Shown here: piece by piece, positions 1 to 64,000 of the stretch
How positions within the stretch are numbered: position 1 is the stretch's first letter
How the letters are laid out: every line of letters begins with the position of its first letter
Assembly: GCA_963651445.1 (NCBI GenBank)
Contig: CAVJPU010000007.1
Span: 33 to 64,032 of the forward strand
Direction: 5' to 3'
Source of the DNA: a bacterium
Lineage (GTDB): Bacteria > Bacillota_I > Bacilli_A > RFN20 > CAG-826
DNA length: 64,000 nt
Program-made: the position numbers and the translations under genes
Notes under the pieces: generated by a model
The model's database searches: none
The model's input: the letters and a program-made list of their open reading frames with translations, nothing else
Told to the model about the DNA's origin: nothing

Positions 1-1298
1 ATGACATGGTAATTCTCGACCTCGGTGACATAAAGGTCGATTTTTTCATAGGTGAAGTGATCGCCGACTTCTGGGAATCTGCCGAGTTTGTCGGTAATCC
101 AGCCAGAGACAGTCGCATAGTCATCATCTAACTTCTCATCTTCCAAATCGAAGAAGTCGAAGAAGTCATCCACCGACATCTCGGCACGGACGAGATAGAC
201 GTTGCGTTTCTGACCTTTGACGATGTCATCCGAGACTTTGTCTTGCTCGTCCCACATCTCGCCGACCAATTCTTCGAGTATGTCCTCCAAGGTCAATATG
301 CCTTCGGTTCCGCCGAATTCATCACGAATTAAACAGATGTGGTTCTTATTCTTCTTCATGATGGCCAAAGCGGAGCTGATTTCCATGGTTCTTGGAACCG
401 AAACGATAGGGATGATGTAGTCTTTGATATCAAACTTCTTGCCAGAGACAATGGCCCTAAGAACGGTCTTAGCTTGTATATAACCCACTATTTTGTCCAA
501 TCCACCTTTGCAAACAGGTATACGAGAATGGACAAACGCGTTCTTGTCTTTGATGAAATCCTGGAAGGAATTGTTCAGGTCATAGGCAAAGATCTTGACT
601 CTAGGGGTCATGATCTCATAACAGGAAGTATCTTTGAAATCGATGGAGTTCTGGATGATTTCAGACTGATCTTCGTCGATTAAGCCTTCATCTAAAATCT
701 CATCGACCATGACTTCCAATTCCTCATCGGATGCAACATCTTCTTCTTTGTCTTTCTTATCTACCAAAGGCTTAGCCATTTTCTGGGTGAGCCAGTTGAT
801 CGGCCAAACGAATGGGAAGAAGATGACTTTGTTGATATTCATGAACCAAACGAAAGCTTTCGCCGATTTAACCGGGTTCTTTCTGGCTAAGGTCTTTGGC
901 AAGATTTCGCCGAAGATAAGGATGATGGATATGGACACAATCGAGGTAATCAATGACGAAATGTCATCGGAAGAGAAGACGCCGGCGAAGATTTTCACGC
1001 CGATAACAGCCGCCAAAGAGGAAGCCAAGATGTTAACGAAGTCATTACCGAACAAGATAGTGGCAATGGTGAAGTCGAAGTTGTCGACCAATTTTAAAGC
1101 CGCGGCGGCTTTCTTGTTGCCTTCATCGGCTTCGCGTTTCAAACGGAGGCGATTCGCGGATGAATAAGTGGCATCCGAGAAGCTATACATGAAAGAGAAG
1201 GCGACCAAGATGATGAAGATAACAATGTAGATTGCCAACAAGTAAGTTGGCATCTCAAAGGTATTATCCGCGAAGATATTTAGGAGGTTTCTAATCAT
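1..1298 (-). CDS. CNNM/TlyC-family membrane protein (DUF21 - CBS pair - CorC_HlyC); 3' end cut by the window edge
   Basis: Own minus-strand translation from ATG at 1298 (MIRNLLNIFADN...). It has DUF21-type TM helices (GEILPKTLA), CBS-region motifs (EIMTPRV, LTLEDILEELVGE) and a CorC-like tail (VSGWITDKLGRFPEVGD). It is absent from the ORF track because it runs off the window. It forms an ATGA overlap with the upstream gene. Confidence 0.85.
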   Translation of the reverse strand, partial: MIRNLLNIFADNTFEMPTYLLAIYIVIFIILVAFSFMYSFSDATYSSANRLRLKREADEGNKKAAAALKLVDNFDFTIATILFGNDFVNILASSLAAVIGVKIFAGVFSSDDISSLITSIVSISIILIFGEILPKTLARKNPVKSAKAFVWFMNINKVIFFPFVWPINWLTQKMAKPLVDKKDKEEDVASDEELEVMVDEILDEGLIDEDQSEIIQNSIDFKDTSCYEIMTPRVKIFAYDLNNSFQDFIKDKNAFVHSRIPVCKGGLDKIVGYIQAKTVLRAIVSGKKFDIKDYIIPIVSVPRTMEISSALAIMKKNKNHICLIRDEFGGTEGILTLEDILEELVGEMWDEQDKVSDDIVKGQKRNVYLVRAEMSVDDFFDFFDLEDEKLDDDYATVSGWITDKLGRFPEVGDHFTYEKIDLYVTEVENYHV

Positions 1299-2290
1299 TT
1301 GCTAGCCTCCTTTGGAAGGTCGTAGACCTCATCGATGTCGCCGACTAATTCCTCCAATAAATCTTCCATGGTGACCAAACCTAAAAGCTCGTCTTTTTGT
1401 TTGACGATGGCTAGCTGGGTCTTATGGTTTCTAAAACCGTCCGCCAAGTCGTTAAGGCAGGTCTTAGGAGAGATGACATATGGCTTCTCAACAAAGTTGA
1501 GATAGTTAATTTTATTGTTGTTGATATAGGCCGCTAAGAAGGCTTTGACGATAAGGATGCCAATGATGTTATCCTTCTTTCCATAATATAAAGGAATACG
1601 CGAGAAAGAGGTGTCGCAGATTTTCTGGACCAACTTCTCAGTCGTTAATCCTTTGGTATCAATCGCGAACATCTTGTTTCTGGAAGTAAGGACTTCTTTG
1701 ACCTTCATGTCGCCCCAGTCGATGGAATTCTGGATGATTTCCGACTCGTTTTTCTCCAATAAGCCAGCATCTTCGTTCTGTTCGATGACCGAGACCAAGT
1801 CTTCTTCGGTGAAGTTCGGATTCTTCTTGGTTTTGAAGATTTTGGAAAGCAAAACATCCATTCCTTTAAAGACCATCATCAAAGGCCAGAAGAGGAAATA
1901 GAAGAAAACTAAAGGATAGGCCACGAGCGAGGCGATCTTATTCGGGATTTTGGCCGCGACTTGCTTAGGCAAGGTTTCGCCCAAGAAGTAAACGACGATG
2001 GTGACGACGATAGAGGCAATCAAAGAAGCTACGCCTTCTGGAAGGGTGGTTTTTAAAAAGAGATTGGTGAATAAGACAGAAGCGCCGGTGTTGACGATAT
2101 TGTTGCCGATAAGAATGGCGTTTAACGCCTTATCGAAACGATCGTAAATCCAAAGAACCGTCTTGCTGGTCTTATGACCATCGCGGGCTCCGACGGCAAA
2201 GCGAAAATGATTTAGCCTCTGGAAGGCTGTCTCGCTGGCTGAGAAAAATGCGCTAAAGAAGATAAAAACGAGACCTAGAATTGCACATAT
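1295..2290 (-). CDS. CNNM-family DUF21 - CBS pair protein (no CorC_HlyC tail); start codon unclear
   Basis: Track ORF 1295..2023 (TTG start) stays open in frame up to a stop at 2309-2311. The upstream part encodes the canonical DUF21 N-terminus (ICAILGLVFIFFSAFFSASETAF), yet no ATG/GTG/TTG lies in frame between 2023 and 2308. Confidence 0.8.
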   Translation of the reverse strand: MCAILGLVFIFFSAFFSASETAFQRLNHFRFAVGARDGHKTSKTVLWIYDRFDKALNAILIGNNIVNTGASVLFTNLFLKTTLPEGVASLIASIVVTIVVYFLGETLPKQVAAKIPNKIASLVAYPLVFFYFLFWPLMMVFKGMDVLLSKIFKTKKNPNFTEEDLVSVIEQNEDAGLLEKNESEIIQNSIDWGDMKVKEVLTSRNKMFAIDTKGLTTEKLVQKICDTSFSRIPLYYGKKDNIIGILIVKAFLAAYINNNKINYLNFVEKPYVISPKTCLNDLADGFRNHKTQLAIVKQKDELLGLVTMEDLLEELVGDIDEVYDLPKEASK

Positions 2291-2334
2291 TAAGGGGTCC
2301 GTTTTACATCAACTCGCTTTCTTGAAACGTAAAG

Positions 2335-2363
2335 ATATTACCATAGCTCTTGAGGAATATCAA
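2335..2363 (-). promoter_or_regulatory. sigma70-type promoter for the CNNM gene pair
   Basis: Minus strand reads TTGATA - 17 nt - TAATAT, about 45 nt upstream of the DUF21 N-terminus. Confidence 0.55.
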
Positions 2364-2405
2364 AAAATCCAATGGTTTTATAATGTACACGCATAGCGTG
2401 ACTAA

Positions 2406-3167
2406 TCAATCTTCGTCATCTTTCTTGCCAAGCTGTGGCTCAAAATCTTTTAATGGGGCAACCCAATCGCGTTCGTAGATATCGCCGATGGTGATGTTGT
2501 CTTTCCTACAAGCGTCGGATAAAAGCTGTTTGGCACGTCTTACCGATAAAGGAGATCTTACCTTGAAAGCGCAAGGAATTTCCTTATAGATATGCTTCAA
2601 TCCAGCATCGATAACAGGAATGCCCGAATTGGCGTAAGATTCAGGTTTTAAGGCAAAGTAGCATTTCAAAGAATTGCCAGCAATGGAGATTTTCATATAG
2701 GTTTTAGTATGCAGTCTAAAGGTATCACCCGTATTGGAAAGACGAGATTTTAAGCCATAAGCCAAGGCTTCGGCCTTCAATTGGTTATAACATTCCTTAA
2801 GGGTGTCATCGGCTTCCAGCATCCTGGTTGGGAACGGAATTCGTTCAGGATATTGGGTCTTTTCTTCAGATTCGATGGTGGTGATCTTTTTGTTTTGGCT
2901 GATTACCTTCAAAAACGGTTCGGCTGCCGCATTATCGCCAACTTCGGCCAAAAGTTTGGCCAATTCCTCTTTGAAGATTCTTCTGACATCAGCTTCCGTC
3001 ATCATGTTTTTCTTCATGTTGGCGAGAAGTTCTTCTTGTTCGAGTTCGTGCTCGTATAATTCGCGATAAGAGTTATTGAAGTGCCTCTTGCTCACGTTGT
3101 TGATGGGGACGTCGGAATTGTCTTCTTGTTTTTTTCTGATTGGCATTTTCTTTTTAAAAAGAGACAT
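2406..3167 (-). CDS. hypothetical protein (charged N-terminal half, conserved-looking C-terminal domain)
   Basis: Track ORF 2406..3230. The likely start is ATG 3167 (MSLFKKKMPIRKK), preceded by GGAG. No family recognised. Confidence 0.6.
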   Translation of the reverse strand: MSLFKKKMPIRKKQEDNSDVPINNVSKRHFNNSYRELYEHELEQEELLANMKKNMMTEADVRRIFKEELAKLLAEVGDNAAAEPFLKVISQNKKITTIESEEKTQYPERIPFPTRMLEADDTLKECYNQLKAEALAYGLKSRLSNTGDTFRLHTKTYMKISIAGNSLKCYFALKPESYANSGIPVIDAGLKHIYKEIPCAFKVRSPLSVRRAKQLLSDACRKDNITIGDIYERDWVAPLKDFEPQLGKKDDED

Positions 3168-3291
3168 TGCTACTCCTTGAAATGAAAAGTGTCTTAGCTG
3201 ATAAGTGTATTTTATCCAAAAAAGTGGCAAATAATAAAGAACTAATTGTGAAGATTTTTGGATTTTGAGAACAAAATAAGGCTAAACGCTA

Positions 3292-4908
<1,617 letters not shown>

Positions 4909-4978
4909 CTATGTTTTACATGTCCCTAATTCTATCCACAGACCCTTTTAAATCTCAATGATTATTAGTTTAGGCAAG

Positions 4979-5001
4979 AAAAAAGCCCGATTGAATCGGG
5001 C
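4979..5001 (-). terminator. rho-independent terminator after tRNA-Gly(GCC)
   Basis: Hairpin gcccgattgaatcgggc followed by a T-run on the minus strand. Confidence 0.6.
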
Positions 5002-5013
5002 ATTAATTTGCAC

Positions 5014-5089
5014 TGGAGCAGGTGACGGGAATCGGACCCGCGTATCTACCTTGGCAAGGTAGTGTTCTACCATTGAACTACACCTGCGC
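5014..5089 (-). tRNA. tRNA-Gly (anticodon GCC), CCA encoded
   Basis: Hand-folded cloverleaf: acceptor GCGCAGG/CCTGCTC region, anticodon loop TTGCCAA. The T-loop reads TCCGATT, so position 55 is C rather than the usual T. Confidence 0.85.
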
Positions 5090-5105
5090 TTTTTGGCGCT
5101 TGGTT

Positions 5106-5134
5106 ATTATATAAAAACGAAACTTCGATATCAA
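5106..5134 (-). promoter_or_regulatory. promoter for tRNA-Gly(GCC)
   Basis: Minus strand reads TTGATA - 17 nt - TATAAT, about 17 nt upstream of the mature tRNA 5' end. Confidence 0.55.
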
Positions 5135-5190
5135 GTAGAAGAATAATGCTAATGAGCATATAATGCTTAAGTCCATTAAGGAGGGAATTT

Positions 5191-6858
5191 ATGGCCACTT
5201 ATTCAGATTTGGCGGAATTGTTGTTCCCTGATATTACCAAAACCATTGAAGATTTAGAAAAAGAATACCCAGCAAGAGATTTGCCAGAGGGAGCGGAGGT
5301 CACTCGTTTCGCCCCATCCCCGACCGGATTCTTGCACACCGGATCGTTGTTCACATCCATGATCGCTTACACCATCGCTAAGGAAACCCACGGTGTTTAT
5401 ATGTTCCGTTTGGAAGATACTGACACCAAGCGCACCATTCCTGGCTCGGCTAAGGATTTGATCACCCAATTGAAGGTCTTCGGCATCGAAGCCGATGAGG
5501 GATACTTCCCAGAAGGCGATAAAGGCAACTATGGCCCTTATCAGCAGTCTGTCCGTAAGGATATCTACCGCACCGTCATCAAGCACTTGGTGGCCGAAGG
5601 CAAAGCCTATCCAGATTTCTGCACCACCGAGGATTTAGAGAAGATCCGCGCTTTCCAGGAAGCCAATAAGATCCTTCCGGGTTATTATGGCGCCTACGCC
5701 AGAGACCGTAATCTCACCGTCGATGAGCAAATCGCCAACATCAAAGCCGGCAAGCCATGGGTCATCCGTTTCCGTTCTAATGGAGACCATGATTCCAAGA
5801 CTTCTTTCGTCGATGAAATCCGCGGAAAGATCGAACTTCAGGAAAACGATGTCGATATCGTCATTTTGAAATCCGATGGACTTCCTACCTATCATTTCGC
5901 CCACGTGGTCGATGACCATTTCATGCATACCACCATCGTCACTCGTGGCGAGGAATGGATCCCATCCACCCCAATCCATTTGGAATTATTCGCCGCGTTA
6001 GGCTGGAAAACGCCGAAATACGCCCATCTTCCGGTTATCATGAAATTAGACCATGGCAATAAGAGAAAGCTTTCGAAGAGAAAGGACGCCGAAGCGGCCG
6101 TCTCCTTCTTCCTTAAGGAAGGCTTCCCGCCTCAGGGTGTCCTAGTCTACCTCATGTCCATCGCCAACTCCAACTTCGAGGAATGGTCAATCGAGAACAA
6201 TTCCTTAGATATCTCTAAATTTACTTTCTCCTTATCCAAAATGTCCTTGGATGGGGCGTTGTTCGATGAAAACAAGCTCATCTACTTCTGCAAAGAAGTC
6301 TTAGCCAAGATTCCAGCCAAGGACTTGCTAAGCCCTGTCACCGAATGGGCCAAGGAATATCAGCCAGCCTTATATGAGAAAATTGCTGCCAACCCATCTT
6401 ATTTCGAAAAGATCTTAGGCATCGAGAAAGATAGGCCGAACCCACGCAAGGACTATGGCAAGTTCTCCGACATTGAGGCCTTGACTCGTTTCTTCTTCAA
6501 AGATGGATATGAAGAAATCGTTTCCAATGGATATCCATTCAATGAGAAGCATAGCAAAGAGTTCTTAGCTTCCTTCTGTGAGGAATTAGCCTCCAACATG
6601 TTATTCGACGTCGATGAATCCACCTGGTGGAATTCCGTCAAGGAAATTGCCTCTAAAAACAACTTCGCCGTTAATAATAAGGAATATAAGGCCAATCCAG
6701 AGGCCTTCAGAGGCAATGTAGCCGACGCCGCGGAAATCCTCCGTATCGCCTTGACCGGCGGCAAGATGTCCCCAAATATGCACGAGATCATCGAAATCTT
6801 AGGCAAAGAAGAGGTCATTCGCCGTCTTAAGGAAGTCTCTGCCAGCTTATCCAAGTAG
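5191..6858 (+). CDS. gltX: glutamate--tRNA ligase (class I GlxRS)
   Basis: 555 aa. HIGH-type motif PSPTGFLHTGS, KMSKS-type motif KLSKRK, RBS AAGGAGG upstream. Discriminating versus non-discriminating specificity cannot be judged by eye. Confidence 0.92.
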   Translation: MATYSDLAELLFPDITKTIEDLEKEYPARDLPEGAEVTRFAPSPTGFLHTGSLFTSMIAYTIAKETHGVYMFRLEDTDTKRTIPGSAKDLITQLKVFGIEADEGYFPEGDKGNYGPYQQSVRKDIYRTVIKHLVAEGKAYPDFCTTEDLEKIRAFQEANKILPGYYGAYARDRNLTVDEQIANIKAGKPWVIRFRSNGDHDSKTSFVDEIRGKIELQENDVDIVILKSDGLPTYHFAHVVDDHFMHTTIVTRGEEWIPSTPIHLELFAALGWKTPKYAHLPVIMKLDHGNKRKLSKRKDAEAAVSFFLKEGFPPQGVLVYLMSIANSNFEEWSIENNSLDISKFTFSLSKMSLDGALFDENKLIYFCKEVLAKIPAKDLLSPVTEWAKEYQPALYEKIAANPSYFEKILGIEKDRPNPRKDYGKFSDIEALTRFFFKDGYEEIVSNGYPFNEKHSKEFLASFCEELASNMLFDVDESTWWNSVKEIASKNNFAVNNKEYKANPEAFRGNVADAAEILRIALTGGKMSPNMHEIIEILGKEEVIRRLKEVSASLSK

Positions 6859-6902
6859 TTATACTTGATTAACTGGCCGCTTAATGGTTAAATACTTTTC
6901 GC

Positions 6903-6977
6903 GGCCCTGTGGTCAAGCGGCTAAGACGCAACCCTCTCAAGGTTGAATCCCGGGTTCGATTCCCGGCTGGGTCACCA
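6903..6977 (+). tRNA. tRNA-Glu (anticodon CUC), CCA encoded
   Basis: Cloverleaf closely resembles Gram-positive tRNA-Glu (GGCCC.. TGGTCAAGCGG .. GGGTCACCA). Anticodon loop CTCTCAA. One U-U mismatch in the acceptor stem. Confidence 0.88.
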
Positions 6978-6989
6978 ATGAAAAGTATA

Positions 6990-7017
6990 GGCTTGGTATA
7001 AGCGCCAAGCCTTTTTT
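6990..7017 (+). terminator. terminator of the gltX-tRNA-Glu unit
   Basis: ggcttgg-N8-ccaagcc followed by TTTTTT. Confidence 0.7.
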
Positions 7018-7073
7018 CATGCTTAAAGAGATTTTCAAAAAGCGTATTGATAACTTAACAAAGCCGAAATAAA

Positions 7074-7098
7074 AGACCCTCTAGTGAGGGTCTTTTTA
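7074..7098 (-). terminator. terminator after the Cthe_2159-like lipoprotein gene (bidirectional shape)
   Basis: agaccctc-tagt-gagggtct flanked by an A-run and a T-run. Confidence 0.6.
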
Positions 7099-7103
7099 GA
7101 CAT

Positions 7104-9206
7104 TTATTTCTTGATGCTTAAGACTTTCGATCCATCACGGTTCACGTTGTATGAGCTACCGGAAATAAATTGATCAGACCAGAAGATATAGGCTTTATAG
7201 GTGCTTTCTAAGGACCAGGCCACGATCTCCGTATTTGAAGAATCGGTAATGGTGTAGGAACCTGCGCTTAATGAAGTCGAGGTATTATAGATGGAACCCG
7301 ACACGGTTTCGCCGATTTGGCCGCAAGCCACAAGGGTTCCGCCAGTAACGGAAATCGTGGAATCGACATCTAAGGTTCCACCGCTCATGGACTGACCACC
7401 ATTGGAGCCGTTTCTAAGAATGGCTACACCACCAGTCATAACGAAGTTGCCGTTGGAATCGATGGTATCCGTATCGCCGCTAGGAACGGTGACATCGGTT
7501 CTACCGCCGGTGATTTTGACTAATGGGGTAGAAGAACCACTGTCCGAAGCATTGATGCCATCATCCGAAGCATACAAGGTGGATTCCCCACCATCGATGA
7601 TAACTTGGTTACCTTCGAAGGCTTCATAAGATTTGGTGACTTTGATAGTCCCGCCGGTGACATTCAAATCTTGATCGGCTTTGACGCCGTCATCATCGGA
7701 GGCGATGGTGATGGTTCCGCCGGAGATGTTGATGTTGCCCTTCCCATTGGCGTTCGTGGACTCCAAGACATTGTCATTGTTAGAATGGAGGCCATCGTCC
7801 CTGGAAGTGATATTGATGGTTCCGCCGGAGATGTTGATTTCATTGTCGGCTTTGATGCCTTTGCAAGAATAATCCAAGCCATCGGAACCGCTGGAAGTAG
7901 CAAAGGAACTCCAGCCGTTGCAGATCATGCTCGTTCCGTAAATCTGCGAGACCTGATAGGTATCACCGCTTGTTGGAATGGTCGTATTGGATGTGGTTTT
8001 GGCCACATAGTTCTCGGATTGTCCCTGAGTTTGGGTGGAATTATAGGCGTAGAACACGACGTTGGTCATATTGGACGGCTTTTCGACTTTGTAATAGTAG
8101 TAAGTCGAATTCCCACCGCCTTGGCCTCCACGGCCTCCGCCAGGGCCACCGCCTCCTGGACCGCCTTGGTTGGATTCAACCGCCTTATAGAATTCGAGGT
8201 TGGACCAAGCCGAAGCGCCGGAAGTATTGCTGAAATAAGCGGAATACTTGTAGTTTTTCGAATAAAGAGAATACGGCAAGCGGAGATAGAGAAGACTTTG
8301 GCTGGTGGTAGTCGCATCGCCGGTATAAGAAGAATACTTATCGGTGAAGATATTCACTTCGCCACCGGAGATAACTACGTCGGAAGCCGAATCGATTCCG
8401 TCTTGGGCGGCATAGCAATTAAGCACCGAGCCTTCCGTGATGGTGATAACGCCACGTTGCTCATTGTTTTTGTTGGTGTCGGTCGCGTTGCTCTTTAAGG
8501 CATCGCCGCCGGAAGAAACAGCCACGATATTTGCCGATTCGATATCAATTGAGTCATTGCCCTTAATCGCGTTGTTAACGGCTTTGGTTTGCAAGGTGAG
8601 ATTCTTGATTTCCAAATCATCCTTGCCATGAATGCCGTTGTTGTAGTTGGAGATAACGCTTAAGGTGCCTTTGCCTTTGATGGTAAGGTCGCATTCAGAA
8701 TGAATGGCCGCGCCACCTAAAGTCGAATTCTCATCGGTATCGACTTCTCTTAAGTCGTAGACTTTGTTCTCAGTGCCTTTTTTAGCCGAAATATCGACTT
8801 CATCGGCATCGATGATATAGATAGGCGAATTGGCAGAGTTGCTAATGGTGACCCCGTTCAAATCGATTTCCACCGCCGCGTCAGGGGCGTTGACCGCCAG
8901 CTGACCTTCGATCAATTTGCCGGTGCAGGAATAGCTTCCAGCCGCCGTAATTGTGTAGGTGTTTGAGTCTTTATCGTATGTGTAGCCGTCAACGACCTCG
9001 GTTGTGATAGCAAAATCCGAGGTTTCCCCACTTGAAATATCGACATCCGAATCAAAGCCCCAATCAATGGAGGTTGAGGAAGTGTCTGTTGGCGTAGTGG
9101 AAGAACCGTCGTTTCCAGACTCGCTAGAATTATTGCCGAAGCTACAACCCGCTAAGAGAAACGAGGCGCTTAAAGTTAATAAGAGAGATATTTGTTTATT
9201 GTTCAT
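7104..9206 (-). CDS. surface lipoprotein, Cthe_2159-like carbohydrate-binding beta-helix family (PF14262-like)
   Basis: Lipobox LLAGC. Family-typical N-terminus TYTITAAGSYSCTGKL..LNGVTISNSANSPIYI and repeated DG(I/L)xS..D..I.GG..I turns. Start chosen at ATG 9206 after AAGAGGA; the track ORF extends to 9284. A Gly-rich insert (GGPGGGGPGGGRGGQGGG) lies mid-protein. Confidence 0.8.
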   Translation of the reverse strand: MNNKQISLLLTLSASFLLAGCSFGNNSSESGNDGSSTTPTDTSSTSIDWGFDSDVDISSGETSDFAITTEVVDGYTYDKDSNTYTITAAGSYSCTGKLIEGQLAVNAPDAAVEIDLNGVTISNSANSPIYIIDADEVDISAKKGTENKVYDLREVDTDENSTLGGAAIHSECDLTIKGKGTLSVISNYNNGIHGKDDLEIKNLTLQTKAVNNAIKGNDSIDIESANIVAVSSGGDALKSNATDTNKNNEQRGVITITEGSVLNCYAAQDGIDSASDVVISGGEVNIFTDKYSSYTGDATTTSQSLLYLRLPYSLYSKNYKYSAYFSNTSGASAWSNLEFYKAVESNQGGPGGGGPGGGRGGQGGGNSTYYYYKVEKPSNMTNVVFYAYNSTQTQGQSENYVAKTTSNTTIPTSGDTYQVSQIYGTSMICNGWSSFATSSGSDGLDYSCKGIKADNEINISGGTINITSRDDGLHSNNDNVLESTNANGKGNINISGGTITIASDDDGVKADQDLNVTGGTIKVTKSYEAFEGNQVIIDGGESTLYASDDGINASDSGSSTPLVKITGGRTDVTVPSGDTDTIDSNGNFVMTGGVAILRNGSNGGQSMSGGTLDVDSTISVTGGTLVACGQIGETVSGSIYNTSTSLSAGSYTITDSSNTEIVAWSLESTYKAYIFWSDQFISGSSYNVNRDGSKVLSIKK

Positions 9207-10287
9207 GATTGTCATCCTCTTTCTTTTTATCGACGCTATCATCGTTCGATTTAGAGGAATTGCAATCTTTATTTTCATCTTCAATCATTTTTTCGAACTC
9301 TTTGAGCTGTCTAGCCACTTCAACCTGGTCATCTTCGCTTAAAACGTCCTTGCATTCAGGGTCGCTGAAGACTTCCTTGGATTTGTTATAAAGGAACTTG
9401 ATCATCATCATGCCGTAAGGTTCTTGCATCAAATGCAAGGCATGGGCGTAATATCCGTAGCATAACGATAATAAGACAACCGCTAGACCAACGCCGAAGA
9501 TGACTTGCTGGGACATCGTGATATCAGGAATCAAGCCTGATAGGAAATATCCGCCTACCCCACTTAGAATTTCGATGATAAGTAACGGATAAAGCATCCC
9601 GTAATAGACTTTGAAGAACTGTTTCCAATGGGCGCGGATGGAATGGGTATAAAGGCTATTTAATTGTCTTTGGTTCAAGTCATCGGAAGGAGCGGCTGTT
9701 CTAACCAAAGCATTCAATCCATAAACGCCGAAGGAATGGATGAAGATAAGGAAGAAGACGACGAATTCAGTCATTGAGCAGACGCTTAGCATCTTAGTCA
9801 ATGGAGATTCCACCGATAATAATTTGGTCAATCCATCGGTGTTACCATTCGAAATATAGAAATACACCTGGTTCATCAAAGTGGACAATTCGGCGTTATT
9901 GACCGAAACGACATAATAATAGATGAATCCGGTCACCACGCCCGATAACACGCCGACCAACAGGCTGATGAAATAATTCCTAATCAAACGATAGGAACCA
10001 AAGACTACGCCGCGGTAATACATGCCAAATGAAGCAAAGAACAAGGACGGAGCCGATACTTCATTGGCTTTCTTATCGGCAATCATGATCATTGAGGCAT
10101 AGGCCCATGGAATTAAGATGAAGGGGATAAGAAGATATAGGAGGCTACTCATAAAGAGAGCGGCCGCAAAGGTTGCTAAGCTAACCAAGGCCAAGTTCAA
10201 AGAGAAGACGAAGGTGCTCCTTTTATTTTCCTTCATGTCTTCGATGACGGCTTTGGGATTAAATTTTCTCTTCTTTATTTCTGGCAT
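9196..10287 (-). CDS. polytopic membrane protein with acidic/Lys-rich C-terminal tail, function unknown
   Basis: 363-aa ORF with several hydrophobic helices. The tail reads ...EDENKDCNSSKSNDDSVDKKKEDDNHEQ. Start uncertain: no clear SD, and it overlaps the upstream gene by 29 nt. Confidence 0.65.
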   Translation of the reverse strand: MPEIKKRKFNPKAVIEDMKENKRSTFVFSLNLALVSLATFAAALFMSSLLYLLIPFILIPWAYASMIMIADKKANEVSAPSLFFASFGMYYRGVVFGSYRLIRNYFISLLVGVLSGVVTGFIYYYVVSVNNAELSTLMNQVYFYISNGNTDGLTKLLSVESPLTKMLSVCSMTEFVVFFLIFIHSFGVYGLNALVRTAAPSDDLNQRQLNSLYTHSIRAHWKQFFKVYYGMLYPLLIIEILSGVGGYFLSGLIPDITMSQQVIFGVGLAVVLLSLCYGYYAHALHLMQEPYGMMMIKFLYNKSKEVFSDPECKDVLSEDDQVEVARQLKEFEKMIEDENKDCNSSKSNDDSVDKKKEDDNHEQ

Positions 10288-10900
10288 TGTTTTTCTTTTC
10301 GGCGAATAGTTCGATCAATCGATTCATTCCCTTTTCATCGAAGTTTCCGATATCCTGGGATTCATAGGAATTAATGAGCTTTTCCAATTTGGAAAGGGTG
10401 ACTAGGTTTTCTTTTTTGGAGGCGTTCTTTATTGGGGAGATAAAACAATCGTTGTTGATCAAGACGATGGTCACCATATAGGCAGGGTCAATGGAATTGG
10501 CCACCGCGAAATATTCGGTGATCTTCTTGGATTTCTTGATGGGGTTGGTTATTTTGACCTTGGTCTTATCCATTTTGTGATAAATCCAATAGTCATCTTC
10601 CAAAGAAGCGTCCACCGCCCCTTCGAAATAATAATCATAGATTAGGTAGATGTATTTGTTGCCTAATAGCAAGTGGTCGACGGAAGGGGAATATTCATCT
10701 TCCGGATGGACCTTGAATTCATTGATGAGGTAATAATCGCGATAATTGGCGATTTTGATGATTTTCTTATAGAAGGCTTGTTTTGGATGTTTACGCATCC
10801 ACTTTTTAAGAATGATGGGATAAATAATCCAAAAGAGAAACGCCAATACGACGAGGACAAACAAAACAATCCAAATGGCTAAACGAATCTCTTTCGGCAT
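10259..10900 (-). CDS. membrane-anchored NERD (nuclease-related) domain protein
   Basis: N-terminal TM helix, then the NERD-like core ..SVDHLLLGNKYIYLIYDYYFEGAV..DDYWIY. Family assignment is by motif resemblance only. Confidence 0.5.
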   Translation of the reverse strand: MPKEIRLAIWIVLFVLVVLAFLFWIIYPIILKKWMRKHPKQAFYKKIIKIANYRDYYLINEFKVHPEDEYSPSVDHLLLGNKYIYLIYDYYFEGAVDASLEDDYWIYHKMDKTKVKITNPIKKSKKITEYFAVANSIDPAYMVTIVLINNDCFISPIKNASKKENLVTLSKLEKLINSYESQDIGNFDEKGMNRLIELFAEKKNNARNKEEKI

Positions 10901-10906
10901 ATTCTT

Positions 10907-11623
10907 TTAGTCGGCGTATTTTTCGGCTAAGGCGATGGCCAAATTGACCATGTCGGATAAGCCTTCCTGGCGCTGCTCAACGGTCATTCCTTCGCCCTTG
11001 GCGTCAGAAACGGTTAGGATAGCGAGGGCTTGCTTGCCTAAATAAGCGGCGTTGGAGAATAAGGAATAAGCTTCCATCTCAACGGCCAGAACGCCTAATT
11101 TGGCCCATTTATCGCCAGCGTCTGGGGTGACGTCATAGAAGACGTCAGAAGAGAAGACGTTGCCGACATGATAGGTAAGACCTTGCTTTTCGGCGATGTC
11201 GACGGCATCTCTTAAGACTTTGAAGGTCGAGATAGCGGAATATTTGCCACCGTTAAGGCCATATTGGGCCATCCAGTTGGAGTCGGTGCAAGCGCCTTGG
11301 GCGATGATAATATCGCGGAGGTGGATATTTGGCTGATAAGCCCCACAAGTTCCGATGCGAACGATGGTTTCAACCCCATATTGGGTAAATAATTCGTGAG
11401 AGTAGATGCCGATGGATGGGATGCCCATACCAGAGGCCATGACGGAGATGCGCTTGCCGTTTTTGGTATAGCCGGTATATCCGAAAATACCGCGAACATC
11501 GGTCACTAATTTGGCGTCCTTTAAGAAATTCTCGGCGATCCAGCGGGCGCGGTAGCTGTCGCCTGGCATCAAGACGATTTTCGCGAAATCGCCTTCTTTG
11601 GCGTTAATGTGCGGAGTTCCCAT
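10907..11623 (-). CDS. deoD: purine nucleoside phosphorylase, DeoD type
   Basis: 238 aa, collinear with E. coli DeoD (GTPHINA..GDFA..VLMPGD, GMGIPS, VEMEA). Confidence 0.95.
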   Translation of the reverse strand: MGTPHINAKEGDFAKIVLMPGDSYRARWIAENFLKDAKLVTDVRGIFGYTGYTKNGKRISVMASGMGIPSIGIYSHELFTQYGVETIVRIGTCGAYQPNIHLRDIIIAQGACTDSNWMAQYGLNGGKYSAISTFKVLRDAVDIAEKQGLTYHVGNVFSSDVFYDVTPDAGDKWAKLGVLAVEMEAYSLFSNAAYLGKQALAILTVSDAKGEGMTVEQRQEGLSDMVNLAIALAEKYAD

Positions 11624-11642
11624 AAATATACGTTCCTTTCGT

Positions 11643-12506
11643 TTATTCTTCGCTTTCTTCGATTTGGGTTTCCATATCTTCCTTCAAGATACGGAGGATA
11701 TTATCTGGGGTGACTGGGGTAAGCTCGCCCTGGAAGGCAATGGAAATACGACCGGTTTCTTCGGAGACCAAGATGGTGACCGAATCAGTGGATTCAGAGA
11801 TACCGAAGGCGGCTCTATGCCTAGAACCAAACTTGCCAGTCAATGGACGGGTGGTTGGACGGAAATAGACGGATGCGGCGGCAATCTTGTCTTTTCTGAT
11901 GATAACAGCGCCGTCATGCAAACGGGTGCCTGGATAGAAGATGGTCTGCAACAATTCGGCTGAGACCGGGGCATCCAATAAGGTGCCAGTCTTCATCTGA
12001 TCGCTCAAATCATCGTTTCTTTCGAAGGTGATGAGGGCGCCGATTCTATTTCTGGAGAGATTGACCACGGCGGCGACCACTTTCTGATAGACCTTTTCTC
12101 TATCGAAGAGTTCTTCGCCTTTGGTGCCGTTTTCTTTGCTTCTCTTGAAGAGTCTGTTGATTGCTTTGTTCTTTCCGGATTTAATAGCGGCTCTGACTTC
12201 GCCAAAGTTGACGAAGATGGAGAAGACCAAGGAACCAATCCAGCATAATCCCGAAAGGATCATCAAGAGATAGATATTAAATATCCATCCTAAGATGACA
12301 GCGGCTTCGGTCACCAAGACCAAACTTCTCATCGACCATTTTCTGATGAACAAGAAGAAAATAACGTCGATGGAGACGAAAATAAGGACCGCCCAAACCA
12401 AATTCAAGATGGTTGTCGTGGTTTCAGCTGGGGTTGAGAAATGCAGATTACCAATATCCGTTAAAAGCATAGCAAAGCCCTCCATAAGTGGCTTAAAGAA
12501 AATCAT
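11643..12506 (-). CDS. cdaA: diadenylate cyclase (c-di-AMP synthase), membrane-bound CdaA type
   Basis: Three N-terminal TM helices plus a DAC domain with DGAVII, GSRHRAA and ILVSEETG motifs. Confidence 0.92.
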   Translation of the reverse strand: MIFFKPLMEGFAMLLTDIGNLHFSTPAETTTTILNLVWAVLIFVSIDVIFFLFIRKWSMRSLVLVTEAAVILGWIFNIYLLMILSGLCWIGSLVFSIFVNFGEVRAAIKSGKNKAINRLFKRSKENGTKGEELFDREKVYQKVVAAVVNLSRNRIGALITFERNDDLSDQMKTGTLLDAPVSAELLQTIFYPGTRLHDGAVIIRKDKIAAASVYFRPTTRPLTGKFGSRHRAAFGISESTDSVTILVSEETGRISIAFQGELTPVTPDNILRILKEDMETQIEESEE

Positions 12507-12537
12507 AACAAATATAGTCCATTCTTTGAATGATTAA

Positions 12538-12570
12538 AGAAAAAAAGAGACCGGGATTTCTCCCGATCTC
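12538..12570 (-). terminator. terminator after the Liv-type substrate-binding protein gene
   Basis: gagaccggga-tttc-tcccgatctc, followed on the minus strand by a T-run. Confidence 0.6.
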
Positions 12571-12593
12571 TCTTGGATCAATAAGTTATTTGC

Positions 12594-13982
12594 TTATTTT
12601 TCGAGTTGAGAAGTGGTCTTGAAGGTGCGGAACGGTTCGCCTAAGGTGTGGTTGTTGGCGGTGCATTCAACGAGAGTGAAGGCTTCGGCACCAGTACGGC
12701 GGCCATTCTGCAAGGAGACTTCAATGGTGGACATTGGAATCTTCATGCCATATTTTTCCATGATGGCGGTGTAGTCTTCGGTAGAGGCATTCTCTAAAAG
12801 TTTGTCGTTGTAAAGGTGAGTGATACCTTCGGCAAAGACATACATACCGATGTAGCCGGCCATGGCATAGGAATCATAGAAGTAAGCAGAGACGCCATCT
12901 TTGGCCCAGTCATATTTGCTGACTAATTCTTGGACGACAGCTGGGTTGCCGGCATCGCCCTTAGCAGTTTCGGTCGCGACGGTGGCAAGGGTGTCACCAG
13001 CGGACTTGGCATATAAGGTTAAGGCCTTGACGTATTCAGCCCATTCATCATAGGTTTCGGCATTCTGGACACCAGCGGCGATCCAGCCCGGAGTGTAGAG
13101 CTTACGTCCATCATTGCAAGCACCGTAGTTGTAAGCGCCGGTGAAGTAGGCGGAGTTAGAAAGCTTATAGGAAGCTAAGACCTTGACATTGGACCAGTTG
13201 AGGGTGGCCATCTGAGCGATGGAGGCCAAGAAGAAGTAAGTAGCATCGGTGATGATGACGACATCGACGCCATTGGCTTTCAAAGCCTGGACGGCAGCCG
13301 ATGGGTCAGAACCGGTGACGTTATCCAAACGCTGGACAAAGAGGTTGGCGGATTGGCCCAATTTGGCAGCTTCGGCCTGCATGGCTTCGACTTCGTCGTT
13401 ACCAGTGGAGCCCTTACCGGCGATGACGCCGACTTTGGTGGCGCCCAAACCACCCTTATCGGTGGCAGCGAATGCAGTGGCGACTAAGTGTTCGCCTTCG
13501 ACATAGTCGATTGGCTGAACTGGGAAGGAAGCGATAGAATCGCCAGATTCCTGATAATAGGACTTGGTTAACGGAGTATAGACTTCGACTTTGTTGTGGG
13601 TTTCAAGAGCGGTGCCCTGATCTTCATAGGAATAAACGATGCCGAAGCACTTGTTAGCTCCTAAGAGAGTTTCGGTGTGGGCCTGACGGGTGGCAGCAAC
13701 ATAGCCATCATCAAGATGCTGATAGTCGATTTTGACTTTGCCATCGTTGACGTGTTCGCCATAGTACCAGGCATAGGCTTTCAAACCGTATTCCATTGGT
13801 CCGAAAACGGTTGGAAGTAAGGCGGCGGCATTGGTGTTGCCAACGCGGACGGTGTAGGTGCCGTCTTCGTTCTTGGTGATGCCATCGTTCGGCTCGCCTT
13901 GGTGGGTGACACCGCAGCTACCTAACGAGATTGCGGCGATTGCGCCGAGAGTAGGAACCAAAAACTTTTTGATTTCTTTCAT
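12594..13982 (-). CDS. ABC substrate-binding lipoprotein (Liv/type-I periplasmic binding fold by context)
   Basis: Lipobox SLGSC. 462 aa, last gene of the LivHMGF-type operon. Ligand unknown. Confidence 0.8.
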   Translation of the reverse strand: MKEIKKFLVPTLGAIAAISLGSCGVTHQGEPNDGITKNEDGTYTVRVGNTNAAALLPTVFGPMEYGLKAYAWYYGEHVNDGKVKIDYQHLDDGYVAATRQAHTETLLGANKCFGIVYSYEDQGTALETHNKVEVYTPLTKSYYQESGDSIASFPVQPIDYVEGEHLVATAFAATDKGGLGATKVGVIAGKGSTGNDEVEAMQAEAAKLGQSANLFVQRLDNVTGSDPSAAVQALKANGVDVVIITDATYFFLASIAQMATLNWSNVKVLASYKLSNSAYFTGAYNYGACNDGRKLYTPGWIAAGVQNAETYDEWAEYVKALTLYAKSAGDTLATVATETAKGDAGNPAVVQELVSKYDWAKDGVSAYFYDSYAMAGYIGMYVFAEGITHLYNDKLLENASTEDYTAIMEKYGMKIPMSTIEVSLQNGRRTGAEAFTLVECTANNHTLGEPFRTFKTTSQLEK

Positions 13983-14028
13983 TATTTTCTCCTTGTGTGA
14001 TTCAGAAGGTGAACCACTATTTAGTTAA

Positions 14029-14057
14029 ATTATCTTATGTCTTGCGGGTAAACGCAA
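14029..14057 (-). promoter_or_regulatory. candidate internal promoter in front of the binding-protein gene
   Basis: Minus strand reads TTGCGT - 17 nt - GATAAT. It is embedded in an 11-nt inverted repeat (TGCGGGTAAAC / GTTTGCCCGCA) spanning 14042-14100. Confidence 0.4.
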
Positions 14058-14112
14058 ATTAATTCGCTTAATTTATTAAACATATTGATGGTTTGCCCGC
14101 AAAACATTAATT

Positions 14113-14871
14113 TTAGTTGCCGCCCAAATAGGCGTCTACGAGGCCCTTATCATTGAGCAATTCTTCGCCGGTTCCCTCTTTGGTGATTTTGCCTAATTCT
14201 AATAAATAAGCATAGTCAGCGATCTTAAGGGTCTGCTTGGCGTTTTGTTCGACGATAAGAATGGTGGTGCCTTCGTTTTTGATCTTGACCAAGGTTTCGA
14301 AGATGGTCTTGATGACGAGTGGGGCTAAGCCTAGAGATGGTTCATCCAAGACCAATAATCTTGGGGAGCCCATCAAGGCACGGCCCACCGCCAACATCTG
14401 CAATTCGCCACCGGAAAGGGTGCCGGCTTGCTGTTTGCGGCGTTCCTTAAGAATCGGGAACAAGTCATAGACACGTTCAAAATTGGCTTTGACTTCTTTT
14501 TTGTTTTTGATTTTGTAAGCCCCGGCGACGAGGTTATCCTCGACGCTTAATTCAGAGAAGATCTTACGACCTTCTGGGGACTGCATGATACCGAGTCTGG
14601 AGACTTTATCCGGTCTCATATTGGTGATGTTGATGGACTCATCGAGTTCTTCGTCAAAGCCCTTAACTTTTTTGGTGGTGTTATAGATAATCTCGCCGGA
14701 TTTGGCTTTGACAACGCCAGAGACGCAGGAAAGAGTCGTGGTCTTGCCAGCGCCGTTAGCGCCAAGCAAAGCGACGATTTGTCCTTCGCCGACTCGTAAG
14801 CTAATGCCTTTGATGGCTTCGATTGGACCATAGGCAACGTGCAAGTCTTTGATTTCTAAGATATCAGCCAT
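14113..14871 (-). CDS. livF: Liv-type ABC transporter ATP-binding protein (LivF-like)
   Basis: Walker A GANGAGKTT, signature LSGGELQML, Walker B LLVLDEPSLGL. Roughly 20-aa insertion after Walker A. Confidence 0.9.
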   Translation of the reverse strand: MADILEIKDLHVAYGPIEAIKGISLRVGEGQIVALLGANGAGKTTTLSCVSGVVKAKSGEIIYNTTKKVKGFDEELDESINITNMRPDKVSRLGIMQSPEGRKIFSELSVEDNLVAGAYKIKNKKEVKANFERVYDLFPILKERRKQQAGTLSGGELQMLAVGRALMGSPRLLVLDEPSLGLAPLVIKTIFETLVKIKNEGTTILIVEQNAKQTLKIADYAYLLELGKITKEGTGEELLNDKGLVDAYLGGN

Positions 14872-14886
14872 TGTTCATAATCCTTT

Positions 14887-16323
14887 CTATTCTTCATCAG
14901 AGGCGCCTAAGTAGGCTTCCTGGACGGCTTTATTAGCCTGGATTTCGGCTGGGGTGCCGATGGCAAGGAGCTTGCCGAAAGCAATCGCGCAGATGCGATC
15001 GCAGATGCTCATGACCAAGCCCATATCGTGCTCAACGAGCAAGATGGTGCAATGGTATTCTTCACGGATGCGGCGGATGAGCTTGGCTAAATCCTTGGTT
15101 TCCGAATCATTAAGACCAGCGGCTGGTTCATCGAGAATGATTAGCTGTGGGTTGGTCATTAAGGTGCGGGCGATCTCAATCTTCTTAAGAATGCCGTATG
15201 GGAGGCCCATGGCCAAATGGTTGGCGTAGGCGGTGAGTCCCATAAAGTCTAGGACTTTCATCGCACGCTGAGTGATGACGGCTTCCTCGAGTTTGAGCAT
15301 GTTATCATGGATGATGTGGTCGAAGAGGTTAGATTGATACTGTCTGTTGGCAGCGATCAACATGTTCTCTAAGACGGTGCATTCCCTGATGACTTCGACG
15401 TTCTGGAAGGTACGAGCGATACCTAAGGTAACGACGTTATGGACCTTCTCTTTGGTGAGGTCGATGATATCGCCTTCCTTGGAACGGAAAGCCAAATCAC
15501 CGGCGGTTGGCTTATAGAACTGAGTGATGCAGTTGAAGACCGTGGTCTTGCCGGCGCCGTTAGGACCGATCAAACCATAGATTTCGCCTTCTCTGACATC
15601 GAAGGAAAGCATATCGACGGCGTGCAAGCCACCGAAATACATGCAGAGATCCTGAACGCGGAGGACTTCGCCATCCTGAAGGATGGTGTTTTGTTTTTCA
15701 ATCTCGTTGATTTCGGCAAGCTGGGCTTCCAAGGTTTCGAGATTGGCTTTGAGTTTCTCGATGCGCTTATTCTGCTTGGCTTCGTTTCTGGCATATTTAG
15801 CTTCGTTGGAAGCTTTCTGCTTCTCATCGAAAGCGAACAATTCGGCTTCATGCTTACTAACAACGGCCTCGCGTTTGGCAGCGATTTCCTCAATGTTCGC
15901 GTCCGCACGAGCGTTCTCGATGTCTGCGCGAACACCTTCTTTATAAGCAATGAGTTCGGCGAAGCATTCTTCTTTGACGGCGGCGGTAGCAGCGGTCAAA
16001 TCGGCTTCGGCCTCTGGATTTTTAGCGGCTAAGCGCTTATTCTCTTCGCGGTTTTTGCGATATAAGAGATTGAGTTCTTTCTCTTTGTCTTTGATATCGG
16101 TTTTCTCGAAAGTGGCATAGACTTCCTCGACTGGCTTCAAATAGAAATCATATTCCGCCAATTCGGCTTCGTGTTTCTGAATGATGGCTTGTCTCTTGTC
16201 GGCGGTCTTCTTGTTAAGAAGCTCGCCGTAGTAGCCGATGTATTCGGAGAAAAGGTTGATTTTGCCCTTATTAGAAAGAATTTTCTGATAGAGCTTGCGG
16301 GAATCGATTTTATTCTGCGCCAT
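14887..16323 (-). CDS. livG: Liv-type ABC ATP-binding protein (LivG-like) with ~215-aa N-terminal coiled-coil extension
   Basis: The C-terminal ~260 aa carry GPNGAGKTT, LPYGILKKIEIAR and LIILDEPAAGL. The N-terminal part is K/E/A-rich and heptad-like (..KHEAELAEYD.., ..KHEAELFAFD..). Confidence 0.88.
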   Translation of the reverse strand: MAQNKIDSRKLYQKILSNKGKINLFSEYIGYYGELLNKKTADKRQAIIQKHEAELAEYDFYLKPVEEVYATFEKTDIKDKEKELNLLYRKNREENKRLAAKNPEAEADLTAATAAVKEECFAELIAYKEGVRADIENARADANIEEIAAKREAVVSKHEAELFAFDEKQKASNEAKYARNEAKQNKRIEKLKANLETLEAQLAEINEIEKQNTILQDGEVLRVQDLCMYFGGLHAVDMLSFDVREGEIYGLIGPNGAGKTTVFNCITQFYKPTAGDLAFRSKEGDIIDLTKEKVHNVVTLGIARTFQNVEVIRECTVLENMLIAANRQYQSNLFDHIIHDNMLKLEEAVITQRAMKVLDFMGLTAYANHLAMGLPYGILKKIEIARTLMTNPQLIILDEPAAGLNDSETKDLAKLIRRIREEYHCTILLVEHDMGLVMSICDRICAIAFGKLLAIGTPAEIQANKAVQEAYLGASDEE

Positions 16324-17416
16324 ATAAACGGACCTCCCTCTTAGCCTTCGCGGCTTTGATTTTCATCTTAGCAGTCCAATATAGCTGCCAGAATCCGCCT
16401 GGGTAGAACATGACAATCAAGATGGTGAAGACACCGATGATGAGGTTCATGTATGGAGCGATGACGCTCGAAGCGGTTGGGAACAAGGCACCGAACAAGG
16501 AACTTAAGCCGAAGACGAAGACGACGCCTCCGAAGGTTCCCCACAAGGACTTATAGCCACCGATGATGACGGCAGCCAATACGTTGAGGGACAAAGACAA
16601 GCTCAATGCCGGGTCTGATGCGTTGGTTGGGGTAATCGATAGACCAATCGATAAGTAGCAGACACCAGTCAAAGCGGCGGTGACGCAAGCGATGATGAAG
16701 GCCAAAACTCTGTAGTAGAGGAGGTTAACGCCGAAGGCTTGGGCTACTGGGACGGAGTTCTTCATGGCAAGCATGCTACGTCCGGTTGGTGAACGCATGA
16801 TGTTGTAGATGATGAAGACCGTGATAAGCATCAAAACCAAGACAACGAAGAACAACTGAGCGTTGGTGACTTTCTGACCAAACAAAGTAAACTTGCTGAA
16901 ACGGGTAACGCTGATGGTGGAAGAGTGCATGTTCTGAAGGACGATACGGATGATTTCGGAAAGGCCTAAGGTAACGATGGCTAAGAACAAGCCTTCAATA
17001 CGTAAGGAAATGAAGCCGATGATCAAGCCGATGATGACCGACACAACAACAGCCATAATAATGGCTACGATATAAGGTAACTTCCAAGTCAAGCAGGCAT
17101 AGAAAGCGCAATAAGCGCCGATGCCTAAGAAGCAGGAAGAACCCAAGGACGCTAAGCCGGCATAACCCAATAACAAACAGTAGCCAAACGAAACGATGGT
17201 GTACATCATGATATTGGCGATGACGGTCGCATATTTTTGGGAGATGACTCCGACAGATGGCAGGGCCAATAAGCCCAAAACCAAGAAGACAATGCCAAGA
17301 ATCAAGAATTGGTTGATGGTGTTGCCGAAGATGGATTTGGATTTTTCTTTGGCGAAGTTGCGATGATTGTTAGCGGTACAAGTGGCCGCGACATAAGATT
17401 TGACGACGTTGCTCAT
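16310..17416 (-). CDS. livM: Liv-type ABC permease (LivM-like)
   Basis: 368-aa polytopic protein in LivM position and size. Overlaps livG by 14 nt. Confidence 0.88.
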   Translation of the reverse strand: MSNVVKSYVAATCTANNHRNFAKEKSKSIFGNTINQFLILGIVFLVLGLLALPSVGVISQKYATVIANIMMYTIVSFGYCLLLGYAGLASLGSSCFLGIGAYCAFYACLTWKLPYIVAIIMAVVVSVIIGLIIGFISLRIEGLFLAIVTLGLSEIIRIVLQNMHSSTISVTRFSKFTLFGQKVTNAQLFFVVLVLMLITVFIIYNIMRSPTGRSMLAMKNSVPVAQAFGVNLLYYRVLAFIIACVTAALTGVCYLSIGLSITPTNASDPALSLSLSLNVLAAVIIGGYKSLWGTFGGVVFVFGLSSLFGALFPTASSVIAPYMNLIIGVFTILIVMFYPGGFWQLYWTAKMKIKAAKAKREVRLYGAE

Positions 17417-17418
17417 GC

Positions 17419-18366
17419 TTATACCTTCTTTCTAACGGCTTTGCCAAATAAGCCGTTTGGTTTGATTAAGACCAAAATCATGGCGACGCCATAGACAATA
17501 ACGTCTTTCCACATGGTGATGTTGGCGATGGCATCGACGGTGCCAAGCAAATTGACCAAGGCACCCAATAGCCAGATGATGACGGTCGCAACGGCGGAAC
17601 CCCAGAAAGTGGTGAAACCACCGACGACGCAGGCCAAGAAGGCCATCAACTGGACGGAAGTCATGATGGAGGTGTTCAAGGAACCGGTAGTGGTATTCAA
17701 GAACACGCAGGCGAAGCAACCTAGCATGGTTGCGAAGGACCAAGAGAAGGCGGTGATCAAATGGGTATTGACGCCCATCATCTGAGCCGTGGTCTCATTG
17801 GAGGCAGTCATACGGACGCCAAGACCAAATTTAGTCTTATAGACTAAGACGAAGTAGATGACAATCAAAACGACGGACATAGCAACACAGATTACGGTGT
17901 TCCAGTAATAAGTGATGGTGCCAATGGTGAAGCCGTTGGAAACGATTTTGCCATCGATGTTGCTGGTCAAAGCCAAGAAAACGGTCGCCGGGTTCTGCTG
18001 GATGAGGGAACCGTCAGCTTCGTGGATCTGCATGACGACGGAGATAAGGGAAAGCAAAACATAGGTGAAACCCATGGTGATGATTTGCTTAGAGACGGCG
18101 TTGGCCGCTTTGGCGCGCCTAATAATGCATGTATCGATGAATAAGCCCATCAACAAGCAGACGACCAAGCCGATTACCAACGAGAGCCAAATGTTCAATT
18201 TGTCCTCGTAGCAGAGCTTGGCGACCAAATAGCCGCCGAAGGTAGCAATGGTTGTCTGAGCGAAGTTCGTCGTGGTCGAAGTCTTGAAGACAAGAGTAAT
18301 GGCTAAGACGGTAATCAACGATACAAAGAGGTTCAATATGGATGCATTAGAGAAGATAACGCTCAT
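17419..18366 (-). CDS. livH: Liv-type ABC permease (LivH-like)
   Basis: 315-aa polytopic protein. RBS AAAGGA. Confidence 0.88.
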   Translation of the reverse strand: MSVIFSNASILNLFVSLITVLAITLVFKTSTTTNFAQTTIATFGGYLVAKLCYEDKLNIWLSLVIGLVVCLLMGLFIDTCIIRRAKAANAVSKQIITMGFTYVLLSLISVVMQIHEADGSLIQQNPATVFLALTSNIDGKIVSNGFTIGTITYYWNTVICVAMSVVLIVIYFVLVYKTKFGLGVRMTASNETTAQMMGVNTHLITAFSWSFATMLGCFACVFLNTTTGSLNTSIMTSVQLMAFLACVVGGFTTFWGSAVATVIIWLLGALVNLLGTVDAIANITMWKDVIVYGVAMILVLIKPNGLFGKAVRKKV

Positions 18367-18389
18367 ATTATTTTTCCTTTCGTGTCGAT

Positions 18390-18416
18390 GTGGGGAGGCG
18401 AGTGGTCGCCTCCCAC
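18390..18416. other. GC-rich stem-loop between the KAS III-like gene and livH
   Basis: gtggggaggcga-gtgg-tcgcctcccac, about 11 bp. The T-run lies on the plus-strand side only, so it is not a classical terminator for the minus-strand operon. Confidence 0.4.
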
Positions 18417-18442
18417 GTTTTTATAAAGTAGTTGAGTGAAGC

Positions 18443-19474
18443 TTATTCAGCTGGGCCCCATTTGATAACGTTGGCGGACCAGACATAGCCGATGCCGGCA
18501 GCGATCATCGAGACGACGTCGCCATCCTTGACTTTGCCTTGCTGTAAAGCGAGATGCAAAGACAAGATCTGGTCGCACTGGCCGATGTGGCCATAGTCTT
18601 CGAGATAGATGGAGTTCTCATCGGTCAATCCCCAGTGGGCGAGCAAGCCATAATGGCCGGATCTCTTCATATGAAGGACGGATAGGTAGTCGATCTTTTC
18701 TGGGAGGCCAGCCTTCTTAAAGGCCTGGGTAACGCAGTTGTACCAGTTTGGCATGGATACTTCGTTAAGACGGTCCTTCATCTTGACGGCATCCATCAAA
18801 CGTAAGGACTTCTTGGCTTCTTCCCAGTTCTCGCCATTGATTGGGTTAGCCTGGCCACCGATTTCAACACCGGCGGTACGAGCCAAGGAACCATCGGACA
18901 TGAGGTGGGAACCTAAGAGCAAGTTCTTGTTGTAGTTCTTCTTTAAGATGATGGCGGCGCCACCAGCGGCTAAGTTATACATCATGGACATGTTCTTGTC
19001 GGTGTAGTCGACAAAGTCGCCATTGCGGTAGCCACCGCAGACGAGGATGGTGTCGATGGTGTCATCGGCGATCAACATGCAGCGGGCGATTTCCATAGCG
19101 GCAACGCAGGTGCAGCAACGGTTCTGGACATCGATGCCCCAAGCATTCCAAGCGCCGATTCTATCTTGGATGTAGCAGGCGGAAGTGGTGAGTGGATATT
19201 CTTTCCATTCTTCGCCGAAGCAGAGGATGACGTCGATATCCATTGGATCAACGCCGGTGTTCTTCAAGCAGTCAAGAGCGGCTTTGGCGCCCATTTCCTG
19301 AGTGCCATCGACAGTCCAATCGGAAGATGGGATTGGTTTCTGTTTGATGCCGAGTTTGCTAATGACGGCTTCCTCAGACCAGACACCTTTGGTGGCTTCT
19401 GAGATTTCTTTGGCGGTCATGCGGCCTTCTGGGATGTAGATACCAGTACCGACAATACCAACATTTGGTTTCAT
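18443..19474 (-). CDS. thiolase-fold condensing enzyme, KAS III (FabH)-like
   Basis: 343 aa. VGIVGTGIYIPE start, active-site-like Cys in QNRCCTCVAAMEIA, later HMKRSGH and YGHIGQCD segments. No other fab genes nearby. Confidence 0.8.
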   Translation of the reverse strand: MKPNVGIVGTGIYIPEGRMTAKEISEATKGVWSEEAVISKLGIKQKPIPSSDWTVDGTQEMGAKAALDCLKNTGVDPMDIDVILCFGEEWKEYPLTTSACYIQDRIGAWNAWGIDVQNRCCTCVAAMEIARCMLIADDTIDTILVCGGYRNGDFVDYTDKNMSMMYNLAAGGAAIILKKNYNKNLLLGSHLMSDGSLARTAGVEIGGQANPINGENWEEAKKSLRLMDAVKMKDRLNEVSMPNWYNCVTQAFKKAGLPEKIDYLSVLHMKRSGHYGLLAHWGLTDENSIYLEDYGHIGQCDQILSLHLALQQGKVKDGDVVSMIAAGIGYVWSANVIKWGPAE

Positions 19475-19506
19475 AATTTTTTATATCTCCTTAATAGATA
19501 ACTTTG

Positions 19507-20445
19507 TTATTCGGCGATTTCGCCAGTGAGAAGATAGGAATTAAGATCCTTGAAGAACTTGGTCTTCTGTCCGCCTTCGGATTCCGGGGCGTAGATGTTG
19601 TGGATGCAGTTTGGATAGGTGATGTGTTTGAAGTTGATGCCTTTCCATTTGAGGGCATTCACATTGGCTTCGGTCATGAACGGAAGGACGAAGGTGTCGT
19701 TTTCCGCGGTGAAGAGAAGCGTTGGGGCGAGAATCTTTTTGTATTCCCCCGTCCCTTTGGAATAAAGGCTTGGAATATCGGTGATGTTCCAGGTCATGAG
19801 CGCCCAGTCAGCGGCTAGCAAATCTCTTTGGAGCATGCTTTCCTTGATGGCTTCGATGAAGCGCTCGCTTGGCTCTTCCGTATGTCCGCCAAGGGAACTC
19901 ATAAGCTTGATGCAAGCCTCTAAGTTGCCAGACTTGAAGGTATTGACGGTGAGCTGGATGGCTTTGCCAACCGGATCATCCGAGGTCATGCAGTCTTCCA
20001 TCGACTCGAATGGTTTGAATCCGACTTGCTGATTGCCCTTGAATAATGGGTAACCATAAACCGATGTCGGAGCGACCAAGATGAGCCTATCGGTGATTTC
20101 TGGAGCGTCGATTGCGAATTGCATAGCAACCCCGCCGCCCAAGGAATGACCAAGCACGATAGCTTTCTTAATGTTGAGGACGTGGCATAGCTCGATGAGG
20201 TCATCGCTCATTTCCTTGATGGTGGAATATGGGTGATTGTAGGTGCTTCTTCCGAAACCCCTAAGGTCTGGGATGACGACATGATAGCTTTTCGGCGTCT
20301 CAGTCAAGAAATCTCTCATGCTGAAGTAAGAACTGTAGTTGCCATGGATACAGAGAAGGACTTCTCCGTTTGGGTCGCCGGCTTCCGCATAGCACAGACG
20401 TTCGTCACGCGTAGGAAGGTCGGCATACTTTAGTTCAAAGGCCAT
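19507..20445 (-). CDS. alpha/beta hydrolase
   Basis: HG oxyanion region LLCIHGN, nucleophile elbow LGHSLGG, C-terminal His region CIHNIY. Confidence 0.85.
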   Translation of the reverse strand: MAFELKYADLPTRDERLCYAEAGDPNGEVLLCIHGNYSSYFSMRDFLTETPKSYHVVIPDLRGFGRSTYNHPYSTIKEMSDDLIELCHVLNIKKAIVLGHSLGGGVAMQFAIDAPEITDRLILVAPTSVYGYPLFKGNQQVGFKPFESMEDCMTSDDPVGKAIQLTVNTFKSGNLEACIKLMSSLGGHTEEPSERFIEAIKESMLQRDLLAADWALMTWNITDIPSLYSKGTGEYKKILAPTLLFTAENDTFVLPFMTEANVNALKWKGINFKHITYPNCIHNIYAPESEGGQKTKFFKDLNSYLLTGEIAE

Positions 20446-20568
20446 GATGTTTTCCTTTCTTTATGCAAGTAGGGCAAAGTGAGCGAAAGAATTTAACTCA
20501 ATTGCGCCCTACGTTATTCATCTAGGCACTAGTTTAGACTTTCACGCACACACAAAACAAGCAAAATC

Positions 20569-20594
20569 TCACTAAAAGTGAACACTTATTCACT
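20569..20594. promoter_or_regulatory. overlapping palindromes, candidate operator upstream of the hydrolase-KAS III-Liv operon
   Basis: TCACT-AAA-AGTGA overlaps AGTGAA-N6-TTCACT. Confidence 0.3.
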
Positions 20595-20611
20595 GCAAAC
20601 ATTAAAAATTA

Positions 20612-20640
20612 ATGAAAAAGCCCTTACAATTTTTGCAAGG
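20612..20640 (-). terminator. terminator after the metal ABC operon
   Basis: ccttacaa-ttt-ttgcaagg hairpin, followed on the minus strand by CTTTTTC. Confidence 0.55.
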
Positions 20641-20663
20641 ACTTTGACTTTTTGACTGACAAA

Positions 20664-21482
20664 TTATGAGTGTTTGGCTTTAAGGAGTTGAATCCCTTTG
20701 ATGATGCCTTTGACGATTAGGACGATGGCAAGGACAGCCACCGCCAATAAGACGATGGTGGCTCCTGGAGCCCAGTCCAAATAATAGGAAATCGTAAGTC
20801 CGGTAAGCATGGTCGCAACCGAGACCAAGACCCCTAAAATAAGGGTGAATTTATAGCCTTTCTTGAAGACTAAGGCAATCGCACAAGGAAGAATGATCAT
20901 CGAAGCAATTACCAATGAGCCAACGATTTTTTCGCCAATCGCCACCGTTAATCCTAATAAAACGGAGTGGGCGAGATTAAGAAGACCGGTCTTGATGCCA
21001 CGGACTTTAGCCTCGTCTTTCGAATACCATAAGGCGAATAGCTGCGGTCCGAAAAGAAGAGTAAAGATGACGATTACGCCAGTTAAAACAGCAGTGATAA
21101 TTAATTGTTCTTTATCAATAAGAATAATTGATCCGAAAAGATAGGTACTGAGGTTGGAAACACCTGCTTTGTTTGACAATATTCCGACTAATCCTATCGC
21201 TGCGCTTAATACGACCACCAAACCTATTTCGACATATTTAGAAAAATAATTTCTGAGCAACTCGACAATGATTAAAGCCACGATGGTGGTGACAATGGAA
21301 ACCCAAGTGGTGTTCAATCCAGCCGCCAAGCCGATGGCGACACCAGCTAAGGCTGAGTGGGCTAAAGCGTCGCCCGAATCGGCGATGCCTTTGAAGATGG
21401 CCCCGCTTCCGATAAGAGGAAGGGCCATGCCTAATAAAAGAGCCGCGATGAAGGCGATCTGCATGAAATCATAACTCAACAT
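20664..21482 (-). CDS. metal (Zn/Mn-type) ABC transporter permease (ZnuB/TroC family)
   Basis: Polytopic protein. Start taken at MLSYDFMQIAF (ATG 21482), which overlaps the ATPase gene end. The track ORF extends to 21530. Confidence 0.88.
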   Translation of the reverse strand: MLSYDFMQIAFIAALLLGMALPLIGSGAIFKGIADSGDALAHSALAGVAIGLAAGLNTTWVSIVTTIVALIIVELLRNYFSKYVEIGLVVVLSAAIGLVGILSNKAGVSNLSTYLFGSIILIDKEQLIITAVLTGVIVIFTLLFGPQLFALWYSKDEAKVRGIKTGLLNLAHSVLLGLTVAIGEKIVGSLVIASMIILPCAIALVFKKGYKFTLILGVLVSVATMLTGLTISYYLDWAPGATIVLLAVAVLAIVLIVKGIIKGIQLLKAKHS

Positions 21483-22131
21483 GGTGATGCCCCCTTTCCA
21501 GCTCTTCTTGATAAGAAAGGATCTCTCCATCTTCGATGAAGTAGATACGATCAGCGTTTTCTAAGTCATGTGGATGATGGGAAACGAACAATAAGCCAAT
21601 GCCTTTTTTATGGAGGTATTCCACCGTTTCCATCAAACGTTCATGGGAACGTTCATCCATACCGGCATCTGGTTCATCAAGAACCACCAAGGATGGGTCG
21701 GAAACTAAGGCACGAGCCACCTTAACCCTTTGGGCTTGCCCACCGGACAAATCGGTGACCAAACGACGTTTAAGGTCGGTTAGTTCCATCTCGGCCATTA
21801 TGTCTTTGATCTTTTGTTTGTCCTTTTTGGTCAAGAACGGATGGATTTTGCCAGAGGTTAACCCTGAAGCGATGACTTCCTCCACCGTAGCAGGGAAGGA
21901 TTCATCATTCGCCCCTGTGGTTTGGGGGATATAGCTGATTCTTTTCTCGTTGATGGTGACTTTGCCAGTTTGAGGCTTAAGCAAGCCGATGGCCAAGCGA
22001 AGGAAGGTGGATTTGCCGCCGCCATTCGGGCCAAGAATGCCGATGAATTCGCCATCGTTTAAAAGGAAGTCGACGTTGTTCAAGACTTCGAGCTTATCGA
22101 ATGAGAATGATACGTTTTCGAATTTGATCAT
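21469..22131 (-). CDS. metal ABC transporter ATP-binding protein (ZnuC family)
   Basis: GPNGGGKST, LSGGQAQR, LVVLDEPDAGMD. His-rich C-terminal end (ERGHHHVEL). Confidence 0.9.
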   Translation of the reverse strand: MIKFENVSFSFDKLEVLNNVDFLLNDGEFIGILGPNGGGKSTFLRLAIGLLKPQTGKVTINEKRISYIPQTTGANDESFPATVEEVIASGLTSGKIHPFLTKKDKQKIKDIMAEMELTDLKRRLVTDLSGGQAQRVKVARALVSDPSLVVLDEPDAGMDERSHERLMETVEYLHKKGIGLLFVSHHPHDLENADRIYFIEDGEILSYQEELERGHHHVEL

Positions 22132-22997
22132 TGTCCTGCCTCCTTTATCTTTTCAAAGTTCTCTTTGTATATCGAGCAATAGGTATCCCCTTCATTGACG
22201 GATTCCATAGTCGATAGGGTCTCTAGTTTGCAGCCAGTTTCTTTAGCTATCTTCTCGGCGATGGCTTTGCTTCCTATCTCTTCGGCGAAGATGGTACTTA
22301 TCTTATATTCTTTGACCACCGAGATTATCTCTTCTAAGGTCTTGGTGGTTGGCTCCTGGCTAGGGTCTAGCCCATTGACCGCGATTTGAGTCAATTCGTA
22401 GCGGTCCGCCATATAGCCGAAGGCCGCATGGCTCACGCATAAATATTTATTATTAAGGTTATTGGCGATCGCTTCGCACTCCGTATCGAGAGCGGTTATT
22501 TTGTTTACGGCCTCATTGTAATTTGATAGGTAGCTGGCTGAATTCGAAGAATCCAAGGAAATCATCGTATCCTTGATGGTTTCTAATTCTTTTATAGCGT
22601 TTTTGGGGTTTAACCAGATATGAGGATCTACGTTACCATTGATGGTTAATGTATCAATGCCATCAGATAGATTGTAGGTTTTATCTTTGGCGGTTTTTGG
22701 GAGATTATCCGCCCAGCTTTCCATCTTCAAGCCATTGACGAAGAGACATAATCCGTCATAGATTCTTGCGATCTTTCTGGCGGATATCTCATAGTCGTGG
22801 GCTTCTACCCCACCAGGAGTGACCAACTCGATAGGCTTGATATCTCCGACTATCTCTTTGACCAAGATATAAACAGGCGAAGAAGAAACGAAAACGGTGT
22901 CAGGATTGGCCTTTTCGTTGCACGAAGTCAATGACAACAAAGCCATTGCGACTGACGGATATATGAATGAATATTTGCTTAATTTGGATTTATTCAT
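22128..22997 (-). CDS. metal ABC substrate-binding lipoprotein (ZnuA/TroA cluster-9 family)
   Basis: Lipobox LTSC. Family-typical HDYE, DPHIWL and SHAAFGY motifs. Confidence 0.85.
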   Translation of the reverse strand: MNKSKLSKYSFIYPSVAMALLSLTSCNEKANPDTVFVSSSPVYILVKEIVGDIKPIELVTPGGVEAHDYEISARKIARIYDGLCLFVNGLKMESWADNLPKTAKDKTYNLSDGIDTLTINGNVDPHIWLNPKNAIKELETIKDTMISLDSSNSASYLSNYNEAVNKITALDTECEAIANNLNNKYLCVSHAAFGYMADRYELTQIAVNGLDPSQEPTTKTLEEIISVVKEYKISTIFAEEIGSKAIAEKIAKETGCKLETLSTMESVNEGDTYCSIYKENFEKIKEAGQ

Positions 22998-23004
22998 CTA
23001 TTGA

Positions 23005-23033
23005 AATATACCTATTTAGGTTGTGATATTCAA
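23005..23033 (-). promoter_or_regulatory. promoter of the metal ABC operon with embedded 12-bp palindrome; apparently leaderless
   Basis: Minus strand reads TTGAAT - 17 nt - TATATT - 7 nt - ATG. The palindrome ACCTAtttAGGT (23010-23021) sits in the spacer/-10. No SD present. Confidence 0.45.
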
Positions 23034-23079
23034 ACAAAGTGAGCGTATTATATGGACATTCTTAAGAAAGGCAACCCCT

Positions 23080-23583
23080 ATGGCAAAGAAGGAAAAACCC
23101 AAGAAGGAATACACCAAAGCCCAGCAAGTCTGGATCCAAATCGGCAAGTTCGTCCTCTTTGAGGCCAGCGCTGGCATCATCCAATTCGGTTCCTTCACCT
23201 TGATGCACGAGGTCATCTGCCCTAAGTGGTCTTATTGGCCGGTATATCTGATATCCGTTGTCTTATCGGTCATTTGGAGTTTCACCTTCAATAGGAAATA
23301 CACCTTCAAATCCGCGGCCAATGTGCCTATCGCCATGTTGGAAGTATTGGCTTTCTACGCCGTATTCATTCCAGCGTCTACTTACTTGGGTTCATTAGCC
23401 ATCGGCGAAAGCCTTCAATCCTTCACCGTTGATGGTTGGAAATATTACGTATGCCTAGCCGTGACGATGATTATCAACTTCGTTCTCGAATTCGTTTGGG
23501 AAAAATTTTTTGTCTTCAGAAAAAAGAAAGAGAAGAAGCCTCGAGTAGAAAGCGGCAATCCAAACGAAGATCATAAAGAGTAA
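23080..23583 (+). CDS. GtrA-family membrane protein
   Basis: Four TM helices and the family motif WSFTFNRKYTFKS. Start chosen at MAKKEKPKK; the track ORF begins at 23023. Confidence 0.78.
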   Translation: MAKKEKPKKEYTKAQQVWIQIGKFVLFEASAGIIQFGSFTLMHEVICPKWSYWPVYLISVVLSVIWSFTFNRKYTFKSAANVPIAMLEVLAFYAVFIPASTYLGSLAIGESLQSFTVDGWKYYVCLAVTMIINFVLEFVWEKFFVFRKKKEKKPRVESGNPNEDHKE

Positions 23584-23768
23584 ATAAAACAGGGGTTTGA
23601 ATTCCCTGCTTTTTTGTTACTTGTAAGTTTTGATTGGGGTTCTCGCATCGCGTGCCGCACGCATATCTCCGAGGCGTTCGCCTGATCGATGGACTCCAGG
23701 GCTTGGTTCGCCGCCGGCCCGTTGATGGACGAGGCGGCCAGGAATGCTGCTGCCAGGTTCAATATCAT
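23571..23768 (-). CDS. questionable small ORF (65 aa) in a G+C-rich patch, preceded by a strong SD
   Basis: AAAGGAGAAAACAC-ATG lies directly after the stop of the lipoprotein gene. The ORF reads through the convergent terminator into the gtrA 3' end, so its true extent and reality are unclear. Confidence 0.3.
   Translation of the reverse strand: MILNLAAAFLAASSINGPAANQALESIDQANASEICVRHAMREPQSKLTSNKKAGNSNPCFIYSL
23590..23616 (+). terminator. terminator after the gtrA-like gene
   Basis: caggg-N9-ccctg followed by CTTTTTTG. Confidence 0.65.
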
Positions 23769-23780
23769 GTGTTTTCTCCT

Positions 23781-24227
23781 TTATTCTATGAACTCATCAA
23801 ATAGGAAGCCTACGAAATCTCCCGGAAGGAAGTGCCATTCGTCATTTTTAAAGCATACAGCCCCTACTGTAATTCCGTATCCTATGTATTTGATGATTCG
23901 AGCTTCGCTTTTCGTGGTTATTGTAATTTCTAGGAAATCCCCCCATTTTCTGTCTTCATCGAAATCCATCAATTCTTCTTTGTATGGCATGTTTTGAACA
24001 CCGATTAAATTTTCTTTTATGGCTTCGGTGTTGTTGGTTGTTTTTGTCTCGTCCGTGTGCTCGCGATAATCGTTTGCGTTGCCGATATAATGTGCAGAAT
24101 ACAGCAGCACGTCTTCTGGCTCTATGTTCAAATTGATCCTCGGCCAATCCCTGGTATCATGACCGCAAGAAATCAGAGACAACCCCAAGATAGGTGTTGC
24201 GATCAATCCTAAGAACTTGTTTTTCAT
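23781..24227 (-). CDS. small lipoprotein, unknown function
   Basis: Signal peptide plus lipobox LSLISC. 148 aa. Confidence 0.7.
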   Translation of the reverse strand: MKNKFLGLIATPILGLSLISCGHDTRDWPRINLNIEPEDVLLYSAHYIGNANDYREHTDETKTTNNTEAIKENLIGVQNMPYKEELMDFDEDRKWGDFLEITITTKSEARIIKYIGYGITVGAVCFKNDEWHFLPGDFVGFLFDEFIE

Positions 24228-24337
24228 GTGCCGCTCCTTTCACCAACAAAAGGCGTGGTTTCCCAAACACATTATAGCATGAGAAAAACTATTGTTGTAA
24301 ATCGCCAAAAAGGTAACCGTTTGTTCAATTCAAACAA

Positions 24338-24379
24338 CAAAAATAGCCCCATTCCAGAGAATCGGTTTGGGGCTTTTTA
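24338..24379 (-). terminator. terminator after the GLUG surface protein gene
   Basis: agcccca-N16-tggggct with flanking A-run and T-run. Confidence 0.6.
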
Positions 24380-24396
24380 ATATTGATCAGAACCAA

Positions 24397-27300
24397 TTAG
24401 GCCTGTTTGGTGATGGTTTGGAAGTCATATGGTCCATCGCCGTCATCGAAGGAACCACTCATAGTCCCAGTGCTGGTCTTATAAGTGAGTTCGTAGTCAT
24501 AGTCACCGACCGTGAATTTAATGGTATAGCCAGTGCTGGTTTCGGTCACGGTGTAGGTAAAGGCCGTTCCGCCATAAGTGCCGGTCTTATCGGCATTAAG
24601 AACTAAAGTAACAGTCGCATAAGCGCTCTTGCAGCTCCAAGTGCCAACATAAGCAGGGGTTTCCTCTTCGGCCTGTTTAGTCATCTTTGGATTGTAAACA
24701 TTATCGCCATAATCACCAGAGAGGTGGAGGGAAAGGGTCCCATCGTCATTGAAAGTGAAAGTATTTTCGTCTCCGCTGTCATCGAAATTGCCAAAATCGC
24801 TTATGGTGCCCTTCTTGGTGGACTCATCATAAGTCCAGGTAAAGTTGTAAGTGTTGGTGCCGTCATTCCAAGTGCCAGTGCCATTGTCGCTTAAGACCAT
24901 GACGTTGTTGTTGGAATCTTTCCAAGTGCCGATTAAGGCCGCTTGGCCTGTAGGGGTGGTATCTCCGCCTTCGTCTCCGCCGCTGGATTCCTTGGTGACG
25001 GAATCGAAGACGGTTTCTTCGTAATCATACTCATAAGAGCCAGACATGGTACCATCGGCAGTTTTGTACTTAAGGGTGACTTCAGTATCGCCGACGGTGA
25101 AAGTTATGGTGTAGCCAGTGGTGGTCGCTTCGACAGAATAAGTAGAGGCGGTACCGTTGTATTCGCAGCTGCCATCGGCGTTCAAGACGATGGTGAAAGA
25201 ACTGGTTCCGCGCTTGGCAATCCAAGTACCTAACGCTTCAGCCGGAAGAGTGACTGGGGTTGGGGCGACCTTCTCGGTGAGAGTGGTGCCGGAAACGGTA
25301 TAGACAGTTCCGCCGATGGTGACTTCGCTGCCTTCGCTCATATCACCGGTAATGGTGACAAGCTTGCCATCTTTGATGGCGTAGTTCTTCGAAGCAGTGG
25401 AATAGACCTTAACTTTGCTATCAGAAGAAGAATAGGTCTTATCGATGGCTTCTCTGGCACCGAAATAATCGGAGTTATAGAAGACATCGTTAGTGGCATC
25501 ATAATTCAAACCATCAGCCATCAATCTGGCCGGGACTCTGATGTTGAAGGTGCCGTCAGCCAATTTGGTGAAACCACCGGTCCATTCAGTGGTGGAGGTA
25601 GTGCTGTATCCAGAAGCCGTTCCGTCTTCTTTCAAGATAACATAGTTGCCATTGCTGAAGTAATAGGTTCCTAAGAAGGATTCATTGGAATAATCAGGGA
25701 CAACGAAGGTGGTAGAACTCTTGGTTCCGGTGTAGGCATAATCGTAGTCATTGATATCATAGCCAGTGATCTTGCCGTTTTCTAACTTGAAGATTTCGCC
25801 TTCGAAATCACCGCCCTCGCCAATGAAGATATAGGTTCCATCGAAGGTATAGCTGTATTTGTAAATCTCATAGTACCTATTCTGCCAATAGAAGGTATCT
25901 TCGGTGAAGTGCCAAGTTCCAGTGATCGATGAACCGATAGTATAGTTCCAAGTTCCGAGCAAAACGCTCAAATCACCATAAGAGGCATAGAGGGTGGTAT
26001 CAGCGACGAATGGGGTGTACCAGGTATAAGCCTGTTTGCCTTCTTTGTCGTAGAACATACCGACATAAGAATAGCCGGATCTCTTGAATTCTTTGCTAGT
26101 GATGGCCGAGACGGCGGAGTGGTCATAAACGCCGTTGGAGGCGGTGATACTTTCTCCGGCACCGCCTTCGTAGTTAGCGTCCATCTTGACGTTGACTTTC
26201 TTATCGGAGCCAGCGTATTCGCCTAAGACGACCTTGCCATCTTTATAGGACCAGCTGGAGGATAATCCAGCGGCGGAAATGGCGGCTTCGCCCTTCTCGG
26301 CGGCTTCGCCATCAACGCCAGAGACATCGCTGCCCTTGGTGTCGTTCTTGGCATAGTTGGCATAATTGACGGTGCCTAAAGTATCGTCATCGTCATCATA
26401 ACCATTCTTATAGGAATAGCCGATAACCGAGCCGGCATAGGACTTGTAGACGGTGCTAGAAGAGCCAGCGGCGGAAATCTCGCTGAAGCCAGCGAAGTTA
26501 TGCAAGACCGCGGACTCATAATAGCCCTGACCGACGATACCACCAGCATAAGCGCCATCGGTATCGGTAGCCTTAAGGTATTCGCCTTCGGCGTAGCAGT
26601 CGATAACTGAGGTGTAATAGGATAACGAAGCGGTGATGCCACCGACAGCGGTACCACCGGTGATGTTTCCGGAATAGTAGCAAGAAGCGATATATTCGAT
26701 GCCGATGGATTGGCTGCTTCTCATGGTACCAAGACCACCGGAGATGCCACCGACGGCGTTGCTGGTGTCAGCCGCATCGGACATATCGGAATTGATATTA
26801 ACAATGGCTGAAGAATTCCTGACTCCGACCGAATAGTTGCCACCGGCATATAAGATGCCAGCGATGCCACCGACGAACAAATAAGAAGTGGAATTCTGGG
26901 CGGAAGTTAAATCGATGGAACCTTCCACCGAGACGTTCTCGATGCTGGTGTTATAACCATAACCGACAAGACCGCCTACGAAGATTTGGGATTTGGCACC
27001 CATTGGGGCTAAGTCATAATCAATGGTGATGCTTAAGTCGCTGACATAAGCGCCTTGGGCATAGCCGAATAAGCCATAAGCGGTGATGCCTTTATCGAAC
27101 TTGTCAAAGATAACGCCGCTAATCTTGTGGCCGTTGCCATCAAACGATCCATTGAATGGAACGCTGGATGAGCCGACCGGGGAGATTTCCGTACCGCTTA
27201 AATCGATATCGGCTCCCAATTTGTAATAGACGGTTTCGCTTGGGGCGGCAGTCAAAGCGTTGTAGGCTGCCACGAAATCGCCATATTGCTTAGCGCTGGA

Positions 27301-27435
27301 AATGACATATGGATCGGCTTTGGTGCCAGAACCGGTCATCTCATCGACGCTAGATGAACCTCCATCAATAGAATCTGAGGAGTCTGAATTATCGGAAGAC
27401 CCCCCCCCGAAATTGAGGAGTTGTCCTCTCCGCAA
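24397..27435 (-). CDS. large surface protein with GLUG-motif repeats and C-terminal lipocalin-like repeats; main reading frame, disconnected from its signal peptide
   Basis: 1012-aa ORF. It has repeated GG(L/I)(V/A)G..... modules (GGLVGYGYNTSIENV, VGGIAGILYAG, VGGITASL, AGGIVGQGY). Three GTW-initiated ~85-aa modules lie at the C-terminus. The track start (TTG 27435) has no SD or signal peptide. Confidence 0.85.
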   Translation of the reverse strand: MRRGQLLNFGGGSSDNSDSSDSIDGGSSSVDEMTGSGTKADPYVISSAKQYGDFVAAYNALTAAPSETVYYKLGADIDLSGTEISPVGSSSVPFNGSFDGNGHKISGVIFDKFDKGITAYGLFGYAQGAYVSDLSITIDYDLAPMGAKSQIFVGGLVGYGYNTSIENVSVEGSIDLTSAQNSTSYLFVGGIAGILYAGGNYSVGVRNSSAIVNINSDMSDAADTSNAVGGISGGLGTMRSSQSIGIEYIASCYYSGNITGGTAVGGITASLSYYTSVIDCYAEGEYLKATDTDGAYAGGIVGQGYYESAVLHNFAGFSEISAAGSSSTVYKSYAGSVIGYSYKNGYDDDDDTLGTVNYANYAKNDTKGSDVSGVDGEAAEKGEAAISAAGLSSSWSYKDGKVVLGEYAGSDKKVNVKMDANYEGGAGESITASNGVYDHSAVSAITSKEFKRSGYSYVGMFYDKEGKQAYTWYTPFVADTTLYASYGDLSVLLGTWNYTIGSSITGTWHFTEDTFYWQNRYYEIYKYSYTFDGTYIFIGEGGDFEGEIFKLENGKITGYDINDYDYAYTGTKSSTTFVVPDYSNESFLGTYYFSNGNYVILKEDGTASGYSTTSTTEWTGGFTKLADGTFNIRVPARLMADGLNYDATNDVFYNSDYFGAREAIDKTYSSSDSKVKVYSTASKNYAIKDGKLVTITGDMSEGSEVTIGGTVYTVSGTTLTEKVAPTPVTLPAEALGTWIAKRGTSSFTIVLNADGSCEYNGTASTYSVEATTTGYTITFTVGDTEVTLKYKTADGTMSGSYEYDYEETVFDSVTKESSGGDEGGDTTPTGQAALIGTWKDSNNNVMVLSDNGTGTWNDGTNTYNFTWTYDESTKKGTISDFGNFDDSGDENTFTFNDDGTLSLHLSGDYGDNVYNPKMTKQAEEETPAYVGTWSCKSAYATVTLVLNADKTGTYGGTAFTYTVTETSTGYTIKFTVGDYDYELTYKTSTGTMSGSFDDGDGPYDFQTITKQA

Positions 27436-27500
27436 GCACTTAAAAAACCTACGAGTGCCAAAGCGGCGAGAGGGAATAAGACCTTTTTAGTTTTAAACAT
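27336..27500 (-). CDS. 54-codon ORF encoding the lipoprotein signal peptide of the GLUG protein, out of frame with the main ORF
   Basis: GGAGGAAAACT-ATG(27500) then MFKTKKVLFPLAALALVGFLSAC GEDNSSIS-GGG. After the G-run the frame gives nonsense and stops at 27336. G10 or G7 would fuse it in frame to ...GGGSSDNSDSS of the 1012-aa ORF. Confidence 0.8.
   Translation of the reverse strand: MFKTKKVLFPLAALALVGFLSACGEDNSSISGGGLPIIQTPQILLMEVHLASMR
27400..27408 (-). repeat. G9 homopolymer (C9 on plus strand) inside the 5' end of the GLUG lipoprotein gene
   Basis: Counted directly: C at 27400 plus eight C at 27401-27408. It lies exactly at the junction between the signal-peptide frame and the main ORF frame. 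Confidence 0.95.
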
Positions 27501-27502
27501 AG

Positions 27503-27545
27503 TTTTCCTCCGTCTTAACGAGCCGCATTATAGCGAGGAGGAAAA
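27503..27545 (-). promoter_or_regulatory. 9-bp perfect inverted repeat able to sequester the SD of the GLUG lipoprotein gene; TATAAT in the loop
   Basis: On the mRNA strand, TTTTCCTCC (27545-27537) is followed by 25 nt and then GGAGGAAAA (27511-27503, the SD). The loop contains TATAAT (27532-27527). Confidence 0.4.
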
Positions 27546-27773
27546 TTATTTAAACAATTAATTAATTAAATTACTTTTTTGTTTTGCTTTATAACTTTTC
27601 GAAAGCCTTTTTTGGCTGTTTTGGATGCTTTTAATAGAAACGTGTGCCAAAGAAATTGGATTATCTGGAGCATTTAAGCAAATACGAAAAAAAACGAAAA
27701 ATGCAATGTTTTACTGTATTTGTAATAAATAATTGATCTTTCTTTGACGGAGAATCTCCAAGCTACTTTATTT

Positions 27774-27804
27774 ATCTCCAAAAATGTGTTATCTTTTTGG
27801 TGAT
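27774..27804 (+). repeat. 31-bp palindromic element, copy 1 (immediately upstream of the fic RBS)
   Basis: ATCTCCAAAAA-TGTGTTATC-TTTTTGGTGAT. It has the same architecture and length as copy 2. Confidence 0.7.
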
Positions 27805-27824
27805 ACTTAAAAGGAGGCAATATT

Positions 27825-28871
27825 ATGACAAGAAAATTTGACTATTCAAAACTCTTAGATAGAAAGTTCGATGCAGAGACGATCAATTACATCGGTCTTA
27901 TTCACGAGTGCAAAGGCAGACAACAGCTCTATCTCGAACAAAGAAAAGAAGATTTGGACAAGCTCGTTGAGATATCTAAAGTTCAAAGCACCGAAGCCTC
28001 CAACGAAATCGAAGGTATTGTAACAACCAATCAGAGATTGGCGATGCTGATGAAAGATAAAACAACCCCAAGGAATAGAGATGAAAAGGAAATTAACGGT
28101 TATCGCTACGCCTTGAATTTGATACACGAGAATTTCAACTATATCCCAATTAGGCCCAATTTTCTTCTCCAACTTCACAAAGAAATGTATCAATTTCTCG
28201 ACGTGAGGTTCGGTGGCAAATTCAAAGATACACCAAACGAAATAGATGCAACGTACCCCAACGGAGAGAAGGTAGTTTTGTTCAAACCCCTCGAGCCGTA
28301 TGAAACTCCGGAAGCTATCGAAAAAATATGCGAAGAATATAATAAAGCTATCAAAAAATACAATATCGATCCTTTGATTGTTATTCCCGTCTTCATTCAT
28401 GACTTTCTTTGCATCCACCCCTTCAACGATGGTAATGGGAGAATGTCCAGATTGCTTACCACACTTCTTCTTTATCAAAACGGTTATGTTGTTGGTAGAT
28501 ACATTTCTTTAGAAAAGAAGATCCAAATTTCTAAGAATGATTACTATGCCGCGTTGCAAGAAAGTTCTTCCGGCTGGATGGAGTCTAATAACGACGATTC
28601 TCCTTTTATAAAATACCTGCTCGGAACAATTCTTTCCGCCTATAGAGATTTTGAAAACAGAGTAAATATGGTCGGCGTTAAACAAAGTGCTAGAGAAATG
28701 GTTGAAAAAGCGGTTAGATCCAAAATCGGCAAATTCACCAAAAACGACATTATGGAAATGTGCCCTGAAATCGGAAGAGGTTCGGTTGAACAATCTTTAA
28801 AAGCCTTGTGTGATGAAGGCATAATCAAAAAGGAAGGTAGTGCCAGAGCCACTTTCTATCACTTGGTATAA
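27825..28871 (+). CDS. fic: Fic family protein (AMPylase-type) with N-terminal inhibitory-helix motif and C-terminal winged-helix region
   Basis: Fic motif HPFNDGNGRMSR. N-terminal SNEIEG fits the [ST]xxxE[GN] auto-inhibition motif. RBS AAAGGAGG. The gene and its flanks are visibly more AT-rich than neighbouring genes. Confidence 0.9.
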   Translation: MTRKFDYSKLLDRKFDAETINYIGLIHECKGRQQLYLEQRKEDLDKLVEISKVQSTEASNEIEGIVTTNQRLAMLMKDKTTPRNRDEKEINGYRYALNLIHENFNYIPIRPNFLLQLHKEMYQFLDVRFGGKFKDTPNEIDATYPNGEKVVLFKPLEPYETPEAIEKICEEYNKAIKKYNIDPLIVIPVFIHDFLCIHPFNDGNGRMSRLLTTLLLYQNGYVVGRYISLEKKIQISKNDYYAALQESSSGWMESNNDDSPFIKYLLGTILSAYRDFENRVNMVGVKQSAREMVEKAVRSKIGKFTKNDIMEMCPEIGRGSVEQSLKALCDEGIIKKEGSARATFYHLV

Positions 28872-28901
28872 TTAGTCGGGTATTTCCAAAACAATATGCA
28901 T

Positions 28902-28932
28902 ATCTCCAAAATATAACTAGTTTTTTGGTGAT
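28902..28932 (+). repeat. 31-bp palindromic element, copy 2 (downstream of fic)
   Basis: ATCTCCAAAA-TATAACTAG-TTTTTTGGTGAT. Confidence 0.7.
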
Positions 28933-28950
28933 TTATACGCGCTAATAAAA

Positions 28951-28979
28951 ACGCCGACCTAATAACCGGCGTTTTTTTT
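28951..28979 (+). terminator. terminator after fic
   Basis: acgccg-N10-cggcgt followed by T8. Confidence 0.65.
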
Positions 28980-28987
28980 GAAAGCAA

Positions 28988-29061
28988 TGGAGCGCGTGGC
29001 GGGAATCGAACCCGTGTGGCCAGCTTGGGAAGCTAGAGTTCTACCATTGAACTACACGCGC
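28988..29061 (-). tRNA. tRNA-Gly (anticodon CCC)
   Basis: Acceptor GCGCGTG/CACGCGC, anticodon loop TTCCCAA, T-loop TTCGATT, CCA encoded. Confidence 0.88.
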
Positions 29062-29094
29062 AGCAAAAAGATTATATACAAATCCGTCCATAAA

Positions 29095-29121
29095 AACAAA
29101 AAAACCGAGTGCTGACCTCGG
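29095..29121 (-). terminator. terminator after tRNA-Val
   Basis: ccgag-N7-ctcgg, followed by a T-run on the minus strand. Confidence 0.5.
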
Positions 29122-29139
29122 CCTTCTGTTGTAATAGAG

Positions 29140-29215
29140 TGGTGGGTGCTGCGAGGATCGAACTCACGACCTCCTGTACGTCAAACAGGTGCTCTCCCAG
29201 CTGAGCTAAACACCC
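29140..29215 (-). tRNA. tRNA-Val (anticodon GAC)
   Basis: GGGTGTTTAGCTCAGCTGGGAGAGC..., anticodon loop TTGACGT, CCA encoded. Confidence 0.9.
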
Positions 29216-29248
29216 ACTTAGCTGGACACGCTTTTCAGCGCGTTCATT

Positions 29249-29277
29249 ATTATATGAGCGAGCCTATCGGCACGCAA
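29249..29277 (-). promoter_or_regulatory. promoter for tRNA-Val
   Basis: Minus strand reads TTGCGT - 17 nt - TATAAT. Confidence 0.55.
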
Positions 29278-29300
29278 GCAGAAATTAACCGAATAAAGAG

Positions 29301-29326
29301 AAAAGAAAAAGCCCATTGTCTTGGGC
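29301..29326 (-). terminator. terminator after tRNA-Thr
   Basis: gccca-ttgtct-tgggc, followed by a T-run on the minus strand. Confidence 0.55.
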
Positions 29327-29344
29327 TTCATCACTTTTTATTAA

Positions 29345-29420
29345 TGGTGCCGACTAGCGGAATCGAACCACCAACCTACTGATTACGATTCAGTTGCTCT
29401 GCCAATTGAGCTAAGTCGGC
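29345..29420 (-). tRNA. tRNA-Thr (anticodon CGU)
   Basis: Acceptor GCCGACT/AGTCGGC, anticodon loop ATCGTAA, CCA encoded. Confidence 0.88.
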
Positions 29421-29450
29421 ACGGCAAATAATATAACCCAATTCTATTTC

Positions 29451-30080
29451 CTATTCAATTCTTGAAAGGGTGATCCAAGAGGCGATGGCGGCGAAGAATT
29501 CTCCTAATGGAGACAATAGAAGCAAGAAGATGCTGATTAAGGACGAGGTTGATACCGCGCCTAAGGCAAACCACATGCCAATATATAGGCCTTTGCCGAC
29601 AATCAATAAGGCAAAGAAGATACCGGCGAGGATCTTAACTTGCTTAAGGTTAGTTCTCCCAAAACCATAAAGAAGACGACGGAGTTTGATAGAGGTTACG
29701 ATACCAAGAGCAGCTTCGCCAGCGATGACCACAAAGAGAGCGATTTGGATAAGCAACTGGGTGGTGTCGGAAGACATGCCAATGTAGATGGCGGAGTAAA
29801 TGCTATCGAAGACAAGGGTGATGGTCGATAAGACTATGAAGGTCAAAACGCCGGTTCCCGCCTTGGCGTTGTTCTCAACGTTTCCTTGTAACAAACGAAC
29901 ATAACAAACCATCATGATGATAAAGTTCCAAATGAAACTAAAGGATGACGTCCTGGTGGTGACATATTCATAAATTCCGAGGATGAAATTGGCCGTTTCC
30001 AAGGCAATGGCCAAGACAATGAAAATAAGGGCGAAAGTACGCTTGCCGTGATATTTGAATTGGTTGATGAATCTGCTCAT
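29451..30080 (-). CDS. polytopic membrane protein, unknown function; apparently leaderless
   Basis: Start chosen at MSRFINQFKY (ATG 30080). TATAAT (30093-30088) lies exactly 7 nt upstream and there is no SD. Confidence 0.6.
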   Translation of the reverse strand: MSRFINQFKYHGKRTFALIFIVLAIALETANFILGIYEYVTTRTSSFSFIWNFIIMMVCYVRLLQGNVENNAKAGTGVLTFIVLSTITLVFDSIYSAIYIGMSSDTTQLLIQIALFVVIAGEAALGIVTSIKLRRLLYGFGRTNLKQVKILAGIFFALLIVGKGLYIGMWFALGAVSTSSLISIFLLLLSPLGEFFAAIASWITLSRIE

Positions 30081-30207
30081 AGCAAAGATTATATACCATA
30101 TCTCTAATTTGAAGAAATTGTTCTTCAAAATATGTAGGAAGTGCGTTATTTTAAAAGTTAGCCGATTTCTGTCTTTTCATAAAATGAATTCGGTCTATTA
30201 TTTGCCC

Positions 30208-31149
30208 ATGCCGAATTTCGAGAAGACTCCATTAATCAATGTCAATCACATTACCAAGGACTACGGTTCTGGGCGTGGTATCTTTGATGTTGACTTCAAA
30301 TTATATAAAGGCGAGTGTTTGGGATTCTTAGGTCCTAACGGAGCTGGAAAATCCACCACCATCCGTCATATCATCGGCTTCTCCACCCCAGATAAAGGCA
30401 CGATTACCATCGAAGGCTTAGATGCTAGAAAACAATACGACAAGACCTTGCGTTATATCGGCTATGTCCCTGGCGAAATCGCTTTGCCATCAGGGGTTAA
30501 TGGAAATGAGTTCCTAACTTTGGAACAATCTTTGTCCGGCGTTCATAACGATGAATTAAAAAACAAGTTGATTGAATACTTCGAAATCAGCAAATCCGAA
30601 TTGAAAGTCGATACCAAGCGCATGTCCTTAGGCAATAAGCGCAAATTGGCCATCATCTCAGCATTCATGAACGATCCAGATATCCTCATCTTGGATGAAC
30701 CAACCTCTGGTTTGGACCACAGGATGCAAGAGAAGTTCATTGATTTGGTCAAAGAGGAACAAGCCAAAGGCAAAACCATCTTGCTTTCCTCCCACATCTT
30801 CTCGGAAGTTGATGCTTGCTGCACCAGGGTCTTGATTATCAAAGATGGCAAATTGGTCTCTGAAATCACCACCGATTCCTTGAAGAACGCTTCGAATCAG
30901 TCCTATACGGTTGTCTTCAAAAACAAGGAAGACCTTAATTCCTTTAAGGAAAGCCATCCAAATTTGACTTATTTCCTTATCGAGAAGGAGAACGCTTTGT
31001 TCTTCGGTATGGACGATAAGGATATCAATGATTTATTAAAAGACCTATCAAAATACGAAATCGTTTCGTTTAGCAATAAGAAGGAGTCTCTGGAAGACTT
31101 CTTCATGAAGTTCTATCAATCAAATAAGAAATTCGAGGTCATCAAATGA
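30208..31149 (+). CDS. ABC transporter ATP-binding protein (ABC-2/DrrA-like), first of two
   Basis: GPNGAGKST, LSLGNKRKL, ILILDEPTSGLD. Start uncertain: ATG 30184 or 30208, neither with an SD. Confidence 0.85.
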   Translation: MPNFEKTPLINVNHITKDYGSGRGIFDVDFKLYKGECLGFLGPNGAGKSTTIRHIIGFSTPDKGTITIEGLDARKQYDKTLRYIGYVPGEIALPSGVNGNEFLTLEQSLSGVHNDELKNKLIEYFEISKSELKVDTKRMSLGNKRKLAIISAFMNDPDILILDEPTSGLDHRMQEKFIDLVKEEQAKGKTILLSSHIFSEVDACCTRVLIIKDGKLVSEITTDSLKNASNQSYTVVFKNKEDLNSFKESHPNLTYFLIEKENALFFGMDDKDINDLLKDLSKYEIVSFSNKKESLEDFFMKFYQSNKKFEVIK

Positions 31150-32057
31150 GCGATGTTGTCATCAAAGCCACAAATCTAACCAAAGACTACGGGCTAGGCC
31201 GTGGCATTTTCGATATGAGCTTCGAAATCAAAAAAGGCGAGATGATTGGTTTTGTCGGTTCTAACGGAGCCGGCAAAACCACCACCATTCGACATATTAT
31301 GGGCTTCTTAAAGCCAACATCCGGTTCCGTTACCGTCAATGGCTTGGAATGCCACGAACATGAAGCGGAAATCGCCAAATTGATTGGCTATGTCCCGGGC
31401 GAAATCGCCTTCCCAGATTTAAAAACTGGTATCTCATTCTTAAAGATGCAGGCCGAATTGTATGGATTGAAGGATTTCGCCCGTGCCAATGAATTGATTC
31501 AAAAACTGGCGTTGGATCCAAACGCTTCATTGAAGCGTATGTCCAAGGGCATGAAACAAAAGACCGCCTTGGTGGCAGCCTTGATGAATGATCCAGAAAT
31601 CATCATCCTAGATGAGCCTACCACCGGTTTGGACCCTTTGATGCGTGATGAATTCCTTTCCATCATCGAGGAAGAACATAAGAAGGGCAAAACCATCTTT
31701 ATGTCCACTCACTTATACGAAGAAGTCGAGGCTACCTGCGATAAGGTTGCCTTAATCGATAAAGGGAGAATCATCGATATGGTTGAACTATCCAAAGTCT
31801 CCGACCCTGATATTCAAACGTTCTTCGTCGATATGACATCCGAAAAAGATGTAAGTGACCTCATTAAGAAATCTCCATTCGAGGTCAACAAAACCGAAGA
31901 TAAATTAAGGCTCGAATTCAAAATTCAGAAAGAGAGAGCTTCGGAGTTCCTAAAGTTACTATCTAATTATCCAATCAAGGCAATCGTCGAAAAACACGAC
32001 ACGTTGCAAAATTACTTCAACCGTAAATTCAAGGAGGGCGAACATGAAACTAAGTAA
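31146..32057 (+). CDS. ABC transporter ATP-binding protein, second of two
   Basis: GSNGAGKTT, MSKGMKQK, IIILDEPTTGLD. ATGA overlap with the previous gene. Confidence 0.9.
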   Translation: MSDVVIKATNLTKDYGLGRGIFDMSFEIKKGEMIGFVGSNGAGKTTTIRHIMGFLKPTSGSVTVNGLECHEHEAEIAKLIGYVPGEIAFPDLKTGISFLKMQAELYGLKDFARANELIQKLALDPNASLKRMSKGMKQKTALVAALMNDPEIIILDEPTTGLDPLMRDEFLSIIEEEHKKGKTIFMSTHLYEEVEATCDKVALIDKGRIIDMVELSKVSDPDIQTFFVDMTSEKDVSDLIKKSPFEVNKTEDKLRLEFKIQKERASEFLKLLSNYPIKAIVEKHDTLQNYFNRKFKEGEHETK

Positions 32058-33849
32058 GGCATTATTCAAGCAATGTTTGAAAACCAATGGCTTAAGCTGG
32101 CTTATCATCACCGTTTTGGAATGCGTCATGGTTGCTTCGATCATGATCATCACCGGTGGCGATTCCATCGGGGTTTTGATTTCCTCCATCCGTAATAGCG
32201 TCGTTCAATCCGAACTAGAAGGTTATGTCGGCAAGATGTCTCTTAACTTCTATTCGGTCGGCAAAGTCGCCGAAGTCAAATATGATTCCTACTTCGCCGA
32301 TGATTTCTCCACGAATTACAACGACGTCAACGACTACACCCTTCAGATTGATTCTTGGTATTCGACGATGCCAAATGAAAGTAGCTATGCTGATGTGGAA
32401 GCCTACCAAGCCGCTTATAACACTTGGATAGGAAATATGCCAGCTTCCGATAAAGCGTTATGCCAAAAATATGCGAACAACTTCGTTTCTTGGGTTGAAT
32501 CCAAGCCAAGCGAAGGTTCCACCGACGAATGGAACGCTTCTAAGCCAAGTGCTACCTCATTCTCAAAAGAAGAAGCCATCACTTCCTCTGATCAGAAACT
32601 TACTGATTTCTATGATACCTACGCCCAAAGCTTAGGCTATAAGCGTTATTCCGATAACTGGATTATGGTCGTTCAGGCCGGAACCGGTCCTGTTTGCCCC
32701 ATGGATAACGTCAAAGAGATGTATAAGAACAATGGGATTGACCCATTGCCAGATTATGATGTTGATTCCTTGATTCCGCATATCTTGGATGGTTCCATCT
32801 CCACTTATCTAGCATCTGATGAACGCCAAGATTATGAAAACGGTCGTTCCAGAGTAGCGGCTTGTAAGATGGCGGCCTGCACCTTAACTGCCGAAGAATC
32901 CAAGAGCGTGCTCCTTAATATGATCGCCGATTACGGCATCGATGAGGAAACCTTCAATAGCTTCGATTACACCTTCGAGAACGTTTATAACACCTGCTAT
33001 GAAAGAATCCTTTCCTATGAAGTTGATTACAACTATCGTTTGGAATTGTTAAACGCTGAGGCTTCCAAAGAAGGCTGGGATAACGAAACCTATTCGGCCA
33101 AAGTGCAGGAAATGATGAACTCCTTGGTCGAAAAACTTGCCGGTTCCTTCTTATCTTCGCTTCCTGATGATGTTTCGGGGGCTATCGAAGAAGTCGGTCA
33201 GATGGATATCTATGGCTTAATCGTCGGCTATATCTTCTATAAGATTGCCGGCTTGTTGTTGCCGATGATCTATATGATTCTTGGCATCAACAACATGGTT
33301 GCTGGCTCGGTAGATTCAGGCTCTATGGCTTATATCCTTTCCACCGGCACCCGCAGAGAGTCTGTGACCATCACCCAAGGCTTATTCATGACTTTAAGCT
33401 TGTTCGCGATGTTCTTATTTACCACCGTGACTTCCGTTATTTGCTTCTTAACTATGCACGGCTTAGCCACATCCGTTACCTTAGGTGGCGTCTTATTAAT
33501 GAACCTTGGTGCTTTCTTGGTTCTGTTCGCTTTAAGCGGCTTCTGCTTTGCGGTCAGCTGCTTCTTCAATAGATCAAGAATCTCTTTGGCTATCGGAGGC
33601 GGACTTACCATCTTCGCCTTGGTTGCCACCATCGTTGGCATGTTCGGTTCGGAAATTGTTCCGTCCATCATCCGATTCGACGCCTTAAACGTCTTTAACT
33701 ACTTCTCAATCATCACCTTGTTCGATGTCATGGACATCACCAGGAATTCGGTGAATATCTATTGGAAACTGGCTATCCTGCTGGTCATAGGCGTGGTTGG
33801 CTATGTAGTAGGCACCGTCAAATTTAGAAAGAAAGACCTACCTCTATAA
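32044..33849 (+). CDS. ABC transporter permease with large extracytoplasmic domain
   Basis: N-terminal TM helix, a ~340-aa hydrophilic domain, then ~5 C-terminal TM helices. 14-nt overlap with the ATPase gene. Confidence 0.72.
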   Translation: MKLSKALFKQCLKTNGLSWLIITVLECVMVASIMIITGGDSIGVLISSIRNSVVQSELEGYVGKMSLNFYSVGKVAEVKYDSYFADDFSTNYNDVNDYTLQIDSWYSTMPNESSYADVEAYQAAYNTWIGNMPASDKALCQKYANNFVSWVESKPSEGSTDEWNASKPSATSFSKEEAITSSDQKLTDFYDTYAQSLGYKRYSDNWIMVVQAGTGPVCPMDNVKEMYKNNGIDPLPDYDVDSLIPHILDGSISTYLASDERQDYENGRSRVAACKMAACTLTAEESKSVLLNMIADYGIDEETFNSFDYTFENVYNTCYERILSYEVDYNYRLELLNAEASKEGWDNETYSAKVQEMMNSLVEKLAGSFLSSLPDDVSGAIEEVGQMDIYGLIVGYIFYKIAGLLLPMIYMILGINNMVAGSVDSGSMAYILSTGTRRESVTITQGLFMTLSLFAMFLFTTVTSVICFLTMHGLATSVTLGGVLLMNLGAFLVLFALSGFCFAVSCFFNRSRISLAIGGGLTIFALVATIVGMFGSEIVPSIIRFDALNVFNYFSIITLFDVMDITRNSVNIYWKLAILLVIGVVGYVVGTVKFRKKDLPL

Positions 33850-33854
33850 TCCTC

Positions 33855-33876
33855 GGCCCCATTTGGGGCCTTTTTA
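33855..33876 (+). terminator. terminator after the ABC operon
   Basis: ggcccc-attt-ggggcc followed by TTTTT. Confidence 0.7.
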
Positions 33877-33921
33877 TTTCTATCGTTGAGTTAATTCTCT
33901 TTTTGGATTACCTTAATGCAT

Positions 33922-34686
33922 ATGAAAATAATCTCTTTCAACGTCAATGGCATCAGGGCTATCTTGGGCAAGGATTTCGCTAAGGATTTCGCTTTATTGG
34001 ATGCCGATATATTCGCCATTCAGGAATCCAAATACAGCGAGGACCTCCACCTTTCTTTCCCTTTCGAACCAGAGGGATATGACACCTATTGGACCGTCTC
34101 AAAGGTCCGCAAAGGATATTCAGGAGTTACCGTCTTTACCAAGAAAAAGCCTTTAAGCGTCCATTACGGCCTTAAGGATGGCAAATATGACGAAGAAGGA
34201 AGGGTTATCACTTTGGAATACGAAGACTTCTATTTCGTCGCCGCTTATGTCCCAAACGCCGGAGATGGCTTAAAACGTTTGGACTTCAGAATGGACTACG
34301 AGAAAGATTTAGTGGACTACCTGACTGATTTAGACAAAAAGAAGCCAATTATCTATACAGGTGATTTAAATGTCGCCCATAAACCGATTGATTTAAAAAA
34401 CCCGGCCTCCAATGAAGGAAATCCAGGTTATACGAAGGAAGAAAGGGACGCTTTTACCAATTTGTTGTCCAAAGGCTTTATCGACACCTACAGGGCTCTT
34501 TATCCTGAGAAAGTTGAATATAGTTGGTGGTCCTACCGCTTCCAATCGAGAATGAAAGGGATAGGCTGGAGAATCGACTATTTCTTAGTCTCGGAAAGAT
34601 TGATGGATAAGGTTATCGATTCCAAAATCCATAACGAGATATTTGGATCCGATCACTGCCCGATCGAATTGGACATCAACGTATAA
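33922..34686 (+). CDS. xth: exodeoxyribonuclease III
   Basis: MKIISFNVNGIRA, QESK, GDLNVAH, SDHCPI. Classical ExoIII/APE motifs. Confidence 0.93.
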   Translation: MKIISFNVNGIRAILGKDFAKDFALLDADIFAIQESKYSEDLHLSFPFEPEGYDTYWTVSKVRKGYSGVTVFTKKKPLSVHYGLKDGKYDEEGRVITLEYEDFYFVAAYVPNAGDGLKRLDFRMDYEKDLVDYLTDLDKKKPIIYTGDLNVAHKPIDLKNPASNEGNPGYTKEERDAFTNLLSKGFIDTYRALYPEKVEYSWWSYRFQSRMKGIGWRIDYFLVSERLMDKVIDSKIHNEIFGSDHCPIELDINV

Positions 34687-35773
34687 ACATCGCTAAGGAA
34701 TTGGCCGTCGCTTCTATCGGTGTATTAACGAGGTCAATCTTTAAGATAAGCGAGCATACATAGCCACCGAGGGCCACGACCGCTAACAAAATCGCGGCGA
34801 TGAGTCCTCTTTTTTTGCCTTCGAAGAACTTGGTGTAGCACTTCAAGCAGGTGACGATAAGAACGGCGAAAATAACGACAAAGCCAAAGATGGTCATCCA
34901 TTGGGCGCTGGCATCGTTCCAGAAGATGCCACGCTCGGAGATTCTCGCATCCCCACAAGTGGCTTCCCAAGAGATGAAGTCCGCAATGGCTAAGATAGAG
35001 AAGTTGAAGGCACAAGAACCAATCATGTTGCCATAACCGGCATCGAAATTCTTCAAACGGAACAAATGGAAGGTAGAGATGACTTCCGGCAAGGAAGTGC
35101 AAATGCCGAGAAGGACGGCGCCGCCGACCGAGCCTGCCAAAGCAGGAATCTGTTCGATGATCTTTTCGGTGACCAAGGAGATGCCGATGGAAACGCCGAT
35201 CAAGACGATGGATAAGACGATAAATAAGATGATGATGACTTTCAAAGAAAGCTTCGATTCCTTCTCAGGAACGGCGCTGACTTCGGCTTCGTCTTTGTTT
35301 TCTTCTTTCGGCTGTTTGATGACGGTAATGACATAAATGATGAAGATAACGATGCTCAACGCATTGATATCGCCCAACATCGGCTGCCAGGAAACTGGTG
35401 CAAAGACAGCGTAAGCCGTGCACAGATAGAAGAAGATAAGAACGATTAAGGAGAAGATGTGGAACTTATTAATTTTGCAGTGTCTGAAGTTCTTGAAGAA
35501 CATCAAGGTATAAACGCCCAAAATCATAAGGTTGAAGATATCAGAGCCAAGGATGTCGCCGATAGCTAAGCTAGCGTCCTTAACGATAAGAACGGAACTG
35601 ATAGCGGTGAACAATTCCGGCAAGGAAGTAACGGCCGCCAAAAGCACGCCGCCGATGAAAGCGCCGCTGATCTTGGTCTTTTTATCTAATAAGTCGACCA
35701 TGTCCCCCAATTTGATAGAAACGTAGACCACCGCCGCCACTAAGACGACATATACCGGATATATCCACCACAT
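34676..35773 (-). CDS. CaCA-family cation/Ca2+ exchanger (YrbG-like)
   Basis: Two alpha-repeat motifs, GDILGSDIFNLM and GNMIGSCAFNFS. Ten or more TM helices. Confidence 0.85.
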   Translation of the reverse strand: MWWIYPVYVVLVAAVVYVSIKLGDMVDLLDKKTKISGAFIGGVLLAAVTSLPELFTAISSVLIVKDASLAIGDILGSDIFNLMILGVYTLMFFKNFRHCKINKFHIFSLIVLIFFYLCTAYAVFAPVSWQPMLGDINALSIVIFIIYVITVIKQPKEENKDEAEVSAVPEKESKLSLKVIIILFIVLSIVLIGVSIGISLVTEKIIEQIPALAGSVGGAVLLGICTSLPEVISTFHLFRLKNFDAGYGNMIGSCAFNFSILAIADFISWEATCGDARISERGIFWNDASAQWMTIFGFVVIFAVLIVTCLKCYTKFFEGKKRGLIAAILLAVVALGGYVCSLILKIDLVNTPIEATANSLAMFIR

Positions 35774-35822
35774 AAGACTACCTCCTTAGGCAAGTCGAGA
35801 CATTATAAGACCGCTATATGGG

Positions 35823-35838
35823 GTTAGCGAACGCTAAC
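35823..35838. promoter_or_regulatory. perfect 16-bp palindrome GTTAGCGAACGCTAAC upstream of the CaCA gene
   Basis: Read directly. It lies about 20 nt upstream of a TATAAT and ~50 nt from the ATG. It has the same GTTAG-N6-CTAAC architecture as the two feo sites. Confidence 0.5.
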
Positions 35839-35861
35839 TTAATATTCATATTAAAGACATA

Positions 35862-35890
35862 GAAAAAGCCCAGAGCCGAAGCCCTGAGCC
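35862..35890 (-). terminator. terminator after the hydrolase-membrane fusion gene
   Basis: ~10-bp stem (with G-U pairs) around a UUCG loop, followed by TTTTT on the minus strand. Confidence 0.6.
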
Positions 35891-35907
35891 TTTTAGATTT
35901 AGCTTAA

Positions 35908-37980
35908 TTAAGCAGCAAAGACGTATCCCCAGCTAGCAGCAGTGTTGGAAACTGTGATGATGGTGAATAAGAGAGCGTTGATCAAGGAGCCGAGCCAGAT
36001 ATTTCCGGTCTTCTTGTAGAGAAGGCGAGAGATGATGGTGGCGAAGATAAGGACACCGATGGTCGGGAAGAGGACGATGTAGCCTAAGGCCATATTGCCC
36101 TGCCATAAGACACCAGTGGACTTGAAGGTGCCATACTGGATGGCGATGACTAAGACCAAGCCAGCAACGTTGAAGAAGGAGTTGATGGCGATGGTGGCCC
36201 AATCCGGGATGTTCTTGGCTCTGAAGGTCTGGTTGGCAATGCCGGAAAGGATGTAGTAAACGGCGAACCATGGCAAGTAGCGGAGAATGGTTGGCATCAT
36301 GCTAGAGACATTGAAGACCTTGATGACAAGCGTCCAAAGACGGAAGTCAACAACCCAGGCTTTCCAGTTGATGAAGACGACTAAGTAGAGCAAGAAGACG
36401 ACAATGGTGGCCAATAAGATGGTCTTAAGGGCGTTGCCGATAGAGGAGGCTTTGGCAGCCTCGAATGGATTGGCGGCATCAATTGGCTCTTTGCCATGGG
36501 CGACTCTGCCCTTATTGATGCAGTACTTAACGATGTAGGCGAGCAAGGTCACGATGCAGACGAAGATACCGCAAGCGGCAGTCCAGACGGCGACCCAGTT
36601 GGTTGTATCCTGTGGGAACAACTGAGAGTTCGGGAAGATCTTATCAGCCCATTCGGTGCAGAACTTCTGGATGGAGAATCCGGCGAAGATAGCGCAGACA
36701 ACGGCTGGGATCCAATAGAAGAGGTGAGAGTACCACTTCTTGAGAGGTTTCTTTTCTTCTTCGATGACTTCTTTGGTGACTTCGATTTCTCTGGTCGCGA
36801 TAGTGCCATCGGCGCCGGCGACGGCAACTCGTCTCTTCTTCAAAGACTTGAAGAATGGGATGGTGAGCATCAAGCTGACGCATGGGACGATTAAGGACAA
36901 CAAAGTGAGCATGCCGACGAAGGAGAATAATTCCTTGACGACCCAGGTCTGACGACCTTCAGCGATGTATTTGTGTCCGTTTGGGGTACCGAAAGCGCCA
37001 TAGAAGAAGTCTAAGACGTTTCTGGTGCTGGTCACTGACCAGTGGTTGAGTGGGTGGATTTCATCGGCTTCGTAGATAGCGCGGAACGGTTGGCCAACGG
37101 CTTCGCCCGGTTTCTTGTCGACGACAACGCCATTGACGTAACGAGCGCAATTCTGGACGTTGATTTCGGTTAATCCAGTGGTATCCATTCCAACGAAGCT
37201 GGCAGCGCCAGTGCTGTGAAGGAATTCTCTGGAGATGGTCTTTTCACCATTCAAATCCTTAGAGGTGAAGAAGAATTCGTCATCAGTGGCTTTTAATAAA
37301 CCAACGCTGACGTCAGAGGCAGCCCCCATGAAGGAGCTCCAACCTTGCATAAGGCCGGCCTTGATGATGTGATAACCATCGGCCGTGACGCTCTTACGGT
37401 TGAGAGTAAGAGTTTGCTGACTCATATCAGTGCGTAACGCCATAGCGGTGGTAAAACCACCCATGGAGTGACCGGAGATACCGATCTTGCTCTGATCGAC
37501 ATAGTCAAGGTTATATAAATACTTAGCGGATTCATATAAACCCTTGGTGGCCATCATGGCACCGGCGTCATCGTCGTTGTTGTAGTTACCATGACCTTCA
37601 CGATCGACGGTCAAGACGACGAAGCCTCTTCTCGCTAATTCGATAGCGTTAGGAAGCTGAAGTTCGCGATTGTTCAAATAGCCGTGAGTAAGGACGATGC
37701 CAGGCTTTTTGTTGTCGGCGGAAGCATCCTTAGGAACGAATAAGATACCAGACTTGACTTCGCCTTTGATTTCGAAGTCACCAGTGCCGGTGGCACCGGC
37801 GTCGTCTTTGTAGTTCAAGCTGATAGTGCCAGTATTGGTCTCATCTCTTAAATCGGAGACTTTGACACTGCAGCCGTCTGTTTGCACCAAAAATTGAGCG
37901 AAGCTGGTGACAAAGATCATGACGATTCCAATGATCAACCATAGCAAGCTCTTTTTGTGCTCTTGCCAATATTTTTTCAT
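35908..37980 (-). CDS. alpha/beta hydrolase domain fused to a large C-terminal polytopic membrane domain
   Basis: Start ATG 37980 (MKKYWQEHKK) after AAAGGAA. One N-terminal TM helix. Hydrolase motifs VLTHGY and nucleophile elbow GISGHSMGG. The last ~330 aa are strongly hydrophobic (8 or more helices). Confidence 0.75.
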   Translation of the reverse strand: MKKYWQEHKKSLLWLIIGIVMIFVTSFAQFLVQTDGCSVKVSDLRDETNTGTISLNYKDDAGATGTGDFEIKGEVKSGILFVPKDASADNKKPGIVLTHGYLNNRELQLPNAIELARRGFVVLTVDREGHGNYNNDDDAGAMMATKGLYESAKYLYNLDYVDQSKIGISGHSMGGFTTAMALRTDMSQQTLTLNRKSVTADGYHIIKAGLMQGWSSFMGAASDVSVGLLKATDDEFFFTSKDLNGEKTISREFLHSTGAASFVGMDTTGLTEINVQNCARYVNGVVVDKKPGEAVGQPFRAIYEADEIHPLNHWSVTSTRNVLDFFYGAFGTPNGHKYIAEGRQTWVVKELFSFVGMLTLLSLIVPCVSLMLTIPFFKSLKKRRVAVAGADGTIATREIEVTKEVIEEEKKPLKKWYSHLFYWIPAVVCAIFAGFSIQKFCTEWADKIFPNSQLFPQDTTNWVAVWTAACGIFVCIVTLLAYIVKYCINKGRVAHGKEPIDAANPFEAAKASSIGNALKTILLATIVVFLLYLVVFINWKAWVVDFRLWTLVIKVFNVSSMMPTILRYLPWFAVYYILSGIANQTFRAKNIPDWATIAINSFFNVAGLVLVIAIQYGTFKSTGVLWQGNMALGYIVLFPTIGVLIFATIISRLLYKKTGNIWLGSLINALLFTIITVSNTAASWGYVFAA

Positions 37981-38161
37981 GTGTTTCCTTTCTATTTGCA
38001 AGTTTTAAGAAATAGGTAGTCGGGCTAAAAATCCTCCCTAGAAAAGCCTTACGACCTATTTCAATGTTGAATTGATTTTAAACCCTTTCGATGAAAGGGG
38101 ATACATATTTTTTAATTGGATTAATAATGTCAATTTATTGAACGAGCGTTCACCTAAAAAA

Positions 38162-38201
38162 TAAAAAAAAAGCGATTACGTAGGGAAAGTTTCGTAACCG
38201 C
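38162..38201 (-). terminator. terminator after the coiled-coil membrane protein gene
   Basis: gcgattacg-N12-cgtaaccgc, followed by T9 on the minus strand. Confidence 0.6.
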
Positions 38202-38211
38202 CTATTGTTTT

Positions 38212-38850
38212 TTATTGCTCGTTATAGTCAGGCAATGAATATTCCTTCTCTTTTGTTTTCTTTAAAATTTTTGCGACTGGCTTGGTGTGTCTGGAAACGG
38301 CAAGCACCCTCTGGTAGGTGACAAGAGATGGTTTGTATTGGTTCTCAAGTTCCTTAAGCCTAGCGTTTTTTTCGTTGACCAATGGATCGACTTCGGCGCG
38401 TTTAGCGGCGTTGCTATTGCGGACATCGATATCGATTTTTTCTCTGATTTGGGTGGCGCCAGCGGTGTCCTCATCTTGTCTAGCGACTTTGAGGGCAGCA
38501 TTGGCCTGCTTCTTATAATCCTTAATCTCTTTAGAATACTTAGTATTTATATCTTTGATCTTCTTATCATATTCCGCGGAGATTTCTTTTCTCTGCTTGT
38601 TGTAATCGGCGACGGTGCCTTTTTTCATATCCCTTTTGGCGTTTTCGTTCTTCTCGATGGCGGAGTCAATGACCGTATCGGCGTCGCTTCCGACGATGGT
38701 GTATAAGAAAGAGACGCCCTTTTTGAGATTGATGGTGTAAATGATAAAGACCACCAAGGTAACGATGAGAGCGACGCCTAAGACGACGGCGATGATGGCG
38801 CCGACATCGACTTTGGATGAAGATTCAGAACTGGATAACAAATTGAACAT
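38212..38850 (-). CDS. membrane-anchored Lys-rich coiled-coil protein, unknown function
   Basis: One TM helix (IIAVVLGVALIVTLVVFIIY) followed by a K/E/D-rich helical region. Confidence 0.6.
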   Translation of the reverse strand: MFNLLSSSESSSKVDVGAIIAVVLGVALIVTLVVFIIYTINLKKGVSFLYTIVGSDADTVIDSAIEKNENAKRDMKKGTVADYNKQRKEISAEYDKKIKDINTKYSKEIKDYKKQANAALKVARQDEDTAGATQIREKIDIDVRNSNAAKRAEVDPLVNEKNARLKELENQYKPSLVTYQRVLAVSRHTKPVAKILKKTKEKEYSLPDYNEQ

Positions 38851-38884
38851 ACTTATGCCTCCGCGGCTTGATTATAGCCCCTAA

Positions 38885-38931
38885 AGAAAGAAAAGCCACC
38901 TAGAAGAAATTATATTTCTTACCAAGTGGCT
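38885..38931 (-). terminator. terminator closing the partner-switching cluster
   Basis: Long hairpin agccacctagaagaaat-tat-atttcttaccaagtggct, followed by a T-rich tract on the minus strand. Confidence 0.6.
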
Positions 38932-38940
38932 GCTTTTGGA

Positions 38941-39240
38941 TTAATTTATGGAAATAAGCTCGCTTAAGCCCGTCATTTTTAAGACTTCCATGACGACTCC
39001 ACCGACATTTGTCAAAGAGAAGCTTCCACCGTTCTTGGACATAGTCTTATAGCCAATCAAGAACAAGCGTAATCCCGAGGAGGAAACATATTCCAAGTCC
39101 TTCAAATCAAGCTCAAGGTCGCTTGTTTCTAAAAAGGCTTCTTGCATCGCCTTATCCAATTCAGGCGAAGTGACGGTGTCTAGTCTTCCTTTCAAAGAAA
39201 GGGTCAACTTGCCGTTATCGATATTCTTAACGATTTCCAT
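38941..39240 (-). CDS. STAS-domain anti-sigma-factor-antagonist-like protein (SpoIIAA/RsbV type)
   Basis: 99 aa. Conserved phospho-site region DLEYVSSSGLRLFL. Confidence 0.85.
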   Translation of the reverse strand: MEIVKNIDNGKLTLSLKGRLDTVTSPELDKAMQEAFLETSDLELDLKDLEYVSSSGLRLFLIGYKTMSKNGGSFSLTNVGGVVMEVLKMTGLSELISIN

Positions 39241-39249
39241 TATGTCTCC

Positions 39250-40431
39250 TTAGAGAATGAGATCATCCACTTCATCGATAGCCTTGTTGAGGTTACGGAA
39301 GTAGCCCTCTTCTTGCTTCTTAAATTTCTCTTCGACATCCAAGCCATGAGTAATCATATGCTGGAACAAACGGAGGTTGCTTAAGACCTGGACTTTCTTG
39401 GTAATCTCCTCGATGCGTTTCTCATCGTGGGTATCGAAATAATATTCGAGGGTTTTAAACCAAACGTGCTGTCCTTGTTCGTAGGTAAGACCGAGGAAAT
39501 CATGGATGTTCTCGCGATCGAATTCAGAAAAACCTAGATAGGCATCATATATGCTGGCGAACTCAAAGATTGGATCTCCGTGACAAAGGGTATCCATATC
39601 AATCAAAAGGACTTCCCCATTTTGCATCATGATGTTCTTGAAGTGGAGGTCGCCATGAAGCATATGATCGCTTTCGGGAATGGCTTCATACATCTTGGCT
39701 AACTTGTTATATCTATCTTCGGTCAGAAACTTTTTAATGAAATCAATCTTCTTTCTAAATACGGACTTTTGGTTAGCCATCTCTTCCGGTTTGACTTGGG
39801 CGTGATGGATTTTCTTCATTAAATCAACGCTTAGCTTGATGTATTTATCGATGTTGTCCGGATCGCGGATAACGAGTTTGGCAAAGGAATCGGCGTTGAG
39901 CATCTCAAAAACGGAGCCAAAGCTATCGCCGACTTTGACGATATCGAACGGGATGGCGGTCGGAATGCCTAAAACGAAGGCTCTTCTGGCCATTTTGATT
40001 TCTCTTTCGATATCCGATAGGGAATTGGAGTCGAAATAGACTTTGACGATGGTGTCAGGCGCGGTTCTATAGACTTTGCCGGTCGCACCTTGTCCGATTA
40101 ATTCAGCACCTTCCACCGAAATCTGACGATAAGCCTTTTGGACATTCATCAATTCGGTGAAGCCAGTCATCTCGAAGATGTCATAAACTTCGCTGGAGGC
40201 ATTGATGATTTTCATGCCAGGCTCAAGCTTTAAAACACGAAGGATGGCGCGTAAACCGGCGCTGGAAGTGTAAAGCAGCTTTTCGGCATCAATCACCAAA
40301 TCATTATGAGGATTGCTGGTGCGGATTTTCTCTAATTCAGCATCAAATTCAGCCGCGTTGCTGGAATCGATTCTCCCATCGACTGAAATGGTGAGGACGC
40401 CGTTTTCCAATTTGTAACTTAGATTTTCCAT
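39250..40431 (-). CDS. fusion protein: N-terminal STAS domain + C-terminal protein-kinase-like/aminoglycoside-phosphotransferase-fold (APH) domain
   Basis: Residues 1-~100 are STAS (LLYTSSAGLRAIL). The rest shows Gly-rich loop GQGATGKVYR, a VKV lysine region, catalytic loop HGDLHFKNIMM and metal-binding LIDMDTL. Confidence 0.78.
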   Translation of the reverse strand: MENLSYKLENGVLTISVDGRIDSSNAAEFDAELEKIRTSNPHNDLVIDAEKLLYTSSAGLRAILRVLKLEPGMKIINASSEVYDIFEMTGFTELMNVQKAYRQISVEGAELIGQGATGKVYRTAPDTIVKVYFDSNSLSDIEREIKMARRAFVLGIPTAIPFDIVKVGDSFGSVFEMLNADSFAKLVIRDPDNIDKYIKLSVDLMKKIHHAQVKPEEMANQKSVFRKKIDFIKKFLTEDRYNKLAKMYEAIPESDHMLHGDLHFKNIMMQNGEVLLIDMDTLCHGDPIFEFASIYDAYLGFSEFDRENIHDFLGLTYEQGQHVWFKTLEYYFDTHDEKRIEEITKKVQVLSNLRLFQHMITHGLDVEEKFKKQEEGYFRNLNKAIDEVDDLIL

Positions 40432-40433
40432 CG

Positions 40434-43253
40434 CTATTCTCCTTCCTTTTTAAGGAACTTGGTCAAAGTCAGAATATTCTCTGAGTTCTCGTATTTGTAT
40501 TTCATATCGTCCATCGTGTTCTTGACGATATAGATGCCAACCCCGCCGACTTTCCTATCTTCTAAGGAAACATCGAGGTTTGGATCGGCGTTGTGCAATG
40601 GGTTATAAGGAATGCCTTTATCGATGAATTTGAGATAGATGGCATTCTTTTCTTCGCGGTATTCCACCGACATCGTAAGTGGCCCGCCTTTGCCTTCATA
40701 GCCATGGTTGATGATATTGGAGACGATTTCGTCCAGAGCGACATCCAACTGATAAGTCGTCTTCTTCGGACAAGACACATTCGATAGCTCGTTGTTAAGG
40801 AATTCGGTCATTTGTTCGATATCCTCTAGCTTAGCTTCATCGAAATGGATGTTTGGGATTGGGATGACTCCCTTATATTGGAAGGCTAACATTGTGATGT
40901 CGTCGGCTTGTTTGGCGCCCGATGCGAATTCATCAATGTCTTTTTGGACCTTTAAGCAGAGATCTTTCATATCTAGGACCTCCATGTTGTTCAGCAAATT
41001 GAGCAAACGTTCTTCTCCGTATAAGGCGAGTTCATTGTTCACAGCCTCGGTTATACCGTCGGTATAAAGGAAGATGATGTCGCCTGGTTCTAACTGCAAT
41101 TGGTTTGAATGATACTTGAATCCATCCATTCCGCCTAAAATGAAGCCGGCTTTGGACTTAAGGTATTCGAATTTGCCAGTGGAGGCTTTTTTGATAAGGG
41201 GAGGATTATGACCACCGTTAACGAAGGTCAATACACCGGTTTCTAAATCGATATTGCCTTGCCAGGCCGTGACGAACATTCCGGCGTCGTTTCTATCACA
41301 TAAAGCCTTATTCGCCGAAGTGAATACTTCATCTAACGGATAATCGGCTTCGGTCATGGTTCTTAAATCCGCTTTGGCGCGCATCATGAACATAGCGGCT
41401 GGGATACCCTTGCCCGAAACATCGGCAATCATGATGTTAAATTTCTCCTCATTTCCGTAAAAATCATAGAAATCCCCACCAACTTCTTTGGCGGTTTTCA
41501 TGCTCGCATAAATATCGAATTCTTGTCGCTTGCTCACTTTTTCGGTGATAACCGGCAAGGAAGAGAATTGGATTTGTTTGGCGAATTCCAATTCGTCGTC
41601 AATTCTTTGATTGGCTTCAGCAATTAACTTCTTCATCGAATCGACGGTCCTGTTGATATCGTTGGAAAGGTAAGACATTTCCTGGGAACCTCTGACATCC
41701 ACCGCTAAAGAAAGATCTCCATTGGAGATAGCGTACAAGGTCTTATTGACATATTTGAGTTGCTTAACGACCGTTCTTTCGATTAAGGCATAGACCAAAG
41801 CAAAGATAACGGCGAAGACAATGACTTCCATGAAGGTGCTTAAATACAAAGACACATTGCGGTCCGCCAAAGCTTCTTCAACCGGAAGCAAGGAAACGAT
41901 GTAATATCCTTCGGATATAGCATAACTACAATAATATTTAGTCCCTTTGACACTGACTTCGAAAGCCTCGGAAATCGTAAAGGAATCTTTGCTACTTTGA
42001 AGCGGCCCGTCTTTCGTGAAGGAATCCGGCCCGGAAACTATTTGCTTATTCTGATCAAGGACAAGGACGCAGCCTTCTTTGCCGACATGGCGGTTCTTGG
42101 TTACGTCAGTGACTTGCTCGGCGATATCTTTTTGAAGACGTTCTCCGTCATATCCAACCTGAACGAATCCATCATCATAGGTAACGCCGGCGAACTTACG
42201 ATAAATCTCCTCATTGGAGCCAATCGGGCCGTAAGCCTGGACATAGGTTGTGGTTTTGCCGTCCAAAAGGCAAAGGAATTCTTCCGATTGATCGGAATTA
42301 TGCATATCCCAACCGATTAAGGACAAATCAGTGCTCTTAATAATGATGCCTTTGCTATTGACGACATGGATATCGGTGACATCACGTCTATCGGCAATAA
42401 GGTCGATGTCGTAGCCTGCGGTTAAATCGGAAGCAACGTCTTGGCAGATGGATAAGATATTCGCGTCGGACTTATCTTTGATGTCCGCTTCGGTATCGGA
42501 AATGGCTAAACTCAACGATTCTTTGGCCTCGCTTTTGGCTAATGAGGTTTGGAAGCTATAAACGAAGACGCCAGAGGCGATAAAACCGACAACGACCGTC
42601 AAAAGAAGCCATTGCTGAACGATTTTCGAGGTCTTGGTGTCCCTTACCTTGGTGAAAATCTTCTCCTTGTTAAGCAAGGTCATGACCAAGGTCGTAACCG
42701 CAAGAGACAAGCCGTTGCTTAAAATCATCGGGAGCGTAGCGGCCCTAACCACTTCCATGGCCTGAGCTTGAGCGCTGAAGTTGGTGAAGAAGATCATCGC
42801 CATATGGAAGACTTCCATAACCACCGCGGCGCAGAAAGCAAAGAAGATGCCAGGACGGCGTTCTTCGAGCATGAATCTACGGATTAACCAGGCGTAGGCA
42901 CCGGCTAAGACGGTAGAGACGCTGCAAGCGATTCGAGTAAAGGAAGAAACGCCCCAATAGACGCTGAAGAAACGTTCGACCCCACCGATAACACCGGCGA
43001 TCATGCCAGCCGGACCGCCAAACATAAGGCCAGCGGTCAAAACAGCCGCGTCACGGCAATTTATCTGGGCCCCAGAGATTGGGATGCCACATTCGGTGCC
43101 AAGAATAGCCAATCCGCCAAAGGCGAGGCCATAGATAATCTGTTTGATGAAGTATTTGAAATTTTTGAATTTGGTGTATTTATCAAGCAAAAAGAAAACG
43201 ACGCTGAGGACAACCGGAGATAGAGCTACTAAGGATAAATAGAAATACTGCAT
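40434..43253 (-). CDS. multidomain sensor: LytS-type 5TM receptor - Cache-like extracytoplasmic domain - HAMP - PP2C (SpoIIE/RsbU) phosphatase - HATPase_c (RsbW/SpoIIAB-like) serine kinase
   Basis: 5TMR_LYT-like INCRDAAVLTAGLMFGGPAGMIAGVIGG. ~270-aa loop between TM helices. PP2C motifs GGDFYDF, ADVSGKG, LYTDGITEA, DDITML. C-terminal kinase motifs LDEIVSNIINHGY, IDKGIPYNP, GGVGIYIV. Start taken at ATG 43253; the track TTG is at 43280. Confidence 0.85.
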   Translation of the reverse strand: MQYFYLSLVALSPVVLSVVFFLLDKYTKFKNFKYFIKQIIYGLAFGGLAILGTECGIPISGAQINCRDAAVLTAGLMFGGPAGMIAGVIGGVERFFSVYWGVSSFTRIACSVSTVLAGAYAWLIRRFMLEERRPGIFFAFCAAVVMEVFHMAMIFFTNFSAQAQAMEVVRAATLPMILSNGLSLAVTTLVMTLLNKEKIFTKVRDTKTSKIVQQWLLLTVVVGFIASGVFVYSFQTSLAKSEAKESLSLAISDTEADIKDKSDANILSICQDVASDLTAGYDIDLIADRRDVTDIHVVNSKGIIIKSTDLSLIGWDMHNSDQSEEFLCLLDGKTTTYVQAYGPIGSNEEIYRKFAGVTYDDGFVQVGYDGERLQKDIAEQVTDVTKNRHVGKEGCVLVLDQNKQIVSGPDSFTKDGPLQSSKDSFTISEAFEVSVKGTKYYCSYAISEGYYIVSLLPVEEALADRNVSLYLSTFMEVIVFAVIFALVYALIERTVVKQLKYVNKTLYAISNGDLSLAVDVRGSQEMSYLSNDINRTVDSMKKLIAEANQRIDDELEFAKQIQFSSLPVITEKVSKRQEFDIYASMKTAKEVGGDFYDFYGNEEKFNIMIADVSGKGIPAAMFMMRAKADLRTMTEADYPLDEVFTSANKALCDRNDAGMFVTAWQGNIDLETGVLTFVNGGHNPPLIKKASTGKFEYLKSKAGFILGGMDGFKYHSNQLQLEPGDIIFLYTDGITEAVNNELALYGEERLLNLLNNMEVLDMKDLCLKVQKDIDEFASGAKQADDITMLAFQYKGVIPIPNIHFDEAKLEDIEQMTEFLNNELSNVSCPKKTTYQLDVALDEIVSNIINHGYEGKGGPLTMSVEYREEKNAIYLKFIDKGIPYNPLHNADPNLDVSLEDRKVGGVGIYIVKNTMDDMKYKYENSENILTLTKFLKKEGE

Positions 43254-43330
43254 CGTTTGTATCGATATTTTGCAACGCAAAAATATCCGTCAAGATTTTA
43301 GCATTGAAGATAATTGATTAAAAGAATGGG

Positions 43331-43846
43331 CTAAATACTGGCTTGGGTGGAAGGAGTGCCGTAGACCTTGTCATAGACAATGACAATCTTCAAGGTGTCG
43401 CCTTTGCCGCTTCCGCCATCCTGCGGGGAAACGGAAATGGAAACGACCATCGGATCTTCGCGATCGGTGATCTTTTTGATAAGGAACGCACCTTGTCTGG
43501 CAGCCTGTTCGCCAGAAGAGAAAGTGATATAGTTTTCGTATTCCTTAGCAAGGGTGTAAACGAAACTTCTATTGGTGGCATTCTCTGGAAGAATGTCGGT
43601 GACGAAAATATAAGGCATATAGCAATCTTCGCCATCGGTGACTTCCTTATCCGGATCGTATTCGATGACGCATTGATGGATGCCACTATCCGTAGTCCAA
43701 TAACGGCTGTTATCGCTCGGCTTGATGGTAAGGCTGGTGATATAAACGACTGGGACGATGCCTTGTGGGCGGGTGCCGAAGACCGTGACGAAAACGATGG
43801 CCAAAAGACATATCGCGCTAACTAAGACGGCTACACCTTTTTTCAT
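43331..43846 (-). CDS. small membrane-anchored extracytoplasmic protein, unknown function
   Basis: Start ATG 43846 after GGAGG (MKKGVAVLVSAICLLAIVFV). ATGA overlap with the upstream permease gene. The track ORF is over-extended to 43972. Confidence 0.6.
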   Translation of the reverse strand: MKKGVAVLVSAICLLAIVFVTVFGTRPQGIVPVVYITSLTIKPSDNSRYWTTDSGIHQCVIEYDPDKEVTDGEDCYMPYIFVTDILPENATNRSFVYTLAKEYENYITFSSGEQAARQGAFLIKKITDREDPMVVSISVSPQDGGSGKGDTLKIVIVYDKVYGTPSTQASI

Positions 43847-45582
43847 AAGACCTCCCCCGTTTTGTAAATATATCTGACTTTGCGAACATAAAGAACGATG
43901 TTGAGAGCTAAATAGATAATTCCTAAGATGAGTACCTTGAATCCGGCGGTTGCTTGCAAGGATGAGAACCATACGATATGGTCCTGGAAGTAGTAATAAT
44001 ACAAGACCGCGAACAGGGCCGAAGTGATAAAAGCCATGATTACCGAGCGGTTTTCGTTCCTAGCTAAGAAGGAACCTCCGCCAAACGTGGAACTTGGATT
44101 GGTGAAGTCAAGACCGGCGCTGTATAGCAAATGACCAACATAGACAAAGACCATAGCCACGCCCATGAAGATCGTTCCTTCAAGCATTTCCGGGCGGATA
44201 TAGCCCAAGGCGATGGTGCAGGCCACTAAGCTCAAGCATCCAAAGATGCCAGGGATGATAAGTTTGCTTCCAACCGCGTAATGTTCTTTCAACGGATATG
44301 TTCTCGCCAATTTGAAGGCGCCGCCCTCTTCAGAATAGATGCGAGCGATGACCGAATTGGTGCTTAAGCCGATAAGCAAGGCGATCAATAAGCTGACGAC
44401 CTGAACCAAGGCATCACCGCGGCTATTCAAGTCCATCGCGGTGAAGATTTTGGCCAATAAGCCAATCAACAGCGGCAAAGCCAAGAAAGTTCCGATGTAT
44501 GAGGAAGAAATGCTGGAATCTTTGAAGAACAAGATGGCATCTTTCTTAATCTGCGAAATGAACGGAGGCAAAGGTTTATTTTCTTTCTCTTTGGCGTTCT
44601 TTCTGCCTTTGGCCTGGAGCTCTCCCGTTCCGCTGGCTAGCTTCAAATACAACGGGCTGGCCAAAGCCAAGGAAGCCACGAACAAGACGACGATAAGCCC
44701 GATTACGGCTAATAAAGTCCATAAGCCAGCGATAGCCGAACGAGACATGTAATAGAAACTGAATCCGGTGAAATTCCCCAAGTAAACCATGGAGACCTGA
44801 TAGAAGAAGCCGAGGTTGTTCTTGTAGTAATTCAAACCATTCTGGATCTTGGCGAAGTACGTGCCCCAGTTCGAGAAAATATCGATGTTATCCGGGACAA
44901 GGGCGATGACAGTGATGCATAAAGCCAAGATGATGGCCACCATGATGGACTTAACGATGATGCTGGCCCAAGTGTGGGTACGGATGCCTTTTTTAAGGTA
45001 ATAAACAGGGATACTTATGACCGAGGCCAATAACAACATTACCAAGTCGACCAAGGCCCAGATGACGAACAAGATGAAATACATATAGATTGGGTATTTG
45101 CTAACGGCGAAATAGCCAATCAAGAATGGGATTTCCAATAACAATGAGCGGCGATATGAGCTGATATAACGAACAGCCAATCTAGATAAGAACAAGGTGT
45201 TCCCATTGGTTGGTAAGGTAAGCAAGACTTTGTTGTCTTCGCCGAAATACAATTCCTCGGTTACCTTCGATAGAGAAGCAATGAACGAGATGATCAAAAG
45301 GATGGTCACCACGATGGATGGAACGCTCATTGGGACGAAGGCTAACAAGGAGAAGATACTGAAACGGATGCAAAAATAGAAGAAGACGTAAGATAAGGCG
45401 GCGACCACCGCGAAAGCCACCAAGCTCAGAACGATCTTGATGATGGCTTTTTTCTTATCTTTCTTCCAGTTGATGGACATGGAGTTGGAGAAAAGCATTT
45501 TCACCAACACCCAAAAGGCACGCCAATCAACCGCGAAAAAGCGTCGGAAAGCAGATGCTTTTTTATTTTCTAGCCTCTTCAC
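43843..45582 (-). CDS. polytopic membrane protein, putative ABC exporter permease (ABC_export-like)
   Basis: 579 aa with about 12 hydrophobic helices. Translationally coupled (4-nt overlap) to the preceding ABC ATPase-containing ORF. Confidence 0.7.
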   Translation of the reverse strand: MKRLENKKASAFRRFFAVDWRAFWVLVKMLFSNSMSINWKKDKKKAIIKIVLSLVAFAVVAALSYVFFYFCIRFSIFSLLAFVPMSVPSIVVTILLIISFIASLSKVTEELYFGEDNKVLLTLPTNGNTLFLSRLAVRYISSYRRSLLLEIPFLIGYFAVSKYPIYMYFILFVIWALVDLVMLLLASVISIPVYYLKKGIRTHTWASIIVKSIMVAIILALCITVIALVPDNIDIFSNWGTYFAKIQNGLNYYKNNLGFFYQVSMVYLGNFTGFSFYYMSRSAIAGLWTLLAVIGLIVVLFVASLALASPLYLKLASGTGELQAKGRKNAKEKENKPLPPFISQIKKDAILFFKDSSISSSYIGTFLALPLLIGLLAKIFTAMDLNSRGDALVQVVSLLIALLIGLSTNSVIARIYSEEGGAFKLARTYPLKEHYAVGSKLIIPGIFGCLSLVACTIALGYIRPEMLEGTIFMGVAMVFVYVGHLLYSAGLDFTNPSSTFGGGSFLARNENRSVIMAFITSALFAVLYYYYFQDHIVWFSSLQATAGFKVLILGIIYLALNIVLYVRKVRYIYKTGEVL

Positions 45583-48044
45583 GCGATTCCTTTCTCCTTC
45601 TTTTCTTCTTCGATCAAGGTGTTGGATTCTTCCTCGCTATCGCTGGTCAAACGGAGGAAGGTCTCTTCGAGATTCTCTCTTTCTTCTGGCTCAGCGTCCA
45701 AATCGATGCGTCTGATGAGGTCGCCTTTCTTGATGATGACGACTTCATCGCAGAGGTTTTTGACGACGTCAATGATGTGAGAGGAGAAGAAGACGATGTT
45801 GCCTTCTTTGGCATGCTCTCTCATGCATTCCTTGATTTGGTAGATGGAATTTGGGTCCAAACCGGTCATAGGTTCGTCCAAAATCCAAATCTTTGGCTTA
45901 TGGATAAGAGCGGCGATGATGGTAATTTTTTGCTTCATGCCATGACTATAAGACTTCATTGGCTTATCGTAACGATCACTCAATTCCAAACGAGTGACGA
46001 GGTTTTTCTCGATTTCTTCTTTCTGTTCCTTGGAGACATGATAAAGGTCGGCAATGTAGCTGATGTATTGTCTGCCGGTAAGATTTTCGTATAAGGCGTA
46101 GTTATCAGGGACGAAGCCGATTTCTTTTTTGGCTTCCAATGGTTCTTCGATGACGTTATGTCCGCAGACATCGATTTCACCACCTTCGAAACCATGGATA
46201 CCGACAATGGACTTGATGATGGTGGACTTACCCGCACCGTTCTTGCCAAGGAAGCCGTAGATCTTCCCGCCCTCTAAATCCAGAGAGAAATCTTTGACGG
46301 TAAAGAAATCGTTCCCGTGGTAACGCTTGGAAAGATGAGAGATGGTTAATTCGATCTTATCGCTCATGATTTTTCCTCCTTGGTGAATGGCTAAGTAAGC
46401 CTGATGACGGCTGATGGATTTTTCTTTGGCTAGACGGATGGCCGCTAATTCGTCGACCACTCTAAATAACAATTCGTATAAGAACCACATTCCGAAGGCC
46501 AAGACGACGTAAACGAGGTAATAAGATATGTCATAGGCCAAATGCAATACGTAGGTATATCCGTTGCTTTCCCAAGTAATCGTGGTCTTGAACAAGTTCT
46601 TGGCCCATTCGCCTAACTTATCGGCGACGAACGAGGAATTGATGAAGAAGAAGTCGCTGGAAATGCCATGGGCGGTAAGAATGGTGTTGACCGCCATAAC
46701 GAAGGCGAAATACACGAAGAACCCTATTTGGGAATAGAGGAAGTAACGCATCTTCGGTCGCTTATAAACGCCGCACATGACGATCAGAACCGGCATGAAG
46801 AAAGCATTTAAATGGTTGATGAAGAAAGCCACGATCTTCGGATCGAAAACATATAAAGATTCCGAGAAATTCGGCATCAATAAGGCTAAGAAAGCGCCTA
46901 ATACATTAACGAAGAAGGTGAAGTAATAAAGACCATAGCTAGCGAATAACAGAGTTATTGGCATGGTATACATGGCGGTGTTGCAAAGGTGCAACGGCCA
47001 AGATGATAAGTCCGTCCAGATATCATAACGGTGTATGGAGGCATAACCAATCAAAGTGCCTAAAGATATCTGAAGTAAGACGCCTCTTCTTTCCTCTTTG
47101 CTCATCGGATATAGCAAAGCGAAATACAAAATCGGCAAGATAAAGGCCAAATAGAGATAGATACGATGGGATAAGTTCTTCGGTCCCTTCGGATTGGTTA
47201 AGGTGTAGCCACCTAAATCAAGAGTCCTTCCAAAAAGAAGGGATGGGGAATAAGCGGTCGCCATCGTAAGCAACATCGGAATCAAAACGGCGATGATCTT
47301 CCTAATTTCTTTCTTGTTCAGTTTGAACTTTCCTTCCTCGAAAAGGCTATGGAAGTAATAGAAATCGATGATAGCCAATTCCAAGCCCATAAGGATGGAA
47401 CGATAGGAAACCGCATCGGTTCCTACTATTCCTTTAAGGACGATTGGAAAGGCTAGGGTAATTAAGATAGAGCCTGGCACGCCGATATAACGACGGACGC
47501 TTAAAGAGGATTCTTCCAAGTAGAAGGCGCTGACCAAAGTCAATACGACCAACGCAGTCCATAAATCAGAAGCCAAGGTGCCGATAACCGACTCGTATTT
47601 GGCTAGCATCAATGGGTCCAAACGAAGCATCAATAACTGGCTTTCGAGATGGAAGATGTCGTAATAAGTGAAAGAACCCGTTCCGCCATAGGCATCGACA
47701 TAGTCATAAGTGCCTCGGAAGAAATAGAAACGGGCGAAGAATAAGATTCCAACGATAATGGAAAGAGAGCAAAGAAGGTATTTGTAACGACCTTCCTTGG
47801 TCGCCAATCTGGCGCTCATTTTGGTAAGCCATTTGGATTTCTTAAAGGACTTCGCTTTATGGTCTTTGAGGTAGCGTTTAAGCAAGATAAAGCCACCAAT
47901 CAAGACCAATAAGAGCAAAATGAACGGCAGGAAATTAAGAGCGTAGTTGCTCTTGTTAATGAAAGATAAGCCAAATGAGAGGCCTATAACGACGAAAAGG
48001 CCCACAAAAAGGCAAATGTTCTTTTTTAGGGCCTTACTCGTCAT
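45579..48044 (-). CDS. fusion ORF: ~559-aa polytopic membrane domain (TIGR02206/YwaF/TMEM164-like segment with WPLHLC motif) + C-terminal ABC ATPase
   Basis: One continuous 821-aa ORF. ATPase part: GKNGAGKST, YSHGMKQK, IWILDEP. An internal AAGGAGG-N7-ATG (ATG 46367) sits exactly at the domain border. Confidence 0.78.
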   Translation of the reverse strand: MTSKALKKNICLFVGLFVVIGLSFGLSFINKSNYALNFLPFILLLLVLIGGFILLKRYLKDHKAKSFKKSKWLTKMSARLATKEGRYKYLLCSLSIIVGILFFARFYFFRGTYDYVDAYGGTGSFTYYDIFHLESQLLMLRLDPLMLAKYESVIGTLASDLWTALVVLTLVSAFYLEESSLSVRRYIGVPGSILITLAFPIVLKGIVGTDAVSYRSILMGLELAIIDFYYFHSLFEEGKFKLNKKEIRKIIAVLIPMLLTMATAYSPSLLFGRTLDLGGYTLTNPKGPKNLSHRIYLYLAFILPILYFALLYPMSKEERRGVLLQISLGTLIGYASIHRYDIWTDLSSWPLHLCNTAMYTMPITLLFASYGLYYFTFFVNVLGAFLALLMPNFSESLYVFDPKIVAFFINHLNAFFMPVLIVMCGVYKRPKMRYFLYSQIGFFVYFAFVMAVNTILTAHGISSDFFFINSSFVADKLGEWAKNLFKTTITWESNGYTYVLHLAYDISYYLVYVVLAFGMWFLYELLFRVVDELAAIRLAKEKSISRHQAYLAIHQGGKIMSDKIELTISHLSKRYHGNDFFTVKDFSLDLEGGKIYGFLGKNGAGKSTIIKSIVGIHGFEGGEIDVCGHNVIEEPLEAKKEIGFVPDNYALYENLTGRQYISYIADLYHVSKEQKEEIEKNLVTRLELSDRYDKPMKSYSHGMKQKITIIAALIHKPKIWILDEPMTGLDPNSIYQIKECMREHAKEGNIVFFSSHIIDVVKNLCDEVVIIKKGDLIRRIDLDAEPEERENLEETFLRLTSDSEEESNTLIEEEKKEKGIA

Positions 48045-48050
48045 AAATTA

Positions 48051-50480
48051 TTAAATAGCGTGATAGTCGCCTAAGATAACGCCGTAGTTGCTAGGACCGT
48101 TATAGGCGGTTGGGGTGGTTAACTGAGAAGCGGAGTAAACGTTGGTTCCGTTGATGGTAGCGGCCAAGAATCCGGCGCTCTTCATGATTTCACCTGGCTG
48201 ATAGCTGCTTGGAACGGTGACAGGAATGCTTAAGGCAGCCATGCCAGCTTTGATGGCGTAGTCGCTAGAGCAAAGGTAGTATTGCTGGGTGCTCTGATCG
48301 ACATTAACGATGCCAAATTCGTGTTTGCCTTCGCTATTGGTAGCGGCAAAGACCAGTTCGTTTTCGATGTTGGCATAGGCTAAGTTGTTGCCATAGAAGC
48401 TGCCGGATACGGCTTCGGCATAGGCATTGTAGGCGGTAGACAATTCTGCAGCCGAGGCAGCAGCCTGAGTGGCAGTCGCGAGAGCGGCGTAAGCGGTCAT
48501 AACCTCTTGGTAGCCATCGAGGTTGCTATAGATGATGTTGTTGCCTTTCTTGACGGTGACGTTGGTGCAACCTTCATCCAAAGACGGGAGCTGCAAGGCC
48601 TCATCTCCAGAAACAGGAAGGTTGACCAAGATAAGATTGAATTTCTTAACATCGTTCTTGGTTCTTAAAAAGGACATGCCGTAAGGGGTGAAAAGCCCGT
48701 CCATGGATTGCAAATTGCTGGCCATGGCGCTGGCGCTATAAGCGTCGAACCAACCACCCTTACCAGCGGTGAAGTTGGAAAGGAAGGTGTTTTCATCGAT
48801 ATTGACTTCAGTGGAGAAGGTCGGGGTGAAGCTTAAAGCGGAAACAACATCATCCGGCAACGGTTCAACCAGAGGATTGGTGAAAATCAATGGTCCACCG
48901 GCCTTGGTAATGTCGGAGTTCTTGATATCGCCTCTGGACTGGCCGAAGAAATAGAGGGCGGCGTTAGCAGAGTCGTTGAAACGGCAAGAGTCGATGTCAA
49001 GCTTCGGGCTGGTGTATTTGCCATCGATATACCTGCCGATTTTCTTAACGCCTCCTTCGGTGTAGGAAAAAGGGCCATCGGCCATGGCGGCCATATAGAA
49101 GCTGTTGACCAAGACGTTGTCGAGTTTGGCGTCGACGGCGGTTTTTAAGAACATCGGTCCCGCTCTTCTGGTGGTGGTAGAAGTGTCATCGACACCATTG
49201 TTTCCGGAAGCCTGGAGATCTTTAAAGATAATCTGGCAATCGAACGGATTCTGGTTGGCGCCGTAATAGCCATAAAACAAGGAAGCGTGGCAAGAGATTG
49301 GCTCGGATTCGCTCTGAGCGTGGCCTTGATCGTTCTCAGTCAAGACGTACGGGAACATATTCTCGTCATCTTCGTTGGTGTTGAAGGAAATCGTATGGAG
49401 GTTGCCATAAACAGTGGCGGTTTCGGCAGCGTCATCGAATTGATGGATGAAAATACGGACGGAATCCTTAAGGCTGCCTACGACACTTGCGTCACAGCCT
49501 TCGCTTTCCTGCCAGATGAAGACGGATGGGATATCGTTCTTGCCGATGGAGATATCGTTCTGAATAACGATGTTATCGGCATCTGGCAAGTTAAGTTCTT
49601 GTTTGAATTCATATACCGGGGTGAAGAAAGAGGCATCATCGGTATTGTTGTTGTAGAAAGCGAACAAATCGGTCGCTTTGCTGACGTTATACGCGTCGAC
49701 GACTTCGACGTTATAAACGATGTCTTTCTGGCCCGAATAGCTGAGGGTGATGGTGAAGGAACCAGTGACGTCGTCCTTGAACTTCAATTGGCCATCTTTA
49801 AGGAAAGAAGAGGCATTTTCGATATAGGAATCAACGACGAGGTCCATGCCTTCGGAGGCTAATTTCATCGTGGCGCCAGTTGGAATGGTGGTAAGCTCGG
49901 TAACCTCATAGGTTTCTTTGTTGAGACCATTCAATTCCGGAAGCAAATTGATGACGTTCATATTGCCGACATAGAAGGTAGCGGACTTCATGAAACCTTT
50001 TTCCAAGTTATCTTCATCAGAAGAAATCTTGTTGTTGACCTGATATCCGGTCGTGTAGGTGTAATTCGGGTTAGCGGCCCAAGAGGAAAGGGTATAGGCA
50101 TCGACGACGTTGTAATTCAAGGTGTCGGTGAATTCCTTGTTGCCATCGTTATAGGTGACGGTAAAGACTTTTCCGGTCGCTAACTCGGAAGTATCAATCT
50201 CGGTGTAGGTGATGCTGTCCTTGTTCTCAATCCATTTGAGGGTCTTCATCTTGTTGTTGTTCTCATCGAAAAGATCAATCGCCAAATTGTTGTAGTTTGG
50301 GGTGGATTTCTGAGAGAAGCTGGTCTTGATGGAACCAGAAACGATTTTAATCGAAGTCAATGTTGGCTGGACGCTGGAAGAATCATCGCTGCTAGAGCTA
50401 TTGTCTGGTCCGCAAGAGGCCAAGCAGGTAGAGGCGATGGCGCCTAGTGCCAATATGGTAATTTTGGTCAGTTTTTTCAT
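48051..50480 (-). CDS. large surface lipoprotein, unknown function
   Basis: Start ATG 50480 after GAGGAG (MKKLTKITILALGAIASTCLASCGP), lipobox LASC, Ser-rich linker, then ~780 aa that look beta-rich. Confidence 0.75.
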   Translation of the reverse strand: MKKLTKITILALGAIASTCLASCGPDNSSSSDDSSSVQPTLTSIKIVSGSIKTSFSQKSTPNYNNLAIDLFDENNNKMKTLKWIENKDSITYTEIDTSELATGKVFTVTYNDGNKEFTDTLNYNVVDAYTLSSWAANPNYTYTTGYQVNNKISSDEDNLEKGFMKSATFYVGNMNVINLLPELNGLNKETYEVTELTTIPTGATMKLASEGMDLVVDSYIENASSFLKDGQLKFKDDVTGSFTITLSYSGQKDIVYNVEVVDAYNVSKATDLFAFYNNNTDDASFFTPVYEFKQELNLPDADNIVIQNDISIGKNDIPSVFIWQESEGCDASVVGSLKDSVRIFIHQFDDAAETATVYGNLHTISFNTNEDDENMFPYVLTENDQGHAQSESEPISCHASLFYGYYGANQNPFDCQIIFKDLQASGNNGVDDTSTTTRRAGPMFLKTAVDAKLDNVLVNSFYMAAMADGPFSYTEGGVKKIGRYIDGKYTSPKLDIDSCRFNDSANAALYFFGQSRGDIKNSDITKAGGPLIFTNPLVEPLPDDVVSALSFTPTFSTEVNIDENTFLSNFTAGKGGWFDAYSASAMASNLQSMDGLFTPYGMSFLRTKNDVKKFNLILVNLPVSGDEALQLPSLDEGCTNVTVKKGNNIIYSNLDGYQEVMTAYAALATATQAAASAAELSTAYNAYAEAVSGSFYGNNLAYANIENELVFAATNSEGKHEFGIVNVDQSTQQYYLCSSDYAIKAGMAALSIPVTVPSSYQPGEIMKSAGFLAATINGTNVYSASQLTTPTAYNGPSNYGVILGDYHAI

Positions 50481-50644
50481 AAAAGTACTCCTCGTCTCCA
50501 AAAATTGGAGGATACCCAATCAAATATGTTACCACATTAAGCGTTTAATAAACCCTATATTTTCTCTTTAGGAGAAATAGTGAATGACAATTCTCTTAAA
50601 AAGCGTCGACAAACACATTGTTTAGGCTTTTCTCTATGAAAAGG

Positions 50645-50676
50645 CGAAAAGAAAAGAGGAGTTCCAGTTCTCCTCT
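50645..50676 (-). terminator. terminator after the feo operon
   Basis: agaggag-N8-ctcctct, followed by a T-rich run on the minus strand. Confidence 0.6.
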
Positions 50677-50684
50677 AATCTTAA

Positions 50685-51089
50685 CTATTTAAGCCTAACC
50701 GATAGGACGGTGTAGCCCAGAGACGTTATCGCTGATCTTATTTTGGAGGGGTTTAGTAACGTCTTGGAGACAATCGTCGTGGTCTGGCTCTTTCTCGAAG
50801 ATTTGACTTTGACGCCTTCGAATTCCTTCCTGATGATGTCATTGATATGGCTCTCGCACATACCGCACTTCATCCCTTGGACGGAGACGATGTAAGTCAA
50901 AGTGCCTTTTTTGCCTTTGCTATCTTTTTTAGGTAGAGAACAAGAGGCACAGTTGCCAGTGCATTCGCTTTGAAGGTGACCGCACTCGCATTTCAAGGTG
51001 CCTTTTCTCTTTTTGACGAAGTAACCGACTATCGGCACCACCACCAAGAAGATAGCGACGACGATAATCAGATATTCATACCATTCCAT
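50685..51089 (-). CDS. FeoB-associated Cys-rich membrane protein fused to a heavy-metal-associated (HMA) domain
   Basis: N-terminal TM helix plus Cys cluster (CECGHLQSECTGNCASC). The C-terminal ~70 aa carry GMKCGMCESHI (MxCxxC) and a ferredoxin-like pattern. Confidence 0.72.
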   Translation of the reverse strand: MEWYEYLIIVVAIFLVVVPIVGYFVKKRKGTLKCECGHLQSECTGNCASCSLPKKDSKGKKGTLTYIVSVQGMKCGMCESHINDIIRKEFEGVKVKSSRKSQTTTIVSKTLLNPSKIRSAITSLGYTVLSVRLK

Positions 51090-51091
51090 TA

Positions 51092-53413
51092 TTAAGCAGC
51101 GGTTTTCTGAGCGGCTTTCTTATTGCCTTTGACCACCAAGATAGCCGCGGTGACAACACCACCGATTAAAGCCAAAGTGACGAGCAATCCGCCCCACCAA
51201 GCAATCTCGTATAAGGTTCCAACCCAATAGACCAAGGCGGAAGCGATGTAAGAGACGCTGAACCAGAAGAGCAAGGTCTTGAAGAATTCTTTCCTGGTCT
51301 GCTCTGCACGAGCGGTCGAGATGGCTGCCATGCAAGGGAAGGTAAGAAGGTTGAAGATAGCGAAGGAGTAAACGCCCGAAGCGGATAAGCTGGTCAAGGC
51401 TCCAGCGAGGGAATCTTCATTGCCACCGTTGAATAAGACCGCCATGGTGCCAACAACGTCTTCCTTGGCAACAAGGCCGGTGACCGAAGCGGCGGCGTAT
51501 TTCCAACCATCGGCGTTGATGGCCCAGCCACATGGATAGAAGATGTACTTTAAGCCCATACCGATATAGCCAATCAAGGAGTGGTCGATATCCTCGACCA
51601 TACAGAACTTGTTGTTTTCGACGCCGAAGGTCTTAAGGAACCAAATGACAATCAAAGAAGCGGTTAAGATGGTCGCAGCTTTGATGACATAGTGTTTTAG
51701 TTTCTCCCAAAGGTGAGCGGCAACGTTTCTCGCTTGCGGCAAATGGTATTGCGGCAATTCCATGATGAATGGGGAAACGTACTTTTCTTTGGAGAAGACA
51801 CGCATGAAGATGGCAAGGATAATCGCTAAAGCGATACCGCCGATATAAATGGTGAATACAAAGACATCGCCATAGCCATATCCGCAGGCATTGGCAACGC
51901 CGGCCAATAAGGCCCAGATAGGAGCTTTCGCGCCGCAAGAGAAACAGGTCATCAAACGGATGGTTCTGTTCTTTTCGACGTCGTTTTCAATCGTGCGGGT
52001 GGCCATGATGCCCGGAACCGAGCAGCCAAAGCCAGTAAGCATTGGGATGAAGGCCTTGCCGGAAAGGCCGAACTTTCTGAAGGCTCTATCCAAAATGAAG
52101 GCGATACGAGCCATATAGCCAGTATCTTCCATGATGGCGATGAAGAAGAATAAGAGCATAATCTGCGGGATAAAGGAGCAAACCGCATCCAAGCCATTCA
52201 AGATACCATCGCAGATAAGGGAACCATACCAAGTGGAGCTGGCAGCGGCCGCGGCGACATCGCCGAAGTCCTTGCAGCCATTGCATAACCACTGGAATCC
52301 AGCGGTAATCTGACCGGTAACGTATCCCATCCAGCTTTGCAGCCAGACGCCTAACGAAGGAATGCCTTCCATCGCTTCGCCTTCATAGCCCATGCCGGTG
52401 AAGAAGTTGATGGCAGTCTCGTTGGTGATGGTAAGTCCCATCTTGCCCATAAAGAATAAGTCTTCAGAGAAGGTGAAGTGGAACAAGAAAAACATGATGA
52501 CGATGAAGATTGGGAGACCCCAGATCCTATGGGTCAAAACCTTATCGATGCGGTCGGACTTGGTGCCGACTTTGACTTTTTTCTTTCTCTTTTTGCCGTT
52601 TTCGTCTTCGATGACTTCTGGCTCTGGCTCAGCTTCTTTCTTAACGACGACTTTGCCGAATTCTTTGGCAATGAACTTATAACGAGCATCGGCGATCAGG
52701 GCTTCGAAGTCATCTCCGAAGGTATCGTCGTTGAAAGTCTCTTTGAATTTTTCGACCATCGGCATGAGATCGCCGTGGTTTTGGGTTTCGATTTCATCGG
52801 CTTCGACTAACTTAACGGCGTGGAATAATGGATTCTCTACGCCTTTCCCTTCGAAAGCGATGGTTACGTCTCTGACCAAATGCATGAGGTCTTGGTTCTC
52901 AAGCATGGTCTTTCCTTCTCTCTTGGCCTTGCTGGCTTCGAGAGTGGCTTTCATAAGTTCTTCAAGACCTTCGCCTCTTAAAGCGGATATCTCAACTACT
53001 GGGACGCCTAATTTCCTGGATAAGACTTCAGGATTGATCTTGCTACCGTCTTTCCTAAGAAGGTCACACATATTAAGGGCAATGATGATAGGGACATCGA
53101 TTTCCATCAACTGCGTGGTCAAATAAAGGTTTCTTTCGATGTTGGTGGCGTCAACAACGTTGATGACCGCATCCGGTTTCTCATCGAGGATATAGTTTCT
53201 GGAAACGATTTCCTCTGGGGTATATGGCGAAAGGGAATAAATACCCGGAAGGTCCACGATTTCGAGTGGTTCTTCTAATTTTTTGTAAGATCCGGTTTTC
53301 TTATCGACCGTGACGCCCGGCCAGTTACCTACGTGTGCCGTGGATCCGGTCAAGATATTGAATAAGGTCGTCTTACCACAGTTTGGGTTGCCTGCCAAAG
53401 CGATGTGTTTCAT
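51092..53413 (-). CDS. feoB: ferrous iron transporter FeoB
   Basis: N-terminal G-domain GNPNCGKTT...DLPG...NMCD, followed by a polytopic permease domain. 773 aa. Confidence 0.95.
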   Translation of the reverse strand: MKHIALAGNPNCGKTTLFNILTGSTAHVGNWPGVTVDKKTGSYKKLEEPLEIVDLPGIYSLSPYTPEEIVSRNYILDEKPDAVINVVDATNIERNLYLTTQLMEIDVPIIIALNMCDLLRKDGSKINPEVLSRKLGVPVVEISALRGEGLEELMKATLEASKAKREGKTMLENQDLMHLVRDVTIAFEGKGVENPLFHAVKLVEADEIETQNHGDLMPMVEKFKETFNDDTFGDDFEALIADARYKFIAKEFGKVVVKKEAEPEPEVIEDENGKKRKKKVKVGTKSDRIDKVLTHRIWGLPIFIVIMFFLFHFTFSEDLFFMGKMGLTITNETAINFFTGMGYEGEAMEGIPSLGVWLQSWMGYVTGQITAGFQWLCNGCKDFGDVAAAAASSTWYGSLICDGILNGLDAVCSFIPQIMLLFFFIAIMEDTGYMARIAFILDRAFRKFGLSGKAFIPMLTGFGCSVPGIMATRTIENDVEKNRTIRLMTCFSCGAKAPIWALLAGVANACGYGYGDVFVFTIYIGGIALAIILAIFMRVFSKEKYVSPFIMELPQYHLPQARNVAAHLWEKLKHYVIKAATILTASLIVIWFLKTFGVENNKFCMVEDIDHSLIGYIGMGLKYIFYPCGWAINADGWKYAAASVTGLVAKEDVVGTMAVLFNGGNEDSLAGALTSLSASGVYSFAIFNLLTFPCMAAISTARAEQTRKEFFKTLLFWFSVSYIASALVYWVGTLYEIAWWGGLLVTLALIGGVVTAAILVVKGNKKAAQKTAA

Positions 53414-53643
53414 TCTTTGACCTCCATGACGACCAAGCTGGCTTCGTCTTTTCTCAAGGACAATTCATATCCTCTGATGGTGATCTCAATTGGATCGCCT
53501 AGAGGGGCTTTTTTCTTCATCGAGACCTCGGCTCCTGGGGTGACGCCCATGTCGAAGAGTCTGCGGCGGAGGCGTCCTTCGCCTTCCACCTTAATGATTA
53601 GGCCAGTCTCGCCTATTTCGAATTCGTTTAGTTTTTTCTGCAT
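53410..53643 (-). CDS. feoA: FeoA family protein
   Basis: 77-aa SH3-like FeoA pattern (..RLFDMGVTPGAEV..GDPIEI..). Confidence 0.85.
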   Translation of the reverse strand: MQKKLNEFEIGETGLIIKVEGEGRLRRRLFDMGVTPGAEVSMKKKAPLGDPIEITIRGYELSLRKDEASLVVMEVKE

Positions 53644-53655
53644 AATTCCTACCTC

Positions 53656-53868
53656 CTATGCAACGAGGATTTTTCCGGCGATGCCTTTATCCAATGCCAA
53701 TCTCACACCTTTGACGACGATGATGAGATTGCCATTAACGTTATCGATGACTTTGATTTCCGAATCGATGGTGATGCCCAAAGATTGGAGATGCTTCTTT
53801 AATTTGTCATCAACAATGACTTTCTTGATTTTCAAATCAACGTTCATGGGGGCGATTATAAGTGGCAT
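53656..53868 (-). CDS. feoA: FeoA family protein (second copy)
   Basis: 70 aa (..HLQSLGITIDSEI..GNLIIVVKG..). RBS AAGGAGG. Confidence 0.78.
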   Translation of the reverse strand: MPLIIAPMNVDLKIKKVIVDDKLKKHLQSLGITIDSEIKVIDNVNGNLIIVVKGVRLALDKGIAGKILVA

Positions 53869-53883
53869 GCCGGTCCTCCTTGA

Positions 53884-53899
53884 GTTAGTGTCGGCTAAC
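53884..53899. promoter_or_regulatory. GTTAG-N6-CTAAC palindrome, feo site 1 (between promoter region and RBS)
   Basis: GTTAGTGTCGGCTAAC, read directly, 4 nt from the SD of feoA. Confidence 0.5.
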
Positions 53900-53986
53900 T
53901 CTCTTTCGAAAAAAATGCGTTAACTATGGCTTTGACGATGATCTTTGCCATCCTCATATTTTATATGGGATAGGTAACAATCATTA

Positions 53987-54002
53987 GTTAGTCATGGCTA
54001 AC
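53987..54002. promoter_or_regulatory. GTTAG-N6-CTAAC palindrome, feo site 2
   Basis: GTTAGTCATGGCTAAC, identical to site 1 at 13 of 16 positions. It lies downstream of a TTGTCA-16-TATAAA promoter-like sequence on the minus strand. Confidence 0.5.
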
Positions 54003-54131
54003 TGTGGATACTCTACGCTTATTTATATAAATTGCAACCTATTTGACAAAGAAAAGGCGCTCTGGACCAAATCTAAAGGTCTTAAGTGCCCTTTTATTTA
54101 CTCTTTGATTCTCAATCTACAACATGCGCTT

Positions 54132-54611
54132 TTATATAAAGGCCCACACCGAAATAAATGACGGATATATCCTAATCTCGATATCATCTTTGCCATAAGC
54201 GGGATAAAGGCCACAGTAATTGAGAAATTTATATCCTCTCGCTTTTAGCGCCGAATCGATCTTGCGATCGCTAGATTTCATACTTAAACCATATATTTTG
54301 ATGTTGGGATCCGTTATATAAATTGAGGTAACTATCCAATTATTGTTAACGTTTCTTAAGACATAATTCGCCCTTGTATTTGGTAATATCGGCTCATTGT
54401 CTTGGTTTTTTTCTAAGGTATATTTTGAATCTAAATATCTTATTTTTTCTTCCTGTTTTTCAACAATATTAGACGTTTTTAATGTCTCAATATCAATCGA
54501 CTCACAAATCCAGAAATCTAATTTATAGCTGGTTGGCCTGTCGGTTGCTTTTCCACAGCTTATCAGCAGTGACGCCCCCGCCAAGATTAAGATGGCTTTT
54601 CTTATTTTCAT
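54132..54611 (-). CDS. small lipoprotein, unknown function
   Basis: Lipobox LLISC, RBS GGAGG. It starts 15 nt after the stop of the upstream peptidase-like gene. Confidence 0.65.
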   Translation of the reverse strand: MKIRKAILILAGASLLISCGKATDRPTSYKLDFWICESIDIETLKTSNIVEKQEEKIRYLDSKYTLEKNQDNEPILPNTRANYVLRNVNNNWIVTSIYITDPNIKIYGLSMKSSDRKIDSALKARGYKFLNYCGLYPAYGKDDIEIRIYPSFISVWAFI

Positions 54612-54626
54612 TTCGGCATCCTCCTG

Positions 54627-57062
54627 TTAATTCTGGCCCTGGTAATAGATATTTAGCGGGCGAACGGCGTAAAAGCCAACAAACAAGTTATAGTTCAAGC
54701 CACCACCGGAATCTCTGTTGCAAACCCTCGGATCCATGATTATTTCGCCACGCGCATCCGCATTTGTGACAGGGTATCCTCCAGGTTTGTGCGACCACGA
54801 GCCATCGCTATTTTGACGATAGAAATGATAATCATAATGATAATCATCGCCGGCTTGTTTTTGATTATCTATCACAAACGCAACTTTATATGTGCCGGCA
54901 GGACAACTTTCTTCAGGAAGAATATCATTAAATTCAAAGCCTAATGCTTGCGCATCGCTTTTTATCGTAGAAACCATCAAGTCGGTATTCAAGAAAACTG
55001 GCGACTCATCGCTATCGATTACGGATCCGCCACTCGCTTGCCCTGGCTGCATTGCTTCTAAGGCATTAGTTGTTGGATTAACTTGAGCGTTCACAGCATA
55101 TGAATAACAATTGGTAAAGTATTCAAGGTAATAGACATTAAATAATACAGAGCCAATATAAACATTGTTCCACTTGCTCGGATCGTAATCCAATTCAGAC
55201 CCAGACAATGGCAAATTGTATTGAGACTCATAAAAAGCCATGTTGCCGATGCAAATTCGACCCCTATTGTTATCGTCTCCATCAGCTAAGGAATAGCTGG
55301 AATAGAATCTGATTCGGTAAGCGGGCTGGGAGAATTCTATCTTATAGACGTTCTTATGGTTCCTGTTTCTCGGAAGATTGGCCTCGGTTGACAACAAATC
55401 GAATACGTTGGTCCAACCATTTCCGATATATTGTTGGATAACAGCCGTCCCGTTGCTTCTCGATAACCATTCATGAGAGCTTTCTCTCCAATGGGATAGT
55501 TCGACGTCGATTATATTTAGCGCGGTTTCGAAACGATATTCAATGAAAGCCTCGCTGATGCCCGAACGAATGGGCGACATGACTATGTCTTCGTTATGAA
55601 TATAGCCAGTTCTGTATCTTCTCGTTTCGAACTTGAAACCTCGGACATTGTGGCTGATAAAATCATTTTTCGTCGCAGAATCGGTTGGATAAGCATCCGC
55701 GAATCCGTATTCATTCGGACAAATGTATGGCTTGTTTTGATATGTTCTAGGCTTTGTGAATGTGGCTTTACACCAGAAATCGTCCCAATACGGGTAAGTA
55801 TCAGAATGCAAAGTCAAAATAATTGTGTAATTTTGACCATCGGTTCCGAAACGAACCGCTTCCCATTGAGCCACAGTCAACGTTATCGACACGCCCATAT
55901 ATCCGGTTACGTCTAAGACGCTGACGGAACTAGAATTTAAAAATGAAATGTTTATGTGGGGCCTATTAGCCGTTTCCCATCTTTCGGAATATAAGGATTT
56001 CCAAGAGAAAGTTGGCTTCGTATCCGCATAATTGCCAGACGTTATTTCGATTTCATTCGGCATCATAAGCCAGGATGCGTTGTTCCCGACCCCGGTTTCC
56101 GAATAATATTTGAGGCCAAGGTTTTTGGAGATGTTTATATCTAGGCTGATGATACTTGTTATTTCGGTATATCCAAGATCTTGCAACGCCACATGAGTCA
56201 ATGTCGTTGACGTGGTTTCGTTTCTCCAACCAGTATGCACGTAAATCTCATCACCTTGAGGATCGTAATCATAAGCGATAACTGAATGGACCATATTTGA
56301 GTTTGGTTTCTTAACCGTTAAGATGACCGGATACCCATTAGTTATCTTATTTATCGTTTGCGTCCTGGCACCGGTTTGGCTGCCTGGAGTATATACGGTT
56401 GCCGACGCATCGGATTCCGAATAATTTTTATAATCATGCAAGTAATAATTCAGAAGATCGCATGTGCCTTGTCCGGTAAGGCCTAGAGCACCATCGGCTG
56501 AATCCAATGACATTGAGTGAAAACATTCTTTTGCCAATTCAAACAATTTGAACTGGAAATAGGTATTCTGGTTTTGCTGAGCGAATGTCAGATATTGGCT
56601 GGTTTCGAGGTTTCCAACCAAACTCGCTGGTTCGAATGCAATTCCTGGAGATTCCGCATCAGACGGAATCAAGAAGAAGTCCGCACCGCTTTGCTGGCCA
56701 CCGGAATAGGTGGAGTCAACATCGTAATTATCGGGAATTATCGAATCATTCCAATAAGCATCATAAAATGACAATAACATACCAATTGAAACATATCCGC
56801 ACGAGCCGTAGGCGTTGTTGCCAAAATTGGTTCTCAAGTTGTTGAAATATCTCGTGGCATAAGTTCCATAGAGATATGCGTTATCGCTGACTGAAGTCGC
56901 CAGCGTACTAAATAAGGTGTCGGTTGACCCATCGCCGAGATGGGCGTGGGCCACAACTTCATCGTCGGTTTCGATCGTGGATGAAGACTGTGTCGGGGAT
57001 TCTCCATATGCACAAAATGAGAATCCCGTCACTAAGGCAAGGATAGACAGTTTGAGTTTCAT
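54627..57062 (-). CDS. secreted multidomain protein with an N-terminal C39-like cysteine-peptidase module and a C-terminal second Cys/His (papain-like?) module
   Basis: Signal peptide MKLKLSILALVTGFSFCAYG. GSCGYVSIGMLLSFYD ... GYPVILTV..MVHSVIAYDYD resembles peptidase_C39_2. The C-terminal NCYSYAV ... DYHFYRQNSDGSWSHKPG gives a second Cys...His pair. Assignment by motif only. Confidence 0.6.
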   Translation of the reverse strand: MKLKLSILALVTGFSFCAYGESPTQSSSTIETDDEVVAHAHLGDGSTDTLFSTLATSVSDNAYLYGTYATRYFNNLRTNFGNNAYGSCGYVSIGMLLSFYDAYWNDSIIPDNYDVDSTYSGGQQSGADFFLIPSDAESPGIAFEPASLVGNLETSQYLTFAQQNQNTYFQFKLFELAKECFHSMSLDSADGALGLTGQGTCDLLNYYLHDYKNYSESDASATVYTPGSQTGARTQTINKITNGYPVILTVKKPNSNMVHSVIAYDYDPQGDEIYVHTGWRNETTSTTLTHVALQDLGYTEITSIISLDINISKNLGLKYYSETGVGNNASWLMMPNEIEITSGNYADTKPTFSWKSLYSERWETANRPHINISFLNSSSVSVLDVTGYMGVSITLTVAQWEAVRFGTDGQNYTIILTLHSDTYPYWDDFWCKATFTKPRTYQNKPYICPNEYGFADAYPTDSATKNDFISHNVRGFKFETRRYRTGYIHNEDIVMSPIRSGISEAFIEYRFETALNIIDVELSHWRESSHEWLSRSNGTAVIQQYIGNGWTNVFDLLSTEANLPRNRNHKNVYKIEFSQPAYRIRFYSSYSLADGDDNNRGRICIGNMAFYESQYNLPLSGSELDYDPSKWNNVYIGSVLFNVYYLEYFTNCYSYAVNAQVNPTTNALEAMQPGQASGGSVIDSDESPVFLNTDLMVSTIKSDAQALGFEFNDILPEESCPAGTYKVAFVIDNQKQAGDDYHYDYHFYRQNSDGSWSHKPGGYPVTNADARGEIIMDPRVCNRDSGGGLNYNLFVGFYAVRPLNIYYQGQN

Positions 57063-57192
57063 TATGTTTTTTTTCCTAAACAAATAATAAGGGATATATA
57101 GAATTTTTATCAAGAGAATAGATATTCACTTTTTGGCATACATAAAATAAGTCCGACAAAGTCGGGCTCATTTTCGTTTTATTTTGTTGTGT

Positions 57193-58053
57193 TTATCTGA
57201 TCTTAAGGGCAACGGCCACTCCACCGAATAAGCCGGCATCCTGATCCATCTCAGCAAGGACGATATTCACCTTTTTGAATGGGTATGGGGCCAATATCTT
57301 ATTCGCTTTGTATTCAATGTCTTTTATGAAGCAAACGCTGGACTTCATTACGCCGCCGGATAAGCAGAACTTATCGACGTTGAATTCCATCTGAGTGTTA
57401 GCGATAAAAACCGCGACCATGTCGGTCCAGATATCGAGCACTTTGAGGGCCAATTCATCTTTGTTTTCCGCTTTGGCAAAGAAGTCGCCGGCACTTTCGA
57501 CATTCAATGAATTTGAAGCGCATAGTTTGACGATTCCGGTGCCAGAACAAAGTTGTTCAAATTCCTGATATCCATCCTTGGTATTGATTAAGGTGTGACC
57601 GATCTCAAATGGGAGGTCAATCATCTCAGAATTATGGATAAGACAACCACCGATTCCGGTCGATATAGTGATGAAATATGAGTCTTTGACATCCTTGGTC
57701 GAACCAAAGGTGGCTTCGGCTAAGGCGGTACAATTCGCATCATTGACAACATCAACCTTGAAACCATATTTCTTCTCTAATCTATCTTTTAAATCGAAGT
57801 CTCTGATTTTTAAGTTTGGCATCAATTTAATGATGTTGTTTTCAATCATCCCGCAGGCAGAGATACCGACTTTCTTGATGTCGTATTTCTTATAAGAAAG
57901 CGATTCGATCATACGGCAGATTTGCTCAAAGAGCTGCTCTTTATCAACTTTGAGAGTACGTTCTCTAAGGAATTCGACGATCTTCAAATCAGTCGAGACA
58001 ATCGCTGCCCTTAAGTGCGTTCCGCCTAAATCTAATGAGATAACGTATTCCAT
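57193..58053 (-). CDS. ROK family sugar kinase
   Basis: LDLGGTHLRAAIV ATP-binding start plus ROK-type Gly-rich segments. No N-terminal HTH. Confidence 0.85.
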   Translation of the reverse strand: MEYVISLDLGGTHLRAAIVSTDLKIVEFLRERTLKVDKEQLFEQICRMIESLSYKKYDIKKVGISACGMIENNIIKLMPNLKIRDFDLKDRLEKKYGFKVDVVNDANCTALAEATFGSTKDVKDSYFITISTGIGGCLIHNSEMIDLPFEIGHTLINTKDGYQEFEQLCSGTGIVKLCASNSLNVESAGDFFAKAENKDELALKVLDIWTDMVAVFIANTQMEFNVDKFCLSGGVMKSSVCFIKDIEYKANKILAPYPFKKVNIVLAEMDQDAGLFGGVAVALKIR

Positions 58054-58165
58054 AACCGATTTCCAATCCGTTTCTGATTTCCAAACATAAATTTTACCAT
58101 CTCTAAAGATGATTGTGAGCGGGGATCATCGTTTCGCCTTATTGTGATACCGCTTTATTTAATAT

Positions 58166-59146
58166 CTATTTCCTCTTAAACACGTAGTTGATGTGATGCT
58201 CGTATGTATCTTTTGGATCTAGATAGTGGAGTTCCAAAAGCGATTCCTGCGGTTCAAGAGCAGGGCCGCGACGGTATTCGCTTTTCGTGCCGAAGTAACC
58301 GATACCATCTTTCACATTATCGCTATATAGCTGAGCGCCTGAATAATCGGTGATGATGTCTAGTTCGTATTTGCTACCGCTTAAAACAATCTGCGGCTCA
58401 TCAATTCGCACTTTATCGAAGAAAAAATGATGGTCATATCCGCGGGTGGCAACATTGATCAGCGCAGGCGAATTGACGTCTTTTCCAATGATTTTGCCTT
58501 CAGAGAAATCCAAGTATTCTGGGGCGGTAGCGATTCCTTTCCCCAACAAGGTTTTGTCATCAGGGACGATGTATTTGTTTCCTCTGATTAGCAAGGTCAA
58601 GGAATCTATATTCTCCTCTCCCAAAAGAAAATAAGAATGGTTCGTTAATGAACACAAAGTCTTCTTATTTGACTTAGCGAGCAAGGTCAAATCGATTTGG
58701 TTTTTGGCTTCGTAAATCTTATAGATGGCCTTGACATCTAATTCACCAGGGAAGCCACTTTCGCCATCTTTGCTTAAATGATGGAATGTCACCAACGCGA
58801 AATCGTCATGATTTTCTATTTCATAATCGAAGGTCTGGGTAGATAGGCCATGAACTCCACCGTGCAAGGTGTTCTCACCTTCATTGTTTTCGAGCTTGTA
58901 TTTCTTCCCTTTGCATTCAATGATGTTGCCTTTGATTCGATTGCCGACTCTACCGATGGTTTTGCCATGATAAATGCCACTCTTTAGCCAATCGGATATC
59001 TCACTTGGGGTCAAAGTCATGTATTTCCCATCAATGACTATCGAATGAATGCTTCCTCCGAACGGAGATAAAGTTACTTCCATCCCATCTTTGTTAGCAA
59101 TTTTGATGAATTCTATGTCGTTTTTGAGATTCTTGGTGATTTCCAT
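58166..59146 (-). CDS. galM: aldose 1-epimerase (galactose mutarotase family)
   Basis: 326 aa. NTLHGG..G motif region and typical beta-sandwich pattern. Confidence 0.85.
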   Translation of the reverse strand: MEITKNLKNDIEFIKIANKDGMEVTLSPFGGSIHSIVIDGKYMTLTPSEISDWLKSGIYHGKTIGRVGNRIKGNIIECKGKKYKLENNEGENTLHGGVHGLSTQTFDYEIENHDDFALVTFHHLSKDGESGFPGELDVKAIYKIYEAKNQIDLTLLAKSNKKTLCSLTNHSYFLLGEENIDSLTLLIRGNKYIVPDDKTLLGKGIATAPEYLDFSEGKIIGKDVNSPALINVATRGYDHHFFFDKVRIDEPQIVLSGSKYELDIITDYSGAQLYSDNVKDGIGYFGTKSEYRRGPALEPQESLLELHYLDPKDTYEHHINYVFKRK

Positions 59147-59242
59147 AAATGGCCTCTGGGGTTTCTTGATTATAGCAAGTTAATAAAGGACCGCTAGCAA
59201 GTATCTTAAAACTATGTTTTGTCGAACAATCTAAACATAAAC

Positions 59243-59265
59243 AAAAAAGCCGGCATATTGCCGAC
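59243..59265 (-). terminator. terminator after tRNA-Leu
   Basis: gccggca-tat-tgccgac, followed by T6 on the minus strand. Confidence 0.55.
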
Positions 59266-59278
59266 TAATTGTTTCCTT

Positions 59279-59365
59279 TGGTGCCCAAGGCGGGACTTGA
59301 ACCCGCACGGATTATGCATCCAGCGGATTTTGAGTCCGCCGCGTCTACCATTCCACCACTCGGGC
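59279..59365 (-). tRNA. tRNA-Leu (anticodon CAA), class II with long variable arm
   Basis: GCCCGAGTGGTGGAATGGTAGACGCGGCGGACTCAAAATCCGC..., CCA encoded. Confidence 0.88.
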
Positions 59366-59428
59366 ACTGAATGTGCGAAAAGTATTATAGGGATTAAGGC
59401 TTCCTTATTCAAGAGAATGAATAAAGGA

Positions 59429-59506
59429 TGGCGTGCCTGGGTAGATTCGAACTGCCGGCCTCAAGCTTCGGGGGCTTGCGCTCTGATCCAACTGAGCTAC
59501 AGGCAC
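59429..59506 (-). tRNA. tRNA-Arg (anticodon CCG) with unusual C33 and a C-A mismatch in the T-stem
   Basis: Acceptor GTGCCTG/CAGGCAC. The anticodon stem CAAGC/GCTTG encloses loop CCCCGAA. T-arm GGCAG-TTCGAAT-CTACC. Confidence 0.7.
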
Positions 59507-59544
59507 ACGCTTTATTATTAAATCACAATATGAGTTGGAATTGG

Positions 59545-60096
59545 CTAATGGTTATCCGATAGTTGTCGACGCCGCTCTAACAATTTGACTATTCTTTGAC
59601 GGTTATATCTTTGGACGACGACGAATATCGAATCAAATAAGGCCGCCACAGCAGAAGTAACCAAGAACACCCACCAAGGATTGAACCAAATCCCACAGAT
59701 AACTGGTAGGAAACTCAATGGAATGATAGTTTCATGCACCAATTCAGCTTGGCACATGGCACCGACAATCTCTTCCAAAGAATGCGTTTTTATATCAAAC
59801 GAAACTTTATCGTAGGTCGGAACATTGCCTTTCCATTTCTTGACCTTCAACTTTTCATAGAAGGCAAGTTCGTGTTTGCCAACTCGATACCACCGCTTGC
59901 GGTAATCGGCTTTATTTTTCATCGTATCGCTATAGATGAGGCCAACGAGCAAACGCATGATAAAATGATAGGCGATCACGCCAAAGGTTATGGCTAAAGT
60001 AAGCAATGCTTCAATGTCTGTATAAGCGTAGGAAAAGCCTAAAGCAACGCTGGCCAAAAGGGGCAATATAGCTATTATCTTCATCAAAATGCCCAT
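59545..60096 (-). CDS. membrane protein, possibly CrtO-like (glycosyl-diaponeurosporenoate acyltransferase family) fold
   Basis: 183 aa, 4 TM helices. The central KKWKGNVPTYD ... CQAELVHE segment resembles that family. Low certainty. Confidence 0.45.
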   Translation of the reverse strand: MGILMKIIAILPLLASVALGFSYAYTDIEALLTLAITFGVIAYHFIMRLLVGLIYSDTMKNKADYRKRWYRVGKHELAFYEKLKVKKWKGNVPTYDKVSFDIKTHSLEEIVGAMCQAELVHETIIPLSFLPVICGIWFNPWWVFLVTSAVAALFDSIFVVVQRYNRQRIVKLLERRRQLSDNH

Positions 60097-60291
60097 AACG
60101 AGAGCATTATTATATTACTCGCCAGCGAATAAGAAATCTTAGTTTTGCGGTCTTTTCGCATATTTTCCAAAGCATTTCATGAAAGCGTAATAGCAAAATA
60201 ACAAATAGGCCAAAAACAAAGGCCAAAAGATTGCAAAGCAGAATATCGGGTTAAAATCTACCGAAAAGCTCGCATCAGGATAGGAAACGAA

Positions 60292-60651
60292 TTAAGTGGT
60301 GAAGCTAGCTACCACCGCAAAAACTATGCTTAGCACAATATATAAGAAAGAAAATAGGGTCGCGTAATATCTTTTCTTAAATACTTTGTATTTATTGTCT
60401 AACAATATGAATCTAATGGAAAAATATGTAAGAAGTGAAAGGATCGATAATTCCCAAGCAAACATGCATATGGCAAATACATTTTCAAAATTATAGCCAA
60501 CAAATGTGGGAACAGTGCCACCGATAAGGCAAAGCAAGGCAATAGAAAAAGAGTAGGTCCAAAGTCTTCTTTGGATAGATGTATCACCAATAGTAGCCAA
60601 GCTACTTTCATTTACAAGCCTGTTGTAAAAATAGATTTTTTCATTTTGCAT
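60292..60651 (-). CDS. small membrane protein; the frame continues open for 49 sense codons past its TAA stop
   Basis: 119-aa ORF. After the TAA at 60292-60294 the same frame reads FVSYPDASFSVDFNPIFCFAIFWPLFLAYLLFCYYAF..., then stops at 60139-60141. Confidence 0.55.
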   Translation of the reverse strand: MQNEKIYFYNRLVNESSLATIGDTSIQRRLWTYSFSIALLCLIGGTVPTFVGYNFENVFAICMFAWELSILSLLTYFSIRFILLDNKYKVFKKRYYATLFSFLYIVLSIVFAVVASFTT

Positions 60652-61012
60652 TTTAATTTAAATCCCCACAGAACCACTCCCATAGTCTTCTTGCGTATCG
60701 CAAATTATATAAATATATCCTTGCTTAATCAGCCATTTCTTTCGATAAATGCTCAAATAATCATTGTTAACAGTTAGCTTAAACTATGTACAAATGCTCC
60801 GCGTTGAAATCAAACTTTTTTTGAAAAGGAAGAATTCTCTCGATATATAACGGGATCGCCGATATTGAAACGCATATTTAATCTTTCGGATTGGCCGGTT
60901 CATTGTTCCATTAAACCACCCAAAATACATTAAACCAAAAGATAATGAGTTCTACTAATAGAGTTATATTCAAAAGCTGCGTCCTGAGTCCTTTTATAGA
61001 ACATCGTGGTTT

Positions 61013-61059
61013 CAAATAAAAAGAGCGGCTCCCTCACCAAATGGTGAAGTGACCGCTCT
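61013..61059 (-). terminator. terminator after the TasA-signal/DUF6273 protein gene
   Basis: agagcgg...ccgctct with an inner tcacc-aaa-tggtga stem, followed by TTTTTATTT on the minus strand. Confidence 0.6.
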
Positions 61060-61067
61060 TAGATTCA

Positions 61068-62759
61068 TTAGCTGAGTTTGATAGTCATCGCAGGACGAAC
61101 GCTTTTCGTGGTGTCGTCAACATATCCATTGTCGCACATCTCACCATAGCAATCGATATACCAAGCGAATTTATGGGCTTCCGGTGATCGAGTCCAATAT
61201 TCTCCACATCCTCCATCGTTGCACGCAAAATAAGCACCATTAGCGAGAGCGTAATCAGTAGGTTTGCATTTTCTCTTATAGTTCTGCCCCGTATAGTCTG
61301 CTTTTGTCGGAAATCCGTAATCAGCATTCAAGTAGTCTTTGTAGCTTAACAAATAAATCTTATCTTGTGTATTTTCCGAAGGGTTGATGTCATCAGAAGA
61401 TTTTGTCGTTGATAATGAATTATCTACAGTCGTGGTCTGAATCAGTGATGAATCTAGTTTAAAAGCCGAATTGAAGAAGTCATCATTCAGCCATTTTCTG
61501 ATGCTGGAATTCTCGTAGCTGTTGGTTGTCCTATCGGCGTTATATGTGTGCGCATCTAACAGAATGGTTGATAGGACGGAGTAAACGCCATCTTTCTGTT
61601 CGAGAATCTTCCAAGTGATAGGCTCACACTTATACCAGTATTCCTGTCCGGACACAATCGATGTTTCTTCATCGGTGAAATAAGGGCTATAACCATAGGT
61701 ATTGCTATATGGATTAGCAGCCTCTTTGACATAGTATTCGTTTTGATATAAATACCAGCTATTCCCTTCTTGAGATGGCAGCGCATTCAAAGCGGAAAGA
61801 GTATTGGAGTCACTGATGCGCGATTGAGGATACAATCCATAAGTTATGGTTAGATTGGCTTCGTCGATAACCGGCGTAATTCCCAGCTTTTTGTTTAGTT
61901 GTTCTTCCGCTTCAGAAACAAATTTAGCTACATAGGAAAAGTTGTTCGAAGGGACGGTGAACGTATAAGGGTTTGCCGTGCTGATAAGGGACTTTCCTTG
62001 ATACCAACCTTTGAAGGTATAACCGCTGGCAGGGGTTGCAGTTATCGTTACCTGGTCACCGACTTCCACCGTGCCTCCACCAGTAACGGTGCCTTTGGTC
62101 TCGTCTTCGCTAGATAAAGACAACGTCACATACATGTCGTCTTCAGTGTAGGCATTGCCTTGGACGGCTTCGACAGAGTAGTTGATCTTGCAGGTTTTAC
62201 CCTGATATTCGTTTCCGGCATCGCTGGGAAGGAGCGCAACGCAGTCAAGAGACGCGATATTAACGTCTTCGCTCGGTTCTAAAATCGTCCAGCTTGATTT
62301 ATAAGTAGTTCCGTCGAACTGATAGTCTCCGACGGTGAGATCAAGTCCTGAGAATAAGCCATCATCGTTGCTATAAGAGATAATGGTCCTATATTTGATC
62401 GTGACGTTGCTCTTGTTGGACACTCCGATTTTGAAGGTAGCTTTGTCTCCTGGGGTGACATTTGCCAATTCAAGCGTGCCATCAGAGGAGATTTTGGCTG
62501 TTCCTCCGTTGGTGAAGACGCCTTTAACCGCGGTCTTTTCTATAACATCAGTATCTGGGTCGCCAGTTAAATCAACGCCCGAGTAAGTTTCTAAGTCACC
62601 GATAGTGGCGCTGACATCGACCTTGCCGGCGGTGATGGCGATGTTCGTTTTCGATTCGCTGGTGAACAAAGCGTAAGTGGAACCAGCGATGACCGAACTT
62701 GCCAAGGCGATGGCACCTAACGATACGAGGATGGCATTCGTCTTTTTGTTTAGTTTCAT
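61068..62759 (-). CDS. secreted protein: SipW/TasA-type signal peptide and camelysin-like domain + InlB-B-repeat-like module + C-terminal DUF6273-like domain
   Basis: N-terminus ..GAIALASSVIAGSTYALFTSES (TasA-class signal). GTVTGGGTVEVGDQVTITATPASGYTFKGWY repeat. C-terminal IRKWLNDDFFNSAF ... YWTRSP ... SVRPAMTI motifs. Confidence 0.78.
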   Translation of the reverse strand: MKLNKKTNAILVSLGAIALASSVIAGSTYALFTSESKTNIAITAGKVDVSATIGDLETYSGVDLTGDPDTDVIEKTAVKGVFTNGGTAKISSDGTLELANVTPGDKATFKIGVSNKSNVTIKYRTIISYSNDDGLFSGLDLTVGDYQFDGTTYKSSWTILEPSEDVNIASLDCVALLPSDAGNEYQGKTCKINYSVEAVQGNAYTEDDMYVTLSLSSEDETKGTVTGGGTVEVGDQVTITATPASGYTFKGWYQGKSLISTANPYTFTVPSNNFSYVAKFVSEAEEQLNKKLGITPVIDEANLTITYGLYPQSRISDSNTLSALNALPSQEGNSWYLYQNEYYVKEAANPYSNTYGYSPYFTDEETSIVSGQEYWYKCEPITWKILEQKDGVYSVLSTILLDAHTYNADRTTNSYENSSIRKWLNDDFFNSAFKLDSSLIQTTTVDNSLSTTKSSDDINPSENTQDKIYLLSYKDYLNADYGFPTKADYTGQNYKRKCKPTDYALANGAYFACNDGGCGEYWTRSPEAHKFAWYIDCYGEMCDNGYVDDTTKSVRPAMTIKLS

Positions 62760-62969
62760 ATCTTTTCCTTTCTAGTCCTTTCTAGAGTGTGGTGGGCGGA
62801 AAAGATAGAGACGGCAAAGAAACCAATCGCATCGAAACCCTATAGGGGTTTGACTATTTTTCCCGTCTCGATGTTAAAAGATAGACTTAAAAAAATGAAT
62901 TGCAAGCGTCTTTTAGTTGCTCAAAAATCGCCTCTTTTCGGGTCGGTCTTCGTTTGGCAGCGAAAATCA

Positions 62970-63290
62970 TTATACGTTTAAGAAAACTATGACTCTTTTG
63001 GCTTCCAGAATAGCTTTTGCAGAAATGGAAACAATCGAATAAAAAATGCCTTGATGTAGACATATCAAAGCACGTATTTCGTTTTGTCTAAGACTCTTTA
63101 TTTTCTCCCAATACTTAACGTCTACAAAAGTTCCCCATTCCTCTGGGTGATTTGTAAATCTTTTCATTAATGAAGCACGGCAATACTTGCAAGAATGTGA
63201 GCAACCAACATAAGGATTGACTGAATAATCTGATACTGGCAAATTGGATTTTGTTAGCACATTTTTTACTTTTATTTCTTTTACAACCAT
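62970..63290 (-). pseudogene. truncated radical SAM (SplB/DNA-photolyase-like) gene: only the N-terminal ~65 aa look native
   Basis: NPYVGCSHSCKYC (CxxxCxxC cluster) and MKRFTNHPEEWGTFVDVK match the family N-terminus. The ORF ends after 106 aa, whereas family members are roughly three times longer. Confidence 0.55.
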
Positions 63291-63292
63291 AT

Positions 63293-63547
63293 CTATTTTT
63301 GGCAGTTAGAACAATATTCTGTACCCCTAGATGCAATTTTTATTCTAGTTAGCTCATTCCCACAAGCTGGACAGACATTACTATCGTAAAGCCTTAAAGT
63401 GTGCATATTTTCAAAATCTTTGCCTTCTTCTTTCAAATATTCATCACATCCAACGGATTCGTTTATTTCTGTATAGTTTAGTAAAGTGTCATGAATAAAA
63501 ATAAGTAAAAAAGTAAACTGAAATAGATTGAATCTTGATCCAATAGT
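63293..63547 (-). pseudogene. remnant of an Fpg/Nei-family DNA glycosylase (C-terminal zinc finger only)
   Basis: Own translation: ...LRLYDSNVCPACGNELTRIKIASRGTEYCSNCQK*. This is the CxxCG-N..-R.T.YC..CQK finger that ends Fpg/Nei proteins. The frame is open for 84 codons, with no usable start before the last 47. Confidence 0.5.
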
Positions 63548-63567
63548 TCAATATCATTTATCACTAT

Positions 63568-63602
63568 ATAAAAAGACTAGGGATTTTTGACAATCCTTAG
63601 TC
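63568..63602 (-). terminator. terminator after the second DUF6273-like gene
   Basis: gactagggat-N8-atccttagtc, followed by TTTTTAT on the minus strand. Confidence 0.5.
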
Positions 63603-63733
63603 TAATTTGTTGATTAATTACTCCCCACTAGAATGAAGAGCTTTTAATACGTCATTTCCCTTCAAAACCCTAAAATACCTCAGAGGAATGAAGAGAGCCC
63701 ATTTTATTTTTAATTATTTAATGTATTTACTTA

Positions 63734-64000
63734 TTAATTTTCAGTTGGAACATTTATTGTAATGCCAGGTCTAACGCCTTCATATTTATCAACATAATAA
63801 TCTTTATAAATACCATATGTGTTGTCACCTTCTCTTCCAGAGAATAAACTACCCCAATATTCAACTAAAGAAGCTTGAGTAGATACTTTATCAATTGGTG
63901 AGCGAGTATAATAACTTCCACATCTAGAATAGTCAGTACCAGAATACATTTGAATACTTTTTGCTAAAGAATAATCTGTTACTTGACATCTTAAAGATGC
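63734..64000 (-). CDS. C-terminal part of a second DUF6273-like secreted protein (5' end outside the window)
   Basis: The frame is open to the window edge (ASLRCQVTDYSLAKS...). YYTRSP and GVRPGITINV parallel the YWTRSP and SVRPAMTI of the gene at 61068-62759. Very AT-rich. Confidence 0.7.
   Translation of the reverse strand, partial: ASLRCQVTDYSLAKSIQMYSGTDYSRCGSYYTRSPIDKVSTQASLVEYWGSLFSGREGDNTYGIYKDYYVDKYEGVRPGITINVPTEN

Follow-up and report, generated by a model that had tools for sequence, protein, structure and literature searches.

A G9 tract between signal peptide and body of a GLUG-type lipoprotein gene: a probable translational phase-variation switch in an uncultured Mollicutes-like Bacilli bacterium

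Because relatives carry 7, 8 or 9 G at the same site in a gene that is otherwise intact, a run of nine G residues on the minus strand of the 64-kb stretch of DNA analysed here (the window) is very probably a contingency locus, at which replication slippage drives ON/OFF translational phase variation of a surface lipoprotein. The gene belongs to an uncultured, Mollicutes-like member of the Bacilli, represented by metagenome assemblies only. The named PyrG relatives of this host are Bacilli, Ca. Enteromonas and Mycoplasmatota MAGs, which suits the analogy with Mollicutes drawn in the original prediction for this DNA.

The complete product would be a lipoprotein of ~1034 aa in which a signal peptide with lipobox leads, through a disordered Ser/Gly/Asp tether, to a GLUG β-helix and then to further β-domains. 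Slipped-strand mispairing at replication would gain or lose G residues. With G7 or G10 a ribosome starting from the Shine-Dalgarno sequence and ATG would enter the body, and the protein would be exported and anchored by its lipid (ON). If the tract is G8 or G9, the ribosome would meet a stop at 36 or 54 codons, leaving the body with neither ribosome-binding site nor export signal (OFF); the window allele would represent the G9 OFF state. ON lengths 3 nt apart should be functionally equivalent, since within the flexible tether the tract amounts to 2–3 glycines. The length changes probably arise by high-frequency replication slippage, and they would be reversible within a population.

Start region, reading frames and predicted protein

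The coordinates of the features are given in Table 1. Direct reading gave C9 on the plus strand and nine G on the minus strand at the proposed site, between the signal-peptide ORF and the body as had been predicted. The Shine-Dalgarno sequence GGAGGA, the ATG and the lipoprotein signal with its lipobox were equally confirmed; MFKTKKVLFPLAALALVGFLSAC has a positive n-region, a hydrophobic core and the lipobox LSAC. It conforms to the lipoprotein pattern [LVI][ASTVI][GAS]C with a charged n-region and an h-region (MFKTKK-VLFPLAALALVGF-LSAC), and by signal and lipobox the product of the GLUG gene is a predicted bacterial lipoprotein (Lgt/LspA substrate). A signal and lipobox of equivalent kind were present on all orthologs with a recovered 5' end. 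The GGAGGA was unchanged in all five of the aligned alleles, the 71% ortholog included. The candidate promoter may drive the signal-peptide ORF; its TATAAT box and flanks aligned without change between ON and OFF alleles of close relatives.

Table 1. Features of the lipoprotein locus, in positions of the window
Feature	Position	Strand	Remarks
Candidate sigma-70-like promoter (TTTAAA, 16-nt spacer, TATAAT)	27527..27554	-	10/12 consensus positions; consensus match alone
Shine-Dalgarno sequence GGAGGA	27506..27511	-	5 nt 5' of ATG (27500); read directly
Lipoprotein signal peptide MFKTKKVLFPLAALALVGFLSAC	27432..27500	-	lipobox LSAC; Cys codon 27434..27432
54-codon ORF read in the G9 state	27336..27500	-	signal peptide, 8 linker residues, GGG, 20 out-of-frame residues and stop
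G9 homopolymer, proposed switch	27400..27408	-	first base 8 codons past the lipobox Cys, within an S/G/D-rich linker
Protein body, 1000 open codons and stop	24397..27399	-	joins the signal-peptide frame only at G7 or G10
Rest of disordered linker (fused-protein residues ~35-51) and conserved (E/D)(M/I)TGSGT..DPY entry to the folded domain	27246..27399	-	
GLUG-type β-helix domain (fused-protein residues ~56-365)	26407..27336	-	Pfam PF07581 and fold match
C-terminal all-β domains, diverged ~85-aa repeat modules (…GTW…DG.GT.NG..FT.TYD…)	24400..26406	-	model secondary structure and translation

As foreseen, the signal-peptide frame ends soon after the G9 run, at a stop codon at 27338..27336. The large ORF, listed as 1012 aa from a TTG at 27435, lies in a different frame and has no Shine-Dalgarno sequence or signal peptide of its own, just as had been described; the real body is the 1000 codons from 27399. 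When the tract was resized in silico, G7 and G10, the two lengths expected to restore one lipoprotein, gave continuous products of 1033 and 1034 aa, respectively. With G8, G9, G11 or G12 a stop was reached at 36-55 codons. For this gene the public annotation of the contig has just a 980-aa product (P0001, N-terminus MTGSGT) starting at an internal Met at 27339, and this internal ATG (27339..27337) is not preceded by a Shine-Dalgarno sequence. A phase-locked sequence design that replaces the tract reads GGAGGTGGA.

In the structure model pLDDT was below 50 over residues 1-51, and the tract falls in this predicted disordered part. The invariant columns of the alignment were T56, G57, G59, T60, D63, P64 and Y65. 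The earlier assignment to the GLUG family takes a small correction: the Pfam match (PF07581) lay right at the cut-off, with 20.5 bits, while comparison of the modelled fold supports the assignment. The β-helix was modelled by AlphaFold with pLDDT mostly 85-96 and Foldseek matched it, with a probability of 1.0 in each case, to a B. ovatus ‘putative IgA1 protease’ (3n6z, BACOVA_03286) and to the N-terminal domain of the S. pneumoniae IgA1 protease (6xja/7uvl). Searching PDB sequences with the family profile gave no match; the fold comparison alone was informative. In a literature search on GLUG/PF07581 the word turned up only in unrelated senses. Although the N-terminal β-helix of M26/GLUG proteins is present, HExxH is absent from all 1034 residues and Peptidase_M26_C was unmatched in the Pfam search; the protein was therefore not classed as an M26 protease. 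The product is predicted to be a tethered, non-catalytic GLUG β-helix surface protein, which by sequence and model counts as a surface or host-interaction determinant, and it may be surface-exposed and interact with host or ligand.

Length alleles in relatives and constraint on the body

Clade A is the window's own species group and clade B a second clade at ~51% aa identity. Length alleles were taken from assembly consensus sequences, and a MAG consensus may mix strains. The contig names of the relatives are in the style of short-read assemblers (MEGAHIT-style k141_/k119_, SPAdes ‘Spades_’/‘NODE_’).

In clade A the tract is G9 in the window (OFF), G8 in L007 and L020 (both OFF) and G7 in L001 (ON). 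Clade B comprises G8 alleles in L003, L021 and L022 (OFF) and G7 alleles in L009, L023 and L024 (ON). P0121 and P0127, two members of the cluster, are likewise ON as judged from the protein. G7 is the length of every ON tract allele, and G10 was found in none of the alleles compared. One of the ~85-aa modules is, in clade B, a 264-nt tandem repeat of variable copy number. Promoter, Shine-Dalgarno and signal-peptide DNA are identical across the G7, G8 and G9 alleles of clade A; tract length thus varies among close strains between conserved flanks, as at a contingency locus. The original prediction had left the choice between a switch and a homopolymer error, to be decided by tract length across related strains, and that comparison favours the switch.

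The length differences separate very close strains. L001 (G7) is distinguished from L007 (G8) by 7 sites in 728 codons, L003 (G8) and L009 (G7) have a dS of 0.03, and G7 and G8 were found between contigs 99.75% identical. Among strain pairs 99.3-99.75% identical, indels in coding sequence occur only at these tracts. Tract switching thus appears fast relative to substitution.

Orthologs without the tract were in frame wherever their 5' ends had been recovered (14/14), and in the 71% ortholog GGGAGGA takes its place. OFF states were seen in 6/10 genes with a tract vs 0/14 without (Fisher p = 0.0016), an association that alone cannot split biology from artefact, since sequencing error too gathers frameshifts at homopolymers. 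Scans of JGI metagenomes with a protein pattern and with a 26-nt pattern of signal-peptide DNA gave zero matches and no further alleles. Two proteins starting at the internal MTGSGT (P0009 and P0010) were considered as extra OFF alleles and rejected: because their DNA has an in-frame signal peptide and no tract, these are start choices of the gene caller, not switches. An apparent split gene in L022 (1648-2783), considered as a mark of poor assembly, proved to be a masked run of N.

Out-of-frame lengths occur in five other independent short-read-style assemblies from the two clades, and also in a second gene (C6 vs C8, described below). Consensus errors at 6-9-nt runs across so many short-read assemblies would be extraordinary, and it is unlikely that the gene is an ordinary intact one whose true tract, G10 or G7, was miscalled as G9 in sequencing or assembly. 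Such an error would be of a familiar kind, homopolymers being the classic sites of indel miscalls. G9 is one base short of the in-frame G10, for which it could have been miscalled were the window an uncorrected long-read assembly; two of the related OFF contigs are of low coverage (about 4.7x and 6x, from the contig names), and a perfectly intact body is what a gene that is really ON should have. The window, however, contains no other broken gene and has a coding density of 87%, which makes a generally indel-prone assembly unlikely. Where A or T is repeated 8-9 times in the window, the run falls between genes or in an untranslated leader; that at 57067-57074 (A8) has an AGG on one side and the ATG on the other, and so belongs to a leader. 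Even with this one length wrong, the rare codons and the recurrence of the tract would still argue for a maintained mutable tract.

The bodies of the OFF alleles stay open over 985-1073 codons (in L007 over 728 codons, up to the contig end), with no second stop or frameshift over about 1000 codons. Values of dN/dS are 0.04-0.19 overall, indicating purifying selection on the ~1000-codon bodies, with 0.07-0.14 for the window body vs its relatives and 0.044-0.136, at dS 0.28-0.42, for pairs in which both members are OFF. The alternative of a plain pseudogene, inactivated by frameshift in this lineage and already decaying, is largely refuted by these data and scarcely credible. It can appeal to the only Shine-Dalgarno sequence and ATG, which cannot reach the body, and to an internal-start product that lacks an export signal; but promoter, Shine-Dalgarno sequence and signal peptide are perfectly conserved, a further 1000 codons run without stop or frameshift, and near-identical strains differ in being ON or OFF. 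The combination named in the original prediction as the mark of a pseudogene, a fixed G9 with further disabling mutations, was not what the relatives displayed. The change in length toggles the frame of an intact, selected gene, a further property of contingency loci.

Composition of the tract, recoding and post-lipobox tracts

The tract is the sole G/C run longer than 6 within the window. Run counts in the window change by x0.12 with every base of length gained, and this decay predicts about 0.003 runs of at least 9. Of the Gly codons in the window's genes GGG is used least (6.6%), and among their 114 Gly-Gly dipeptides GGG-GGG pairs occur only in this tract. From the rarity of the run and its rare-codon composition, the tract looks selected rather than accidental. 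The host genome has 45% GC and avoids G/C runs elsewhere. The tract also resembles contingency loci in being a G/C homopolymer, of at least about 7, within 5' coding sequence.

In the signal-peptide frame G9 also forms a formally slippery X_XXY_YYZ heptamer, G_GGG_GGG, on which a -1 shift leads into the body frame. By -1 ribosomal frameshifting, or by slippage of RNA polymerase, the ‘OFF’ allele would then deliver a constitutive low or a regulated level of full-length protein. It is general knowledge that slippage-prone runs may give some in-frame mRNA. For the B. breve genes discussed below, re-framing was considered in the original GenBank annotation, and the paper then credits replication slippage (PMC9187656). 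The features of programmed -1 frameshifting, a conserved heptamer with a downstream structure, were not found at G9: no stimulatory RNA structure was detected 3' of the tract (z = -0.54), and G_GGG_GGG exists in the G9 allele only. Tract length varies, G8 needs the opposite shift (+1), ON alleles need none, and the tract-less orthologs are plainly in frame. An Rfam scan of the window returned tRNAs only. Recoding is thus a very improbable explanation, and it would at most make a DNA-level switch leaky.

Slippage in DNA may act at more than one gene. A neighbour of the GLUG gene in clade B encodes an unrelated lipoprotein of ~1100 aa with a C tract 7 codons past the lipobox, for which C6 (OFF), C7 (ON, two alleles) and C8 (OFF, two alleles) were found. 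The C6 and C8 alleles, 2 nt apart, occur in contigs that are 99.3% identical, and the states of the two genes combine independently in clade B. In L014 a C7 run lies within the orthologous linker. The same design thus recurs in a second clade and in a second gene, and the position of the tracts is stereotyped at 5-14 codons after the lipobox Cys. Over about 273 kb (the window plus the loci), 15/16 G/C runs of at least 7 lie just downstream of a lipobox, a census biased towards the GLUG gene since the loci were fetched around it.

A wider reading draws on the GLUG G tract in two clades, the C7 of L014 and the C6-C8 tract of the neighbour, and is put forward as a tentative and rather doubtful one. 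Uncultured Mollicutes-like Bacilli would have a lineage-wide ‘post-lipobox phasome’, having repeatedly evolved G/C homopolymers in the tethers of unrelated large lipoproteins in genomes that otherwise purge G/C runs, and G9 would perhaps provide a leaky third level by -1 slippage on G_GGG_GGG. If true, this would mean independent, combinatorial ON/OFF surface coats in bacteria outside the known pathogens, and it would touch the question whether multi-locus phase variation is really pathogen-only (PMC11868660).

Significance and comparison with known systems

The mechanism is classical and already known from Bifidobacterium pilins, Mycoplasma and Neisseria, so the value lies in where the switch occurs and how clearly it is shown. 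Here a probable switch on a large surface lipoprotein was documented from assemblies alone, with ON and OFF states in two clades and an independent second gene. A literature search on RF39 and phase variation gave no result that deals with the lineage itself. Annotation pipelines cut or split such genes, as with the public product here, which starts internally and lacks the export signal, and at these loci the number of pseudogenes and the presence or absence of genes in a pangenome would be wrongly called for such MAGs. Tract length in metagenomic reads could report in-situ selection on a surface antigen. Whether only pathogens have multi-locus phase variation is an open question (PMC11868660), to which the locus adds a data point.

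The GLUG / Peptidase_M26_N β-helix proteins 3n6z and 6xja have the fold of residues ~56-365. The present protein differs from them in having no M26 catalytic domain, a lipobox anchor instead of LPXTG/SLH and other C-terminal β-modules.

In Neisseria pilC the tract belongs to the signal peptide. Poly-G/C contingency loci occur in neisserial, Campylobacter and Bordetella genomes, and the several loci of one genome form its ‘phasome’ (PMC5953494, PMC1891110). The present locus resembles the neisserial ones in having poly-G in or beside the signal-peptide-coding region and in the translational ON/OFF control of a surface protein. The neisserial, Campylobacter and Bordetella loci belong to Gram-negative pathogens and have tracts often of 8-13 or more, whereas here the lineage is one of uncultured Bacilli and the tract lies 5-14 codons past the lipobox Cys.

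Of the Mycoplasma systems the best known, namely the Vlp promoter poly-A and the Vpma/Vsa recombinase shufflons, work by other mechanisms. The M. hominis Vaa adhesin and the M. fermentans P78 lipoprotein reportedly undergo a poly-A frameshift near the 5' end, which is said to be the work of Zhang & Wise and of Theiss & Wise in 1997. As with Vaa and P78, a surface lipoprotein would be toggled when a short homopolymer in the 5' coding region shifts the frame reversibly, in related wall-less or Mollicutes-type bacteria. The Mycoplasma tracts are poly-A in AT-rich genomes, whereas here the tract is poly-G/C in a genome of 45% GC, and the proteins are unrelated. According to the entry for Rosengarten & Wise listed in PMC11868660, several lipoproteins combine their states in Mycoplasma.

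In the gut commensal B. breve UCC2003 the sortase-dependent pilin genes bbr_0113 and bbr_1889 are switched by replication slippage at an intragenic G tract, as measured by Maximum Depth Sequencing (PMC9187656). Sec signal and body lie in two ORFs parted by the tract, with no Shine-Dalgarno sequence or signal peptide on the downstream ORF; the reference genome is in the OFF state, and tracts of 8-10 differ by strain (PMC9187656). The B. breve genes encode LPXTG pilins of an actinobacterium, whereas the product of the present gene is anchored through a lipobox, carries a GLUG β-helix and belongs to a Mollicutes-like lineage of Bacilli, and slippage was measured there, whereas here we infer it from strain differences alone. 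In both, export signal and body are split by a G tract, the ORF of the body has no Shine-Dalgarno sequence and the sequenced state is OFF. Since the architecture is the same and the evidence in B. breve is experimental, those pilins are a direct precedent for the switch proposed here.

The G tract at the 5' end of the GLUG gene

The 5' end of the GLUG gene (minus strand, ~1034-aa surface lipoprotein) was read directly as …GGAGGAAAACT ATG TTT AAA ACT AAA AAG … and, from lipobox to tract, as TTA AGT GCT TGC GGA GAG GAC AAC TCC TCA ATT TCG GGG GGG GGT CTT…. The N-terminus of the signal ORF, MFKTKKVLFPLAALALVGFLSAC, has the form of a canonical lipoprotein signal, lipobox included. In the G9 state the signal frame reaches a stop after 54 codons, and a 1012-aa ORF continues in a different frame down to 24397. 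Every particular of the anatomy in the original prediction (G9, SD and ATG, lipoprotein signal, separate 1012-aa ORF) was thus found in place. Its claim that G10 or G7 would yield one continuous lipoprotein was borne out by in-silico tract replacement, which gave products of 1034 and 1033 aa, respectively; G8, G9, G11 and G12 gave early stops.

Slipped-strand mispairing at the tract would decide whether translation begun at the only SD/ATG continues into the body, G7 and G10 being ON (signal peptide in frame with the body) and G8 and G9 OFF. A slippage-driven ON/OFF switch, with the window OFF, is the probable explanation.

The window is 44.8% GC and avoids G/C runs, the next longest after the 9-mer being a single 6-mer; extrapolation of its run-length decay (x0.12 per base) predicts ~0.003 G/C runs of ≥9. 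In the body frame the tract forms three GGG codons. Across the window's 49 genes GGG accounts for just 6.6% of glycines, and both GGG-GGG pairs among 114 Gly-Gly codon pairs lie within the tract; a 71% ortholog uses GGA GGA for the same glycines. Because of this run rarity, rare codon usage and ortholog sequence, the homopolymer looks kept as DNA and not as a by-product of protein sequence.

Recoding at the out-of-frame tract was also considered, since G9 makes a G_GGG_GGG heptamer, and a -1 shift there would lead into the body frame. It is very unlikely: no stimulatory structure was found 3' of the heptamer (z = -0.54), G8 would require the opposite shift, and tract length is not conserved. 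At most, recoding makes OFF leaky.

Coordinates of features in the window and in relative-bearing loci (L numbers)
Feature	Position	Strand	Remark
ATG of signal ORF	27500	-	direct reading
G9 tract, nine G's	27408..27400	-	direct reading
GGAGGA, 5' of ATG	27511..27506	-	direct reading
Sigma-70-like promoter, TTTAAA-16-TATAAT	27554..27527	-	consensus match
Second-gene tract, C8	L022:273-280	-	OFF; plus-strand coordinates, ATG ~360
Second-gene tract, C6	L021:274-279		OFF
Second-gene tract, C7	L009:2271-2277		ON
Second-gene tract, C8	L023:3269-3276		OFF
Second-gene tract, C7	L024:3292-3298		ON
C7 in linker	L014:572-578		in frame
264-nt tandem repeat	L022:5752-6233		1.8 copies
Internal-Met gene calls	L004:240-3308; L005:19-3078		P0009; P0010
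Fic-family gene	27825-28871	+	5' neighbour of GLUG gene
Fic-family gene, relatives	L001:352-1242; L020:190-966; L021-L024 ~545-4550
148-aa lipoprotein gene	23781-24227	-	170 nt 3' of GLUG gene
G/C run of 6	23939-23944		within 148-aa gene
A8	57067-57074	-	ATG at 57062
726-aa protein gene	7104-9284	-
tRNA genes	28991-29420; 59282-59506; 5017-5087	-	seven with next row
tRNA gene	6903-6974	+

Tract alleles among relatives

The family was found by protein search with the reconstructed product and is compact; its full-length members are all lipoproteins with a signal, lipobox, S/G/D-rich linker and then (E/D)(M/I)TGSGT..DPY. DNA was recovered for 24 alleles and put through one uniform analysis. The assemblies derive from different samples and bear contig names of short-read-assembler style (MEGAHIT-style k141_/k119_; SPAdes 'Spades_…'/'NODE_…').

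Tract and reading frame in GLUG-gene alleles
Allele	Group	Tract	State
Window	clade A, the window's species group (87-96% aa identity)	G9	OFF
L007	clade A	G8	OFF
L020	clade A	G8	OFF
L001	clade A	G7	ON
L002, L006	71% orthologs	GGGAGGA	in frame
L003, L021, L022	clade B (~51%)	G8	OFF
L009, L023, L024	clade B	G7	ON
L014	other ortholog	C7, same linker	in frame
L004, L005, L008, L010-L013, L015-L019 (twelve)	other orthologs	none	in frame

The comparison of tract length in relatives, proposed with the original prediction, gave G7, G8 and G9 in clade A and G7 and G8 in clade B, where the tract begins 5 codons past the lipobox. Frameshifts occurred in 6/10 tract-bearing and 0/14 tract-less alleles (Fisher p = 0.0016). 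Cluster members P0121 and P0127 were ON at the protein level; P0122, P0130 and P0132, with alternative start codons, were found to be G8.

Every OFF allele is open from the tract to the natural stop (985-1073 codons), L007 being open for 728 codons to its contig end. Pairwise dN/dS was 0.044-0.189 for all pairs; the OFF-OFF pairs (dS 0.28-0.42) gave 0.136 (window-L020), 0.074 (window-L007) and 0.044 (L007-L020). ON and OFF alleles do not differ in the DNA of promoter, SD and signal peptide. By these measures the OFF alleles are not pseudogenes.

Between L001 (G7) and L007 (G8) there are 9 mismatches in 4323 nt, and indels are confined to the tract and a single intergenic base. The tract is the sole coding indel between L003 (G8) and L009 (G7). 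L021 and L022, 99.3% identical over 5970 nt, differ by one real indel, in the tract of the adjoining second gene. On relationships based on dS, tract length must have changed at least twice in clade A, once in clade B and twice in the second gene. Tract length changes much faster than the rest of the sequence. A plain pseudogene, the alternative raised originally, is contradicted by the intact OFF bodies, low dN/dS and rapid tract-length change, and is extremely improbable; the phase-variation reading held, with intact OFF bodies and tract lengths that differ between near-identical relatives.

The L014 C7 (…NTPPSSD…) lies in the disordered linker 14 codons past the lipobox, with the G tract absent; it may represent the convergent gain of a mutable tract in a third family lineage, in one allele. 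Gene callers begin several members at the internal Met of MTGSGT. For L004 and L005 this is a start-choice artefact, the signal peptide being in frame upstream; the window's public product, P0001, lacks an export signal because of G9.

The second gene, neighbouring loci and the organism

In clade-B contigs an unrelated lipoprotein gene of ~1100 aa, MKKNK(L/F)ATMLA(I/V)PFAVLALT(G/S)C DG(T/S)VT…, is divergent to the GLUG gene; its protein has no Pfam domain. It carries a poly-C tract 7 codons past the lipobox, and with C7 (L009, L024) the frame is open for 1103 codons. GLUG/second-gene states were ON/ON in L009 and L024, ON/OFF in L023 and OFF/OFF in L021 and L022, and combine freely and independently. 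In the window and all loci (~273 kb), 15/16 G/C runs of ≥7 lie just 3' of a lipobox, a sample biased by retrieval of the loci around the GLUG gene; the flanking DNA, ~200 kb, adds only one other such run.

Coding density (87%), absence of split genes, A/T runs of 8-9 nt (intergenic, with one case in a 5' leader) and intact housekeeping genes (PyrG, GltX, FeoB, ZnuABC) gave no sign in the window of a generally indel-prone assembly. That G9 is a consensus miscall is unlikely: miscalls would be required in five more independent short-read-type assemblies and at the second gene, including a 2-nt difference, and the rare-codon, position-specific, recurrent nature of the tracts would be left unexplained.

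A Fic-family gene (DIP2311-like or Fic-like C-terminal domain) is the conserved upstream neighbour in both clades; an AbiEii-type toxin gene pair separates it from the GLUG gene in L001 and L020 and is absent from the window. Three of the window's seven tRNA genes cluster just past it, and there were no other Rfam matches in the window. On the 3' side, no terminator-like site was detected before the same-strand 148-aa lipoprotein gene, which could share the GLUG transcript and would then be exposed to polarity when OFF; it holds, mid-gene, the one other G/C run of 6 in the window. Elsewhere, an A8 run separates an SD-like AGG from the start codon of a further lipoprotein-like gene, which is intact and encodes 811 aa (MKLKLSILALVTGFSFC…) with a weak match to a Mycoplasma cysteine-peptidase model. 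Since a length change would alter SD-ATG spacing, this could be a second, expression-level switch. The 726-aa protein contains four Cthe_2159 carbohydrate-binding β-helix repeats (PF14262, E = 4e-70) and is a further putative surface protein of large size; its gene has no homopolymer tract.

PyrG has relatives at 86-95% identity, and its nearest named relatives (63-67%) are in MAGs labelled Bacilli bacterium, Candidatus Enteromonas sp. and Mycoplasmatota bacterium. One window protein matches a Mycoplasma-type cysteine-peptidase model, and at least seven lipobox proteins are encoded. The bacterium is Mollicutes-like, belongs to the Bacilli and is uncultured; it is known from metagenome assemblies. 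Ortholog-bearing MAGs (L007-L019) are labelled Alistipes shahii, Azospirillum sp., Prevotellaceae, Bacteroidales, Lachnospiraceae, Oscillospiraceae and Staphylococcaceae; these labels are mutually incompatible and probably wrong, and are not to be trusted. L002, identical to L006 in protein sequence across the 5' region, shows the synteny seen downstream in the window (GtrA, ZnuABC).

The switched protein and known systems

An AlphaFold model was built from an 18-sequence family alignment (mean pLDDT 82). Residues 1-51, the signal and linker with tract-encoded glycines 32-34, are disordered; the remainder is all-β. For residues ~56-365, Foldseek gave a probability of 1.0 both to the GLUG β-helix of B. 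ovatus BACOVA_03286 (3n6z) and to the pneumococcal IgA1 protease N-terminal domain (6xja, 7uvl); neither an M26 catalytic domain nor an HExxH motif was found in the protein. The product is best seen as a β-helix surface protein on a lipid anchor and tether, for which we infer a binding or adhesin-like role.

Cluster members span 990 to 1101 aa. The clade-B gene carries a C-terminal module of 264 nt (88 aa) as a 98%-identical tandem repeat in L022, and L021 has one copy fewer (985 vs 1073 codons; contigs 99.3% identical). Copy-number change is a second, size-variation axis besides ON/OFF. The window's gene has only diverged modules and no DNA-level tandem repeat.

The tract is a real feature, with every property of an SSR contingency locus that sequence can test, and the kind of switch is already well known. 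Mycoplasma Vaa and P78 are lipoprotein switches with poly-A frameshifts, and neisserial pilC has poly-G in the signal-peptide region; both are functional parallels. Among documented systems, the pilin switch of Bifidobacterium breve comes closest: as here, signal and body occupy two ORFs split by a G tract; there a Sec signal precedes an LPXTG body, the second ORF lacks both SD and signal, and measured slippage was enriched in vivo (PMC9187656). Phasomes in Neisseria and Bordetella (PMC5953494, PMC1891110) are also parallels. Whether multi-locus phase variation is confined to pathogens was flagged as an open question in a recent review (PMC11868660). Of interest here are the uncultured lineage, the conserved and convergent placement of the tract past the lipobox, and the combinatorial states at two loci.

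Follow-up and report, generated by a model that had tools for sequence, protein, structure and literature searches.

Three genes on the minus strand of a 64,000-nucleotide stretch of bacterial DNA (hereafter the window) appear to form a partner-switch-like phospho-switch that is contained in one operon, acts independently of any sigma factor and has a STAS-fused kinase as its output, a reading to which we assign a probability of roughly 60%. What the cassette switches is probably an enzyme, not transcription. The genes run from position 43253 to 38941 and nearly abut, with gaps of 2 and 9 nt between successive genes, and they encode a membrane sensor (40434–43253, 939 aa), a STAS domain fused to an APH-fold kinase domain (STAS-APH; 39250–40431, 393 aa) and a single-domain STAS protein (38941–39240, 99 aa). 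Each assignment was based on an open reading frame together with Pfam matches, and public gene calls gave the same three lengths. An earlier note on this DNA had described three adjacent, co-oriented genes closed by a strong terminator, and both points were borne out: at 38882–38931 on the minus strand, a hairpin with a 17-bp stem (38931–38894) is followed by a U-rich run, with a folding energy of -21.5 kcal/mol (z = -3.1) for the RNA. The sensor could start at an ATG at 43253 or at a TTG at 43280, which would extend it to 948 aa, and the N termini of homologues agreed with the ATG. A GGAG lies 8 nt upstream of the small STAS ATG. A putative promoter (minus strand, 43265–43293), consisting of TTGACG, a 17-nt spacer and AAATAT, lies 11 nt before the sensor ATG; this block is also kept in loci L002 and L009, and a stricter consensus promoter scan did not call it.

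The sensor comprises, in order, a 5TMR-LYT module, a transmembrane segment, a dCache loop, a second transmembrane segment, a HAMP-like linker, a PP2C domain and a HATPase_c_2 domain, and at least 120 full-length homologues shared this architecture at 49–94% identity. As the earlier note had proposed, a single 939-aa protein carries the 5TM-5TMR_LYT receptor module (PF07694; 42681–43154, aa 34–191; 1.3e-24, 87.1 bits versus a cut-off of 24.6), a PP2C/SpoIIE serine phosphatase domain (40875–41450, aa 602–793; 1.5e-50, 172 bits) and an RsbW/SpoIIAB-type HATPase_c_2 serine kinase domain (40458–40835, aa 807–932; 3.3e-20, 72.8 bits), all with Pfam matches above the curated cut-offs (the Pfam search itself was numbered on the 948-aa form). 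To judge from their residues, both of these opposing activities retain their catalytic motifs: the PP2C metal-binding positions D594, D597, D611, D732, D784 and D785 were invariant across 30 sensor homologues, as were, in homologues, the N-box (E842/N846), G1 (D878-x-G880) and G2 (G903-G904-x-G906) of the HATPase domain. The extracytoplasmic loop (41838–42548, aa 236–472), which had been called Cache-like, matched Pfam dCache_1 at 15.9 bits, below the cut-off of 45. Its AlphaFold2 model (pLDDT 88.9, pTM 0.83) found dCache ligand-binding domains as its top PDB matches in Foldseek, namely those of Tlp3 (9e-9), Mlp24/37, PctA and DctB, with E values of about 1e-8 and TM-scores of only about 0.4; the periplasmic domain of Chlamydia RsbU (6mab) was also among the matches. 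By its predicted structure, then, the loop is a dCache domain, and the sub-threshold Pfam assignment is rescued. The HAMP-like linker (41634–41783, aa 491–540) was a weak assignment, scoring 17.1 bits against a Pfam cut-off of 25, although NCBIfam histidine-kinase and MCP models aligned over the same stretch and precomputed Pfam annotation called HAMP in some sensor homologues.

Both STAS proteins contain a serine in the context expected for phosphorylation, where helix 2 starts. In STAS-APH, the STAS domain (40135–40407, aa 9–99; Pfam 5.8e-10) has its predicted phosphoserine at Ser57 (codon 40261–40263), which aligned with Ser58 of SpoIIAA, and S56, S57, G59, L60 and R61 were invariant in 80 of 80 homologues. 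The small STAS protein (Pfam 2.6e-15; 70 bits to the NCBIfam anti-sigma factor antagonist model, above its cut-off of 53.45) has its predicted phosphoserine at Ser54 (minus strand, codon 39079–39081), within an S53-S54 motif that was invariant in 54 of 54 homologues. The phosphorylatable serine contexts read earlier from the two proteins are thus upheld, with the serine absent from neither alignment. The two share the motif Y-x-S-S-[AS]-G-L-R, which would fit one kinase/phosphatase pair serving both families.

The remainder of STAS-APH is an APH-fold (eukaryotic-like) kinase domain (minus strand, 39253–40104, aa 110 to the C terminus), which matched Pfam APH over aa 110–306 (1.4e-12, 48.3 bits versus a cut-off of 23.2) and was part of a two-domain AlphaFold2 model of high confidence (pLDDT 91.6, pTM 0.79). 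Its active site appears intact, with the loop H259-G-D261-x-H263-x-K-N266, an aspartate to bind Mg and a Lys-Glu pair (K130 and E144) to anchor ATP, and K130, E144, H259, D261, H263, N266, D278 and D280 were invariant in 80 of 80 homologues. Foldseek returned generic small-molecule-kinase folds only, with APH(2''), APH(3'), amicoumacin kinase, choline kinase and MTR kinase as the top matches at 12–16% identity. These matches bear on what the domain phosphorylates. Its GxGxxG-like loop (G113-x-G115-x-x-G118), together with K130 and E144, resembles eukaryotic-like protein kinases, and there were weak Pfam matches to RIO1 and TCAD9, which would suit a protein kinase in a module that relays, as a kinase cascade, to other proteins, for instance the small STAS or the HD_4 hydrolase described below; we consider such a cascade quite improbable, because the best sequence and fold matches were all to small-molecule kinases (APH, hygromycin, choline, MTR and amicoumacin) and the catalytic loop is of the APH-type form HGDxHxxN. 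A sensor-controlled kinase for antibiotic or xenobiotic resistance, of the kind that acts on aminoglycosides, macrolides or amicoumacin, might be suggested by the fold, which is like those of APH(2''), APH(3') and AmiN, and by weak NCBIfam matches to APH(6) and Mph(C). However, those matches scored far under their cut-offs (27 versus 325 and 18 versus 550, respectively), identity to resistance kinases was as low as noted above, and the cassette is a conserved chromosomal one in hundreds of anaerobic species, linked to a SpoT-like hydrolase and not to resistance islands, all of which make this reading extremely unlikely. Of the named models, TIGR02172 (NCBIfam, a Fibrobacter paralogous APH-like family; 6.9e-33) came nearest to the kinase domain, which scored 114 bits against it, below the 228-bit cut-off; the kinase that this model represents is about 226 aa long, stands alone and is itself uncharacterised, whereas the cassette kinase is STAS-fused.

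The earlier note had considered the arrangement unusual, a view that did not survive the survey of relatives. A search of 5.8 billion proteins found at least 7971 STAS-APH homologues, and relatives occurred in at least 584 species genomes of Oscillospiraceae, Lachnospiraceae, Erysipelotrichaceae and some Spirochaetia; the cassette is a large, conserved and widespread family in Clostridia of the gut and rumen. Targeted literature searches found no paper on any member of this family. We counted cassette composition over 54 related loci with enough context: 42 had an RsbW-type kinase (HATPase_c_2), which in 34 was fused to PP2C, and 43 had a small STAS. A SpoT-like HD_4 hydrolase was present in 32 of the 54 (59%) and was not found in the window. 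The cassette was conserved across families despite unrelated flanks, and the sensor input differed among related cassettes, being 5TMR-LYT plus dCache in some and Cache_3-Cache_2 in others.

Throughout this variation STAS-APH was the constant element. The kinase domain carried a STAS domain in 116 of the 150 best representatives, and rare proteins fused the two to other cassette components, as HATPase_c_2-STAS-APH, STAS-APH-HATPase_c_2 or HD_4 joined to STAS-APH. Comparative evidence, namely this constancy, the mostly STAS-bearing kinase domain and the Rosetta-stone fusions to HATPase_c_2 and HD_4, supports the earlier suggestion that the STAS-fused kinase may be the output. Four of the 54 loci had an orphan STAS-APH with no kinase or phosphatase within 8 kb, and loci of the form HD4/STAS-APH/STAS likewise occurred, so regulation in trans, or STAS action that is free of phosphorylation, is possible for some members.

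The absence of a sigma factor from the cluster, as first noticed, extended well beyond it. The window contained no sigma factor and no STAS, PP2C or HATPase_c_2 gene beyond the cassette, only one of 1033 neighboring genes at 84 related loci encoded a sigma factor (an ECF sigma), and none of eight Pfam-annotated related loci had a Sigma70 domain. These results weigh against a classical anti-sigma module in which HATPase_c_2 would hold on to a sigma factor, itself encoded in trans, until the unphosphorylated STAS protein freed it. Such a module would accord with the matches of the sensor HATPase domain to the NCBIfam RsbW and SpoIIAB models, which fell below cut-off, and with the NCBI label of relatives as 'anti-sigma factor antagonist', but the kinase is membrane-tethered and fused to the antagonist phosphatase, and the conserved partners are enzymes and transporters, which leaves this reading highly improbable. 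The claim that the genes encode every part of an RsbU/RsbW/RsbV-type partner switch needs trimming: the phosphatase, the kinase and the STAS serine are there, and Pfam supported PP2C, HATPase_c_2, STAS and APH, but the module falls short of every part because an exchanged, co-encoded sigma-equivalent partner was not found in it.

Among the transporters of related operons were SDF transporters with a degenerate HATPase_c_2 N terminus (11 loci; hhalign 92%, E value 5e-7) and, at 5 loci, MatE transporters whose C terminus is a HATPase_c_2 domain. Such RsbW-like domains could bind STAS proteins and would be natural targets if the small STAS were the real output, its unphosphorylated form binding a target encoded elsewhere (compare SypA, SiaC and BtrV) and STAS-APH being a parallel or competing substrate whose kinase is not itself regulated. 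The frequency of the small STAS among the 54 loci is in keeping with that alternative, and SypA operates in this way (PMC8256260). Yet in the window the sensor is the sole protein with an RsbW-like domain and no transporter has one, and STAS-APH, whose serine is no less invariant, is the part of the cassette that stays constant. We regard the small STAS as an unlikely principal output, albeit one compatible with the reading that we prefer.

In that preferred reading, of a sigma-independent switch acting on the STAS-fused kinase, the dCache loop of the sensor would detect a ligand outside the cytoplasm and its 5TMR-LYT module might detect a membrane signal, and this input would determine how the RsbW-type serine kinase domain of the sensor is balanced against the PP2C domain on the same protein. 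The targets of both domains would be the equivalent conserved serines, Ser57 in STAS-APH and Ser54 in the small STAS. Whether the N-terminal STAS domain of STAS-APH is phosphorylated would then gate the fused APH-fold kinase, the enzymatic output, whose substrate is most likely a small molecule, and the small STAS would be a second substrate that may compete for the sensor kinase domain or relay the signal elsewhere. This scheme is built on what the analysis established: which domains are present, that their catalytic motifs are intact, that the serine and the gene linkage are conserved and that sigma factors are absent; the kinase–substrate pairing, the direction of regulation and APH activity as the regulated output are what we infer.

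Each trait that had seemed unusual has a published precedent: kinase/phosphatase fusion in SypE and Rv1364c, a STAS-enzyme in All4160, and sigma-less switching in SiaABCD and others. Nearest to the cassette as a whole are SypE/SypA, Rv1364c and, from Anabaena, the STAS-glycosyltransferase All4160. The function of All4160 is negatively regulated by its phosphorylation, and its switch is set by the PP2C phosphatase HenR and kinases, of which Alr3423 is key in vivo (PMC13555669). Like All4160, STAS-APH pairs an N-terminal STAS domain that has a conserved serine with a directly fused catalytic domain, in what would be a system of PP2C and serine kinases that lacks a sigma factor; the enzyme is an APH-fold kinase instead of a glycosyltransferase, and the cassette differs further in joining kinase and phosphatase in one membrane sensor, in having an extra free STAS and in being clustered in a single operon.

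In Vibrio fischeri SypE, a PP2C shares one polypeptide with a serine kinase of the RsbW type, and the protein acts on the STAS protein SypA (PMC8256260). The cassette shares with SypE/SypA the placement of both activities on one chain, the predicted STAS substrate and the probable non-sigma output, but SypE is cytoplasmic and ordered kinase-REC-phosphatase, with REC in the center, whereas the cassette sensor has PP2C and then HATPase_c_2 behind a 7-TM/dCache/HAMP-like input, and there are two predicted STAS substrates, one of them kinase-fused. We rejected the sensor as a SypE-type regulator given its lack of REC, its domain order and its membrane location. Mycobacterium tuberculosis Rv1364c (PDB 3ke6), the best solved relative of the sensor's cytoplasmic part (5e-16), has PP2C and then an RsbW-like kinase in the same order on one chain. 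Rv1364c is soluble, with an N-terminal PAS domain and a STAS domain on the same chain, whereas the cassette has its STAS domains on separate proteins and a membrane receptor as input.

The Chlamydia RsbU/RsbW/RsbV1/RsbV2 system likewise has a PP2C sensor in the membrane, with a dCache-like domain (6mab) in the periplasm, and two STAS substrates, but there the kinase RsbW is encoded apart from the sensor and no enzyme is joined to either STAS. SiaA was the best NCBIfam match for the sensor (7.7e-22), at a score far below cut-off. Pseudomonas SiaABCD resembles the cassette in combining a membrane PP2C (a HAMP-PP2C in SiaA), a HATPase_c_2 kinase and a STAS-like protein, and it acts on an enzyme and not on a sigma factor, as the cassette probably does. 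There, however, two proteins divide the kinase and phosphatase activities, and SiaC binds the output, a diguanylate cyclase that is again a protein of its own.

The window carries, on its minus strand, three ORFs arranged head to tail with gaps of only 2 and 9 nt between them: the gene for the membrane sensor (40434-43253), the gene for the STAS-APH fusion protein (39250-40431) and the gene for the small STAS protein (38941-39240), which has a GGAG 8 nt ahead of its ATG. They encode 939, 393 and 99 amino acids, respectively, sizes that are also found in the public gene calls for the same contig and close relatives. A TTG at 43280 would extend the sensor to 948 amino acids, and we dropped this start because the public gene calls and the full-length sensor homologues begin at the position of the ATG at 43253; the TTG also falls within the spacer of a putative promoter. 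This promoter (TTGACG, 17 nt, AAATAT) is in the 77-nt spacer upstream of the sensor (43254-43330, minus strand), which is 93% conserved with the related loci L002 and L009, and it is a weaker match for which a promoter scan of the sensor upstream region returned no call. Because its AAATAT block ends 11 nt before the ATG, with no Shine-Dalgarno sequence in the intervening spacer, transcription of the operon possibly starts from a promoter of its own and yields a very short leader, and the sensor transcript may even be leaderless. At the other end, directly 3′ of the small STAS gene, a hairpin (38931-38894) followed by a U-rich run had a folding energy of -21.5 kcal/mol (z = -3.1 relative to shuffled sequences), in agreement with the terminator proposed in the earlier note. 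A consensus terminator scan overlooked this hairpin because that scan permits small loops only.

The domain assignments previously made for the sensor largely stood. SpoIIE/PP2C (1.5e-50), 5TM-5TMR_LYT (1.3e-24) and HATPase_c_2 (3.3e-20) all exceeded the curated Pfam cut-offs; the scores for HAMP and dCache_1 were under theirs, and the proposed Cache-like loop was recovered by its predicted fold. The AF2 model of the loop (residues 236-472, built from 30 homologues, pLDDT 88.9) had as its best PDB matches the dCache ligand-binding domains of Tlp3, Mlp24, Mlp37, PctA and DctB, and also matched the periplasmic domain of Chlamydia RsbU, with E-values near 1e-8 and TM-scores of only about 0.4. Among solved structures, the nearest to the cytoplasmic part is that of Rv1364c from Mycobacterium tuberculosis, a protein that likewise carries a PP2C domain and then an RsbW-like kinase in a single chain. 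Among 30 full-length homologues, the PP2C metal ligands (D594, D597, D611, D732, D784 and D785) were invariant, as were the kinase N-box (E842/N846), G1 (D878-x-G880) and G2 (G903-G904-x-G906) residues, and therefore both of the opposing activities look functional.

Both STAS proteins retained the phosphorylatable serine that had been ascribed to them. The motif Y-x-S-S-[AS]-G-L-R was invariant in homologues from related loci (80 of 80 STAS-APH proteins and 54 of 54 small STAS proteins), and in the STAS-APH family profile alignment Ser57 paired with Ser58 of SpoIIAA; in addition, the small STAS protein exceeded the NCBI cut-off for 'anti-sigma factor antagonist'. The presence of the same site in both families fits their being served by one shared kinase/phosphatase pair.

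In STAS-APH, the STAS domain (residues 9-99) is followed by an APH domain that Pfam placed at residues 110-306 and whose fold extends to the C terminus (AF2 model of the whole protein, pLDDT 91.6, pTM 0.79). All 80 homologues kept K130, E144, H259-G-D261-x-H263-x-K-N266 and D278-M-D280, which, together with the model, establishes the APH fold and active site. The substrate cannot be read from the matches: a PDB sequence search and Foldseek returned generic APH-fold kinases only, at 12–16% identity, including APH(2''), APH(3'), amicoumacin kinase, choline kinase and methylthioribose kinase, and every named NCBIfam kinase model, TIGR02172 included, scored under its cut-off. A resistance kinase is unlikely: scores, distribution and gene neighbourhood all speak against it. 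A relay in which the APH domain acts as a protein kinase is conceivable from the sequence but less probable, as it runs against the APH-type matches. We also considered anti-phage defence and set it aside, as PADLOC had no match for any of five proteins.

Partner switching is a textbook means of controlling sigma factors, and the earlier note had remarked that the cluster contains none. Our data bear this out. An iterated search seeded with Bacillus subtilis SigF and SigW found no sigma factor in the 64-kb window and a single ECF sigma factor (L017 3337-3867) among 1033 neighbouring genes of related loci, a match that served as a positive control and indicated that the search works; for eight loci Pfam annotation was already available, and it lists no Sigma70 domain in any of them. 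It is thus unlikely that the switch acts on a sigma factor in trans, all the more because the RsbW-type kinase is membrane-tethered and fused to its phosphatase.

Relatives of STAS-APH are abundant, with at least 7971 in a collection of 5.8 billion proteins, and we confirmed them in at least 584 species genomes (one genome per species; 600 stretches listed). Listed carriers include Oscillospiraceae, Acutalibacteraceae, Lachnospiraceae (among them the isolates Coprococcus catus and Sporofaciens), Erysipelotrichaceae, Peptococcaceae and some Spirochaetia MAGs. In loci with Pfam annotation the trio recurs amid unrelated flanks, with Cache_3-Cache_2 replacing 5TMR-LYT as an alternative sensor input. 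To survey the neighbourhoods, we called ORFs in related loci and searched them with the domains of the window, focusing on the 54 whose flanks reached at least 4.5 kb on the upstream side and 1.5 kb on the downstream side. By these crude calls, which make the figures approximate, a HATPase_c_2 kinase was present in 42 of the 54 loci (fused to PP2C in 34) and a small STAS gene in 43; in only four was STAS-APH an orphan, unaccompanied by any other module gene that we could recognise in the vicinity. The commonest order was STAS / PP2C-HATPase / STAS-APH (8 loci), followed by 5TM-PP2C-HATPase / HD_4 / STAS-APH / STAS (6 loci); four other loci had exactly the order of the window.

The second of these orders includes a gene of about 190 codons that was found in 32 of the 54 loci; in 27 of them, no more than 60 nt separated its end from the STAS-APH ORF. 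In all 36 loci where the gene set places it, this gene was the immediate upstream neighbour of STAS-APH, and its stop overlapped the STAS-APH start by 11 nt in L005 and by 4 nt in L008. Its product matched Pfam HD_4 (2.9e-22) and the RelA/SpoT model (first 122 positions, 2e-25), and reading the L005 protein by eye revealed both hydrolase motifs, HDxxED and DxxxN; the protein constitutes a well-conserved, stand-alone family of its own. No HD_4 gene was found at the window's locus or anywhere else in the 64 kb, nor did the remainder of the window contain further STAS, PP2C or RsbW-like genes.

Fusions provided additional clues to the output. Searching the kinase domain alone against 1.84 billion representatives yielded 2590 matches at E ≤ 1e-3 (463 at E ≤ 1e-30), and the best 150 of the 2590 comprised 116 STAS+APH proteins, 21 with APH alone, 3 with HATPase_c_2 and 2 with HD_4. 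By Pfam, the long members had the architectures HATPase_c_2-STAS-APH, STAS-APH-HATPase_c_2, HD_4 then APH (with STAS not called), HD-CE-STAS-APH, STAS-APH-PHP, STAS-APH with a PolyA_pol/CCA-type nucleotidyltransferase head, GH3-STAS-APH and Na/H exchanger-STAS-APH. That phosphoesterases and nucleotidyltransferases recur as fusion partners hints at a nucleotide-related kinase substrate. A YezG-like domain also occurs among the partners in these rare multi-domain relatives (P0373, P0383, P0405, P0439, P0461, P0467, P0497, P0502 and P0507).

A second STAS-enzyme fusion is present in the same operon type: in L048 (4191-5285) and L073 (4784-5866), a STAS domain with the serine motif ISSSGLR is joined in one protein to a HAD phosphatase of the Cof type (Hydrolase_3, 8.6e-54), whose gene adjoins a small STAS gene and a PP2C-HATPase sensor. 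Transporters carry related domains. In five loci, MatE efflux transporters with a C-terminal HATPase_c_2 adjoin the STAS / PP2C-HATPase / STAS-APH genes (L041 2718-4475, L045 2508-4277, L051 2523-4271, L072 2142-3896 and L083 5143-6939), and sodium:dicarboxylate symporters (SDF) of related operons (L005 3687-5348, L013 2011-3612, L050 9507-11174 and eight more loci) have an N-terminal extension of about 140 amino acids that is a degenerate RsbW-like HATPase_c_2 (hhalign 92%, E 5e-7), probably non-catalytic; these symporters are candidates for STAS regulation. Taken together, the HD_4 linkage, the fusions and the RsbW-like transporters indicate that, in this branch, enzymes and transporters are what STAS and RsbW-type domains are connected to, not transcription, and that STAS-APH has a functional tie to the RsbW-type kinase as well as to phosphoesterases. 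Such transporters also make it plausible that the small STAS protein is the main messenger, by the logic of SypA or SiaC. This may be so and is compatible with a switch acting on STAS-APH, but a target with an RsbW-like transporter domain is absent from the window.

We place these observed parts, motifs and linkages, and the absence of sigma factors, in a mechanism whose substrate relationships, sign of regulation and kinase substrate we infer. STAS-APH would presumably be the regulated enzyme of the cassette. The sensor would integrate an extracytoplasmic ligand, through dCache, and perhaps also a membrane signal, through 5TMR-LYT; the HAMP-like linker would pass this input on and shift the balance between the kinase and phosphatase domains; that balance would set the phosphorylation of Ser57 in STAS-APH and of Ser54 in the small STAS protein; and the phosphorylation state of the STAS domain would gate the fused APH-fold kinase. 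A bolder version, to which we give roughly a 15% chance, casts STAS-APH as the synthase and HD_4 as the opposing hydrolase of an undescribed phosphorylated nucleotide-type messenger, whose level the partner-switch sensor would control post-translationally. We entertain it because in most relatives HD_4 comes directly before STAS-APH, their stop and start codons can overlap and rare HD_4-APH proteins exist. If it were true, the window would show a version, lacking HD_4, of a new second-messenger or alarmone-like pathway found widely among gut and rumen Firmicutes.

The earlier note had called the arrangement unusual, a description that does not survive the number of species with STAS-APH relatives and the precedents for each feature. 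The closest experimental precedent for a STAS-fused enzyme under a phospho-switch is Anabaena All4160, in which an N-terminal STAS domain is fused to a glycosyltransferase, phosphorylation of the protein negatively regulates its function, and the PP2C phosphatase HenR controls the state together with kinases, Alr3423 being the key one in vivo (PMC13555669). Fused kinase/phosphatase regulators include SypE (PMC8256260) and proteins of Campylobacterota (PMC9239204), as well as Rv1364c, and SiaABCD is a sigma-less relative. Because each single feature has a precedent, the cassette is not a new kind of system. Literature searches for the cassette (STAS+APH, PP2C/HATPase fusions, small alarmone hydrolase+STAS) found precedents only, and one on 5TMR-LYT found nothing relevant. 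Within the literature searched, the combination appears to be undescribed, namely STAS-APH as the constant enzyme of a widespread Clostridial cassette and its genetic coupling to a SpoT-like hydrolase. The cassette represents a large, uncharacterised branch (thousands of proteins, mostly from gut and rumen Clostridia) in which partner-switch chemistry appears to be applied directly to enzymes and transporters. With its three proteins and cultured carriers such as C. catus and Sporofaciens, it is suited to asking how the phosphorylation of a STAS domain controls the catalytic domain fused to it. It also points to a kinase substrate with a genetic tie to a SpoT-like hydrolase; if this tie is real, the sensing of the environment at the membrane would be coupled to nucleotide or alarmone-type metabolism in dominant gut anaerobes.

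We also considered the flanking genes as outputs, namely those for the 212-aa and 171-aa proteins, the TMEM164-ABC operon, an S9-like hydrolase and a Na/Ca exchanger, and rejected them. Their synteny is confined to the closest relatives (L002, L003 and L009), and they lie outside the module because unrelated genes take their place in L005, L007 and L008. The sensor gene is immediately preceded by a block of four genes that overlap or abut one another (43331-50519, minus strand). The block is syntenic in the closest relatives only and encodes proteins of 822, 821, 579 and 171 aa; by Pfam the 821-aa protein is a TMEM164-family membrane domain fused to an ABC ATPase, and the other three matched no family. 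Just past the terminator, 38212-38850 (minus strand) encodes the 212-aa protein, which has one N-terminal transmembrane segment and a lysine- and glutamate-rich tail, belongs to no family and is conserved in the closest relatives only. Six loci (L036 1425-2870 and five others) have, close to the cassette, a gene for a protein of about 480 aa that combines PTS_IIB and ROK domains. Finally, CAVBUY010000005.1 (L003 / L011), titled 'Alistipes shahii', has the Clostridia-type gene order of the window and a STAS-APH protein that is 63% identical, and is probably a mis-binned or mislabelled MAG.

Follow-up and report, generated by a model that had tools for sequence, protein, structure and literature searches.

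A STAS domain fused to an APH-fold kinase in a candidate partner-switching operon with no sigma-factor gene

Three genes follow one another on the reverse strand of the analysed window (the whole stretch of 64,000 nucleotides taken from contig CAVJPU010000007.1), between positions 43280 and 38941: a membrane sensor (40434..43280), a STAS-APH fusion protein (39250..40431), which is the middle gene, and a standalone STAS protein of 99 amino acids that we call STAS99 (38941..39240). The intergenic gaps measure 2 nt and 9 nt. The ATG of the STAS-APH gene starts 2 nt past the stop codon of the sensor, and its ribosome-binding sequence, GGAAGGAG, lies within the 3' end of the sensor gene, while the 9-nt spacer between STAS-APH and STAS99 contains GGAG. 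An intrinsic terminator on the same strand (38883..38931), made of a 17-bp imperfect hairpin and then UUUUCUUUCUUU, ends the array; its RNA fold has a centroid energy of -20 kcal/mol (z = -3.1 versus shuffled sequences). Given the short gaps, the ribosome-binding sequences and the terminator, a single three-gene operon is the best reading of 43280..38941. No sigma-factor gene was found in this operon, either in the open reading frame list or with Pfam.

The STAS-APH gene is an uninterrupted frame with an ATG start, encoding 393 amino acids. Its STAS domain (residues 9-99; 40135..40407, reverse strand) matches Pfam PF01740 with 39.3 bits (cutoff 22.6; 5.8e-10) and scores slightly under the cutoff of TIGR00377 (45.6 bits for 53.45). 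The AF2 model gives it the secondary structure beta-beta-alpha-beta-alpha-beta-alpha. The phospho-acceptor motif YTSSAGLR (40249-40272, reverse strand) contains Ser57 (codon 40261-40263), which stands at the N-terminus of helix 2 and in profile alignments falls in the column of SpoIIAA Ser58 (1auz and 1th8; an Ala is found there in 1tid). Ser57 is invariant in 60 homologues and in 111/111 divergent representatives, 'orphan' loci included; in these 111 representatives (32-51% identity), G115, K130, E176, H259, D261, N266 and D278 are 100% conserved too.

A first, sequence-only reading had described the protein as a STAS domain fused to an APH-fold kinase, and both Pfam families indeed score above their cutoffs. 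It had also feared that the fusion could be a frameshift or a missed stop at about 40120-40140. The domain junction, KAYRQISVEGAELI (40096-40137), is in frame, and joins the STAS domain to the N-lobe of the kinase through a short conserved linker in which K99 and R102 are invariant among 60 homologues. The same architecture of about 390 residues was present in 120/120 homologues among the matches listed, from independent assemblies, and at least 586 species-level genomes carry the fusion, too many for chance. AF2 models the full-length protein as a confident single chain (pLDDT 93.6, pTM 0.81); compared to the pTM of 0.90 of the kinase alone, this value hints at a defined inter-domain orientation in the model. 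Natural split versions do exist, such as locus L086, where a 71-aa STAS gene is followed by two APH genes, and would be the argument for an assembly or gene-calling artefact. Against the continuous frame, the conserved linker and the breadth of the fusion, the probability of such an artefact is negligible, and a frameshift or missed stop between two separate genes is ruled out.

The product of the third gene is a paralog of the fused domain (32% identity), with clear matches to Pfam STAS (2.6e-15) and to TIGR00377 (70 bits, above cutoff). Its motif YVSSSGLR (39067-39090, reverse strand) carries Ser54 (codon 39079-39081), and the pattern Y-x-S-S-x-G-L-R is invariant in the free STAS proteins of 50 loci. 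Judging from these motifs, both paralogous STAS domains, fused and free, retain the phospho-acceptor serine. STAS99 is also 41-44% identical to STAS genes that adjoin HD_4-APH enzymes, to which we return below.

The first gene encodes a protein of 948 amino acids counting from a TTG codon, although the true start is possibly a few codons downstream. From its N-terminus, and always on the reverse strand, we found about six transmembrane helices that include a 5TMR-LYT region (42681-43154; Pfam 5TM-5TMR_LYT, 1.3e-24), an extracytoplasmic Cache-like region (41859-42539; weak dCache_1 match in Pfam), a transmembrane helix with a HAMP domain (41634-41783; hydrophobic segments and a weak Pfam match), a PP2C/SpoIIE domain (40875-41513; Pfam SpoIIE, 1.5e-50) and an RsbW/SpoIIAB-type HATPase_c_2 domain (40458-40835; 3.3e-20). 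Among NCBIfam models, the sensor matched SiaA-like (7.7e-22) and RsbW-like ones, both under cutoff. The PP2C motifs (GGDFYD at 601, DVSGKG at 620, TDGI at 740 and DDIT at 793) and those of the HATPase (N-box E851..N855..H859; G1 D887xG; G2 G913xG) are intact: the sensor unites a PP2C phosphatase with a serine kinase of the RsbW/SpoIIAB type.

The second half of the fusion protein is an APH/choline-kinase-fold kinase domain (residues 105-393; 39253..40119, reverse strand; Pfam APH, 1.4e-12), in which the PF01636 match spans residues 110-306 with 48.3 bits for a cutoff of 23.2. The motifs quoted in the sequence-only reading are found at residues 113-122 (Gly-rich loop GQGATGKVYR, with G113-x-G115-x-x-G118; 40066-40095), 259-266 (catalytic loop HGDLHFKN; 39634-39657) and 277-280 (metal site IDMD, with D278-M-D280; 39592-39603). 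To these we can add the beta-3 Lys, Lys130 (40042-40044), the alpha-C Glu, Glu144 (40000-40002), and a GDP motif (G285-D-P; 39571-39579), all on the reverse strand. D261, N266 and D278 align with positions 198, 203 and 216 of APH(4)-Ia. Conservation of the catalytic residues is 100% whether the family member is fused to STAS, fused to HD_4 or standalone, and the catalytic set, including K130, E144, the Gly-rich loop and the metal ligands, is invariant in homologue alignments adding up to more than 240 divergent sequences. A pseudokinase is hence rejected, all catalytic residues being invariant and matched to APH(4)-Ia, and with both the catalytic Asp and Asn in place a non-catalytic C-terminal half, which had been named as a possible refutation, does not hold. 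The AF2 model of the kinase alone (pLDDT 93.3, pTM 0.90) shows the bilobal fold of kinases, its C-terminal part forming a helical substrate subdomain. With the phospho-acceptor serine conserved in the STAS domain and every catalytic residue in the kinase, the protein looks functional in both halves; the fused partner is a catalytically intact kinase from a large, distinct and uncharacterised family.

The top 50 PDB neighbours of the kinase retrieved with Foldseek are all small-molecule kinases: APH(2''), APH(3'), APH(4) and APH(9) enzymes, AmiN, a ChoK-family protein and MTR kinase, with capreomycin phosphotransferase and amicoumacin kinase also among the best. The matches to APH(2''), APH(3'), the ChoK-family protein and MTRK have a probability of 1.00, at TM scores of 0.5 to ~0.6 and identities of 11-17%, so that the substrate class is not readable by homology. 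The best sequence model was TIGR02172, a Fibrobacter paralogous family, with 114.4 bits (6.9e-33; model positions 6-220 of 226) for a cutoff of 228.2, which places the kinase in a related sister group of that family, not within it. Some HD_4-APH fusions bear the JGI name 'TIGR02172 family'.

We then compared the surroundings of related genes. Among 48 well-flanked species-level loci, 79% contained a HATPase, 71% a free STAS, 63% (30/48) an HD_4 gene and 60% a PP2C; the combination of genes in the window is the second commonest (11 loci of the 48). HATPase and PP2C were not seen within 5-7 kb at about a fifth of related loci, and neither was found beside those HD_4-APH enzymes that have a free STAS next to them. 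The HATPase is at times fused to the module itself, as HATPase-STAS-APH or STAS-APH-HATPase. Many members are named 'anti-sigma factor antagonist' by NCBI (others are 'phosphotransferase' or 'HD domain-containing protein'), and one could suspect a conventional antagonist acting for a sigma factor encoded elsewhere, with an accessory kinase domain. The scores of the STAS domain on TIGR00377 and SpoIIAA models, and the resemblance of the HATPase domain to RsbW and SpoIIAB, go in this direction. Yet no Sigma70 family recurred among the 101 genes that flank the module at 80 loci, the HATPase forms part of a membrane sensor-phosphatase instead of being a free anti-sigma factor, and the kinase domain, itself under strong purifying selection, is found in more than 1000 HD_4 fusions that have no STAS, all of which makes this explanation very unlikely. 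For an operon with a PP2C, an RsbW-like kinase and a second STAS protein, and with no sigma factor recurring nearby, the output is most naturally read as an enzyme.

The HD_4 gene lies directly upstream of STAS-APH in about 46 of 75 related loci (~61%), often with a 4-nt overlap. In other cases the gene after HD_4 is a standalone APH, and a query with an HD_4-APH fusion returned 1176 matches, the best 120 of which are almost all HD_4+APH proteins of about 491 amino acids that keep both catalytic sets. On the Rel hydrolase domain the HD_4 partner scores 2.7e-26, and on the small alarmone hydrolases (SAHs) Lmo0812 and RelH 8e-22 and 8.8e-21; by these scores it is a bona fide RSH-type hydrolase domain. 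Both adjacency and fusion therefore link the kinase family extensively to HD_4 alarmone hydrolases of the RelA/SpoT type, and such a widespread and repeated pairing with a ppGpp-type hydrolase points to an unstudied signalling pathway. Neither the HD_4 partner nor its fusions to the kinase appeared in the sequence-only reading. PHP-adjacent and PHP-fused versions of the module exist too, with a PHP domain that resembles 3',5'-nucleoside bisphosphate phosphatase. In the window itself, a search with an HMM trained on 37 HD_4 partners yielded no HD_4 gene in any frame of the whole 64 kb, and no PHP gene was found there either, so that for this locus the link to a hydrolase is one of homology only.

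The genomic contexts of the module are chromosomal and housekeeping, not mobile, and in places it sits among ilv/leu genes. Those of the standalone kinases are heterogeneous (PNP_UDP_1 with a c-di-AMP receptor; a DHO_dh-like gene; TIM and HAD; UDG with HD_4) and are suggestive of nucleoside or nucleotide metabolism, though not decisive. None of the PADLOC defence models matched STAS-APH, STAS99, the sensor or the HD_4 partner; a defence system or a toxin-antitoxin module is rejected on these grounds and on those of the chromosomal housekeeping contexts. Weak TCAD9 and HD-CE associations were also seen. The Pfam family and the best fold neighbours, which include aminoglycoside, capreomycin and amicoumacin kinases, could suggest an antibiotic-resistance kinase (of aminoglycoside, macrolide or peptide-antibiotic type) put under stress control. 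We consider this extremely unlikely: identities of 11-17% and TM scores of ~0.6 at best are low, the NCBIfam resistance equivalogs are far from their cutoffs (APH(6)-I, 27.3 bits for 325; Mph(C), 18.3 for 550; APH(4)-Ia, 12.4 for 725), and we are dealing with a conserved chromosomal set of hundreds of strictly anaerobic gut species, in a non-mobile context without PADLOC matches and paired with an alarmone hydrolase.

A more delicate matter is whether the substrate is a protein. The sequence-only reading had proposed a kinase cascade, and the APH-like domain could in principle be a serine kinase acting on a STAS domain (its own or STAS99) or on another protein, that is, a second STAS kinase in a true cascade, the HD_4 protein being then an unconventional kind of phosphatase, or else a passenger unrelated to it. 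Protein kinases do exist among APH-fold enzymes, for instance SrkA/YihE, RIO and Bud32, and the domain is weakly similar, in NCBIfam and Pfam, to protein kinases of the SrkA and HopBF1 types. A kinase fused to its STAS substrate has a precedent in Rv1364c; the 100% conservation of Ser57 extends to 'orphan' loci, and free STAS proteins keep an intact Ser motif even with no HATPase or PP2C nearby (L092, L094 and L032). In the same sense, among 38 HATPase-containing loci, 0 lacked both PP2C and HD_4 when about 3 would be expected under independence, a deficit that would fit HD_4 standing in for PP2C but is too weak to build on. Nevertheless, the canonical STAS kinase, HATPase_c_2, is already present in 79% of loci and is sometimes fused to STAS-APH, which would make a second one redundant. 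The Pkinase profile gave no match at E <= 0.1 in Pfam, the catalytic loop reads HGDLHFKN versus HRDxKxxN, no protein kinase figures among the top 50 fold neighbours, and only ~6 residues separate DMD from GDP, meaning that there is no activation loop. Besides, the characterised RSH-type HD_4 enzymes all cleave nucleotides and not phosphoproteins (PMC10434055). Small-molecule fold neighbours (50/50), the missing activation segment and the massive linkage to alarmone hydrolases together make a small-molecule substrate more likely, and leave a protein-kinase cascade as an unlikely reading.

We therefore favour, with a probability of about one half, a sigma-factor-independent partner-switching module with an enzyme as output: a small-molecule kinase, possibly directed at nucleotides, that would be gated by its STAS domain. 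In such a module, the sensor would answer an extracytoplasmic or membrane cue and set the phosphorylation of Ser57 in the fused STAS and of Ser54 in the free one. The state of the STAS domain would toggle the kinase on or off, directly or via sequestration by the HATPase domain, and the free STAS would vie for the same HATPase/PP2C partner, providing the 'partner switch'. The target of the kinase would be a small molecule, not a protein, most plausibly through a hydroxyl of a nucleoside, nucleotide or ribose-type metabolite, and in most related genomes its product would be cleared by the co-encoded HD_4 hydrolase (or PHP phosphoesterase). Of the sequence-only reading, this account keeps the genuine fusion, the two functional-looking halves and the partner-switch operon, and abandons the kinase cascade and the idea that STAS proteins only sequester.

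The direction of signalling could also be the opposite one. The kinase-fold domain could be an input, reporting the metabolic state to the STAS domain through binding or turnover of a nucleotide or metabolite, as the N-terminal domains of RsbR and YtvA do; the actual output would then lie elsewhere in the cell, in some partner bound by the HATPase domain or by the free STAS. There are well-known examples of STAS fused to a sensory domain (RsbR and the LOV-STAS protein YtvA among them), the association with alarmone hydrolases could mean sensing of (p)ppGpp-type nucleotides, and the operon shows no evident downstream target. However, the known sensory fusions have STAS on the C-terminal side of the sensor, as opposed to N-terminal in STAS-APH; a membrane sensor dedicated to that task is already encoded in the operon; and full conservation of the catalytic base, metal ligands, beta-3 Lys and Gly-rich loop in more than 240 sequences argues for catalysis and not for binding alone. 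We find an input role quite unlikely.

A tentative extension of the enzyme-output reading, which we put forward only as a possibility, is that an unrecognised phosphorylated nucleotide signal has the APH-fold kinase as its synthetase and the HD_4 enzyme of RelH type as its hydrolase. Candidates could be a guanine or adenine nucleotide phosphorylated at the 3' or 2' position, or a kinase step in the interconversion of pGpp, ppGpp and pppGpp. If true, gut Bacillota, spirochaetes and Coriobacteriia would have evolved a second way into alarmone-type signalling, separate from RSH enzymes, and the STAS/PP2C/HATPase switch of the window would make synthesis of the signal depend on a cue from the membrane or from outside the cell.

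Partner switching is a textbook mechanism of bacterial signalling, mostly understood as a way of freeing sigma factors. Here, a STAS switch domain is joined to an enzyme whose family is tied to a (p)ppGpp-type hydrolase by fusion and adjacency. Should the kinase make or modify a nucleotide signal, the module would represent a new stress and second-messenger branch in abundant members of the gut microbiome; on a conservative reading, it would still offer a clean case, from nature, of a catalytic domain controlled through phosphorylation of the STAS to which it is fused. The family is carried by hundreds of species of gut, rumen and oral anaerobes, with cultured representatives (Coprococcus catus VPI C6-61, Sporofaciens sp. 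and Treponema sp. C6A8), and its proteins are small and soluble. The C. catus locus, L032, is a minimal one with the order HD_4 > STAS-APH > STAS, and Treponema sp. C6A8 encodes an HD_4-APH fusion (P0322). In full-text literature, with most subscription journals outside the coverage, we found no published description of STAS-APH or HD_4-APH proteins, in agreement with the sequence-only reading, which had recognised no characterised example, and no paper mentioning TIGR02172.

Several known systems share parts of this design. As in the SpoIIAA/SpoIIAB/SpoIIE and RsbV/RsbW/RsbU modules of Bacillus, a STAS serine at the position of SpoIIAA Ser58, a HATPase_c_2 serine kinase and a SpoIIE-family PP2C are co-encoded. 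Unlike in those modules, the operon of the window has no sigma factor, the kinase and the phosphatase are fused in one membrane sensor, and there are two STAS proteins, one of them covalently bound to an unrelated kinase-fold enzyme. With the APH, choline-kinase and MTR-kinase enzymes, the output domain shares the bilobal fold, Gly-rich loop, beta-3 Lys, alpha-C Glu, HxDxxxxN loop and DxD; it differs in staying under every equivalog cutoff and in the N-terminal fusion to STAS or HD_4, unique to this branch of kinases. The HD_4-kinase fusions mimic the layout of long RSHs (hydrolase plus synthetase), but in these the (p)ppGpp synthetase has a nucleotidyltransferase fold, whereas the partner of HD_4 is an APH-fold phosphotransferase, and the window locus has no hydrolase.

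Rv1364c of Mycobacterium tuberculosis is a multidomain PP2C and RsbW-kinase protein, with its kinase fused to the substrate STAS. SypE of Vibrio fischeri likewise holds a PP2C and an RsbW-kinase in one polypeptide and acts on SypA (PMC10120452, PMC4517449). The window operon resembles both in having the STAS kinase and the PP2C in a single polypeptide and a STAS protein with a proposed target other than a classical sigma factor; it departs from them in its 5TMR-LYT/Cache/HAMP sensor, where they have REC or PAS sensors, and in the kinase-fold enzyme on the STAS domain, which they lack. CapS, of the CapK/CapS pair, is a STAS-wHTH repressor of immune operons in which phosphorylation of the STAS serine by a GHKL kinase alters the output (PMC13373217). 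STAS-APH shares with it the N-terminal fusion of STAS to a putative output domain, although it carries a kinase-fold enzyme in place of the DNA-binding wHTH and gave no defence-system signal with PADLOC. SiaABCD of Pseudomonas aeruginosa, in turn, comprises a HAMP-PP2C phosphatase, a kinase, a small phospho-switch protein and an output enzyme that makes a nucleotide signal (PMC8457831, PMC7647112), the switch protein SiaC activating the separate diguanylate cyclase SiaD (PMC8457831). With SiaC as an activator of an enzyme and CapS as a phosphorylation-controlled repressor, the sequence-only reading was outdated in stating that STAS proteins do no more than sequester the anti-sigma kinase. The window sensor matches the SiaA model (under its cutoff) and the proposed output is again an enzyme and not a sigma factor, the differences from SiaABCD being that the switch domain is here fused to the output enzyme and that this enzyme has an APH fold.

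The 393-aa STAS-APH protein is encoded from an ATG in an uninterrupted reading frame (39250-40431, minus strand), and the motifs from which the sequence-only reading had recognised a fusion of a STAS domain with a kinase fold are all present at verified coordinates: the Gly-rich loop GQGATGKVYR (40066-40095), the catalytic HGDLHFKN (39634-39657) and the IDMD metal site (39592-39603). Both domains score above their Pfam cutoffs (STAS, PF01740, residues 9-99: 39.3 bits vs 22.6; APH, PF01636, residues 110-306: 48.3 bits vs 23.2). A missed stop or frameshift had been suspected at about 40120-40140. The frame is continuous there, and the junction encodes KAYRQISVEGAELI, whose K99 and R102 do not vary among 60 homologues. 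A search over 5.8 billion proteins gave 7971 significant matches among 8000 candidates scored, and every one of the 120 listed is a 387-395-aa STAS+APH protein. These come from independent assemblies, and a relative is encoded in at least 586 genomes (scan of one genome per GTDB species), which rules out an artefactual origin of the fusion.

The carriers belong to Oscillospiraceae, Acutalibacteraceae, Erysipelotrichaceae and Lachnospiraceae, with some Spirochaetia MAGs, and include the cultured Coprococcus catus VPI C6-61 and Sporofaciens sp. Closest to the window's protein among the genomes listed are Oscillospiraceae-like gut MAGs (84% and 67% identity). Names are rare among the 120 listed matches, and those given are 'anti-sigma factor antagonist' or 'phosphotransferase'. 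Clustered at 50% identity, the family of the kinase domain falls into 437 clusters at E <= 1e-30, and into 2559 at E <= 1e-3. One contig, CAVBUY010000005.1 (loci L001/L007), is titled 'Alistipes shahii' (Bacteroidota) yet bears the Clostridia-type operon with 63% identity and full synteny with the window; the MAG was probably mis-binned or mislabelled.

The gene immediately before STAS-APH, read in the same direction, encodes a 948-aa sensor (40434-43280, minus). Only 2 nt lie between its stop codon and the STAS-APH start codon (ATG), and a GGAAGGAG ribosome-binding site falls within its 3' end. The N-terminal part of the sensor has about six TM helices, including a 5TMR-LYT module, and a Cache-like extracytoplasmic region of ~230 aa. 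A TM helix with HAMP follows, then a PP2C/SpoIIE phosphatase domain (1.5e-50) with intact metal-binding motifs (GGDFYD, DVSGKG, TDGI and DDIT), and lastly an RsbW/SpoIIAB-type HATPase_c_2 kinase domain (3.3e-20) with intact N, G1 and G2 boxes. Nine nt after STAS-APH, with GGAG in the spacer, starts STAS99, a free single-domain STAS of 99 aa (38941-39240, minus; 2.6e-15) that is 32% identical to the fused STAS and shares its Y-x-S-S-x-G-L-R motif. A terminator ends the unit (38883-38931, minus; 17-bp hairpin then U-tract, -20 kcal/mol, z = -3.1). Judged from the gene contents between sensor and terminator, the unit is therefore one predicted bifunctional sensor phosphatase/kinase, two putative STAS substrates and one extra enzyme, without a sigma factor.

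Around this unit, four genes upstream on the same strand (43331-50519, minus) encode proteins of 822 aa (no Pfam match), 821 aa (TMEM164 + ABC_tran), 579 aa (polytopic membrane, no Pfam match) and ~173 aa (no Pfam match); synteny of these genes with the switch operon is confined to its closest relatives (L001, L005 and L007), and they may form a co-regulated transporter-like system. The gene past the terminator (38212-38850, minus), syntenic in those relatives too, encodes a 212-aa protein with a single TM helix at its N-terminus and a long, coiled-coil-like tail rich in Lys and Glu; its sole match is a weak ZorA/MotA-like one in PADLOC (E = 0.0036). A 697-aa protein (35908-38001, minus) has an unusual architecture, an N-terminal alpha/beta-hydrolase (Peptidase_S9/PETase-like) with a large C-terminal polytopic membrane region. 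In the window as a whole, three large ORFs without a Pfam match at E <= 1e-4 lie at 24397-27435 (1012 aa), 54627-57113 (828 aa) and 48051-50519 (822 aa), all minus; a Fic/DOC-domain protein with a DIP2311-like C-terminal regulator domain (27825-28871, plus) adjoins a three-tRNA cluster (28991-29420, minus), and the whole window holds seven tRNAs.

Gene neighbourhoods were surveyed in 84 loci, by calling ORFs and scanning these first with the domains found in the window, then with iterated HMMs. In the 48 species-level loci that extend 5 kb or more upstream and 2.5 kb or more downstream, the HATPase_c_2 kinase was found in 38 (79%), a free STAS of ~99 aa in 34 (71%) and PP2C in 29 (60%); the window's combination is the second commonest (11/48). 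The sensor part varies (5TMR-LYT, Cache_3-Cache_2 or none), PP2C and HATPase are fused in some loci and split in others, and in nature the HATPase is also found fused to STAS-APH, on either side (HATPase-STAS-APH and STAS-APH-HATPase; P0123, P0136). Across 101 genes beside the modules, a Pfam census showed no sigma-factor family that recurred; the extras that did were only an SDF-type dicarboxylate/amino-acid symporter (seven genes, beside Cache-type sensors) and PTS_IIB (five). The genes thus make a conserved set of partner-switch type lacking a sigma factor. A classical anti-sigma antagonist serving a distal sigma factor and a sensory-input role for the kinase domain are both less likely readings. 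PADLOC gave no defence-system match for STAS-APH, STAS99, the sensor or an HD_4 partner.

Conservation was assessed in a close set (60 homologues, 50-94% identity) and a divergent one (111 fused representatives at 32-51% identity to the query, each from a separate 50%-identity cluster). Invariant in the former are the STAS motif S57-A-G-L-R, G115 and G118 of the Gly-rich loop, K130, E144, H259/D261/H263/K265/N266 and D278-M-D280; in the latter, S57, G115, K130, E176, H259, D261, N266, D278 and G285 are conserved in 111/111. By family-profile alignment Ser57 corresponds to Ser58 of B. subtilis SpoIIAA (Ala at that column in the 1tid chain), the residue phosphorylated by SpoIIAB, and D261, N266 and D278 fall on positions 198, 203 and 216 of the hygromycin kinase APH(4)-Ia, the catalytic base and two Mg2+ ligands of that enzyme. 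By these residues both halves look functional: a STAS with a canonical phospho-acceptor is fused to an apparently active kinase of small-molecule type. A C-terminal domain of non-catalytic fold or without the catalytic Asp/Asn, and an artefactual fusion, were the two outcomes that the sequence-only reading had set against itself, and neither holds, since the catalytic residues align and are conserved and the fusion is genuine.

The AlphaFold2 model of the full-length protein (60-sequence alignment) reached a pLDDT of 93.6 and a pTM of 0.81, and that of the kinase domain alone, with a more diverse alignment, 93.3 and 0.90. For both models, the top 50 Foldseek matches in the PDB are small-molecule kinases only, with no protein kinase among them: APH(2''), APH(3'), APH(4), APH(9), capreomycin phosphotransferase, the amicoumacin kinase AmiN, a choline/ethanolamine-kinase-family protein and 5-methylthioribose kinase. 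Identities are 11-17% and the best TM is ~0.6. Between the DMD metal site and the GDP motif there are only ~6 residues, and hence no activation segment. On these grounds the kinase domain is, by sequence and predicted structure, a distinct, deep branch of the APH/ChoK fold, yet it fits none of the fold's curated families. Its top NCBIfam match, under that model's cutoff, is TIGR02172 (6.9e-33), an uncharacterised paralogous family originally defined in Fibrobacter; matches to resistance kinases, SrkA, CcrZ, thiamine kinase, MTR kinase and CotS are faint, and an antibiotic-resistance kinase is among the less likely readings. The short conserved linker, and a full-length pTM above expectation for freely hinged domains, only hint at a fixed arrangement of STAS and kinase.

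In 41/75 loci by clustering, and in ~46/75 (61%) with motif-positive ORFs added, STAS-APH is immediately preceded, in the same orientation, by a ~190-aa gene that often overlaps its start by 4 nt; the window has no such gene in any frame. The product is an HD_4 (PF13328) protein that matches the RelA/SpoT N-terminal hydrolase (TIGR00691 positions 1-122, ~1e-25), the T. thermophilus Rel hydrolase domain among PDB sequences (2.7e-26) and, at full length, the small alarmone hydrolases Lmo0812 (8e-22), RelH (8.8e-21 and 1.8e-17) and MESH1 (2e-13), and it keeps the HxGxxRK...HPxE...HDxxED signature. Characterised members of this group hydrolyse the 3'-pyrophosphate of (pp)pGpp and (p)ppApp (PMC10434055). 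The 38 HATPase loci have PP2C and HD_4 (16), PP2C only (13) or HD_4 only (9), and none lacks both (~3 expected under independence), a weak hint that the two may be partly interchangeable. In three loci a PHP-domain gene occupies the HD_4 position. STAS-APH-PHP, a fusion seen in one representative, has a PHP domain similar to 3',5'-nucleoside bisphosphate phosphatase / RNase RNM (1.9e-33, under the cutoff). Other rare fused partners of STAS-APH are HD-CE, a PolyA_pol/CCA-type nucleotidyltransferase head, GH3 and a Na+/H+ exchanger. As side observations, three Lachnospira-/Eubacterium-type loci (L053, L072 and L082, ~4400-9800 each) hold a minimal 135-aa HATPase, HD_4, STAS-APH module inside a cluster for branched-chain amino-acid biosynthesis, with a ketol-acid reductoisomerase-like gene on one side and leuC-like (aconitase-family) and leuD-like genes on the other, and at L085:572-2572 a standalone family kinase is translationally coupled to a PNP_UDP_1 nucleoside phosphorylase/nucleosidase gene followed by CdAMP_rec (c-di-AMP receptor), reminiscent of the MtnN-MtnK nucleosidase and ribose-kinase pair.

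The HD_4 gene is also found ahead of a standalone kinase gene, and a search seeded with the HD_4-containing P0210 gave 1176 matches at E <= 1e-10. The best 120 of these are nearly all ~491-aa HD_4+APH proteins without STAS (e.g. P0271-P0389, L092:6001-7476, L094:6001-7476). They occur in Lachnospiraceae, Ruminococcus, Oscillospiraceae, Coriobacteriia and Treponema sp. C6A8, and their annotations go no further than 'HD domain-containing protein' or 'TIGR02172 family'. All 117 HD_4-APH proteins among them have the full kinase catalytic set, and 91 keep a strict RSH-hydrolase motif. Of three HD_4-APH genes inspected, two lie beside an orthologous free STAS that is 41-44% identical to STAS99 and has the Ser motif intact. 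The kinase family is therefore tied very strongly in evolution to RSH-type alarmone hydrolases and STAS proteins, and STAS-APH is part of a much larger uncharacterised system built from the three, which lay beyond the reach of the sequence-only reading.

At roughly even odds (about 0.5), we propose that the sensor sets the phospho-state of Ser57 in the fused STAS and Ser54 in STAS99; that the STAS state would control the fused kinase, directly or via sequestration by the HATPase domain, with the free STAS as a competitor; that the substrate would be a small molecule, plausibly with a nucleoside-, nucleotide- or ribose-type hydroxyl; and that an HD_4 or PHP enzyme would reverse or complement the kinase. 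Free STAS genes accompany HD_4-APH enzymes without any HATPase nearby, as might be expected if the APH-like domain were itself a STAS or protein kinase, our main rival reading; we consider it quite improbable, as a canonical STAS kinase is already present in 79% of loci, the fold neighbours are small-molecule kinases, and all characterised HD_4 enzymes are nucleotide-specific. Of the earlier proposal, a novel partner-switch output stands, but the same fold neighbours and nucleotide specificity make a regulated small-molecule kinase more likely than a kinase cascade. We also keep open an unlikely reading in which kinase and HD_4 form a synthetase/hydrolase pair for an unrecognised alarmone-like nucleotide, because their fusions mimic the hydrolase+synthetase layout of long RSH enzymes.

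In the full-text literature, whose coverage leaves out most subscription journals, we found no description of STAS-APH or HD_4-APH proteins, in agreement with the earlier impression that no such STAS-kinase had been characterised, and the 2011 RSH classification does not mention fusions of either type. The fused PP2C+HATPase regulator is similar to SypE and Rv1364c. The module would work like SpoIIAA/AB/E and RsbV/W/U, but comes without their sigma factor. Functionally closest are systems whose switch governs either an enzyme or an output fused to it: SiaABCD, with SiaC as the activator of the diguanylate cyclase SiaD (PMC8457831), and CapK/CapS, in which Ser phosphorylation releases a STAS-wHTH repressor (PMC13373217).
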